Shown piece by piece: positions 1 to 32,000 of a DNA stretch of 32,000 nt. Positions within the stretch are counted from its first letter, which is position 1; the number at the start of each line of letters is the position of its first letter. The translations under genes were made by a program, and so were the position numbers. The notes beneath the pieces were generated by a model. It was not told where the DNA came from and searched no databases. It saw nothing but the letters and a program-made list of their open reading frames with translations. The stretch comes from an uncultured archaeon (GTDB lineage Archaea > Iainarchaeota > Iainarchaeia > Iainarchaeales > DATDZZ01), in NCBI GenBank assembly GCA_964373795.1, contig CAYJVY010000001.1:71537-103536 (forward strand), given 5' to 3'.

Positions 1-371
1 TCTTTTACATTTTCTGTGTAGATTGTTGTAATTCCGTGTCTTTTAGCAGTTGCAATTAACAGCGCATCCCATAAATGGATTTTATGTTCATGGAAAAACT
101 TTATTGCATTAATGATGTCTTCATAATTGTCAAAAATTATTCTGCTTGTTAAATTGGGAAGAAATTGTATTTGTTCTAAAACCTTCTTTGAATCAAATTT
201 GTACTTGTTTAGCAAAACATTTGATATTTCTTTTAAGGATTGATTTGCAATAACAAGATTTCTTTTGTTTAAAACAAATTCTTCAACTTTTTGTTCTTTT
301 TCTTTGTTTTCAGTACTAACTAGATAAATCAACAAATTAGAGTCTATTAGTTCGTTCTCTATAGATTTCAT
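1..371 (-). CDS. vapC: PIN-domain toxin (VapC-like); the C-terminal end runs off the window
   Basis: Not in the ORF track because there is no stop inside the window. Hand translation of the minus strand from the ATG at 371 gives MKSIENELIDSNLLIYLVSTENKEKEQKVEEFVLNKRNLVIANQSLKEISNVLLNKYKF...HLWDALLIATAKRHGITTIYTENVKD. The N-terminal IDSN acidic motif and the WDALLIATA segment are PIN-like. The start overlaps the upstream RHH gene by 35 nt, a typical toxin-antitoxin layout. Confidence 0.6.
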   Translation of the reverse strand, partial: MKSIENELIDSNLLIYLVSTENKEKEQKVEEFVLNKRNLVIANQSLKEISNVLLNKYKFDSKKVLEQIQFLPNLTSRIIFDNYEDIINAIKFFHEHKIHLWDALLIATAKRHGITTIYTENVK

Positions 372-609
372 CTCTGTCAAACTTATAACCTATTTTTAAT
401 TTATCGCGATTTTCATTACGAATCCTTTCCAATTCATTCAGCGCTTTATTTCTTTTTTTAATCCATTCAAGCTTTTCAAGTTTGTCATCTATTAGTTCTT
501 GCACTGTTTCTTTTATTGCACCTTTCTTATTTCCATATTGAGACTTTGCTAAGTTGCGTAATTTTTTCTCGTGTTCACTGTCAAGTTTAACTAAAACGCC
601 TGTGTTCAT
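337..609 (-). CDS. Ribbon-helix-helix (CopG/VapB-like) antitoxin
   Basis: 90 aa. The N-terminus GVLVKLDSEHEKKLRNLAKSQYGNKKGAIKETVQELID fits a strand-helix-helix pattern. It lies immediately upstream of, and overlaps, the PIN gene. Confidence 0.55.
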   Translation of the reverse strand: MNTGVLVKLDSEHEKKLRNLAKSQYGNKKGAIKETVQELIDDKLEKLEWIKKRNKALNELERIRNENRDKLKIGYKFDRDEIYRERTNRL

Positions 610-678
610 TAATTAATTGTAAACCAAAAGAATTAAATAGATATCCATCTCAAATAGATAGATATCTAGAATTTTTAT

Positions 679-3600
679 TTATTCTTCTATGTCTTCAATG
701 CCGTTTTCTGTTACTCTGTAAATTGCTTCTCCGTCTGGCAGGGAAGGAGAGTCAACTAGTTTTGCTACTCTTTTATCTTCTTTGGATTTTCTTAAGTAAA
801 GCCTGGTTTTGCTGTTGTGTACAATGAATCCATTAGCTATGTAGTTTTCGTGCATTGGAACACTTAAGTCATATAATGGTTTTGTGTTTTTTTCTTCTTT
901 TACTGATGTGACTTTTTCAAAATCTATTTGTCCTGCCATTATATTCTGCAAGAATGTTTTCTTTTGTTTCTGAATAGAGGTTTTTGTTTCAATTTCTTGA
1001 AGAACTTTGTTGACTTTTTCTAGTTCTTGTGCAGTTATGTATTTGTATTGCTTTGATTTCAAAGCATTTGTAGGATATTTCATTAGCTCTGATAAAAACT
1101 CTTTGAGTTCTCTTCTCTTGATTGGAATTACTTTTTTGCTTTGCGTGTAGTCAAATGTTTTACTCCAGTATTCGAGCTTTTCTTTTTTATCTGTTGCTGT
1201 TAAACTAATTAGTTCTGCATATTTTACCACGTTTTCGCTAAACAACTCTAATGAATAAAATTCTCCTTTGTTGTAATCTATTATTCTTGAAGTTATTCCA
1301 AATCTTAGTAAAAGCAACTGAATTATTTCCAATGTTCTTAAATCTTTTTGTGAAACACTTAATCTGCGTATTTTCTTATCCACGCTTCCTTCTGCATCAA
1401 AGAATCCTTTAATGAATGCCTTTACTACTTGTTTTGGGCTTTTAGATGCAAGCTCTAAACCTGTTTGTTTTAGTTCTTTCATTAGGTTTCTTATTTTTTT
1501 ATTGTTTAATTCTAGTTGATAACAGTTTTTTCCTGAAGCCTTTGACATAGCGCCTTTTCTGCCAAAGACCTTGCCAAGCAAAGCATTGTATTCTTCTAGT
1601 ACTTGTTTTCTAGAGTCTTTGAATTCAATGCTTCTTTTATTAGTGTTTGCATCTCCAATAAAGTAACCAGTCAGTTGTGCCAAATCTTCGCTGAAATCTT
1701 CTGGAACTGTTATTAGTTTGTGTTTGTTTGTCTCAATCTTTTGTACTTCTTTAAGCAATTGTTGGCTTACTCCATTCTGGACAAGCAAATCAACATTTAT
1801 TGCATGCATTGGATATTGTTGGTTTAAGAATCTTCTAAGTTGTCTTGGTGTAACTTCTAAAACCTTGCAAGCCTCTTTTCTTGAAAGTTGCATTTCTTTC
1901 AAGGAATTTTTTATTAATTCCGCGCCTTGCTTGTTAACAACAACTATTTCTTCTGGAACGGTTTTTGAAATTTTTTGAACACTTCCTTCAATGTCTAAGT
2001 ATTTTGCTTTCATTAAATAGTCTCCTTTTCTTATCTTCTTTGCAGTCAATTCTTTTACATTCAATCCATCTAGAACAAAAAACCTGTGGTCTGGAGAGGC
2101 AGTAATTTTGCTTCCTGCATTTATTGCGAAAACTTTGCTTATTTCATTATTAACTGATTTTTGTTCAATAACTGCTCTATCTATTTTCATCTCATTTAAC
2201 CAAGTTGACATTACTTCCAAGCCATTGAGTTTGCCTATTTCTTGTATGCTACCATCTTGACACTGAACTAAAGTATTTGACGCAAGACAAGCATGTCCAA
2301 CTACATTTCCACCAATTGGTTCTGTTGGATCTCCAAATAATACATCTGGTTTGCTCATTACTTGATTTGTTACCAGTACTGCTAAATTATTTAGCTCTGC
2401 AATTTTTTGCAATGTTCGCATATGCTTGTTTAGTTTTTGCTGTCTGTCTGCTAGCATCCCTCTTCCAATGAATTCAGATCTGAATTGAGCTGTAAGAGAA
2501 TCAACTATTAATAGTTTAACATTTTTTTCTTTAATCATGTCTGCTGCTTTTTCAACTAAAAGCATTTGATGATCTGCGTTATAGGCTCTTCCAACAAAAA
2601 TGTTTTTTAAAACCTTTTCAGGATCTAAACCAATGTGTTCTGCTATTGCTTGAACTCTTTCAGGACGAAAAGAATTCTCTGAATCAATATACAAACACGA
2701 ACCTTCTAAACCTCCTTGCTCTTTAGGAAGTTGAACTGTTACAGCTGTTTGAAAACACCATTGAGTGTTATGCATGAATACTGGTTTATTTCCTCCAATA
2801 AAACTGTGTGTTTCAGGAACATTTAAATCATAAACCCAATCATTGTATTCTTTTTTTTCAATTTTTGTTATTTTTTCCCATTGAATTATATTTTCTGAAA
2901 GTATTCGCAAAATATTTATGTCTTTATATAATTCCGAGTCTTTTGTAATTTGGTCAATCATTTCAGTTAATCTATTTGCTATTAATTGTGCTTTTTCTGT
3001 TGGAATATTTCTTGTTATATAATTTTGAAAAGAAGATTTTTTCATTTGAAGATTTTTTCTCACAGTATCTGTTTTAAATGGAAGAATTTTTAAGACTTGA
3101 ATTATGTTTTCTTTGTTTTGCTTTTTAAGTAGTTTTTTTGCTTCAATTAATTCATTTAATCTTAGTTGAAAGAAATTCACCATTTCTTTTAAGGTTTCAA
3201 TTGTAATTCTATTGTTGTATGGCTGTCTTGCAAAAAAGTTTCCAAATAAAGTAATGTTATATTTTTGCATTTCTTTTTTGTTCCATTTATTGAATCTTCT
3301 TCTTGAACCGCTTAGCTTTGCATAAACTCTTTTATAAATTTGGTTAATTTCTTTAATTGGCACTCCATATTTATATGACTTGTTTTTGTTTGAAGAAAGT
3401 TTTACATTTTTTGTTTTAGATTTTGCCATTAATTCATCAATTATTTTTTTGCTTTTTGAATCAGTTATTGATACTTTATAATATGTGTTGCCTTTGTATT
3501 TTCCTTTTTTTAAAATATGTTGTTTTATTGTTGAGGGAACGCCAAGTATTGAAAGCAAGTAAGTTAGTTGTTCTGCCAGAGTTTGCGATTTAGTTGTCAA

Positions 3601-4656
3601 CTCAACTATTTTTCTTAGACAGCCGTCTCCTTCAATATAACCCCTCAAGAATTCTTTTATTGATTCTTTGCTGCTATTCAAGATTTTTTCTGGAATAAAT
3701 TTATTGCCTGCTTTACATTTTCTTAATTCACTTAAAAATTCTTTTGTTGGTTTTTGAAAGATTATTAAGTTTTTAGCTTTAGTAAACCTTGGTTTGTAGT
3801 TAAATCTCTTTTCAATATAGCTTATTAACCATTTTTGAATTGTTTCATCAAAAATTGTTATACTACAAGGATTTGCACAACCTTCTGCTACAAACAACCC
3901 CAAAAAATAAGCATCTTCCTCAGTAACTTCGTTGACTGAGTGATTTAAATCAATTTTTGTAGGTGCACCAATAAAATCTCCTTCTTTTAATAAACCAGTT
4001 GACTTCCATTGAATTCCGTCTTCATTTAATGAAAGCAAAGGATGCTGTTCCGTTAACTCAATTATTCCCCCTCGTTCTGTTTCAATTTTTACAATTTCTT
4101 TAGCAAATTCTTTGTATAGTTTTGAAACTTCTTTTTTTAGTTCTTTACCATTTTTATCTATTCCTATTACTTTAATTGGTTTTTTCAAATCTGCAACAAA
4201 ACCTGAATCAAACTCTTGTTCATTTAAAGCATAATTTTTATAAATTTCTTCAATAGAAGTTAAGTGAACCATGTTTGGATTAAAGTATAAGATTTGAGTA
4301 TTTTTTGCAACACATTTACTCGACGCAAATTTTCCATAAATCTCTGTAATGCTTTGAGATTCAATTCCACCGCCAATTAATTTGTCTACTTCTTTTGAAC
4401 CAGTAGTAATTCTTCCAATTGTTTTTCTTTTCTCTGCAAGCTCTAAAGCAGTATCAAAACCCATTTCCAAAGCATCTCTTGCTGCCTTAATTGCTTTATC
4501 TGCTGTGCCTTCCCCTAAAGAAGCTGCTTCCATTAACTCCATTGGAGAAGCAGTTGCGATTGATTCAAGAGATTTATATCCAGCAGAAAAAAGTTTTTCC
4601 AATGCTTGCGGGCCAATGCCTGGCAAGTCAGCTACTTCTTGAATTTTTTTAGCCAT
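679..4656 (-). CDS. radA: RadA recombinase precursor carrying two inteins (mature extein about 317 aa)
   Basis: N-terminal HhH domain ([25 protein letters not shown]). Split Walker A: YGKFASSK | intein | TQWCFQ. Walker B is [17 protein letters not shown]-terminal core: GGNVVGHA | intein | [16 protein letters not shown] lies 8 nt upstream of the ATG. Confidence 0.9.
814..2289 (-). mobile_element. Intein 2 (492 aa, LAGLIDADG type) inserted after GGNVVGHA in RadA
   Basis: aa 790-1281. Starts with Cys (TGT at 2287-2289; [13 protein letters not shown]). Block B is [20 protein letters not shown] motifs [11 protein letters not shown] and [12 protein letters not shown]. Ends [21 protein letters not shown] (AAC at 814-816), followed by +1 Ser. 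Confidence 0.85.
2767..4314 (-). mobile_element. Intein 1 (516 aa, LAGLIDADG homing-endonuclease type) inserted in the RadA P-loop
   Basis: aa 115-630. Starts with Cys (TGT at 4312-4314; [11 protein letters not shown]). Block B is LTEQHPLL. Two LAGLIDADG motifs ([22 protein letters not shown]). Ends ...[23 protein letters not shown] (AAC at 2767-2769), followed by +1 Thr. Confidence 0.85.
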
Positions 4657-4804
4657 TTAAATTCCTCCATCAAATTAAGTGTTTTGATTCATGGCTTTGG
4701 CTTTAACCAAGAACCTTAGACTTATTTGTTAAGAAAAATATTGTTTGAGAATATTTAAAGCAATATCTAAGCAAATTTCCGGTGAAAATTATATCAAAAA
4801 GGAA

Positions 4805-6196
4805 TTAAATGAATTTTTTTTCAACTTCTACTTCAGTTGAATTAGGCAAATCAGAGGAAGGCTCATTTGAAGAAGTTTGAGTTAACTCTGTTGAAATAAT
4901 TTCTCTTATAATGAAATCTAATTCTTCTGTTAAATTGTTTTTCTTTACATTTCCTGAAATAGTTATTTGCCGACCAATTAAATTATCTTTCAAGTCATTA
5001 ATTATTTCCTCGGCATCTTTTAATTTTAATTCTTTTAATAAATCTTCTTTTGTCACGCCTAAAAGTTTTTCAGTTAAATCGCCAAAAGCAATGCATTTAA
5101 TTACTCCTGAGCCATCATCTAATTCAATTGCAGAAACAAGTCTTTGTTCAGGAGAAATGCTTCCACATTTCTCGCAAGAAAAAACTCCATCTTCTTCTAA
5201 AACTTTGCCTTTACATTGAGGGCAAACATTGAATAAAAGTTTTGACTTGTTTAAAGAAATAATTGTTCCTGTTAATTCTTTGAATAAATCTCCTTCACTT
5301 AACTTGTTTACTTGAGTTTTCTCTACTTCTTTTTTTACAGAAGATTCAAAGAATTTCAATTCAGGAATTTCAAAATCAATTATTGGTTCAAGTAAAATCC
5401 TTGAACTCCAACCAAGATTTAAGTCAACCGAATTATTTAATCCTTGCTTTGTATAAGCTCCTTCAATTTTAATTATTTGCCCAGGCTTTAAAGATTCAAT
5501 TACCAAAACCAAGTCATGCCAAGCAGTTGCTCTAACTTTTGAGGTTTCGTCTCCTAATTCAAAATTTAATAAAAATGAATCTCCTTTTTCATTTGAAAAA
5601 TTCTTTCTAGGATAAATTCGTAAAACTCGTGCAATTACGTCAACTGAATTAAGGCCTTGCTGTAAGTCCTTAAGTTTCATTATTGGTTCGCGAGAATTTT
5701 TTTGAACAACTATTTTTCCATTATAACCTAGATTTAGTTGAGGTTTTTCATTATATGAGGTTACATAACAATTTTTTAACAAAATAATTGCGCCTTTTTC
5801 AAGTTTTGCGTCCTGCAATACTTTCACGTCTTTATGCCATAAAGTAAGCCTTGTTTCCCCAGTTAAATCTGAAATAATTAAATTGCATAAAGTTCCTTTC
5901 TTGCCTTCTTTTTCAAAAGACTTTGGAGAAAAAACTTGTTTTACTTTCACTTCCAAATCAATGTTATTCATTCCATCTTGCAATTGATTTATTTTAAGTT
6001 TCTCAGACAAATTTTTATCTAAAGATAGTTCAATATTTAAGTCTCTGGCAACCATTAAAGCAGCACCAGAATCAGTTAACAAACCTGAAAATTTATTTTT
6101 TTTCTCCAAAACAAGTTTTTCAACTTCTTCAACTGTTTTCCCTGAAACAGAAGTAATCTTTTGAACAATGCTTTCCTTTGAATCCAATGAAACCAT
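4805..6196 (-). CDS. rpa: Replication protein A / ssDNA-binding protein (OB folds plus zinc ribbon)
   Basis: 463 aa. Archaeal RPA-type N-terminal domain (KITSVSGKTVEEVEKLVLEKKNKFSGLLTDSGAALMVARDLNIEL). Repeated OB-fold pattern (IDLEVKVKQVF...GTLCNLIISDLTGETRLTLW; VDVIARVLRIYP...LLNFELGDETSKVRATAW). C4 zinc ribbon CPQCKGK...CEKCG. Confidence 0.8.
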   Translation of the reverse strand: MVSLDSKESIVQKITSVSGKTVEEVEKLVLEKKNKFSGLLTDSGAALMVARDLNIELSLDKNLSEKLKINQLQDGMNNIDLEVKVKQVFSPKSFEKEGKKGTLCNLIISDLTGETRLTLWHKDVKVLQDAKLEKGAIILLKNCYVTSYNEKPQLNLGYNGKIVVQKNSREPIMKLKDLQQGLNSVDVIARVLRIYPRKNFSNEKGDSFLLNFELGDETSKVRATAWHDLVLVIESLKPGQIIKIEGAYTKQGLNNSVDLNLGWSSRILLEPIIDFEIPELKFFESSVKKEVEKTQVNKLSEGDLFKELTGTIISLNKSKLLFNVCPQCKGKVLEEDGVFSCEKCGSISPEQRLVSAIELDDGSGVIKCIAFGDLTEKLLGVTKEDLLKELKLKDAEEIINDLKDNLIGRQITISGNVKKNNLTEELDFIIREIISTELTQTSSNEPSSDLPNSTEVEVEKKFI

Positions 6197-6253
6197 GTAA
6201 TAATTTTATTCAGAAACATTTTAATTTTAATGCAAAGAAAAACAAAAACTAGT

Positions 6254-6760
6254 TTAATCAATTTTACATGAATTGCAGGAAACGGAAATTCTTTTAGAAG
6301 CAAAATACAATCCAATCAAAATAATTGCAATACTTAAAGCAATTAATTCAAATCTTTTTTCAAGCAATAAACCAATAGTTGTTGCTCCTAAAAATGAAAG
6401 AAAAACATTAATGCATGCAGCACAAGAAGCTGAAGCAAACACTCCTCCAATAACTCCTGAAATAATTCCTGGAACTCCTGAAACAGTACTATTTATTCCT
6501 GGATTTTTTAACCTGAAAAAAATAAATCCTTGCATTACTAAAAGCAGTCCGCTAAGAACTGATAAAAAAAACATTAAAGCAAGCAAGTAAGAAGGAGTAA
6601 TAGCTATTTGAAAAAACAAATCATTTCCTGGAACAGATATTACAGGAATATATAAGTAAATGAAAAAGAAAATTAAAGAAATTAAAATCCAGGAAAAAAA
6701 ATAGTGTGGAAGTTTTACGACTTCAAAAAAAGCTGATTTAAAAAAATTTAATGCAAGCAT
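6254..6760 (-). CDS. Uncharacterised polytopic membrane protein with two CxxC motifs (candidate thiol-disulfide oxidoreductase partner)
   Basis: 168 aa with 4-5 hydrophobic spans. CAAC at aa 113-116 lies between two glycine-rich hydrophobic segments. CNSC at aa 162-165 lies in the C-terminal tail. The gene sits directly downstream, on the same strand, of a membrane-anchored DsbA-like gene. Confidence 0.5.
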   Translation of the reverse strand: MLALNFFKSAFFEVVKLPHYFFSWILISLIFFFIYLYIPVISVPGNDLFFQIAITPSYLLALMFFLSVLSGLLLVMQGFIFFRLKNPGINSTVSGVPGIISGVIGGVFASASCAACINVFLSFLGATTIGLLLEKRFELIALSIAIILIGLYFASKRISVSCNSCKID

Positions 6761-6796
6761 TTAAATCAAAACTAAAAATGAATAAAAGGCAGAAAA

Positions 6797-7690
6797 CTAT
6801 TCTGCCAAGACATCAAGTGTTTGCTTGAAAGTACTAAAATCTTGGGCTCCAACAAGCAATACAGCTATTTTGCTTTGCTCTTTGTCTTTTACAACAACAA
6901 AAAATTCATCTCTCAATCCTTTTGCCATTAACTTGCTTTTCAAAGCAAATAATTTTGAATCTTTTCCCTGAGTGTCTTTACCAATTAAGTAAAAAGAAGG
7001 TGTTCCATTTACTCCAAATTGATCTCCAACAACTGTATCTTCTTCAACATTTGAAGCAAATTTTCCTGAATCAAGGCATTCATTAAGTTTAGTTGAATCC
7101 ATTCCTGAAATCTTTGCAGCTGCTTGCTTTAAGTCATCTACGCTGAATCTAACTGTTCCAGCTCCTTTAGGGTTTTGCATTTCAAAAATTGCGTCATGCA
7201 TTTCCCAATACTTTCCTTGCTCTCCAGCACATCTAGCTGCTTCAGATCCTTTAGGAGCATCCACATGCCCTAATTGAATCAATGGAAAATCTCTGAAATA
7301 AGCTTTTGCTTTACCACTTGCAACAAATTCTTTTTCTAGTTGAGGATAAACATCATTAAAATGCCTTCTACAAAAAGGGCATTGATAATCTGAAAACTCA
7401 ACTATTTCAAGAGTTGCAGTATTACTTCCTTTCACTGCAGCATATTTTTCAGTTAAAGGCTTTAAACTTAATTCAACTGCTTGATTTGAAGGTGGTGTTT
7501 GAGGTTGAACTTGAGCGCCTCCTTGAGGAGTAGTTCCACTAGGAGTTGAAGGAGTATTTGCTTTAAGAGTAGTTAAACCAGTCAAACCAGTACTAATATT
7601 ATTTCCAACATACAAAATAGTTACTGATAAAATTAAAGTAGCTATAACAATGCTAAAAGGCAATGCATATTTTTCTAAAACATCTGACAT
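6797..7690 (-). CDS. Membrane-anchored DsbA-family thioredoxin-fold protein (CPFC)
   Basis: 297 aa. N-terminal TM anchor (ALPFSIVIATLILSVTILYVG), a P/T/Q-rich linker, then IVEFSDYQCPFCRRHF, plus GVNGTPSFYL (cis-Pro loop), as in DsbA/Thioredoxin_4 proteins. Confidence 0.75.
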   Translation of the reverse strand: MSDVLEKYALPFSIVIATLILSVTILYVGNNISTGLTGLTTLKANTPSTPSGTTPQGGAQVQPQTPPSNQAVELSLKPLTEKYAAVKGSNTATLEIVEFSDYQCPFCRRHFNDVYPQLEKEFVASGKAKAYFRDFPLIQLGHVDAPKGSEAARCAGEQGKYWEMHDAIFEMQNPKGAGTVRFSVDDLKQAAAKISGMDSTKLNECLDSGKFASNVEEDTVVGDQFGVNGTPSFYLIGKDTQGKDSKLFALKSKLMAKGLRDEFFVVVKDKEQSKIAVLLVGAQDFSTFKQTLDVLAE

Positions 7691-7965
7691 TCAAAAACCC
7701 TCTCAAAAAACGCAATATTTTACTATAAAAAGCTAAAAAAATCTCAAAAAAAACCCTTTTTTATACTTAATTAGGATCATTTAAGTATTTAAAGGTACTG
7801 GAATGCAAAGCCTGCTATGTTGTCCTGAATTAATTTCCTCTCTACGTTTTGGTTTGTTGAACTCTTTTAATAAGAAGGCCTATGCAGCAAATCAATCCTT
7901 CAAACAAAAACTTTAAATAGTATCTCAACTATTAGTTATGTTATATAAATTTTAGCAGGGATCAA

Positions 7966-9171
7966 ATGTATATAAATAGATTTTTAGAAAAGGATTTAGA
8001 GACATGTTTAAATAGGAGAGAAATTATTGGGATAATTGGACCAAGACAGAGCGGGAAAACCACTTTATTGGAACATTTTTTTGAACGTTTGGAGAATGCC
8101 TATTTTTTGAATTTTGAAGACAGAGAAACACTAGAATTATTTAATGAAGACATTAAATCTTTTGCAGAGCTCTATGTTAAGCCTTACAAGTATTTGTTTA
8201 TTGATGAATTTCAATATGCTAAAGAAGGTGGAAAAAACCTAAAATATATTTATGATACTTATAAAACTAAAATTTTTATTTCAGGATCTTCTGCAACTGG
8301 TTTGTCAATTCATGGAATAAAATATTTGGTTGGCAGAATTTTTGTTTTTAATCTTTATCCTTTTTCTTTTAATGAATTTCTTTCATATAAAGAGCCAACA
8401 TTTTACAAAAATATTTATCTAAAAAACAAATTTACAAAACCTATAATTGATAAAATTCTCCCATATTTTAATGAATTTTGCATATATGGAGGGTATCCTA
8501 ACGTTGTTTTATCGCAAAACGATAAAGAAAAGGAAATTGTTTTGCGCAATATTTACAATACCTATTTTCTTAAAGAAATAAAAGAGATTCTTAATATTCG
8601 TGAAGATTATAAATTAAGTAAACTTATTCATGCAGTTTCGTTAAATTTGGGAGGTTTAACTAATTATAATGAATTATCAAATGTGGCTGGTTTTAAGTAT
8701 AAAGAATTGATTGACAATTTAAATATCTTGGAAAAAACTTTTATATCCTTAAAAAGTCAACCTTTTTATATGAATAAAAGAACTGAATTGGTCAAAGTAC
8801 CAAAAATATTTTTCCTAGATAATGGTTTTAGAAATACTGTTATAAAAAATTTTCAACCACTGAAAAACAGGCAAGATAAAGGAGCCTTATATGAAAATTT
8901 TGTTGCTTCAGAGCTTGCAAAAAAGCAAAATGAAATAAAGTTTTGGAGAAGCAAGTCTAAAGCCGAAGTCGATTTTATTCTAGAAAAAAATGGAAAAATT
9001 GTTCCAATTGAGATTAAATCAAATCTTGCAAAACCTGTATTCAGTAAATCTTATGTAAGTTTTCTTGAAAAATATAAACCAAAAAAAGGCTTCATTTTAT
9101 CAGAAAATCTTGTAGCAGAAAAAAAGAAAATAAAATTCAGGCCAATATTTTCAATTGGACAATTAGTTTAG
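7966..9171 (+). CDS. AAA-type ATPase of the AAA_14/DUF4143 kind
   Basis: 401 aa. Walker A is GPRQSGKTT and Walker B is YLFIDEFQY. The C-terminal part resembles the DUF4143 nuclease-like tail (EVDFILEKNGKIVPIEIK). It is the only plus-strand gene between 337 and 12120. Confidence 0.65.
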   Translation: MYINRFLEKDLETCLNRREIIGIIGPRQSGKTTLLEHFFERLENAYFLNFEDRETLELFNEDIKSFAELYVKPYKYLFIDEFQYAKEGGKNLKYIYDTYKTKIFISGSSATGLSIHGIKYLVGRIFVFNLYPFSFNEFLSYKEPTFYKNIYLKNKFTKPIIDKILPYFNEFCIYGGYPNVVLSQNDKEKEIVLRNIYNTYFLKEIKEILNIREDYKLSKLIHAVSLNLGGLTNYNELSNVAGFKYKELIDNLNILEKTFISLKSQPFYMNKRTELVKVPKIFFLDNGFRNTVIKNFQPLKNRQDKGALYENFVASELAKKQNEIKFWRSKSKAEVDFILEKNGKIVPIEIKSNLAKPVFSKSYVSFLEKYKPKKGFILSENLVAEKKKIKFRPIFSIGQLV

Positions 9172-9346
9172 TTTTCCGGTGAACTCGCTCCCATTATTTT
9201 TATGCTGAAAAGAACATCAACTATTTGAAAAACGTCCCTAGGGAAAATTCATATTGATAAAGTAGGTTAAATAATTTACCGGCAAAGACAAATTTTAGAA
9301 GGATTGTTAAAAGAATTCTAAAATCAAACGCTTAGGAATAATGAAA

Positions 9347-10027
9347 TTAGTTAGTGGAATTAACTGCTGCTTCAACCTCTGATCTTAGAGTTCCATAACT
9401 TGAAATTTTTTTTCCATTAACAAAGAAAGTAGGCGTAGAAGTTACATTAAGTTTTGAAACTAAAGTTAAATCTTCTTGGATAACGTTTTGAGTAGAAAAA
9501 TTTTCAATACAAGAATTAAAGGTTCCAGAATTCAAGTTAAGTGATTGCGCATATTCCTTTAATTTTTTTTCAACTTCTTTACCTTGAAGGGAATCCCATT
9601 CCCCAACCTTTCTTTGAGACTCAAATAATTTGTCGTGATATTCCCAAAACTTTCCTTGATTTCCAGCACATTCAGAGGCAATTGCTGCAATAAAAGCATT
9701 TTCATGAATAGAGGTTAAAGGCAAATGCCTGTATTCAAAAACAATTTTATCCTTGAATTCTTGAAAAACCTGTTTAGTTATTGGATAAGCTGCTCCACAA
9801 GCAGGACATTGAAAGTCTGAAAACTCTACAACTCTTACTTTAGCATCTGGATTGCCTTTAAAATTTTTTGAAGCAGGAATTTCAATGTTTTTTGAATCAA
9901 CATTAAAAAAGAATAAAGCAATTGAAGCAATAACTAAAACAAAAAGCAATGCAATTACTATATAAATAAATTTATCAGTTGATTCTTTTTTTTCAACTCT
10001 AAATTTTTCAAAAGATTTTTTACTCAA
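9347..10027 (-). CDS. Membrane-anchored DsbA-family thioredoxin-fold protein (CPAC), paralogue of 6797-7690
   Basis: 226 aa. TM anchor FIYIVIALLFVLVIASIALFFF, then VVEFSDFQCPACGAAYP, and VTSTPTFFVNG (cis-Pro loop). Confidence 0.75.
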   Translation of the reverse strand: MSKKSFEKFRVEKKESTDKFIYIVIALLFVLVIASIALFFFNVDSKNIEIPASKNFKGNPDAKVRVVEFSDFQCPACGAAYPITKQVFQEFKDKIVFEYRHLPLTSIHENAFIAAIASECAGNQGKFWEYHDKLFESQRKVGEWDSLQGKEVEKKLKEYAQSLNLNSGTFNSCIENFSTQNVIQEDLTLVSKLNVTSTPTFFVNGKKISSYGTLRSEVEAAVNSTN

Positions 10028-10045
10028 AAATATTACAACTCCAAG

Positions 10046-10273
10046 TTATTTCTTTTTCTTGTTTTCATTTAAAACAGGTTTATCTTGTAAATGACTTTCT
10101 TGAAAGTCTTCATCAAATTCTTTAATATCTTCTTCATCTAATCCGAGTTCTTTAAGTTTATTTTCATGATCTTTTAAAGTCATTTTATCAAAATCTTTTT
10201 TCCATATTTCAAAATCAGCAGTCATTTTAATATGAGTTCCTTCTACAGGTTTTTGAGGCATTCGTCTAACCAT
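10046..10273 (-). CDS. Hypothetical small acidic protein
   Basis: 75-aa ORF in the same-strand gene run, between the DsbA-like gene and tpiA. No recognisable motif. Confidence 0.35.
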   Translation of the reverse strand: MVRRMPQKPVEGTHIKMTADFEIWKKDFDKMTLKDHENKLKELGLDEEDIKEFDEDFQESHLQDKPVLNENKKKK

Positions 10274-10329
10274 TAAAACACCATAGTTAAGTAATGAATA
10301 ATTAACTTTTTAAATATTAATTCTAATCA

Positions 10330-11112
10330 TTAAACCAACGAAGATTTAACTATTTTAGAAAGACTTGAAGGATTTAAAGAAGCCGATCCAATTAATAAGC
10401 CTTGAATATTTTTCAATGAAGCAATTTGCTTAGAGTTTTCAGGGGAAACACTTCCCCCATAAAGAATTAATATGTTTGCGCCTTTTTTTCCAAAAAAAGA
10501 AATTAATTGTTTTCTAATAATTAAAACTGCTTGACGAATATCTTTAATTGAAGCTGAAAGTTTTTCACTTGAATCTTGGAAACTACTAATTGCATACACT
10601 GGCTCATAAGCTATTACTAGTTGTTCAGAAGAAGAAAGTTTCACTCCTTTAAGGCATTCAATTAATTGAGTTCTTAAAACATTAAAGGTTTGGTTTTCTT
10701 TTTTTTCTTTAAAAGATTCTCCAATGCAAAGAATTGGAATCAGTTTATGCTTTAATGCATTTAAAATCTTTTTATTAATTAATTCATTTGATTCATTAAA
10801 AATAATTCTTCTCTCTGAATGCCCCAATAAAACATATTTTACTCCTAATTCTTTCAACATTAAAGGAGATATTTCTCCAGTGAAAGCTCCTTTGTCTTCA
10901 AAAAACATGTTTTGAGCTCCAAGAAAAACGTTTGGTAAAATAATTGATGAATGAAATGATTCAAGAGAAGTAAAAGAAGGGCAAAAAACTAATTCAATTC
11001 CTGAGGAAAAAAAATTCACAGAAGAATTGGCTTCAACAAATTTATTAAACAAGTTAATTGAATCATCTAAAGTTAAATTCATCTTCCAGTTTGCAACAAT
11101 TAATTTATTCAT
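10330..11112 (-). CDS. tpiA: Triosephosphate isomerase, bacterial/eukaryotic-type (260 aa)
   Basis: IVANWKMN (Asn/Lys), LLGHSERR (His), AYEPVYAI (Glu), YGGSVSPEN, LLIGSASL. Length and N-terminus are of the bacterial type, not the short archaeal TIM type. Confidence 0.8.
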   Translation of the reverse strand: MNKLIVANWKMNLTLDDSINLFNKFVEANSSVNFFSSGIELVFCPSFTSLESFHSSIILPNVFLGAQNMFFEDKGAFTGEISPLMLKELGVKYVLLGHSERRIIFNESNELINKKILNALKHKLIPILCIGESFKEKKENQTFNVLRTQLIECLKGVKLSSSEQLVIAYEPVYAISSFQDSSEKLSASIKDIRQAVLIIRKQLISFFGKKGANILILYGGSVSPENSKQIASLKNIQGLLIGSASLNPSSLSKIVKSSLV

Positions 11113-11148
11113 TTAAAGAGTATTGAAACGAAAACAATTTAAATAAAA

Positions 11149-12120
11149 TTAAATCCATTTTTTTCTCCTAAAATAAAGCAACATTATTATTGCAACTAAA
11201 ACCATTGCGCCTAAAGCAAAGAAATATCCAAATTGTTTTCCCAAAGGCGAATGAATTTCTGGCATGAATTGAAAATTCATTCCATAAATTCCGGCAATTA
11301 AACTCATTGGAAATAAAATTGTTGTAAAAATAGTTAAAAACTTCATTACCTCATTCATTCTATTAGAAACAATTGAAAGATATGCCTCCAGAGAAGAAGT
11401 AATTAAATCCCTATAAGTATCAATCATGTCTTGCATTCTAATAGTGTGATCAAACAAGTCTCTAAAGAAAAGAATGTTCCCAGGTTTAATGAAAGAAGAT
11501 TGGCGATTAGTTAAAAACAAAAGCAATTCTCTTTGAGGAGACAAGATTTTCCTAAACTCTAAAACAACTCTTTTCACTTTAAACAAACTGCTAAGTGTTT
11601 GCTCATTTGGATTACTGAATAACCGGGTTTCAAAAGAATCTAAAACATCATCAATTTCATCCAAAATAGGAAAATACGCATCCAATAAATTACTTAAAAT
11701 CAAGTAAAACAATAAATCAGGAGATTTTGGAATTAAATGGTTTTTTTCCGAAACGTTTTTTTCAACTAATTCAATTGAATCAAGAGATGTTTCATGAACT
11801 GAAATTAAATAGTTTTTTCCTAGAAAAATATTCAATTCATGTTTATGAATTTCAAATTCTTCATAATGAAGTGATTCAACTACGAAAAACACGAAGTCTT
11901 TTTGTTGCTCCATTTTTGGACGCTTGTTAAAGGAAAAAGAATTGTCTAAAAAAAGTTTGGGAAAAGAAAAACTTTCTTTAATAAATTTTTTGTCTTCAAT
12001 TGAAGGAGATTGAATATCAAGCCATAAAACAGATTTAGGTTTATTGATAAGTGAAGTAATTTTGGAAGCATCAACTGCCTGAAAAAAACCATTACTTAAA
12101 GATAAAACTTTCAAGCTCAT
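11149..12120 (-). CDS. corA: CorA-family Mg2+/Co2+ transporter
   Basis: 323 aa. C-terminal two TM helices with the signature YGMNFQFMPE. Confidence 0.85.
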   Translation of the reverse strand: MSLKVLSLSNGFFQAVDASKITSLINKPKSVLWLDIQSPSIEDKKFIKESFSFPKLFLDNSFSFNKRPKMEQQKDFVFFVVESLHYEEFEIHKHELNIFLGKNYLISVHETSLDSIELVEKNVSEKNHLIPKSPDLLFYLILSNLLDAYFPILDEIDDVLDSFETRLFSNPNEQTLSSLFKVKRVVLEFRKILSPQRELLLFLTNRQSSFIKPGNILFFRDLFDHTIRMQDMIDTYRDLITSSLEAYLSIVSNRMNEVMKFLTIFTTILFPMSLIAGIYGMNFQFMPEIHSPLGKQFGYFFALGAMVLVAIIMLLYFRRKKWI

Positions 12121-12240
12121 TTAAACAACCTTTAAATGATTAGTAAAAGGAGATTCAAATATTTAATTTTTCCGTTGATTGAAGTAATTTCTGGTAAAAA
12201 TGAATAAAAAGTTAAAAATACAACGTTAAATAATTATTAT

Positions 12241-14133
12241 ATGCTTTCAACAACTCAGGCAAGTGAATTTGATAATTTAGTTAAAACAGTAATGCAATAT
12301 AATGCTTCAATAAACATTAATGCATTCAAAAACGCGTTTAGTTTACTTGAAAAATATAATGCAGTACATTGGAAGACAAAAAAGCCTTTCGTTGAAATTG
12401 ATTTAATTCTAGCAAACATGTTAGCAGATTTAAATTTGGATAGCGCTACAATAATTGCTGCATTATTATATCATCCTTTTATTTATTCAGGGTTAACAGA
12501 AAAAGAAGTTGAGCAAGTTAACTCTGAAAGTAAAAATATTTTAAATAATTTAAAAAAATTCAAAGAATACGAAGAAAAGATTTCAAGCAAAGAAGACTTG
12601 CAAAAACTTGTTCTAGCAATGACTAAAGATCCAAGAATAATTATATTTAAAATGACTAAACAGTTAATGTATTTAAGGCTTGCAAACTTCATTGAACCAA
12701 ATCACATAAAAATTTGTGCTGATGCAGCAATGGAGATTTATGCTCCGATTGCACACAAACTTGGAATAAATAAAATTAAATCAGAATTAGAGGATTTAGC
12801 ATTCAAATACTTACAACCAGATACTTATGAGGGATTAGAAGAAAAAATTACAGCACTTGAAAGAGAAGACAATCTTAAAACAATTAAAAAAATAATGGAA
12901 GACGAATTAGCAAAAAATGAAGTTAATGCAGTTATATTTGGCCGCCCAAAACATATTTTCAGTATTTATAAAAAAATGCAGAGAAAAGAAAAACCATTTG
13001 AAGAAATATATGATTTAACTGGGTTAAGAATAATTTGTGAAACAAAAAAAGAATGCTATGAAATTCTTGGAATAATTCATTCCTTATGGAAACCCTTGCC
13101 AGGAGAATTTGATGACTACATTGCAAAACCAAAACCAAACATGTATCAAAGTTTGCATACAGCTTTAATTGGCCCGGATAAAAGAGTCTTCGAAGTACAA
13201 ATTAGAACAAAAGAAATGGATAAAGTGGCTGAATACGGTTATGCTGCTCATTGGAAATATAAAGGATATAAATCAGACAAAAAATGGGAGAAAAAACTTG
13301 CATGGGTTAAACAAATGATGGCTTGGAGACAAGACTTAAGAAAGTCATCTGAATTTATGGATTCATTAAAATCGGATTTCTTTGAAGACGAAATATTTGT
13401 TTTCACTCCAAAAAGGCAAGTAATTGAATTGCCTCAAGGATCTACTGCGTTAGACTTTGCTTACTCTATTCATACTGAAATAGGACATAAATGCAGTAAA
13501 GCAAAAGTAAACAACAAACTCGTGCAATTAGGATATGAATTGCATTCAGGAGATACGGTGGAAATACTCACTTCTGAAAATCAAGAACCAAAAAGAGACT
13601 GGATTACAATGGTTAAAACAAGCAAAGCTAAAACAAAGATCAGACAAAAACTTCAATTAAAAGCAATTCATAAAAAAGAAGAACAAATTAAAACACTGAA
13701 AAGTTTAGTAATAAAAAAATTAAATGATGAAGACATTAGGTTAGCGAAATGCTGTTTGCCTATTCCAGGAGATGAGGTTTTAGGATATTACACTACTAAA
13801 AGAAAAACAATTGTTCATAGAACTAATTGCGCTAATGCAGGAAAACAAAAAAGCAGTAACAGGTTAATAAGTGTTGCCTGGGATGTAAAAGGCAATGACA
13901 AGTTTTTAACAGAAGTAAGAGTTGAATTTCAAGATACTCCTGGAATGCTATCAGAACTACTTAAAGCATTCTCTAATTCAAATATTTCAATTAAGTCAAC
14001 TGATGCAAAAACAATTGATTCAAATAAGTCAAGAGCAATTTTTACATTTGATGCAAAAAACGTGGAAGAGGTAGCAAAACTAACAGACAAACTTGCAAAA
14101 ATAAAAGGAGTAACATTTGTTGAAAGAGCCTAA
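12241..14133 (+). CDS. Long RelA/SpoT homologue ((p)ppGpp synthetase; hydrolase motifs degenerate) with TGS, CC and ACT-like regions
   Basis: 630 aa. Synthetase motifs: GRPKHIFSIYKKM, DLTGLRII, DDYIAKPKPNMYQSLHT, EVQIRTKEMDKVAEYGYAAHWKYK. TGS: VFTPKRQVIELPQGSTALDFAYSIHTEIGHKC. Conserved-Cys region: CCLPIPGDEVLGYYT...VHRTNC. The HD-domain positions read AALLYHPF instead of AALLHD, and TKQLMYL instead of ADRLHNM. Confidence 0.85.
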   Translation: MLSTTQASEFDNLVKTVMQYNASININAFKNAFSLLEKYNAVHWKTKKPFVEIDLILANMLADLNLDSATIIAALLYHPFIYSGLTEKEVEQVNSESKNILNNLKKFKEYEEKISSKEDLQKLVLAMTKDPRIIIFKMTKQLMYLRLANFIEPNHIKICADAAMEIYAPIAHKLGINKIKSELEDLAFKYLQPDTYEGLEEKITALEREDNLKTIKKIMEDELAKNEVNAVIFGRPKHIFSIYKKMQRKEKPFEEIYDLTGLRIICETKKECYEILGIIHSLWKPLPGEFDDYIAKPKPNMYQSLHTALIGPDKRVFEVQIRTKEMDKVAEYGYAAHWKYKGYKSDKKWEKKLAWVKQMMAWRQDLRKSSEFMDSLKSDFFEDEIFVFTPKRQVIELPQGSTALDFAYSIHTEIGHKCSKAKVNNKLVQLGYELHSGDTVEILTSENQEPKRDWITMVKTSKAKTKIRQKLQLKAIHKKEEQIKTLKSLVIKKLNDEDIRLAKCCLPIPGDEVLGYYTTKRKTIVHRTNCANAGKQKSSNRLISVAWDVKGNDKFLTEVRVEFQDTPGMLSELLKAFSNSNISIKSTDAKTIDSNKSRAIFTFDAKNVEEVAKLTDKLAKIKGVTFVERA

Positions 14134-14165
14134 ACCCTGACTTGCAAGGGAAATTAGAAAAAAAA

Positions 14166-15305
14166 TTATTCATACCTTAATGCTTCAACTGGGTCCATTT
14201 TTGCTGCAACAAATGCAGGGTAAATTCCCGAAAGCACCCCTACTATTACAGCAAAAAAGAAAACTTGTAAAATTAAAAAAATTGTTACAGCAGTTTTCAA
14301 AGCAAAGAAAAAACTTAAAGCAAAAGAAATAAAGCTCCCAAAAAGTATTCCCAAAATTCCTCCAATTACTCCAACAAATAATGATTCAAGCAAAATCAAA
14401 AAAATAATATCTTGATTTGTCCAACCAATTGCTTTTAATGCACCAATTTCTTGAAATCTTTCAAATACACTCATTAAAACAGTATTCATTATACCAATAC
14501 CAGCAACAATTCCAGAAATTCCAGCAACAAAAAAAACAATTAAACGAAAAGAATTAATAAAATCTCCAAACAAAGAAGACAAGTCACTTAAAGTAAAAGC
14601 CTCTGCTTCGGATTCCGAAAAACGAAAATTAAACAAATCAGAAATTTTTTTAGCTTCATCCGGATTGTTTAATCCAACAACAAAGCCTGTAACTTTTTGA
14701 AAAGGAAAATTCAGTAAAGTTCTTGCATCAGATAAATCCATCCAAACACCATAATTCAAAAAACTGCTTGGAGCTTCATAAATTCCAACTATTTCAAAGC
14801 TTTCACCATTCAAATTAATTTTGTTTCCAACAAATTTATCAAAATCTTCAGCTAATTGCTTTCCAATAACTACTGCTCCTTTATCTCCAGGCTTTAAGTG
14901 TCTTCCTTTAATTATTTCAAACACAAATGCAACATTTCCGGCAGAAGAATTTTTTACAATATCATAACCTCCAATTCTGGCGTTTGGAACTAAATTTGAA
15001 GGATTTTTTCCATCAATTGATTTTAATTGGCCTTGAATAAATGGAACTGATTTTTTTACTCCAGAAATTAAATCAATTTTTTGCTCCCAATCAAGTGAAA
15101 TAGAATTAAAAATTGGGTCTGATCCTCCTCGTTGAGTTACTCTAATTCCTTGAATTGAAGAAAAAACATTTGAAACATCTAAAAAAACTCCATCCACAAC
15201 TGAAACTAAAGACATTATTGCTGCAACCCCTACAACAATTCCAAGCAAAGCCAAAAAAGTCCTCTGCTTCCTCCTAAAAATATTCGATAAAGCTAATTTA
15301 AACAA
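14166..15305 (-). CDS. ABC transporter permease, FtsX/MacB-type
   Basis: 379 aa. N-terminal TM (FRRKQRTFLALLGIVVGVAAIMS), a large extracytoplasmic domain, and three C-terminal TMs with GIGIMNTVLMSVFERFQEIGALKAIGW. Confidence 0.8.
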   Translation of the reverse strand: MFKLALSNIFRRKQRTFLALLGIVVGVAAIMSLVSVVDGVFLDVSNVFSSIQGIRVTQRGGSDPIFNSISLDWEQKIDLISGVKKSVPFIQGQLKSIDGKNPSNLVPNARIGGYDIVKNSSAGNVAFVFEIIKGRHLKPGDKGAVVIGKQLAEDFDKFVGNKINLNGESFEIVGIYEAPSSFLNYGVWMDLSDARTLLNFPFQKVTGFVVGLNNPDEAKKISDLFNFRFSESEAEAFTLSDLSSLFGDFINSFRLIVFFVAGISGIVAGIGIMNTVLMSVFERFQEIGALKAIGWTNQDIIFLILLESLFVGVIGGILGILFGSFISFALSFFFALKTAVTIFLILQVFFFAVIVGVLSGIYPAFVAAKMDPVEALRYE

Positions 15306-16022
15306 TTAAACACCTTTACTTTGTTTTTTAAAGCTTGTTTTAACAATTAATCCATCCTTTAAATGAAAACTTTTATTAACAATTGACAAAAAAGATTCGT
15401 CGTGTGAAACAATTACAAAAGTTTTTTTTTCTTCTTGATTTAATTTAAGCATTAAATCAATAATTTTTTGTCCAGTAGCAGAATCAAGATTTCCAGTTGG
15501 TTCATCAGCTAAAATAATGTCAGGATTATTAATTAAGGCTCGAGCAATTGAAACTCTTTGCCTTTGCCCTCCTGAAAGCTGCGAAGGCAAGTGAAACATT
15601 CTATCCTCTAATCCAACTTCTTTTAATAGTTTTACAGCTCGCTCCTCTAATTCATGTTTATTTGCATCAATTGTTTCAGTTGGAATTAAAACATTTTCAA
15701 ATGCATTCAAAGTTGGAATTAAGTGAAAGGCTTGAAAAACAAAACCAATTTTATGTCTTCTAAGCAAAGCCAGTTCATGATCATCTAAATGAGAAATATT
15801 GTGATTATCAATAATTATTTCTCCAGAAGAAGGATGATCTAAAGCTCCAAGCAAATGCATTAAAGTACTTTTACCAGAGCCTGAAGGACCAATAATTACT
15901 ACAAAATCTTTTCTATTAATATCTAAAGAAACTCCTCTTAGAGCAGGAACTTCTACTTCTCCAAGCATGTAAATTTTTGAAATATTTCTTGCTTCAATTA
16001 ATGCCATAAAAATCTTTTCCAA
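15306..16022 (-). CDS. ABC transporter ATP-binding protein (MacB/LolD-like)
   Basis: 238 aa. Walker A is GPSGSGKST, signature is LSGGQRQR, Walker B is [12 protein letters not shown]-loop is SHD. Confidence 0.9.
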
Positions 16023-16028
16023 AAAAAA

Positions 16029-17183
16029 TTAATCCCTTAAAGCCTCAATTGGTTGTAAATTAGAAGCAATCCAAGCAGGATAAACGCCAGAGAATACTCC
16101 AATAATTAATGCAAAAAACAAGGCTTGAAAAACAAGTAAAGGATTAACAACTGAAACCAATCCAAAACTTGTTTTCAAAAAAAATGAAACAATAAATCCA
16201 AGTAAAACTCCTAAAACTCCTCCAAAAAAAGAAACAAACAATGACTCAAATAAAATCATTCTCAAAATATCTATTTTACTCCAACCAATTGCTTTCAATA
16301 CTCCTATTTCTTTTCTTCTCTCAAATACACTCATTAAAACAGTATTCATTATACCAATACCAGCAACAAATGCACTTAAACCTGCAACAATGAATACAAG
16401 AAGACGCAGGTTTCCAAGAATTCCTGAAAACTGAGCAGAAAAATCACTTGCAGTTGAAGCATCTAATTTATCTTTAAAGGAAAAATTAATTAATTGTCTA
16501 ATCTTTACATCTTCATCTGGATTAATTGGTTCAACATAAAAAGAGGAAACCTTATCATTAGAAATATTAAAAAGCTCTCTAGCTGCATCAATATCCATTG
16601 TAATAACTGATTCAAATAAAGGGGAATCGCTTTCATAAATTCCTTTCACAACAAAGTCATTCCCATTAATGTTAAGTTTATTTCCAACAAATTTTTTTAA
16701 ATCATTAGCAATGGCTTTACCAATTACTATTCCTTTTTTATCTCCTGATTGAATTGCCTCTCCTGAAACAATTCTAATAGAATAAACAGGGTTCTTTAAC
16801 TTGAAATATTTTTGCAGTCCGATTCCATAAACACTAATTGTTCCACCAAAAGAAAAAGTATTAGGCTTGCCTTCAATTTGAAAAGGAATTCGCCAAATTT
16901 CTGGAACAACTACTCCTACTCCTGAAACTTTTTCCAGTTTTTCTTCAAAACCAGAATCAATAAATGAAAGAGTATGATCAATGGCTCCATTTTCAACAAC
17001 TAAAACAGATTTAATATTTGAAACAGCTAAATCAAATTCTGATTGCAGGCCATCCACAACTGAAACTAAAGACATTATTGCTGCAACCCCTACAACAATT
17101 CCAAGCAAAGCCAAAAAAGTCCTCTGCTTCCTCCTAAACAAATTAAAAAAAGAAACCCTCCACAAACCAAAAAACCTCCACAA
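16029..17183 (-). CDS. ABC transporter permease, FtsX/MacB-type (paralogue of 14166-15305)
   Basis: 384 aa with the same architecture. It shares the exact peptides FRRKQRTFLALLGIVVGVAAIMSLVSVVDG and GIGIMNTVLMSVFER with the other permease. Confidence 0.8.
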   Translation of the reverse strand: MWRFFGLWRVSFFNLFRRKQRTFLALLGIVVGVAAIMSLVSVVDGLQSEFDLAVSNIKSVLVVENGAIDHTLSFIDSGFEEKLEKVSGVGVVVPEIWRIPFQIEGKPNTFSFGGTISVYGIGLQKYFKLKNPVYSIRIVSGEAIQSGDKKGIVIGKAIANDLKKFVGNKLNINGNDFVVKGIYESDSPLFESVITMDIDAARELFNISNDKVSSFYVEPINPDEDVKIRQLINFSFKDKLDASTASDFSAQFSGILGNLRLLVFIVAGLSAFVAGIGIMNTVLMSVFERRKEIGVLKAIGWSKIDILRMILFESLFVSFFGGVLGVLLGFIVSFFLKTSFGLVSVVNPLLVFQALFFALIIGVFSGVYPAWIASNLQPIEALRD

Positions 17184-17186
17184 AAA

Positions 17187-18422
17187 TCAGTTACTGTTTT
17201 TTGCAAACTTGTTTCTAACAAAATATCTTAAAAGCAAACGCAAAATCAAGTAAACCAATAATAATACAACAGCTAAAACAAGTAATAAAAAAATAGGGTT
17301 TTCAGGAGGTTTTTCATAAACAAATAATTCAATACTTTTTTCTAAGAAAACCTTTTCATCTAATTCATTAAAAAACGAAATAAGTATTTTTGCATTATAG
17401 CTTCCTTGCTTCACTGAAGGCAAAATACTTAAATCAAACAAAGCAGAAGAAGAATCATTTGGATCAATATTTCCTAAAAAAGCATTTTTTGATCCACTAA
17501 ATCCTTCAGGCAAATCAAGTTTTAATTCAACCGCTTTTGCCTTGGTTTTACCAATATTATCTAATTGAATTGATAAAGAAAAATTACTTCCTTGAAGCAA
17601 TTTTTTTTCTTTTGAATTCCCTTGAACACTAAAATCCACTCCACTTAAAACAATTTCAGGTTTATCTTTTACTTCAAAAGAAATTTTTTCAACATCCCTG
17701 TTATTTGAATCCAATTGAGAAACAGTTAATTTATAGTTATAAACTCCTAAAGAAGTTTCTTTTCCTAAAAACAAACTAAAATTAATTTGCCTTGAATCAT
17801 CAATTGAAATATTTCCTAAACGCAAACTATTTTCAGTTAAAGGAATAATATTTCCAAAAGTAGTGAAACCATCCGGCTCTAAAACGACTTGAACATTTCT
17901 TGCTTCAAATGAACCAATATTCTTAACTATGCCATTAATTTTAACAGCATCCCCTATATAGGATGAAACATTGTCAACATTGATATTAGTTAAATCCAAG
18001 GAATAAAATCCTTTAACATCAACTGCAATGTTTTGATCTATTACAAAATTTTTATCATCATCCTCTCTTTTATAAACAATTTTTAATGGAATCGAATATG
18101 TTGAAGGAATAGTTTTTTTACCAACTTTAAATGATAACACCGCAGTTCTAGTTGAATTAGTTGGAAAAAAACCAATCAAATCATTTGATTTAATTGACTC
18201 GAATTCTTTTGGAAAAAAAGAAATCACAGTCAAATTATTGGCAGTAGTTCCAATGCCTCTATTTTTTAAGTCAATTTTAATTGAAACCATGTCTCCAGGG
18301 TAAATAATTGAGGGGTTTAGAGAAGTTGAATCAACCACAATTAAATTAGTTGGAAATTCACTTGTTGCACTAGCAAAAGAAAAAAATAAAACTAAAAAAA
18401 ACAAAAAAAATTGAATTTTCAA
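17187..18422 (-). CDS. Secreted, C-terminally anchored beta-rich surface protein (COG1361/CARDB-like) encoded with the ABC system
   Basis: 411 aa. Signal peptide MKIQFFLFFLVLFFSFASA. Repeated Ig-like segments (PGDMVSIKIDLKNRG; GDAVKINGIVKNIG; NFSLSIQLDNIG). C-terminal TM IFLLLVLAVVLLLVYLIL. It ends 3 nt before the permease start. Confidence 0.6.
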   Translation of the reverse strand: MKIQFFLFFLVLFFSFASATSEFPTNLIVVDSTSLNPSIIYPGDMVSIKIDLKNRGIGTTANNLTVISFFPKEFESIKSNDLIGFFPTNSTRTAVLSFKVGKKTIPSTYSIPLKIVYKREDDDKNFVIDQNIAVDVKGFYSLDLTNINVDNVSSYIGDAVKINGIVKNIGSFEARNVQVVLEPDGFTTFGNIIPLTENSLRLGNISIDDSRQINFSLFLGKETSLGVYNYKLTVSQLDSNNRDVEKISFEVKDKPEIVLSGVDFSVQGNSKEKKLLQGSNFSLSIQLDNIGKTKAKAVELKLDLPEGFSGSKNAFLGNIDPNDSSSALFDLSILPSVKQGSYNAKILISFFNELDEKVFLEKSIELFVYEKPPENPIFLLLVLAVVLLLVYLILRLLLRYFVRNKFAKNSN

Positions 18423-18460
18423 AAAATCACTTATACAAATTAAATAAAATCTTAATTTAA

Positions 18461-19939
18461 TTATTTCTTTTCAGGCCTCATTTGAGGAAACAAGATTACA
18501 TCTCGAATTGTTGAAGAATCGGTTAACAGCATTGTAAGCCTGTCAATTCCTATTCCCATTCCACCAGTTGGAGGCATTCCACACTCCATTGAATTAACAA
18601 AATCAAAATCAATTGGATGATTTTCTCCTTTAACTCTACCAAATTCTTGTTGTTCTTCAAAAATCTTTAACTGAACAATTGGATTATTTAATTCAGAGTA
18701 ACCATTTCCTACTTCCCATCCATTAATGTAAGGCTCTAGTCTTTCAATTAATTCAGGAAATTCTCTGTGAACTTTACACAAAGGAGTTGTTTCTTTTGGA
18801 TGATCAATTACAAAGGTTGGCTGAATTAAATACTCTTCACAAAGTTTTTCAAACAATTTTGCAATTGCAAGCCCTCGAACAAAATCAATTGCAGGCAATT
18901 CAATTTTATGTTCAGCAATTAATTTCTTTAAATCTTCATCAGAGAGTTTATCCACATCTAAGTTAGCATATTTTTTCAATGCATCATACATTGAAATTCT
19001 ATTCCAAGGACTTTGAACATTAATTTCTTTTCCAGCATAAGAAAATTTTAAAGAAGATTTCACTCCTTTCACAACAAATTGAAACAATTTTTCAGTAAAA
19101 TTCATTACATCATTGTAATCCCAATATGCTGAATAAAATTCAAGCATTGTAAATTCAGGGTTATGAGTTTTATCAACATCTTCATTTCGAAAATTCTTGC
19201 AAATAGTGTAAACCTTTTCAAATCCTCCAATAATTAAACGCTTCAAGTAAAGCTCTGGAGAAATAGATAAATAAAAATCTGACTTCCAAGCATGAGATTT
19301 AGTTGTAAAAGGACGGGCATTTGCTCCTCCATAAACTGGCTGCAGTAAAGGAGTTTCCACTTCAAGAAAACCATTTTCATCCAAAAACTGTTTCACTAAT
19401 TTAATAATTTTAGTCCTAGTTTCAAACACTTTTCTAACCTCTGAATTCATAATTAAATCCAAATGCCTTTGCCTATGCCTTAATTCAATGTCTTGCAATC
19501 CATGCCATTTCTCAGGCAACGGAAGCAAAGACTTAGATAAAAAAGTTAACTCTGAAACTAAAACAGTTACTTCCCCCATTTTAGTTTTAAACACTTCTCC
19601 TTTAACTCCAACAAAATCCCCTCTATCCAAGCAATCCTTTAATTTTAAAGAATTCTCTGAAGAAAAACCTTTTTTCACGCAAACCTGAATCTTTCCCTTT
19701 CCATCAACTAAATCAAGAAAAGTTAAACCACCAAAACCTCTGGAAACCATTATTCTTCCACAAACAGATACAATGTCTTTTGTATGCTCGGCAGGACTTA
19801 ATTTAGAATCATATTTTTCATGCAATTCAGAAGAAAAATGAGTTCTAGAAAAACTATAAGGAAAAGGATTCACTCCAAGAGAATTAATTTTCTCCAAATT
19901 TTTTAACTTTGCTTCACGCAAATCTTCAACTGTAGTCAT
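18461..19939 (-). CDS. lysS: Lysyl-tRNA synthetase, class II
   Basis: 492 aa. N-terminal OB anticodon-binding domain. Class II motifs: FRNEDVDKTHNPEFTMLEFY (motif 2) and MPPTGGMGIGIDRLTMLL (motif 3). Confidence 0.9.
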   Translation of the reverse strand: MTTVEDLREAKLKNLEKINSLGVNPFPYSFSRTHFSSELHEKYDSKLSPAEHTKDIVSVCGRIMVSRGFGGLTFLDLVDGKGKIQVCVKKGFSSENSLKLKDCLDRGDFVGVKGEVFKTKMGEVTVLVSELTFLSKSLLPLPEKWHGLQDIELRHRQRHLDLIMNSEVRKVFETRTKIIKLVKQFLDENGFLEVETPLLQPVYGGANARPFTTKSHAWKSDFYLSISPELYLKRLIIGGFEKVYTICKNFRNEDVDKTHNPEFTMLEFYSAYWDYNDVMNFTEKLFQFVVKGVKSSLKFSYAGKEINVQSPWNRISMYDALKKYANLDVDKLSDEDLKKLIAEHKIELPAIDFVRGLAIAKLFEKLCEEYLIQPTFVIDHPKETTPLCKVHREFPELIERLEPYINGWEVGNGYSELNNPIVQLKIFEEQQEFGRVKGENHPIDFDFVNSMECGMPPTGGMGIGIDRLTMLLTDSSTIRDVILFPQMRPEKK

Positions 19940-20026
19940 TCAAAACCCTATTTTCTTATTAAAAACTACTAACAAACCTTTAATTTTCTTTCTCTTTAGG
20001 CAACTTACACTTTTTCTTTCTTTTGC

Positions 20027-20051
20027 AAGCTTTTCTTTTTAAGAAAAGCTT
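20027..20051. promoter_or_regulatory. Perfect 25-bp palindrome in the divergent lysS / methyltransferase intergenic region
   Basis: AAGCTTTTCTT-TTT-AAGAAAAGCTT: 11-bp arms with a 3-nt centre. It lies 47 nt upstream of the ATG at 20098. Confidence 0.4.
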
Positions 20052-20097
20052 AAGGCAGGAGGAAAAGGTTAAATAAGAATTAAAAAACAAATATGTT

Positions 20098-20796
20098 ATG
20101 GCAAGCAGACAACCAAGAAAAATAAGAGGACAAATAACTCCTCAAGAAAAGAGAAGAATTAAACCAAGAGAAAGAAAGTTAGTAGAGGAAATTAAAGCAA
20201 CAAAAAAAGAACATCCAACAATAAAGTATAAAATTCCTACTCAGTCACTAGAAGAAACAGAAAGAATATTAGAATTTCCTATTAAAACTTTTTTAAGAAG
20301 CAGGGTTAGTGAAAATGCAAAAGCAAGAGTAATAGAGTTAGGTTGTGGTCCAGGCATAGTGACAATAGATGTTGCAAATCAATTTAAAGAAAAAGTAGAA
20401 ATTCATGCAACCTCTTTAGCCTCACACTCTAATTGGAGAACTCGTCCAGAAATAAAATGGCTTGTTGCAAGATTTGAAAAAGTTCCAGGAATAATGAAAA
20501 AAAGATTGAAAGGAAAAAAGATTGATTTAATATTTTCTGAAGGAGGAATACTTCTTGCAGTAAATACAATGGATATTTCAAGATTAGGAAAAACTTTAAG
20601 TGAATTAATTGACTTGCTTGAAGTAAATGGAAAAATAGTCTTCGACTTTCAATCACAAGAGGTAAATTCGTTAATTCATTCAATAATGATTGCAAGAGGC
20701 AGAGAAAAAACTTTCAAACAAATAAGAGTTAAAGAAACTCCAAGCAGAGAACACAAAGAAACAACAATTCTAGAAATAACTAAAATTGCAGGATAA
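20098..20796 (+). CDS. Class I SAM-dependent methyltransferase with a basic N-terminal extension
   Basis: 232 aa. Motif I is VIELGCGPGIVT. The K/R-rich N-terminus is MASRQPRKIRGQITPQEKRRIKPRERK. Substrate unknown. Confidence 0.55.
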   Translation: MASRQPRKIRGQITPQEKRRIKPRERKLVEEIKATKKEHPTIKYKIPTQSLEETERILEFPIKTFLRSRVSENAKARVIELGCGPGIVTIDVANQFKEKVEIHATSLASHSNWRTRPEIKWLVARFEKVPGIMKKRLKGKKIDLIFSEGGILLAVNTMDISRLGKTLSELIDLLEVNGKIVFDFQSQEVNSLIHSIMIARGREKTFKQIRVKETPSREHKETTILEITKIAG

Positions 20797-20960
20797 AATT
20801 TTTTTAATAACTATTTTTCTAACCCTAATCAAAACAACTGCAACAAACAATGCATTAATTGCTGCTCCTAGATATGTGTGAAAAAAATCATGCAAATAAT
20901 CTGCACACGGAAAAATAAACAAATAAATGATGGTTCAACAATCACATGTGTTTAATATGA

Positions 20961-21040
20961 CAGCCTCACCGGCTGTTGACTCAGCCACGCCGGCTGTTGA
21001 CTCAGCTTCGTCGGCTGATCGCTTCAGCCACGCCGGCTGA
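20961..21040. repeat. G+C-rich tandem array of four stem-loops (21-nt period)
   Basis: Hairpins share the stem CAGCC/GGCTG at 20961-20975, 20982-20996, 21002-21018 and 21024-21040. There is a direct repeat GGCTGTTGACTCAGC at 20971-20985 and 20992-21006. G+C is 52/80 by my count. Confidence 0.7.
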
Positions 21041-21103
21041 ACGGCGAAAGAAAAGATTAGTGGGAAGAGCGGGAGTTGAACCCGCGACACCACGGTCTTC
21101 AGC

Positions 21104-21148
21104 TTCACCCAAACCAAACCAATATTCAACGAATTGACTTAGGTTTGT
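21104..21148 (-). other. tRNA-Phe intron 3 (45 nt, position 30/31 in the anticodon stem)
   Basis: Relaxed BHB: AG-CACA-[CG|A]-CAAACC ... GGTTTG-GGTG-[AA|G]-CT. The central helix has 3 Watson-Crick pairs plus one A.G mismatch. Splicing restores the stem CACGG/CCGTG. Confidence 0.65.
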
Positions 21149-21160
21149 CGTGTGCTCTCC

Positions 21161-21202
21161 TGAGCCAAAAATAAGGATTCCGATATGGCTCCTAAATTTT
21201 TT
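21161..21202 (-). other. tRNA-Phe intron 2 (42 nt, inside the D-loop)
   Basis: BHB: CTC-AGCC-[TG|A]-AAAAA ... TTTTT-GGCT-[CA|G]-GAG. The central helix is perfect. Splicing restores the D-loop AGCCTGGGA. Confidence 0.75.
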
Positions 21203-21212
21203 CAGGCTGAGC

Positions 21213-21251
21213 CGAAGGTTATTATTCCTTAATAAAAAAAAGGCTAATAAT
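21213..21251 (-). other. tRNA-Phe intron 1 (39 nt, position 9/10)
   Basis: BHB: GGG-AAGG-[TA|A]-TTATTA ... TAATAA-CCTT-[CG|G]-CTC. The central 4-bp helix is perfect and both bulges are 3 nt. Confidence 0.7.
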
Positions 21252-21342
21252 TACCTTCCCAGCTGAGAGTCAAAAAGACCCTAGCTTTCCCACTAAATAG
21301 AATTTACTAAGTGAAAGATTTTAAAAGTTGCTATTAAAAGAG

Positions 21343-21483
21343 CTATTTCATAAAAGGTTTAAGGTTTTCAGCTTTGCCAAGGTATTTTACAACTCTTTGT
21401 CTAGCTCCATTACTAGTCCAATGACTTTCAACTAAATAGTAATAAATTTGTCCGTGAATTACTTTTTTTCGAACAAAACTCAT
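21343..21483 (-). CDS. Hypothetical 46-aa basic protein
   Basis: Trimmed from the 100-aa track ORF, whose 5' part overlaps tRNA-Lys. Sequence is MSFVRKKVIHGQIYYYLVESHWTSNGARQRVVKYLGKAENLKPFMK. The K-x-G-x-YYYLVES...G...R-x-VKYLG pattern recalls the N-terminal segment of some IS1634-type transposases; this is from memory and not verified. Confidence 0.35.
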   Translation of the reverse strand: MSFVRKKVIHGQIYYYLVESHWTSNGARQRVVKYLGKAENLKPFMK

Positions 21484-21488
21484 AACAT

Positions 21489-21502
21489 GTTTTAGGCACC
21501 AG
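21489..21502 (-). repeat. Motif copy A: CTGGTGCCTAAAAC (minus strand)
   Basis: Plus strand reads GTTTTAGGCACCAG. It lies 5 nt upstream of the ATG of the 46-aa ORF. Confidence 0.8.
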
Positions 21503-21556
21503 AATTGATTTAAATATATTCTTTTCTCCTCTAAAAAAAAGGAATTTAAAGGAGAG

Positions 21557-21571
21557 ATTTTAGGCACCAGG
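21557..21571 (-). repeat. Motif copy B: CCTGGTGCCTAAAAT (minus strand)
   Basis: Plus strand reads ATTTTAGGCACCAGG. It lies 69 nt upstream of copy A and 42 nt downstream of the tRNA-Lys 3' end. Confidence 0.8.
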
Positions 21572-21613
21572 ATACTAAAATAATAAAAAGATTGAAGAAT
21601 TCCTGGTAGAAAA

Positions 21614-21687
21614 CGAGCCTGGGGGGATTTGAACCCTCGACACACGGCTTAAAAGGCCGCTGCTCTACCAGGCTGAGCTACAGGCCC
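21614..21687 (-). tRNA. tRNA-Lys(UUU), intron-less
   Basis: Minus strand reads GGGCCTGTAGCTCAGCCTGGTAGAGCAGCGGCCTTTTAAGCCGTGTGTCGAGGGTTCAAATCCCCCCAGGCTCG. 7-bp acceptor stem, D arm GCTC/GAGC, anticodon loop CTTTTAA, T loop TTCAAAT. Confidence 0.9.
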
Positions 21688-21743
21688 GTTATAAAGGAAA
21701 TAGGTTAACGAAAACAATTTATAACTAATTGTTGAAACAAGAA

Positions 21744-23027
21744 TTATTTTTTTACAGTTAATTCTTTTAATCCATTCATGTAAGGATGTAAAGCCTTTGG
21801 AATTTTAACACTTCCATCCTTTTGTTGAAAGGTTTCCAAAATAATTCTTAAAACTCTGGAAGTAGCAATCATTGTATTATTTAAAGTGTGAACAAATTCT
21901 TTTTCTCCATTCTTTTTCCTGAATTTAATGTTAGAGCGAACTGCTTGATATGAAGTGCAGTTACTGCAACTCATTAACTCAATAAATTTTTCTTCCCTAG
22001 GAGAAAAACCTTCAATGTCATATTTTTTTGCAGCAATAGATCCAATGTCTCCAGTGCAAACATTTACAACTCTATAAGGAATTTCAAGTTTTTGAAGCAA
22101 TTCCTCAGAGTTTTTAAGCAATTCTTCATGCAACCTCCAAGAATCATTTGGATGGCAAAGAATTACTTGTTCAACTTTATTAAATTGATGAACTCTAAAC
22201 AAACCTCTTTCATCAATTGAATGCTTGCCAATTTCTTTTCTAAAACACGGAGACAAACCAGTTAACTTAATTGGAAGCACTTCTTCAGATAAAATGTCAT
22301 TAGAATAAAGAGAAACTAATGGATGTTCTGAAGTAGCAATCAAAAACAATTCTTCTCCTTCAATTTTGTATAAAACCTCTTTAAAGTAATTTAAATCAGT
22401 TACTCCTTCGTAAGCCTTTTTTCGCAGCAGGAAAGGAGGTTCAATAAAAGTAAAACCTTTTTTTAAAAGCAAATCAATTCCAAATCTCTGCAAAGCCAAA
22501 TCAAGCAAAGCAATATCTCCTTTCAAATAATAAAATCCTGAACCAGAAACTTGAACTGCTTTTTTAAAATCAGCTCCTCCAAGTCTTTCAGCTAATTCTC
22601 CGTGATGAAGCAAATTAAAATCGGATTTAACTGGTTTGCCATGAGTTTTCACTACAACATTTTCAGAATCATCTTTTCCAATTGGAACAGATTCATGCAA
22701 AATATTTGGAATCCTCATTAAATAAAAATTAATTTGCTCTCTTAAAACATTTTGACTTTCCTCTAAATCCTTAATTCTAGAAGGTAATTCCTTTGCTTCT
22801 TGAATTAATTTTTTAGCATCCTTTTTCTGCTTTAAAAGAACCTCGATTTCTTTGGTTAAATCATTTCTTTTCTTTCTAAGAGACTCGGTTTCTTGAAGTA
22901 ACAACCTATATTTTTCATCCTTTACAAGCAAATCCTTTATCCAAGGAAGTTTCTCTAAATCATTTCTTTTCCTCAAATCTGCTTCAACAAGAACAGGATT
23001 TTCTCTAATAAACTTAATTTCAAGCAT
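21744..23027 (-). CDS. serS: Seryl-tRNA synthetase (bacterial-type)
   Basis: 427 aa. N-terminal coiled-coil arm. Class II motifs: LTGLSPCFRKEIG...GLFRVHQFNKVE (motif 2) and NNTMIATSRVLRIILE (motif 3 region). Confidence 0.9.
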   Translation of the reverse strand: MLEIKFIRENPVLVEADLRKRNDLEKLPWIKDLLVKDEKYRLLLQETESLRKKRNDLTKEIEVLLKQKKDAKKLIQEAKELPSRIKDLEESQNVLREQINFYLMRIPNILHESVPIGKDDSENVVVKTHGKPVKSDFNLLHHGELAERLGGADFKKAVQVSGSGFYYLKGDIALLDLALQRFGIDLLLKKGFTFIEPPFLLRKKAYEGVTDLNYFKEVLYKIEGEELFLIATSEHPLVSLYSNDILSEEVLPIKLTGLSPCFRKEIGKHSIDERGLFRVHQFNKVEQVILCHPNDSWRLHEELLKNSEELLQKLEIPYRVVNVCTGDIGSIAAKKYDIEGFSPREEKFIELMSCSNCTSYQAVRSNIKFRKKNGEKEFVHTLNNTMIATSRVLRIILETFQQKDGSVKIPKALHPYMNGLKELTVKK

Positions 23028-23095
23028 TAAATCACTGAAATTTATATACAGAATGTAATTACATAAATATTAATAAGCAATTCTAAGGAACAAAA

Positions 23096-23644
23096 ATGCA
23101 AATAACAATAGTAAGATATGGACATAGAATTATAAGGGATGCAAGAGTTACAACTCACTGTGCTTTAGTTGCAAGAGCTCTTGGAGCAAAAAAAATGATT
23201 TTAATAGGAGAAGAAGACTTAAACTTCAAAAACCAAATACAAAAAATAAACGAAGAGTGGGGAGGAAAATTTGAAATAGAATTCAACAAAACATGGAAAG
23301 AATGCTTTAAAAAACTAAAAAAAGAAAACACAACAATCATTCACAACACAATGTATGGAATACCAATTCAAAAAAAAATAGATGAAATAAGAAAAAAAGA
23401 AAAAATAGCAATAGTTATTGGAAGCAAAAGAGTACCAAAAGAAATATACCTTGAAAGTGATTACAATATTGCAATTACAAACCAGCCACATTCCGAAATA
23501 GCTTCACTAGCAATAACATTACACGAAATACTTCAAGGAAAAGAACTAGAAAAAGAATTCTCAAACCCAAAAAAGAAAATTATTCCAAGCGAAAAAAGAA
23601 AAAAAATAGTAAAAACATCAATTAAAAAAGTTAATTCTAGATAA
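23096..23644 (+). CDS. trm56: tRNA (cytidine56-2'-O)-methyltransferase, aTrm56 (SPOUT)
   Basis: 182 aa. The N-terminus ITIVRYGHRIIRDARVTTHCALVARALGAKKMIL matches the characteristic aTrm56 LRLGHRxxRDxRxTTHVxLxARAFGA pattern. NQPHSEIASLAI is in the knot region. Confidence 0.7.
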   Translation: MQITIVRYGHRIIRDARVTTHCALVARALGAKKMILIGEEDLNFKNQIQKINEEWGGKFEIEFNKTWKECFKKLKKENTTIIHNTMYGIPIQKKIDEIRKKEKIAIVIGSKRVPKEIYLESDYNIAITNQPHSEIASLAITLHEILQGKELEKEFSNPKKKIIPSEKRKKIVKTSIKKVNSR

Positions 23645-23680
23645 TTATTTTAAATCTCTTTAGTAATAGACGCGATTCAA

Positions 23681-24220
23681 ATGGTGGAAAAAATAAATAT
23701 ATTAAATCTTAATATAACAAAAGACTTTTTATCTAGTCTAGGAGGAGAAAATGCAATAAAGTTAGTTACAATCTGCCAAAAAAAACGAAAAAAAGTAACA
23801 GATGAAGAAATTGGAAAAAGCATGAAAAACCTTAAAATAACAGAAATAAGAGCACTATTAAATAGATTACATTACAAAGGAATAGCGAACTATGCAAAAA
23901 AAAGAGACTCAAAATCAGGATGGTATCATTATACCTGGGATGTTAAAAATACTCGAATAGCTGAATTAATTATAGAAGAACAAAAAAACCACATAGAAAA
24001 ACTAGAACAAAAAATACAATTTGAAGAAGGACATGAATTTTTTACCTGTAAAAAAAATTGCGACAATGTTGCCTTTGAGATAGCAGCGGAATATGCATTT
24101 AAATGCCCAAAATGTAGCAAAGAAATGGATTTAATTGATACACAATCAAAAATAAAAAAAGTAAAAAACCAAATAAATTCAATAAAAAAAGAAATGGAAA
24201 TACTAAGAAAAGTAACATGA
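23681..24220 (+). CDS. tfe: Transcription factor E, alpha subunit (TFE)
   Basis: 179 aa. Winged helix (VTDEEIGKSMKNLKITEIRALLNRLHYKGIANY...SGWYHYTWDV). Zinc ribbon (FFTCKKNC...FKCPKCSKEMDLID). Confidence 0.75.
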   Translation: MVEKINILNLNITKDFLSSLGGENAIKLVTICQKKRKKVTDEEIGKSMKNLKITEIRALLNRLHYKGIANYAKKRDSKSGWYHYTWDVKNTRIAELIIEEQKNHIEKLEQKIQFEEGHEFFTCKKNCDNVAFEIAAEYAFKCPKCSKEMDLIDTQSKIKKVKNQINSIKKEMEILRKVT

Positions 24221-24331
24221 AACACAAATAGTTGGACAAAAAAATACAATTCTAAAACCCTTTAAAACCCATTTAAATGCGTAATAAACCAGTTTTATCA
24301 ATATTTTAATATAATACAACCCAAAAATAAT

Positions 24332-24406
24332 AGCGGGGTAGGGCAGTCTGGAGTGCCCGTCGGGCTCATAACCCGAAGGTCAAAGGTTCAAATCCTTTCC
24401 CCGCTA
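24332..24406 (+). tRNA. Initiator tRNA-Met(CAU)
   Basis: AGCGGGGTAGGGCAGTCTGGAGTGCCCGTCGGGCTCATAACCCGAAGGTCAAAGGTTCAAATCCTTTCCCCGCTA. It has an A1:U72 pair and three G:C pairs closing the anticodon stem (GGG/CCC). Both are archaeal/eukaryal initiator hallmarks. Anticodon loop is CTCATAA. Confidence 0.9.
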
Positions 24407-24422
24407 TTAAGGTGTTTGTCGA

Positions 24423-24430
24423 TTTTTTTT
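24423..24430 (+). terminator. T8 tract downstream of tRNA-iMet (archaeal oligo-T terminator candidate)
   Basis: TTTTTTTT lies 17 nt after the tRNA 3' end. Confidence 0.4.
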
Positions 24431-24659
24431 AACGTACATTCTGGAACTTCTGCTAATTCTTAAAAACAAAACTAAAAACCTTCTATTTAATAATAAAAAA
24501 AATATTAAAATAGTAAGTCTCAAAAATTGATTGCCTTTTTTAAAAAATTAAAACCTATAAATATACATAACAAAATAGTGTAAAATTAACTCTCACTTAT
24601 CAAAAAAACACAAAAAAAATACTAAAAACACCAAAAAAACAAACAATTGCAACAACAAA

Positions 24660-24673
24660 TTAGTAATTACTAA
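24660..24673. promoter_or_regulatory. Perfect 14-bp palindrome TTAGTAATTACTAA upstream of the wHTH gene (operator candidate)
   Basis: Self-complementary 14-mer. The core GTAATTAC recurs as half-sites at 24681-24687, 24690-24696, 24703-24710 and 24721-24728. Confidence 0.4.
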
Positions 24674-24702
24674 GAAAGTAGTAAATACAGTAAATATTTA
24701 AA

Positions 24703-24728
24703 ATAATTACGGTCATTATAGTAATTAT
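24703..24728. promoter_or_regulatory. Inverted repeat ATAATTAC-N10-GTAATTAT overlapping the ATG at 24727
   Basis: 8-bp arms with the same core as the 14-bp palindrome 30 nt upstream. Confidence 0.3.
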
Positions 24729-25185
24729 GGTTTTAAATATTTTAAAAAAAACTTTAAACAAAATTGGAAAGTATTTAGTTAGATTTACTGGAAAAGAGGA
24801 CAACACCCATGCTTCCACTATTAGTGACAACTCTAAATCTATATATGAAAAAGAGGAAAAAAAAGAGGAATTTATAGATGAAATTTATTCGATATGGGAT
24901 TATCTAGAGTTTAAGGAAAACACACAAGCATATTATTTGGTTAAGATAATGGGCTTTGAAGAATGGATATCAATGGAAGAGATTAAAAGAAGAATTTTAG
25001 AATTGTTTGGGGTTTCGTTTAAGCATGAAAAAAGCTTATATTCTTATTTAAAAACACTTGTTGATGCAGGGTTGTTGGAGTATTCAAACCATGGTGGGAG
25101 AAGGTTATGGAGAAAAAAGGATTTGATAATTAGACTAAAAAAGAAAAAAGAAAAGTCTTTAACTAGTGAATTACAAATTACTTAA
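24727..25185 (+). CDS. Hypothetical protein with a probable C-terminal winged-helix DNA-binding domain
   Basis: 152 aa. ISMEEIKRRILELFGVSFKHEKSLYSYLKTLVDAGLLEYSNHGGRRLWRK looks like helix-turn-helix plus a wing. No family assignment is possible by eye. Confidence 0.4.
   Translation: MVLNILKKTLNKIGKYLVRFTGKEDNTHASTISDNSKSIYEKEEKKEEFIDEIYSIWDYLEFKENTQAYYLVKIMGFEEWISMEEIKRRILELFGVSFKHEKSLYSYLKTLVDAGLLEYSNHGGRRLWRKKDLIIRLKKKKEKSLTSELQIT

Positions 25186-32000: not shown

Follow-up and report, generated by a model that had tools for sequence, protein, structure and literature searches.

The locus described here raises the question of what a small membrane protein with two CxxC motifs is doing next to a DsbA-like thioredoxin. 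The original prediction, made on the window (the whole stretch of 32,000 nucleotides that was analysed), suggested that this 168-aa protein could be a DsbB/VKOR-like re-oxidase of its neighbor. The analysis favors a different role: a cysteine relay between an outer partner and the cytoplasm.

The gene pair and its surroundings

The sequence elements on which the prediction was built are all present: two DsbA-like proteins with N-terminal anchors, one having a CPFC and the other a CPAC motif; a gap of 36 nt between the first of them and the membrane protein; and, in the latter, exactly four cysteines (113, 116, 162 and 165) forming two CxxC motifs (Table 1). Both anchors are made of a basic stretch at the N-terminus and a hydrophobic helix. 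In DsbA-like 1 the TM helix is followed by a Pro/Thr/Gln-rich linker and the Thioredoxin_4 domain, and the protein has a further conserved Cys pair, C154 and C205. Among solved structures it comes nearest to BdbD (6e-17) and to the DsbA chains 4pwp and 4pwo (1e-14), and it most resembles known oxidases, those of the BdbD and actinobacterial MdbA type. The gene of its paralogue, DsbA-like 2, does not adjoin that of the membrane protein; at other loci, the second DsbA paralogues near members of the family likewise have motifs other than CPFC (CQFC, CEAC). The conserved partner in the window is the CPFC protein encoded just upstream.

Table 1. Features of the locus (window positions; residue numbers for the AF2 helices)
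Feature	Position	Strand	Basis or remark
DsbA-like 1, 297 aa, membrane-anchored	6797..7690	(-)	Pfam Thioredoxin_4 3.7e-25, DSBA 1.9e-11
DsbA-like 1 motif C104-P-F-C107	7370-7381	(-)	translation
Spacer between DsbA-like 1 and the 168-aa protein, 36 nt	6761..6796	(-)	sequence; T-rich
168-aa membrane protein, predicted four-TM	6254..6760	(-)	ORF list
Loop 1 stretch Y-I-P-V-x-x-[IV]-P-G-N-D-x-x-F-Q-[LI]-x-I	6599..6652	(-)	translation confirmed
C113-A-A-C116 codons	6413..6424	(-)	translation confirmed; predicted membrane-embedded CxxC at TM3 break
C162-N-S-C165 codons	6266..6277	(-)	translation confirmed; CxxC on basic C-terminal tail, just past TM4
Intergenic region 3' of the 168-aa protein	6197..6253	(-)	oligo-T runs right after stop codon
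DsbA-like 2, 226 aa, membrane-anchored	9347..10027	(-)	Pfam Thioredoxin_4 7e-26
DsbA-like 2 motif C74-P-A-C77	9797-9808	(-)	motif confirmed
Helices of the 168-aa protein, N-terminal half	residues 2-16 (amphipathic), 18-42 (TM1), 48-54 (loop helix), 57-83 (TM2)		AF2 model
Helices of the 168-aa protein, C-terminal half	residues 96-110 and 114-124/126-134 (broken TM3), 136-160 (TM4)		AF2 model

The two genes are probably co-transcribed, and the oligo-T runs (TTTTTGTTTTTCTTT) past the stop codon of the second look like an archaeal terminator, judging by sequence; the next gene encodes RPA. Housekeeping genes surround the pair, as they do at loci L009, L012, L036 and L042, and no MerA, copper gene or metal regulator lies within the window.

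A family conserved in CPR bacteria and DPANN archaea

Searches of Pfam and NCBIfam placed the protein in none of their families (the only match, to the NCBIfam MerT model, is below the cutoff), which bears out the view that it falls outside the described ones. Clustering at 50% leaves at least 264 relatives, and those seen all come from two tiny-celled lineages, CPR bacteria and DPANN archaea. With them the protein makes up an undescribed family of four-helix membrane proteins. The four cysteines are conserved among homologues in two checks. The 142 relatives compared share only about 30% identity, yet C113 is the same in all of them and each of C116, C162 and C165 is kept in at least 90%, a pattern that is not due to chance; C162 is present in 51 and C165 in 46 of 56 sequences, and the second tail cysteine is missing in about 12% of the members. 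The hallmark of TM3 reads F-[AG]-T-A-[ST]-C-[AST]-[AS]-C. The most conserved stretch has no cysteine: it is loop 1, predicted to be an extracytoplasmic segment with a short helix, modelled with a pLDDT above 90, in which P39, N46 and F50 are invariant in the 56 sequences (among the 142, conservation of P39 and N46 reaches at least 90%). It is a candidate for the surface on which the outer thioredoxin-fold partner docks.

The positive-inside rule applied across the family and the AF2 model (pLDDT 89.2, pTM 0.83) both predict four TM helices with the N- and C-termini inside. The net K+R charge is +2.3 at the N-terminus, +2.2 in loop 2 and +3.1 in the C-terminal tail, and +0.1 and +0.6 in loops 1 and 3. 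The CAAC motif is predicted to lie halfway along TM3, where the helix breaks, and the C-terminal CxxC in the cytoplasm. One element of the original prediction has to be revised here: the “two glycine-rich hydrophobic segments” meeting at the CAAC are, in the model, a single TM3 broken at 111-113. The predicted cytoplasmic location of the second CxxC, on which the charges and the modelled helices agree, counts against the role that was first proposed.

The sole detectable sequence kinship is a remote likeness of TM3, TM4 and the tail to the hairpin of MerC and MerT that binds Hg(II). With hhalign, the family profile scored 72.6% against MerC (E 3.2e-5, 38 columns, residues 102-139 on 12-49), placing C113AAC116 on C22AAC25, and 59.6-66% against MerT (E 6-9e-5, 65-68 columns), placing C113 on C25, C165 on C76 and the CAAC region at C24/C25. 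The likeness is below all curated thresholds and covers a short TM segment of biased composition; the controls DsbB and CcdA scored 0.9% and 0.1%. The NCBIfam MerT model (NF010314) matched the window protein at E 0.0065 and 16.6 bits, against a cutoff of 150. Pfam MerT matches a few members at 1e-5, and Pfam MerC one member at E 0.81. One divergent paralogue, in L023, has a MerT-like vicinal CC in TM3.

Gene neighborhoods and the proposed relay

Gene neighborhoods were compared at 115 non-redundant loci, 57 from genomes and 58 independent ones from metagenomes. Genes for thioredoxin-fold proteins are strongly and specifically linked to the family: a DsbA gene lies immediately upstream at 31 loci (21 genome, 10 metagenome), mostly with a junction of -26 to +16 nt, and its motif is CPFC in all but one case (CPYC). 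A TlpA-like gene directly follows at 22 loci (6 genome, 16 metagenome), and this downstream TlpA-like protein is the partner in many relatives. The family is a dedicated membrane partner of extracytoplasmic thioredoxin-fold CxxC proteins. True mercuric reductase (MerA), which reaches 491.7 bits with TIGR02053 (cutoff 454) and has a C-terminal CC, is encoded at 35 loci: 16 genome loci, directly adjacent in 8, and 19 metagenome loci, directly upstream in 11. MerA was already known in CPR and DPANN from a survey that had no transporter analysis for those lineages (PMC8261052). One recurrent operon has the order ArsR-MerA-family member-TlpA, with no canonical MerT, MerP or MerC seen at such loci; another runs BlaI-M56-DsbA-family member-DUF3105-multicopper oxidase, and the copper-type operons also include CsoR, HMA proteins and CDF. 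In the tree, the window protein clusters with the DsbA-linked members and not with the MerA-linked ones.

From the computed family, cysteine conservation, topology, remote MerC/MerT likeness and neighborhoods we infer a relay, its docking site and its cargo. We put the probability that the protein is a cysteine relay between an outer partner and the cytoplasm, not a quinone-linked oxidase, at roughly three in four. The mercury-transporter-like build and the frequent mercury-resistance operons make such a relay likelier than re-oxidation of DsbA in the manner of DsbB or VKOR. As proposed, the outer CxxC protein would capture a thiophilic metal ion (in mer-type operons this would be Hg(II); where the operon has DsbA and a multicopper oxidase, Cu(I) is possible) and would dock with its load on the PGNDxxFQ loop. 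Ligand exchange could then bring the ion to C113/C116 at the TM3 break, from where it would go on to C162/C165 on the cytoplasmic tail and finally to a cytoplasmic acceptor, which would be the C-terminal Cys-Cys of MerA where MerA is co-encoded.

For the protein of the window, a soft metal is the best reading of the cargo, held tentatively and at somewhat short of even odds. With one cysteine pair in the reducing cytoplasm, electrons could plausibly flow outward or a metal inward. The loss of the second tail cysteine in some members is easier to tolerate for a metal relay than for a disulfide cascade, and some DsbA-like proteins, ScsC for one, bind Cu(I) very tightly (PMC8900818). However, importing a toxic metal with no detoxifying enzyme nearby makes little sense, and the tree position and the oxidase-like partner DsbA also speak against a metal cargo for this gene. 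In some DsbA-linked operons there are also genes for secreted Cys-rich proteins and for a PrsA-like foldase, which fits protein folding and not metal transport.

It is doubtful, though clearly the best placed of the alternatives, that the protein matches DsbD, CcdA or ScsB in function, as a reductive transmembrane thiol-disulfide relay in which electrons would pass from a cytoplasmic thioredoxin- or glutaredoxin-like protein through C162/C165 and C113/C116 to the outer CPFC DsbA-like or TlpA-like protein. The outer DsbA-like protein would then act as a reductase, an isomerase or a metal-scavenging dithiol, as do ScsC and DsbC, and the CPAC paralogue could be the oxidase. The tight pairing with thioredoxin-fold exoproteins counted above, the stand-alone DsbA pairs in housekeeping contexts (the window included), the outward electron flow favored by a cytoplasmic pair, and the glutaredoxin-like and TrxR-like genes at some loci are all consistent with it. 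The copper-type operons recall the copper-induced Scs system, in which the membrane protein ScsB keeps the DsbA-like ScsC reduced (PMC10907172, PMC3322552). A 149-aa paralogue of the family (hhalign 97.5%), moreover, follows TlpA in the slot that CcdA fills elsewhere, which hints that the fold is able to carry reducing equivalents. Against this stand the lack of sequence or profile similarity to DsbD/CcdA, neither of which requires a cytoplasmic cysteine pair, the missing tail cysteine and the oxidase-like partner. CcdA or this paralogue is often co-encoded, making the protein redundant as a conduit for reductant, and the minimal ArsR-MerA operons (L034, L117, L122) have no thioredoxin-fold partner.

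Some other role, for instance as a sensor or in anchoring or assembling the neighboring exoproteins, is improbable. The cysteines would then be structural or hold a fixed cofactor (two tails of a dimer could bind Zn or an Fe-S cluster), as the two further zinc-ribbon-like CxxC motifs in the lengthened tail of homologue P0060 and weak Zn_ribbon matches in two members might suggest; an invariant mid-bilayer CxxC at a helix break, however, typifies a substrate or relay site, and the steady association with MerA and CxxC exoproteins points to thiol chemistry.

Weakest of all, and by a little the least probable, is the original proposal of a new DsbB/VKOR/MauE-type oxidase that re-oxidizes the adjacent DsbA-like protein, in organisms lacking quinones, through some other electron acceptor. 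It draws on the DsbA pairing, retained in bacteria and archaea alike along with a fixed CPFC, the likeness of DsbA-like 1 to BdbD and the MdbA type, with its own structural disulfide pair, the secreted Cys-rich proteins often encoded at these loci (CysRich, c24, DUF3105), which would need oxidative folding, and the accepted absence of DsbB, VKOR and MauE from about 20% of bacterial species (10.64898/2026.03.05.709764). However, topology prediction puts the second cysteine pair in the cytoplasm and the first in mid-membrane, not at the outer face; the detectable sequence kinship is to Mer transporters; and a third of the family is found in mer operons, many without any DsbA. Passing electrons from a high-potential DsbA into low-potential cytoplasmic thiols is uphill, so re-oxidation through a pair in the reducing cytoplasm would be thermodynamically unfavorable.

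Comparison with known systems

The protein shares with DsbB, VKOR and MauE a small four-helix build, a gene adjoining that of a DsbA-like protein and a CxxC or CxC motif. Those enzymes, however, use quinone and have redox cysteines that face outside, whereas the cysteines of the protein are predicted to be mid-membrane and cytoplasmic. That it resembles neither DsbB nor VKOR, as first noticed by eye, was confirmed by HMM, profile and fold comparison, which extended the statement to DsbD and MauE: Pfam gave no match to DsbB, VKOR or MauE, a PDB profile search returned no DsbB, VKOR, CcdA or MerF chain, and Foldseek found only generic four-helix bundles (E at least 0.25).

DsbD, CcdA and ScsB link the cytoplasm through membrane cysteines to extracytoplasmic thioredoxin-fold CxxC proteins, as is proposed for this family; the partner of the copper-induced ScsB is likewise DsbA-like, and the paralogue beside TlpA takes the gene position of CcdA. 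They differ in having at least six TM helices and no cytoplasmic cysteine pair, their membrane cysteines being single ones in TM1 and TM4, and the family has no Pfam DsbD_TM or DsbD_2 match.

MerC, the organomercurial/Hg(II) transporter of Tn21 (PF03203), is also a four-TM inner-membrane protein associated with merA. It shares the C-A-A-C in a TM helix rich in Gly, Ala and Ser, with an [S]F-G...G-L motif after it, and its second cysteine pair is on the cytoplasmic side, as predicted here. The cysteine helix, however, is TM1 in MerC and TM3 in the family, which in addition has its own highly conserved N-terminal half (TM1, the PGNDxxFQ loop and TM2), has a thioredoxin-fold partner in place of MerP, and is seen in CPR and DPANN only.

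MerT (Tn501/Tn21, PF02411) has the arrangement predicted for the family, a hairpin with a cysteine pair in its first TM helix and a cytoplasmic pair after the second. Mercury is relayed from MerP to C24/C25 and C76/C82 of MerT and on to C558/C559 of MerA (PMC5715351). Both proteins are found beside MerA, and the family member, too, would receive its cargo from an outer CxxC protein. The family has a CxxC where MerT has a vicinal CC, and two additional N-terminal TM helices but not the third TM helix of MerT. The logic of the ArsR-MerA-family member-TlpA operons parallels that of merR-merA-merT-merP.

The DsbA-FAM gene pair and its surroundings

The four-TM membrane protein under study, which together with its relatives we call FAM, is encoded directly after the DsbA-like protein DsbA1, and the module in the window consists of this DsbA(CPFC)-FAM pair only, plus a second DsbA paralogue, DsbA2, a short distance off. 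The ORFs and the spacing between them lie exactly where the original prediction had placed them, and translation confirmed its claim that the only four cysteines of FAM form two CxxC pairs; the chain stops three residues past C165. Its two DsbA-like proteins are likewise borne out. DsbA1 and DsbA2 match Pfam Thioredoxin_4 (PF13462) at 3.7e-25 and 7e-26 (89.5 and 91.8 bits; cutoff 23.2) and DSBA (PF01323) at about 2e-11, qualifying by score as well as by the CxxC active site, and both begin with a basic N-terminal stretch followed by a hydrophobic anchor. The closest solved structures to DsbA1 are the Gram-positive oxidase BdbD (6e-17) and the MdbA-type DsbA chains 4pwp and 4pwo (1e-14). The G-T-P of the cis-Pro loop is conserved among the FAM-linked DsbA set.

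Features of the window and their coordinates
Feature	Position	Strand	Description
RadA/Rad51 recombinase gene	679-4656	-	1325 aa; broken by two inteins
FAM	6254-6760	-	168 aa; C113-A-A-C116 and C162-N-S-C165
DsbA1	6797-7690	-	297 aa; 36 nt upstream of FAM; CPFC active site
AAA_14/DUF4143 ATPase gene	7966-9171	+	between the two DsbA paralogues, on the other strand
DsbA2	9347-10027	-	226 aa; CPAC active site; 1.7 kb from the module
Long RelA/SpoT homologue (RSH)	12241-14133	+	630 aa; HD, RelA_SpoT synthetase, TGS and ACT domains
MacB-type permease genes	14166-18422	-	two (MacB_PCD and FtsX), either side of an ABC ATPase gene
tRNA-Met	24331-24407		
Tyrosine recombinase/integrase gene	26304-27146		after the tRNA-Met
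Run of ORFs without Pfam match	27238-30422		after the integrase; GC 0.23-0.24 at 28-30 kb

The 32-kb window contains archaeal housekeeping genes, among them those for RadA, RPA, TIM, CorA, aminoacyl-tRNA synthetases, aTrm56, TFE-alpha and a polyprenyl synthase. Genes for mercury resistance, copper handling or metal regulation were not found in it. The inteins of RadA are seen in Pfam as two Intein_splicing and two LAGLIDADG homing-endonuclease stretches. In a Micrarchaeota locus (L012, 2413-3096) a homologue of the AAA_14/DUF4143 ATPase is likewise encoded within a few genes of DsbA-FAM. The long RelA/SpoT homologue sits in a neighbourhood that is otherwise archaeal (DPANN-like); since long RSH proteins are, to our knowledge, unusual in archaea, it may have been acquired horizontally. 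The MacB/ABC genes, after which comes a gene for a CARDB/DUF11-domain surface protein, are probably an export system unrelated to DsbA-FAM, and the stretch from 24331 to 30422 may be an integrated mobile element.

Extent, conservation and topology of the family

No Pfam model matches the window protein at E <=1, and its sole NCBIfam match is MerT, far below threshold (E 0.0065, 16.6 bits; cutoff 150), spanning FAM residues 94-166 and MerT residues 6-77. A word-indexed search returned 5 relatives and a profile search 56, and when 1.84 billion cluster representatives were scanned exhaustively with HMMER, 264 matched at E <=1e-3. The family is absent from Pfam and NCBIfam, and we found no paper describing it, including in the literature on DsbA in mer operons and on disulfide formation in CPR, in line with the original prediction, which had suggested that it could be undescribed. 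Where sources and genome records are named, they belong either to CPR bacteria (Daviesbacteria, Levyibacteriota, Roizmanbacteria, Kaiserbacteria, Saccharibacteria and others) or to DPANN archaea (Iainarchaeum, Micrarchaeota, Woesearchaeota, Pacearchaeota and Nanoarchaeota). Some 18 records are titled "uncultured Gammaproteobacteria", with sequences and operons indistinguishable from those of CPR; these titles look like placeholders or errors, because the operons are of CPR type and the sequences interleave with named CPR ones in the tree. The records in question are "binchicken" MAGs (loci L013, L016, L020, L022, L023, L027, L028, L031, L038, L041-L046, L055 and L059).

Among 142 FAM sequences, with a mean identity of ~30% to the window protein, C113 is invariant, and C116, C162, C165, P39, N46 and G125 are each conserved in at least 90%. 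Of the 56 sequences, 10 lack C165 and 5 lack C162, three of the latter being truncated or frameshifted. The best-conserved stretch of all is a loop free of cysteine, YIPVxxIPGNDxxFQLSI. Longer homologues were screened for domain fusions, and the sole real extension was the CxxC-rich tail of one member (P0060); the others are mostly, probably, mis-called starts.

The charge distribution points to a topology with both termini inside and the conserved loop 1 outside, since the mean net K+R charge over the 56 members is +2.3 at the N-terminus, +2.2 in loop 2 and +3.1 in the C-terminal tail, against +0.1 in loop 1 and +0.6 in loop 3. A cytoplasmic C-terminus also agrees with the tail of P0060, where two additional CxxC motifs form a zinc-ribbon-like pattern. 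A first AlphaFold2 model had a pLDDT of 76, with TM3 poorly predicted, and a Foldseek search of the PDB with it returned nothing. The model built on the 142-sequence alignment is confident (pLDDT 89.2, pTM 0.83), with helices at 2-16, 18-42 (TM1), 48-54 (a loop helix), 57-83 (TM2) and 136-160 (TM4), and with TM3 as 96-110 plus 114-124/126-134, broken at A111-C113. In this model the CAAC motif sits at the N-terminus of a TM3 half-helix in mid-bilayer, and CNSC lies two residues beyond TM4 on the basic tail that is predicted to be cytoplasmic; the two CxxC pairs would not both face outward, a point that the original prediction had wanted checked. With the improved model Foldseek listed generic four-helix bundles alone, at E-values of at least 0.25 (the best a V-ATPase c subunit, 0.25) and with no VKOR chain among the matches listed, and the fold search therefore leaves FAM unclassified.

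Gene neighbourhoods and paralogues

Neighbourhoods were compared in 57 non-redundant genome loci (53 from species-representative genomes, the loci L001 and L004, and the window) and in 58 further non-redundant metagenome loci, found by an independent scan with the 56-sequence alignment. The linkage to thioredoxin-fold genes seen in the window recurs in both sets. A DsbA-like gene lies immediately upstream of FAM on the same strand in 21 of the 57 genome loci, mostly with a gap of -26 to +16 nt. All complete sequences of this DsbA have CPFC as active site, with a single exception (CPYC), and one further sequence is a fragment; there is also a second conserved Cys pair. Where more DsbA paralogues are encoded in the vicinity, their motif is CPAC, CQFC or CEAC, and a Micrarchaeota locus (L017) has DsbA genes on both sides of FAM. 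A membrane-anchored TlpA/ResA-like thioredoxin is encoded in 11 of the 57 loci, in 6 of them directly after FAM, whose stop codon often overlaps the start codon of the thioredoxin gene. The MerA flavoprotein, above the NCBIfam equivalog cutoff (491.7 vs 454 bits), is present in 16 of the 57 and directly adjoins FAM in 8; its active site reads GGTCVNVGCVPSK, and the chain has Cys-Cys at its C-terminus. The BLAST cluster first labelled MerA was in part thioredoxin-reductase-like (~300-360 aa). In L025, L029 and L051 such a protein was the sole member of the cluster, and in L015, L021 and L037 it was a second copy; all were removed on the basis of the active site and the terminal CC.

In the metagenome set the upstream neighbour is MerA in 11, DsbA in 10 and a FAM paralogue in 10 of the 51 loci with an upstream ORF, and TlpA follows in 16 of the 54 with a downstream ORF; MerA occurs anywhere in the locus in 19 of 58. 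Canonical MerT, MerP and MerC were found in none of the mer-type FAM loci inspected. In a neighbour-joining tree the gene context of FAM tracks phylogeny, and the window protein groups with the DsbA-following members from DPANN and CPR, apart from those linked to MerA.

Two operons recur. The first is ArsR-MerA-FAM-TlpA, at times with CcdA or a FAM paralogue added, and is seen in both CPR and DPANN (L026:4038-7010, L034, L037, L040 and L047; metagenome L073, L102, L114 and L125). It comprises a regulator, a core MerA without NmerA, a Mer-like membrane protein and an anchored thioredoxin-like WCxxC protein. The second encodes a BlaI/CopY-like repressor, an M56 BlaR1-like protease, DsbA(CPFC), FAM, DUF3105, Cys-rich exoproteins and a multicopper oxidase, with HMA-DsbD_2 proteins, CsoR and CDF nearby. 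In its CPR examples (L030:3855-9700, L031, L024, L059, L013, L016, L083 and L094) the protease is short and the repressor is without the C-terminal Cys motif of CopY. DUF3105 has the conserved motifs PPTSGTH and HNLE-GG, and we found no relevant literature on it.

A paralogous family of 146-151 aa is homologous to FAM over all four helices (hhalign 97.5%, E 8.6e-12), but its Cys or Cys pair is in the cytoplasmic loop 2, not at the C-terminus. Its members (L014:1682-2137, L021:7004-7453, L008:5459-5899, L011:1322-1762 and L022:3-455) have an invariant C-P-A-C in TM3. In the genome loci the paralogue directly follows the TlpA-like gene, the place held elsewhere by CcdA, which suggests a non-orthologous displacement of CcdA. 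The rule that either CcdA or this paralogue comes after every TlpA is true of the genome loci and is weakened by the metagenome set, because many ArsR-MerA-FAM-TlpA operons there end at TlpA. A separate, divergent paralogue (L023:1586-2095) has a C-terminal C-I-C and, in TM3, a vicinal Cys-Cys (LLCCSPLIP), a MerT/MerF-style motif within the same superfamily.

Metal ions or electrons: FAM and the known relays

An outer thioredoxin-fold CxxC partner, a conserved outer loop, an invariant CxxC in mid-membrane, another in the cytoplasm and the frequent adjacency of MerA together suggest a three-station cysteine "wire", which would run from the outside through the mid-membrane helix break to the cytoplasm. 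Two kinds of relay offer a precedent: MerP, MerT and MerA hand on Hg(II) by ligand exchange (PMC5715351), while the chain from thioredoxin through DsbD/CcdA/ScsB to DsbC/ScsC/ResA passes two electrons (PMC3322552, PMC10907172). What we say of FAM function is computational throughout.

For the family as a whole we favour a metal relay, with a probability of roughly 55%, on the grounds of its Mer-like sequence, the cytoplasmic Cys pair, the tolerated loss of C165, the presence of CcdA alongside FAM and the minimal ArsR-MerA-FAM(-TlpA) operons that mirror merR-A-T-P. For the window gene a metal relay again ranks first, at a little under even odds. A reductive relay of electrons comes second and is rather unlikely in our estimate, even if the strict pairing of FAM with DsbA or TlpA proteins, the stand-alone DsbA-FAM pairs in housekeeping settings such as the window, the Scs-like copper operons and the paralogue in the position of CcdA all argue for it. 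The two need not exclude each other, as DsbA-like proteins can bind Cu(I) with sub-picomolar affinity (PMC8900818). That FAM re-oxidises its DsbA-like neighbour in the manner of DsbB or VKOR, as originally proposed, is improbable, because its second Cys pair is predicted to lie in the cytoplasm, the comparisons gave no likeness to any oxidase, and electrons would have to run uphill from DsbA into cytoplasmic thiols, judging from standard redox potentials.

We know of no Hg(II) transporter for the MerA lineages of CPR and DPANN. MerA itself has been reported from many lineages of both, in a survey without analysis of their transporters (PMC8261052), and FAM is a candidate for the missing component, its thioredoxin-fold neighbour taking the role of MerP. 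In ArsR-MerA-FAM-TlpA it may be the TlpA-like WCxxC protein that replaces MerP, and this operon would then be a candidate for a complete, unrecognised mer system of new composition. The DsbA-linked clade touches on another recognised gap, for many organisms have DsbA-like proteins without DsbB, VKOR or MauE (10.64898/2026.03.05.709764). The strictly conserved module of CPFC-type DsbA and FAM, which occurs in two domains of life, offers a testable candidate for the membrane partner that such organisms are missing, in either direction. More tentatively, FAM could represent a further class of transmembrane thiol-disulfide conduit, the third beside DsbB/VKOR/MauE and DsbD/CcdA and related to neither, which arose from the Mer-transporter hairpin or was its ancestor. 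It would carry redox equivalents to or from TlpA-like proteins and DsbA-like proteins of the CPFC type in CPR and DPANN that have no quinones. If so, it would fill part of that gap, and the same scaffold would be able to pass on a soft metal ion or two electrons. The proteins concerned are small and expressible in E. coli, and standard assays serve all three readings (Hg uptake or hypersensitivity, and complementation of ΔdsbB and ΔdsbD).

How, then, does FAM compare with the known systems? DsbB (PF02600) has two Cys pairs in periplasmic loops and a quinone site, whereas the tail pair of FAM is predicted to be cytoplasmic. VKOR (PF07884), a four-helix fold of its own, combines a loop Cys pair with a CxxC at the outer end of TM4; FAM has no extracytoplasmic loop cysteine. 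DsbD/CcdA proteins (PF02683, PF13386) are built on a core of six TM helices, with one cysteine each in TM1 and TM4, unlike the four helices of FAM with both membrane cysteines in one helix. In MauE (PF07291) a CxC lies in the periplasmic loop between TM3 and TM4 (10.64898/2026.03.05.709764), while loop 3 of FAM has ~1-4 residues and no cysteine. Scanned against Pfam, neither the 56 nor the 142 members gave a match to DsbB, VKOR, DsbD/CcdA or MauE, and the family profile matched no DsbB or VKOR chain among PDB sequences (its sole match, isopropylmalate isomerase at E 0.55, is spurious). The hhalign controls, E. coli DsbB (sequence checked) and CcdA from L047, reached 0.9% and 0.1%. Together with the Foldseek result for VKOR, this upholds the original observation that FAM has no obvious resemblance to DsbB or VKOR.

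With Mer transporters there is a remote likeness. In hhalign the family profile aligns with Tn21 MerC (query 100% identical to annotated merC) at 72.6% and E 3.2e-5 over 38 columns, FAM 102-139 on MerC 12-49, with CAAC exactly on CAAC, and with MerT at 59.6-66% and E 6-9e-5 over 65-68 columns, pairing C113 with C25 and C165 with C76; enlarging the MerT profile with 76-100% identical sequences scarcely improved it. Pfam MerT matches 3 of the 56 and 2 of the 142 relatives (best E 1e-5), Pfam MerC (PF03203) only one, at E 0.81, and the window protein stays below the curated MerT cutoffs (PF02411, NF010314). These sub-threshold matches, with the null comparisons to oxidases and reductases, place FAM in no described family. 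By the mer-operon criterion of merA plus a metal regulator, the family often shows ArsR-MerA-FAM, whereas the window has no mer genes. Like MerT, FAM has one Cys pair in the first helix of a hairpin (C113/C116 in TM3) and a second, cytoplasmic pair after the second helix (C162/C165 on the basic tail after TM4). Its motif is CxxC where MerT has a vicinal CC, and it has two additional N-terminal TM helices in place of the third helix that follows the cytoplasmic Cys loop in MerT. Judged from sequence, the TM3-TM4-tail module resembles the Hg(II)-binding hairpin common to Mer transporters, the N-terminal half being unique, and the class that suits FAM best is that of Mer-type cysteine-relay membrane proteins, here of new architecture and with a thioredoxin-fold partner.

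Follow-up and report, generated by a model that had tools for sequence, protein, structure and literature searches.

Does a gene for a long RelA/SpoT homologue (RSH), found in archaeal DNA, belong to its host, and what can its product still do? The gene lies in a window of 32,000 nucleotides, the whole stretch analysed here, as an ATG-started open reading frame at 12241..14133 on the + strand, which encodes 630 amino acids plus a stop; the ORF list and the first-pass annotation agree on this. The protein scores 560.7 bits against the NCBIfam model TIGR00691 (spoT_relA), above the curated cutoff of 499.2, and its best match among sequences of solved structure is M. smegmatis Rel (8fr8, E=2.6e-129). 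The gene is at home in an archaeal genome and has been inherited vertically within an archaeal clade. From the residues that it keeps and those that it has lost, we think that the protein is probably a RelA-like monofunctional (p)ppGpp synthetase, which would have become so by convergence and would descend, within a DPANN-archaeal clade, from one old transfer out of bacteria. The features on which the argument draws are listed below.

12241..14133, + strand: long RelA/SpoT homologue, complete ORF (ORF list, TIGR00691, 8fr8 match)
12241..12825, + strand: pseudo-hydrolase (HD) domain, residues 1-195 (Pfam HD_4 at 38-176, 58.5 bits; fold retained, catalytic site gone)
12826..13350, + strand: alarmone synthetase (RelA_SpoT) domain, residues 196-370 (PF04607 at 234-343, 152.9 bits; catalytic residues intact; EFDD motif)
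13378..13581, + strand: TGS domain, residues 380-447 (Pfam TGS at 385-444, 75 bits; tRNA CCA-end pocket residues retained)
13582..13737, + strand: alpha-helical (AH/core) remnant, residues 448-499, one long helix and a linker (alignment gap, structure model, PF19296 absent)
13738..13890, + strand: zinc-finger/ribosome-intersubunit (ZFD/RIS, conserved-Cys) domain, residues 500-550 (PF28438 RelA_RIS, precomputed; C504, C505, H526, C530)
13891..14130, + strand: ACT/RRM domain, residues 551-630 (Pfam ACT_4 at 552-629, 47.8 bits; fold match 3ibw)
12121..12240, no strand: intergenic region flanked by the divergently oriented CorA and RSH genes (A/T-rich; read from the sequence)

The motif strings quoted in the first-pass annotation (GRPKHIFSIYKKM, DYIAKPKPNMYQSLHT, EVQIRT, AAHWKYK, AALLYH and TKQLMYL) all occur in the protein. 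Its description of a complete long-RSH architecture has to be given up, since most of the AH/core domain is gone: about 80 residues are missing between the TGS and zinc-finger domains, and PF19296 is absent. Upstream of the gene, no Shine-Dalgarno sequence can be read in the intergenic region, and a TATA-like box, TTAAAAAT, picked out by eye only, lies at 12212-12219, about 22-29 nt 5' of the ATG. A scan for sigma-70 and terminator consensus sequences around the gene, sigma-70 being the wrong promoter model for archaea, gave no excess over shuffled sequences, and any promoter assignment is therefore putative.

The hydrolase half of the enzyme has lost its active site. We number residues as in RelSeq (1VJ7); the alignment of the reference with 1vj7_A has no gaps over 1-348, and only non-catalytic positions differ. 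In the alignment, R44, K45, Y50, H53, H77, D78, E81, D82, D144, N148 and T151 become W, K, F, I, Y, H, I, Y, K, Y and L, respectively. All four Mn2+ ligands are thus substituted (H53I, H77Y, D78H, D144K), and so are the Glu-Asp pair (E81I, D82Y) and Asn148 (N148Y), which bears out the earlier view that the hydrolase signatures are gone. The protein reaches 446 bits with the bifunctional Rel/SpoT equivalog NF008303, for which the cutoff is 947, and it lacks the Mn2+ ligands and the E81-D82 pair of that class. The fold itself persists: in the structure model, the N-terminal half resembles catalytic fragments of Rel, with target TM scores of 0.81-0.87. Within the HD-degenerate archaeal subclade to which the protein belongs, identity is 0.30 in the HD domain vs 0.59 in the related archaeal clade with an intact HD site, while the corresponding values are 0.53 vs 0.60 for the synthetase domain, 0.62 vs 0.66 for TGS and 0.32 vs 0.50 for ACT. 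Relaxed constraint is, judging from these comparisons, specific to the HD domain, and the synthetase and TGS domains remain conserved. In E. coli, a synthetase without a hydrolase is toxic, as seen in relA+ spoT-null strains. No HD, Nudix, GppA/Ppx or Mesh1-like ORF that could supply a replacement (p)ppGpp hydrolase is found within the 32-kb window.

The synthetase site, in turn, is intact, as the first-pass annotation had judged from its motifs. All 12 audited catalytic residues (RelSeq R241, K243, K251, D264, R269, K304, N306, Y308, H312, E323, Q325 and R327) are present; a loss of these residues, which the annotation had named as a finding that would undo its reading, is therefore not what we see. 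Across the full set, 11 synthetase residues were compared, and all are present in 70/70 short forms, as we call the archaeal relatives with a reduced AH/core region. With its hydrolase site dead and its synthetase site intact, the protein is read as a RelA-like monofunctional synthetase. It would be catalytically active, transferring pyrophosphate from ATP to the 3'-OH of GDP or GTP to give (p)ppGpp, and it would have lost the ability to hydrolyse the product. It is not a small alarmone synthetase (SAS; YjbM/RelQ), since it is a multi-domain protein and scores 40.7 bits against NF053588, whose cutoff is 320. At RelSeq positions 295-298 the protein reads EFDD, as do 50 of the 70 short forms; RFKD stands there in all 116 long bacterial relatives retrieved as homology-search hits. 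According to Sajish et al. 2009 (PMC2666561), EXDD-type enzymes prefer GDP and also produce some pGpp. By analogy with this rule, GDP may be the preferred acceptor of the archaeal enzyme.

How the enzyme is controlled is less easily deduced from its C-terminal region. Several elements for sensing tRNA are retained. H411 aligns with His432 of E. coli RelA and is invariant in our alignment (A1), and FTP at 388-390 and VEI at 440-442 correspond to the conserved CCA-end pocket residues named in PMC5291266. The zinc-finger residues C504, C505, H526 and C530 show no variation, either among the short forms (70/70) or among the long ones (116/116). The ACT domain matches in fold the ACT of Chlorobium GTP pyrophosphokinase (3ibw, target TM 0.87), and both it and the zinc-finger domain have diverged strongly from their bacterial counterparts. 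The AH/core region is where the protein departs from the bacterial plan: the roughly 80 residues equivalent to 480-558 of Caloranaerobacter Rel (P0174) are absent from 70/70 short forms, the alignment passes from 494 to 500 in our protein where M. smegmatis Rel runs from 567 to 662, and the model shows a single helix at 461-483. On the bacterial ribosome, the AH/core domain connects TGS to the zinc-finger domain; with this link deleted, activation of the bacterial type may be impossible for the archaeal short forms.

These features bear on an alternative in which the protein is an active synthetase that makes another product, pGpp or (pp)pApp, or is controlled independently of the ribosome through an ACT ligand or a partner protein. 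Ribosome-independent control comes into consideration because the deletion, which extends across the whole clade, removes the bacterial ribosome-binding geometry; the divergence of the ACT and zinc-finger domains, the differences between archaeal and bacterial ribosomes, and the pGpp made by EXDD-type enzymes also speak for the alternative as a whole. However, the guanine-stacking Tyr308 is conserved together with K304, N306 and H312, the CCA-end pocket is invariant including the His432 equivalent, and so are the zinc-finger Cys and His residues. These conserved positions argue that guanine nucleotides are still the substrates and uncharged tRNA still the signal, and we hold the alternative to be improbable. 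For the RelA-like synthetase that we prefer, the TGS, ZFD and ACT domains would gate synthesis in response to uncharged tRNA, whether or not the protein is bound to the archaeal ribosome, and the alarmone would be removed either by a non-RSH enzyme or by a separate small hydrolase whose gene lies elsewhere.

Erosion might also have gone further, leaving a pseudo-enzyme with both sites dead that binds tRNA or the ribosome as a regulator or scaffold. The hydrolase site is indeed fully eroded, the ACT domain evolves fast in the degenerate subclade (identity 0.32 vs 0.50), and the catalytic loop 290-299 is of low confidence in the structure model. Yet the synthetase residues are kept not only in every short form but also in the 37 AH-reduced representatives from a wider search, with one N306S as the sole exception, and the synthetase domain is conserved nearly as well as in the HD-intact clade despite an overall divergence of up to 60%. 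Such conservation in the face of divergence indicates purifying selection on catalysis, and makes a protein dead at both sites very unlikely.

The question of the host can be answered from the surroundings of the gene. It is flanked on either side by archaeal genes, and the window holds RadA with inteins, RPA, aTrm56 and TFE-alpha, in agreement with what the first reading had said of the neighbouring informational genes. GC content is uniform along the window, and the codon usage of the RSH gene, which had been thought native, correlates with that of the rest of the window at r=0.926, with a GC3 of 0.20 that matches its neighbours. Genes for TIM and DsbA, a MacB-ABC cluster, RadA and a SerRS-aTrm56-TFE block recur around the RSH gene in four archaeal contigs (L001, L002, L088, L090), which belong to MAGs or metagenomes of different projects and are independent of one another. 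The closest homologues are labelled by NCBI as 'archaeon' and 'Candidatus Diapherotrites archaeon'. The HD-intact relatives, whose taxonomy was inferred from neighbouring genes, adjoin genes for aIF2-gamma, S6e, aIF5B, Orc1/Cdc6 and diphthamide synthase. Altogether, the context is archaeal at 10/10 loci inspected, the window and nine related loci. The RSH family is overwhelmingly bacterial and beyond the archaeal short forms the best matches are Rel proteins of Clostridia (45-47% identity), as a bacterial relA-like gene misjoined to an archaeal contig during assembly or binning would lead one to expect, but the flanking archaeal genes within the same 32 kb, the flat GC content and the archaeal labels of the closest homologues speak against such a chimera, and native codon usage together with synteny in independent archaeal contigs effectively refutes it.

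The phylogeny that the annotation had called for places the protein with archaeal short forms and not with bacterial sequences. In a tree of 168 sequences, built by neighbour joining only, the short forms make up a single clade in 99/100 bootstraps, in 100/100 without the HD columns and in 86/100 with Dayhoff-6 recoding; for the degenerate subclade, the respective values are 100, 100 and 99 of 100. In a tree from the HD domain only, neither clade is retrieved (bootstrap 5-9/100), which is expected given the decay of that domain. The short-form clade consists of long RSHs of about 630-660 aa that miss about 80 AH/core residues and mostly carry EFDD, and it comprises at least 70 clusters at 90% identity. 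The hydrolase site is still intact in most members; among these HD-intact forms (P0052, P0145, P0154 and 53 others), 50/56 keep the full signature RHHDEDDN and therefore look bifunctional. Our protein sits in the HD-degenerate subclade, which bears Diapherotrites labels at NCBI. An exhaustive HMM search returned, among the best 150 matches, 37 AH-reduced representatives at 50% identity, only part of which are covered by the archaeal assignment. Degenerate HD sites occur in 19 of these 37, and the synthetase sites are kept in all, one of them with N306S; some, of 648-702 aa, have RFKD-type motifs, and one (P0239) lies on a 2.6-kb contig. The hydrolase has been lost several times within the short-form clade. 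When contigs were scanned with degenerate patterns from the alignment, 80 loci were kept among the matches listed, all of them bacterial. The top profile match (P0003, 968 aa) was set aside as irrelevant; in this bacterial Rel, an internal stretch of about residues 240-472 is duplicated in tandem, probably as an assembly artefact.

As to origin, neighbour joining attaches the archaeal clade beside a group with Deltaproteobacteria-type, Acidobacteriota and Gemmatimonadota sequences; by raw distance, Clostridia come nearest. Horizontal acquisition, one of the two explanations first offered for the gene, holds insofar as the origin is ultimately bacterial; the acquisition is neither sporadic nor recent, the clade being large, monophyletic and vertically inherited in archaeal genomes. 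We propose that a single old transfer from Bacteria to DPANN founded the clade, whose hallmarks are the lack of about 80 AH/core residues and EFDD at the place of RFKD. In the Diapherotrites-labelled sublineage the hydrolase would then have decayed while the HD fold stayed as a scaffold, in parallel with proteobacterial RelA and independently of it.

Long RSHs had been described in the annotation as absent or rare in archaea. This fits the RSH literature and the reviews: the reference classification (PMC3153485) lists no archaeal long RSH, and an archaeal review and a 2026 preprint hold (p)ppGpp signalling and the stringent response to be absent from archaea (PMC10249747, PMC12934967). It does not fit the DPANN survey of Li et al. 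2021 (PMC8407392). In the part considered here, the survey gives the share of genomes with RelA/SpoT as 69.0% for Diapherotrites, 41.7% for Woesearchaeota, 21.3% for Pacearchaeota and 19.0% for Nanoarchaeota, and concludes that these genes came from bacteria. The presence of the family in DPANN genomes is thus already published there, which limits the novelty of our finding. In that same part, the survey records presence only, with no hydrolase loss, AH/core deletion, EFDD motif or subclade split, and in the papers retrieved we found no mention of hydrolase decay, AH deletion or the EFDD motif in archaeal RSHs. As for the alarmone itself, tests on two archaea, Haloferax and Sulfolobus, did not detect (p)ppGpp (PMC10249747). 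The Haloferax and Sulfolobus species tested have no long RSH gene.

A diverse clade of archaeal long RSHs exists although reviews call the stringent response absent from archaea, and it has a structural signature of its own, the AH/core deletion together with EFDD. It raises the questions of whether archaea make alarmones, how a factor of the bacterial ribosome is activated in an archaeal cell and how a synthetase-only enzyme is tolerated, and it is a natural experiment on the need for the AH/core domain. Tentatively, and with rather more doubt than conviction, we suggest that DPANN archaea might possess a genuine alarmone response, in which a bacterial RSH was re-tooled through the AH/core deletion for archaeal tRNA and ribosomes. 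The Diapherotrites-like form would then be a pure synthetase whose product is cleared outside the RSH family, and (p)ppGpp might act on conserved GTPases and purine-salvage enzymes and not on RNA polymerase.

Among known systems, the E. coli-type RelA of Beta- and Gammaproteobacteria is the closest functional parallel. Both proteins retain a dead HD domain as a fold, an intact synthetase, an EXDD charge-reversal motif and the TGS, zinc-finger and ACT regulatory domains, and the best full-length fold match of the archaeal model is ribosome-bound RelA (5iqr). The two marks of a RelA-type enzyme, loss of HDxxED (H77Y, D78H, E81I, D82Y) and an EXDD motif (EFDD), are both found. However, the score against the RelA equivalog NF008124 is 407.4 bits, below the cutoff of 728, so that the protein is not orthologous to proteobacterial RelA and the resemblance is convergent; the RelA-type label first given to it would hold for function, to judge from the dead HD and intact synthetase sites, and fails for descent. 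Unlike E. coli-type RelA, the archaeal RSH lacks about 80 AH/core residues, has an archaeal host and lost its hydrolase independently; no SpoT-like partner was seen within the window. The bifunctional Rel of Firmicutes and Actinobacteria (RelSeq 1VJ7, B. subtilis 6YXA, M. smegmatis 8FR8) shares the domain order and the synthetase chemistry, and among bacterial sequences the archaeal RSH comes closest to Rel proteins of Clostridia (45-47% identity). The bifunctional enzymes combine an active HD site (HHDEDDN), RXKD and a full AH/core in 715-797 aa, whereas the archaeal RSH has no hydrolase residues, EFDD and 630 aa. The RelA/SpoT genes reported in DPANN by Li et al. 2021 (mSystems, PMC8407392) most likely belong, as far as the part of that survey considered here describes them, to the same family as ours. 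Nearest of all are the HD-intact archaeal short forms, which share the clade, the AH/core deletion, mostly EFDD and a nearby DsbA gene, but keep RHHDEDDN (50/56) where the RSH of the window does not.

The open reading frame of the RSH gene stands exactly as the first-pass annotation had placed it, and each motif string quoted there is present in the translation. The gene and the Pfam domains of its product are as follows.

12241-14133, + strand: RSH open reading frame, ATG start, 630 codons
residues 38-176: HD_4 domain (58.5 bits)
residues 234-343: RelA_SpoT domain (152.9 bits)
residues 385-444: TGS domain
residues 552-629: ACT_4 domain

The protein passed the NCBIfam subfamily model TIGR00691 spoT_relA (560.7 bits, cutoff 499.2) and fell far under the SpoT and RelA equivalog cutoffs (446 vs 947 and 407 vs 728, respectively). 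Catalytic residues were numbered after the bifunctional RelSeq, the numbering sequence matching PDB 1vj7_A without gaps over residues 1-348, with few mismatches, all at non-catalytic positions. In the alignment, RelSeq R44, K45, Y50, H53, H77 and D78 correspond to W, K, F, I, Y and H, and E81, D82, D144, N148 and T151 to I, Y, K, Y and L. The loss of hydrolase signatures noticed earlier is thereby confirmed, since replacements affect each of the four Mn2+ ligands, both members of the catalytic Glu-Asp pair, and Asn148. The synthetase had been called intact, and R241, K243, K251, D264, R269, K304, N306, Y308, H312, E323, Q325 and R327 are indeed kept (12 of 12 audited positions), with no loss of synthetase residues found. 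The catalytic apparatus for alarmone synthesis is complete, and that for hydrolysis is missing altogether. At positions 295-298 the protein carries EFDD, an instance of the EXDD charge reversal, which Sajish et al. associate with monofunctional RelA and with GDP being preferred to GTP (PMC2666561). The predicted enzyme would make ppGpp or pppGpp and, because of EFDD, would favour GDP as acceptor.

The surrounding genes are archaeal, as had been claimed: besides an intein-bearing RadA, the window encodes an RPA-type single-strand-binding protein, aTrm56 and TFE-alpha. Other features are listed here.

679-4656, - strand: RadA (1325 aa), with intein splicing and LAGLIDADG homing-endonuclease domains inserted
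6797-7690 and 9347-10027, - strand: DsbA-like thioredoxin genes, near the RSH gene
10330-11112, - strand: triosephosphate isomerase (TIM), 260 aa, end-to-end match to the Pfam TIM model
14166-18422, - strand: MacB-type permease, ABC ATPase, second MacB permease and CARDB-domain protein, convergent to RSH
18461-19939, - strand: class II Asp/Lys/Asn-type tRNA synthetase, close to RSH
21613-21688 (- strand) and 24331-24407 (+ strand): tRNAs
26304-27146, - strand: Xer-type tyrosine recombinase, ~2 kb from tRNA-Met(CAT)

A chimeric contig is effectively excluded by the flat GC content of the window (0.23-0.36), by a codon usage that proved native, as supposed (RSH GC3 0.20; correlation with the other genes 0.926, among the window's highest), and by synteny, since the RSH neighbourhood recurs across independent assemblies. 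The relatives' locus L002 (JGI 3300033145) shows the order RadA ... DsbA, DsbA, TIM, transporter, RSH, MacB-ABC-MacB-CARDB; in L001 (GCA_043816965.1, 'Candidatus Diapherotrites archaeon') that MacB cluster again comes after RSH; near the RSH of L088 lie class I LysRS, SerRS, aTrm56 and TFE-alpha; and L090 (GCA_040755695.1) carries an intein-bearing RadA, DsbA, TIM, RSH and a class II aaRS. Fully ameliorated and in conserved synteny, the RSH gene is a long resident. The earlier interpretation was largely right, except that within its own lineage the gene is not rare, nor is it a recent import.

Several details of these loci deserve mention. In L001 and L002 the MacB/CARDB cluster is placed as it is in the window. 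The RadA orthologue of L002 has 315 aa and no intein; that of L090 has one. At the syntenic positions of L002 and L090 the TIM product has 222-223 aa, and the 260-aa TIM of the window could be a different type or a replacement. DsbA-like genes lie near RSH in both archaeal RSH subclades (the window, L002, L085 and L090), and at L085 and the locus of P0154, where the hydrolase site is intact, one directly adjoins RSH in convergent orientation; this linkage may have been inherited from an ancestor or may reflect function. L090 also has a class II tRNA synthetase near RSH, and L088, of the same RSH subclade, a class I LysRS at 8980-10653. Several ORFs without Pfam match (24727-25761 and 27238-30422) lie by the Xer-type recombinase and tRNA-Met(CAT), and this region could be an integrated element.

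The nearest homologues (52-41% identity, 611-635 aa) are, where NCBI-labelled, 'archaeon' or 'Candidatus Diapherotrites archaeon'. With a profile search the set grew to 70 short forms (611-663 aa); synthetase residues are kept in all 70, and 50 of them have the full hydrolase signature and 50 EFDD. The 116 long (700+ aa) bacterial matches from the same searches all combine RFKD with an intact hydrolase signature. P0003 (ENA contig, 968 aa), which ranked at the top of the profile search, was set aside: it is a bacterial Rel in which ~residues 240-472 are duplicated in tandem, most likely an assembly artefact. HD-intact short-form loci have archaeal neighbours (aIF2-gamma, ribosomal protein S6e, aIF5B, Orc1/Cdc6, archease/RtcB, diphthamide synthase and the SAMP/UbaA/NcsA set). 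A tree was built by neighbour joining (168 sequences, 638 columns, gap filtering having removed the AH columns). Short forms were monophyletic in 99/100 bootstraps, in 100/100 without HD columns and in 86/100 after Dayhoff-6 recoding, meant to damp A/T-driven amino-acid bias; under the same treatments, a subclade of 14 HD-degenerate sequences including the query received 100, 100 and 99 of 100. No bacterial sister group of the short forms was settled by this tree. In nine proteins of 648-684 aa (P0207, P0210, P0223, P0231, P0239, P0241, P0263, P0322 and P0324; for P0239 the contig measures just 2.6 kb), the AH domain is reduced in part, the hydrolase site is intact and the motifs are of RFKD/RIKD type; these proteins may be intermediates from bacteria or may represent the lineage that donated the gene to the archaeal clade. 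An exhaustive HMM search against 1.84 billion cluster representatives gave 37 AH-reduced ones among its best 150 matches, with the hydrolase site eroded in 19 and the synthetase sites kept in all 37 (one with N306S).

In the degenerate subclade, HD domains share a pairwise identity of 0.30, vs 0.59 in the HD-intact archaeal clade; the corresponding values are 0.53 vs 0.60 for the synthetase domain and 0.62 vs 0.66 for TGS, so that synthetase and TGS are nearly as constrained as in the HD-intact clade. Catalytic replacements differ from member to member and some members keep a partial set, such as P0007, which retains H53, H77, D78 and E81. This pattern is to be expected once hydrolysis is no longer under selection but structural constraint on the fold persists. 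The otherwise intact clade contains at least three further independent E81 or D82 lesions (P0152, P0157 and the P0158/P0160/P0165/P0167 group). In archaeal RSHs the hydrolase has therefore been lost repeatedly.

An AlphaFold2 model (23-sequence alignment, mean pLDDT 80.6, pTM 0.52) superposes in its N-terminal half on the Rel catalytic fragments 7oiw, 5xnx and 1vj7 (target TM-score 0.81-0.87, ~3-4 Å), and the dead HD domain therefore retains its fold. The complete long-RSH architecture claimed earlier holds for the pseudo-HD, synthetase, TGS, conserved-Cys and ACT domains, but not for the AH/core domain. In the 168-sequence alignment ~80 residues are absent, corresponding to Caloranaerobacter Rel 480-558, the body of that domain; the alignment to M. 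smegmatis Rel jumps from query 494/chain 567 to query 500/chain 662; PF19296 is missing and PF28438 (RIS) present; and in the model a single helix, 461-483, separates TGS from the zinc-finger domain. The AH/core domain is what bridges these two domains in bacterial complexes.

The C-terminal region would still sense uncharged tRNA. Its zinc-finger-domain Cys/His residues are invariant, and the TGS pocket, which in E. coli RelA holds the CCA end of uncharged tRNA (PMC5291266), is conserved: invariant H411 corresponds to His432, FTP 388-390 to Phe409-Pro411 and VEI 440-442 to Val461-Ile463. Because the bridging domain is down to one helix, sensing could take place on or off the archaeal ribosome. 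Downstream targets in the archaeon would be conserved GTPases and purine enzymes, not RNA polymerase, by analogy with established bacterial (p)ppGpp biology, in which purine enzymes are classic targets. In L090, a purine cluster (12556-17893: GMP synthase (guaA), phosphoribosyltransferase, purD, purF and purA) lies ~2.7-8 kb from the hydrolase-degenerate RSH gene, a proximity that may be coincidental. As for alarmone removal, no HD, Nudix or GppA-type gene was found in the 32-kb window. Elsewhere, L088 has a CYTH (triphosphate tunnel) gene (6150-6686, - strand) 1.4 kb downstream of its hydrolase-degenerate RSH, and L086 has two stand-alone HD-domain genes (16400-18084, - strand) 4.5-6 kb downstream of its HD-intact RSH; these are possible candidates for alarmone turnover, the CYTH gene being only a lead.

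The reference classification of RSHs found no long RSH in archaea (PMC3153485), archaea are absent from the text of its 2020 update (PMC7229694), and in a 2023 review and a February 2026 preprint archaeal (p)ppGpp signalling is not described or absent (PMC10249747, PMC12934967). According to a DPANN comparative-genomics study, RelA/SpoT occurs in 69.0% of the genomes of Diapherotrites, 41.7% of those of Woesearchaeota, 21.3% for Pacearchaeota and 19.0% for Nanoarchaeota, and a bacterial origin is inferred (PMC8407392); on that account, presence in these archaea was already known. The literature covered by the search makes no mention of an AH/core deletion, of a hydrolase-dead archaeal RSH subclade or of EFDD in otherwise bifunctional-looking RSHs. 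The first-pass likening of the protein to a RelA-type monofunctional synthetase holds for predicted function, the hydrolase being lost and the synthetase kept, but not for descent: with a RelA equivalog score of 407 against 728, the archaeal protein is a functional analogue of proteobacterial-type RelA, not an orthologue.

Follow-up and report, generated by a model that had tools for sequence, protein, structure and literature searches.

A tRNA-Phe(GAA) gene with three predicted bulge-helix-bulge introns in a low-GC DPANN archaeon

It is established that archaeal tRNA genes can carry introns at non-canonical positions, from one up to three per gene at most (PMC3239211, PMC4033280). Genes with multiple introns are concentrated in the Thermoproteales (PMC3239211, PMC4033280), as was also stated in an earlier, sequence-only reading of the locus described here. 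The question raised by this locus, which lies in a stretch of archaeal DNA 32,000 nt in length (the window), is whether 200 nt of the minus strand are a tRNA-Phe(GAA) gene that is interrupted by three such introns, and whether the junctions have the properties expected of substrates of the archaeal splicing endonuclease.

Structure of the tRNA-Phe locus

Four pieces of a tRNA are arranged in order on the minus strand from 21260 to 21061, with spacers of 39, 42, and 45 nt between them; the letters and coordinates first given for this arrangement were exact. The features are as follows.

21252..21260, minus strand: exon 1, GGGAAGGTA, tRNA positions 1-9
21213..21251, minus strand: intron 1, 39 nt, position 9/10, strict bulge-helix-bulge
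21203..21212, minus strand: exon 2, GCTCAGCCTG, positions 10-18
21161..21202, minus strand: intron 2, 42 nt, in the D-loop between G18 and G19, strict bulge-helix-bulge
21149..21160, minus strand: exon 3, GGAGAGCACACG, positions 19-30
21104..21148, minus strand: intron 3, 45 nt, position 30/31, relaxed bulge-helix-bulge
21061..21103, minus strand: exon 4, from position 31 to the discriminator A73, with the anticodon loop CUGAAGA, the variable loop, the T arm, and the 3' acceptor strand

The spliced 74-mer was evaluated with ARAGORN and by alignment to relatives. It was called by ARAGORN as tRNA-Phe(GAA) with a clean cloverleaf, consisting of an acceptor stem of 7 bp (one G.U), a D stem of 4 bp, and anticodon and T stems of 5 bp each, and these are the same arms as those drawn in the sequence-only reading for a canonical 74-nt product. 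The spliced tRNA keeps U8, A14, G15, G18, G19, G20, A21, U33, G37, the T-loop, and A73, and the CCA is not encoded in exon 4. The three introns lie in one colinear tRNA gene of 200 nt on a single strand, where two would suffice for a multiple-intron gene. They had been proposed to fall at about 9/10, within the D-loop, and at 30/31, and they were placed at 9/10, G18/G19, and 30/31, with none at 37/38. The GC content is 63.5% in the exons and 31% in the introns (23% in intron 1), compared to about 30% in the window as a whole.

The suspicion that such a gene would easily be missed by standard annotation was borne out. The unspliced locus gave no ARAGORN call, even in the intron mode, and it had no match to the Rfam tRNA model at either gathering or permissive thresholds. 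A weak tRNA-like match was obtained through the Rfam tmRNA model at 21058-21120, which covers only the 3' exon.

The archaeal genes of the window include those for RadA (containing an intein and LAGLIDADG domains), RPA, aTrm56, TFE-alpha, SerRS, and a class II aminoacyl-tRNA synthetase, and bacterial-looking genes for RelA/SpoT, TIM, and CorA are also present. The best non-self matches to the SerRS were 58-65% identical, and those that carry a name are from Diapherotrites/Iainarchaeum, Woesearchaeota, Nanoarchaeia, and Altiarchaeota. Because of these low identities and the lineages named, the host is identified as a DPANN-type archaeon that has no close sequenced relative. The genes directly upstream of the interrupted tRNA-Phe are the following, with Trm56 and TFE located immediately past SerRS.

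23027-21744, minus strand: SerRS, upstream of tRNA-Lys(UUU)
21688-21613, minus strand: tRNA-Lys(UUU), between SerRS and the interrupted tRNA-Phe

Neither an endonuclease (EndA) gene nor an RtcB-type ligase gene is present in the 32-kb window; RtcB and Archease are encoded by a relative (the L004 contig). In a search for other assemblies of the locus, neither the SerRS protein nor a 46-aa upstream ORF gave a match when looked up. Three Logan contigs bear the neighbouring methyltransferase gene, and all of them stop just before the tRNA. The organism is also represented in sequencing runs ERR4904390, ERR4904391, and ERR3478686. Judged from its sequence, the locus is very probably the tRNA-Phe(GAA) gene of a low-GC DPANN archaeon, with three short introns at the positions given above.

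Bulge-helix-bulge motifs and computed folds

The geometry tested at each junction was h-H(4 bp)-[2/1]-h'...h'-H-[2/1]-h, in which the slash marks a cut after the second base of each 3-nt bulge. All six cuts of the window gene were found to sit after the second bulge base, so that this part of the sequence-only reading was upheld, and joining at the predicted cuts yields the exact mature tRNA-Phe. The motif of intron 1 is GCUGGG-AAGG-[UA/A]-UUAUUA...UAAUAA-CCUU-[CG/G]-CUCAGC, with 4/4 pairs in the central helix H, 6 bp in the inner helix h', and 6 bp in the outer helix. This outer helix (GCUGGG/CUCAGC) is lengthened by three bases of the 5' leader (GCU), which are paired to A14-C16. The motif of intron 2 is CUC-AGCC-[UG/A]-AAAAAU...AUUUUU-GGCU-[CA/G]-GAG, with H 4/4, h' 6 bp, and an outer helix of 3 bp. 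The motif of intron 3 is AG-CACA-[CG/A]-CAAACC...GGUUUG-GGUG-[AA/G]-CU, with h' of 6 bp, an outer helix of 2 bp, and H 3/4, the central helix CACA/GGUG being broken by the mismatch A28.G. Introns 1 and 2 therefore have the strict hBHBh' form and intron 3 has the relaxed form. The motif drawings made from the letters stood for introns 1 and 2 as strict structures, whereas the A28.G mismatch of intron 3 had not been flagged and the outer helix of intron 1 is longer (6 bp) than was drawn. The suggestion of the sequence-only reading that the endonuclease may have a relaxed positional specificity is a reasonable one. Because introns 1 and 2 carry strict motifs, relaxed recognition by the endonuclease would be needed mainly for intron 3.

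The background frequency of this geometry per candidate cut-site pair, measured over both strands of the window, was 7.8e-6 for the strict form and 1.3e-4 for the relaxed form. This agrees with the original remark that such consistency among the junctions is hard to obtain by chance. Since the junctions were set independently of the motif, by alignment to intronless relatives, the joint chance of the three motif fits is about 1e-14.

Of the other strict-geometry matches in the window, two were read and were rejected as introns: one at the start of tRNA-iMet (24301-24335) was read as a chance AT-rich match, and one at 20026-20057 was read as a palindromic hairpin. A C/D-box guide RNA within the introns was also considered and rejected, as no RUGAUGA box was seen on reading all three, and no Rfam intron family matched in 20800-21800 at E<=10.

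Folding of the junctions gave a mixed outcome with respect to the bulges that had been drawn. For intron 2, the motif is itself the local minimum-energy fold, and intron 3 has as its local minimum a near-motif with a centre of 3 bp. The intron 1 motif lies 2.7 kcal/mol higher in energy than its local minimum, a register-slipped hairpin. When the full 200-nt precursor was folded, the minimum-energy structure lacked the bulges and had each intron in a slipped hairpin; the motif-bearing conformers of the whole precursor were modelled as 13-16 kcal/mol less stable than this structure. These modelled folds of the whole precursor weaken a purely thermodynamic case for the motifs.

The motif of intron 2 can form alongside that of intron 3, and both can form together with the acceptor and T stems. 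The bases C11-C16 are part of the outer helix in the intron 1 motif and of both the outer and central helices in the intron 2 motif. Because of these shared bases, the two motifs cannot coexist, and it would follow from their mutual exclusion that introns 1 and 2 are removed stepwise.

Introns in related tRNA-Phe loci

Relatives were collected with a pattern based on the uninterrupted 3' part of the gene, CTGAAGA-N5-GTGTCGCGG-N-TTCAA-N-T-N-CCGC, which matched 32 loci in a genome collection and 31 loci in a metagenome collection, many of them from MAGs of Iainarchaeum, Nanoarchaeota, and Micrarchaeota. A metagenome scan that demanded a GGGAA/TTCCC acceptor gave 0 matches, and a scan of viral contigs likewise gave 0 matches. 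A close relative was absent from the 31 loci found with the looser metagenome pattern. Many of the fetched loci bear homologues of the SerRS, Trm56, TFE, and 25171-25761 ORF of the window, and in relatives tRNA-Lys is often directly upstream of tRNA-Phe, as it is in the window. The window gene occupies a conserved syntenic tRNA-Phe position, since these neighbours are present although the loci were fetched by the tRNA pattern alone. In locus L006, which was found by way of its SerRS, the same TFE-Trm56-SerRS-tRNA-Lys order is accompanied by an intronless tRNA-Phe of 74 nt.

The spliced window tRNA is identical at 69/74 positions to the tRNA of the intronless locus L034, including the entire acceptor stem with its G7.U66 pair, and at 70/74 positions to the spliced tRNA of L016, which has one intron. 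When 35 distinct mature sequences were aligned, 99.5% of the cloverleaf was paired, a count that is biased toward pairing for the intron-containing relatives, in which the exon search was guided by the complement of the 3' strand. Compensatory changes were found in 12 of the 21 pairs.

To locate the 5' exons of relatives, the 5' part expected of the mature tRNA was aligned with the DNA upstream; long gaps were free, and the motif played no part. About one-third of 62 related tRNA-Phe loci were found to bear introns, and ARAGORN misses or miscalls these genes. The 22 distinct introns among them occupy about six sites (following mature nucleotide 4, following nucleotide 9, in the D-loop at G18/G19, at 21-23, and at 30/31). 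A single bulge-helix-bulge geometry accommodates all 22, as well as the 3/3 introns of the window, and every intron begins with A. When 19 distinct junction pairs were aligned with the register fixed, 95.2% of positions were paired, compared to 27-44% when the strands were slid by 1-3 columns, and 11/11 aligned pairs change on both sides among these junctions. None of 500 shuffles attained the observed pairing or covariation.

Each of the three sites in the window gene is also used elsewhere. The intron 1 site (9/10) is occupied in L016, where the 5-bp outer helix likewise draws on leader bases; in the intronless L034, the leader is non-complementary. The intron 2 site in the D-loop is occupied in L014, L020, L030, L031, L035, L037, L049, and L055, with the same GGCU, and the inner helix h' of the D-loop introns covaries (AAAAA/UUUUU, AUGAA/UUCAU, ACGCA/UGCGU, UGCGG/CUGCA). 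The intron 3 site (30/31) is occupied in L039 by a perfect motif with an identical AG/CU outer helix. In terms of orthology, intron 3 appears to have no counterpart in a near relative, the best SerRS identity being 65%. The combination of all three introns was absent from every other one of the 62 related loci, in which the maximum was two.

Proposed processing, alternatives, and relation to known systems

The sequences that flank the gene contain the following candidate elements.

21319..21326, minus strand: TATA-like box TTTTAAAA, probable promoter element
21261..21291, minus strand: 5' leader of 31 nt, GGGAAAGCUAGGGUCUUUUUGACUCUCAGCU, hairpin-forming
21047..21056, minus strand: T-rich 3' trailer TCTTTTCTTT, probable oligo-T termination signal

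The assignment of the trailer as a terminator is one that we take from archaeal termination in general. Relatives commonly have a TTTAAA-type box at about -36..-28, and in L020 and L037 the TTTTAAAA box and a homologous flank (TTCACTTAG...) are found 35 nt upstream of the tRNA-Phe +1. At this distance from the box in the window lies GGGAAAGCUAG, a degenerate version of the tRNA 5' end, whereas the true 5' end is 31 nt further on. The leader is flanked by a direct repeat of GGGAA and carries a T5 run. Introns of 31-32 nt at position 4/5 are present in L010 and L027, and the window leader was considered as a fourth intron; this was rejected because it gave no bulge-helix-bulge fit in any of 6 registers. 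With the fourth-intron interpretation ruled out, the 31-nt stretch is taken to be a leader that would be removed by RNase P. Intron 1 contains a T8 run (21241-21234), a potential archaeal terminator; in the window ORFs (26 kb), however, there are 8 sense-strand runs of T>=8.

From these elements, we infer the following order of transcription, cleavage, ligation, and splicing. A single precursor of roughly 230 nt, which includes the 31-nt leader, would be transcribed, probably from the TTTTAAAA box about 66 nt upstream, and transcription would end at the T-rich trailer (21056-21047). At each intron, base pairing between the adjoining exon bases and the ends of the intron would create the bulge-helix-bulge, with a 4-bp helix and 3-nt bulges on opposite strands. 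EndA would then cleave each bulge between its second and third bases, breaking six bonds in all, and an RtcB-type ligase would seal the exons into the 74-nt tRNA, with introns 1 and 2 leaving one after the other.

It might be asked whether the cloverleaf is an accident, in which the 3' half of a tRNA or a tRNA-like fragment happens to have upstream sequence from which a cloverleaf can be assembled. By a rough estimate, three freely placed deletions in random AT-rich DNA give a loose cloverleaf fairly often, but here near-identity to intronless relatives dictates where the junctions lie, and all three satisfy a geometry that has a background of 8e-6 to 1.3e-4. Furthermore, other genomes carry introns at the same sites with covarying helices, and the contrast in GC content between exons and introns is sharp. 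On this sequence evidence, a chance origin is effectively refuted. It is also very improbable that the insertions are real and are removed by a route other than EndA acting on a bulge-helix-bulge, or that the gene is expressed in pieces like a split tRNA. Split tRNA genes are known in Nanoarchaeota (PMC4033280), and the bulges are not displayed in the global minimum-energy fold. However, the exons are colinear and contiguous save for the introns of 39-45 nt, on one strand within 200 nt, which sets the gene apart from split or permuted tRNA genes, and there is no promoter-like spacing between them. The introns are far below the size of group I or group II introns, which have a ribozyme core and are hundreds of nucleotides in length, and the conserved 3-4-3 geometry is the exact substrate of EndA (PMC3239211).

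A further alternative, and an unlikely one, is that the locus is a decaying or redundant copy of a former tRNA-Phe gene, in which the insertions (especially intron 3) are no longer all spliced and a second, intact tRNA-Phe serves the cell. Intron 3, with its 3/4 central pairs and 2-bp outer helix, could be seen in this way, as could the T8 run in intron 1, the T5 run in the leader, and the unusual length of the leader (31 nt) with its degenerate copy of the 5' end; the view of the genome is confined to 32 kb, and a second tRNA-Phe could sit elsewhere. In opposition to decay, the exon bases are all intact at every conserved and identity position, with zero stem mismatches, and the locus occupies the syntenic position at which relatives retain tRNA-Phe. 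Motifs 1 and 2 are perfect, and the 2-bp AG/CU outer helix of intron 3 has its equal at 30/31 in L039. Duplicate tRNA genes are expected only rarely in small DPANN genomes. The locus is very probably the genuine tRNA-Phe gene of the organism, interrupted by three introns.

The known systems that resemble this gene most closely differ from it in lineage, intron number, or intron position. As in the Thermoproteales (Pyrobaculum, Thermofilum, and Caldivirga; Sugahara et al. 2007/2008), there are up to three introns per gene, which standard finders miss, and the positions are non-canonical and include the D-arm and anticodon-stem regions (PMC4033280, PMC3239211). The Thermoproteales, however, are GC-rich hyperthermophilic TACK archaea with an (alpha-beta)2 endonuclease and many relaxed motifs, whereas the gene described here is from a DPANN archaeon of about 30% GC and 2/3 of its motifs are strict 3-4-3. 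The alpha4 and alpha2 endonucleases have been described as needing the strict 3-4-3 motif, and the (alpha-beta)2 and epsilon2 enzymes accept relaxed motifs as well (PMC3239211). Within the DPANN, the pre-tRNA-Pro(GGG) of ARMAN-2 (Micrarchaeota) has two introns in the T-loop, at 53/54 and 59/60, with the strict motif (PMC3239211), and it is similar to the window gene in that multiple non-canonical introns with strict hBHBh' motifs are found in one tRNA. It is unlike the window gene in having two introns rather than three, at other positions, and in tRNA-Pro rather than tRNA-Phe. The ARMAN-2 lineage uses an epsilon2 three-unit endonuclease. Compared to the canonical intron at 37/38, the motif and the presumed enzymes (EndA and RtcB) are the same, but the anticodon loop of the window gene is uninterrupted.

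In Kaneta et al. 2018 (PMC5829648), an alpha4 endonuclease with an L3 loop is reported in several DPANN lineages and is linked to a greater number of disrupted tRNA genes, and incomplete predicted tRNA sets are said to imply hidden disrupted genes. The disrupted tRNA genes with an L3-loop alpha4 endonuclease described there, in Pacearchaeota, Woesearchaeota, and other DPANN, belong to the same broad lineage as the host of the window gene, which is an example of such a hidden gene. The text of that paper which we consulted gives neither a three-intron tRNA-Phe nor a family of D-loop introns like that found here. In the literature that we searched, the coverage of which is incomplete, neither a three-intron DPANN tRNA nor a tRNA-Phe D-loop intron family was described, and priority is not claimed.

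We suggest tentatively, and with rather less than an even expectation of being right, a broader interpretation. In this interpretation, the gene would be the first described three-intron tRNA outside of the TACK archaea and the visible part of a larger, so far unreported family of tRNA-Phe introns across the DPANN, with conserved positions (4/5, 9/10, 18/19, 21-23, and 30/31) and mostly strict motifs. In the window gene, the mutually exclusive motifs 1 and 2 would force stepwise splicing, and the leader would have co-evolved into the motif. The phenomenon itself is already known and the known splicing mechanism is unchanged; what is unusual is the lineage and the maximum number of introns.

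In practical terms, ARAGORN and Rfam miss the window gene and about one-third of the related DPANN tRNA-Phe genes that were fetched. Because the tools miss such genes, the genomes of these organisms would appear to be without tRNA-Phe, and estimates of completeness and claims of host dependence are affected. In terms of biology, tRNA genes with multiple introns at the known maximum of three are extended from the hot, GC-rich Thermoproteales to the low-GC DPANN, and one tRNA provides a natural series of 0, 1, 2, and 3 introns at recurring sites for studies of intron gain and loss and of co-evolution with the endonuclease.

Introns in the tRNA-Phe genes of related loci

Non-canonical bulge-helix-bulge introns were found, one or two per tRNA-Phe gene, in many DPANN MAGs, several of which carry the label Candidatus Iainarchaeum. 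The intron sites that recur in these relatives are 4/5, 9/10, the D-loop, 21-23 and 30/31. The intron-bearing loci (L-numbers denote related loci, most of them fetched with a tRNA-Phe DNA pattern) are as follows:

Intron-bearing tRNA-Phe: L014, L020, L030, L031, L035, L037, L049, L055
Further intron-bearing tRNA-Phe: L010, L016, L027, L032, L039, L043, L047, L052, L057, L061

When ARAGORN was run on ten of these loci, no tRNA was reported in most, and two of the ten were miscalled, L032 as Gly and L037 as Pro.

Sequences within and around the window tRNA-Phe gene

21261-21326, minus strand: TATA-like box and extra 31-nt stretch
21234-21241, minus strand: T8 run in the loop of intron 1
20961-21039: tandem repeat, 3.7 copies of a 21-nt unit
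About 20010-20070: long palindromic hairpin with bulges, core AAGCTTTTCTT-TTTA-AGAAAAGCTT

Both the TATA-like box and the sequence flanking it have homologous counterparts in L020 and L037. Measured from this box, however, the tRNA begins 31 nt further on in the window than it does in those two loci. The extra 31 nt open with a degenerate version of the tRNA 5′ end, GGGAAAG, and form a hairpin with a T5 run inside; a partial duplication may have left them behind. A bulge-helix-bulge intron was also considered for this stretch and did not fit.

Oligo-T is a termination signal in archaea, and intron 1 contains a T8 run. The 26 kb of ORFs in the window contain 8 sense-strand runs of at least eight T, and therefore read-through must be common.

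The tandem repeat begins 21 nt past the 3′ end of the tRNA-Phe gene and occupies the gap separating convergent genes. Its units are GC-rich hairpins of the form CAGCC-N5-GGCTG, with 4 matches compared to 0.09 expected. Three independent Logan contigs from the same organism each terminate at about this repeat. The palindromic hairpin, which separates divergent class II aaRS and methyltransferase genes, had the top score in the window for bulge-helix-bulge-like geometry; no RNA gene was evident at this hairpin.

Other window genes and contigs filed as bacterial

679-4656, minus strand: RadA/Rad51, 1325 aa
12241-14133, plus strand: full-length RelA/SpoT-type protein (HD, RelA_SpoT, TGS and ACT domains)
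24332-24406, plus strand: tRNA-Met

Intein splicing, LAGLIDADG and homing-endonuclease domains break up the RadA/Rad51 sequence and probably represent two inteins. The intron-less tRNA-Met has A1:U72 and an anticodon stem closed by three G-C pairs, features expected of an archaeal initiator tRNA. In several related loci, L009, L025 and L058 among them, a homologue of the RelA/SpoT-type protein (36-43% identity) is encoded close to tRNA-Phe; such a protein in an archaeal context, with homologues near tRNA-Phe, is unusual for archaea.

An archaeal-type tRNA-Phe with G37 is present on two contigs filed as bacterial, L029 (NZ_JAEDAM010000051.1, 'Candidatus Vampirococcus lugosii') and L007 (JAFCCG010000019.1, a 'Chloroflexi bacterium' MAG). 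L029 also has tRNA-Lys genes upstream of tRNA-Phe and homologues of the window Trm56 and TFE, and L007 has a RelA/SpoT homologue. Both look like DPANN archaeal contigs that were binned with bacterial assemblies.
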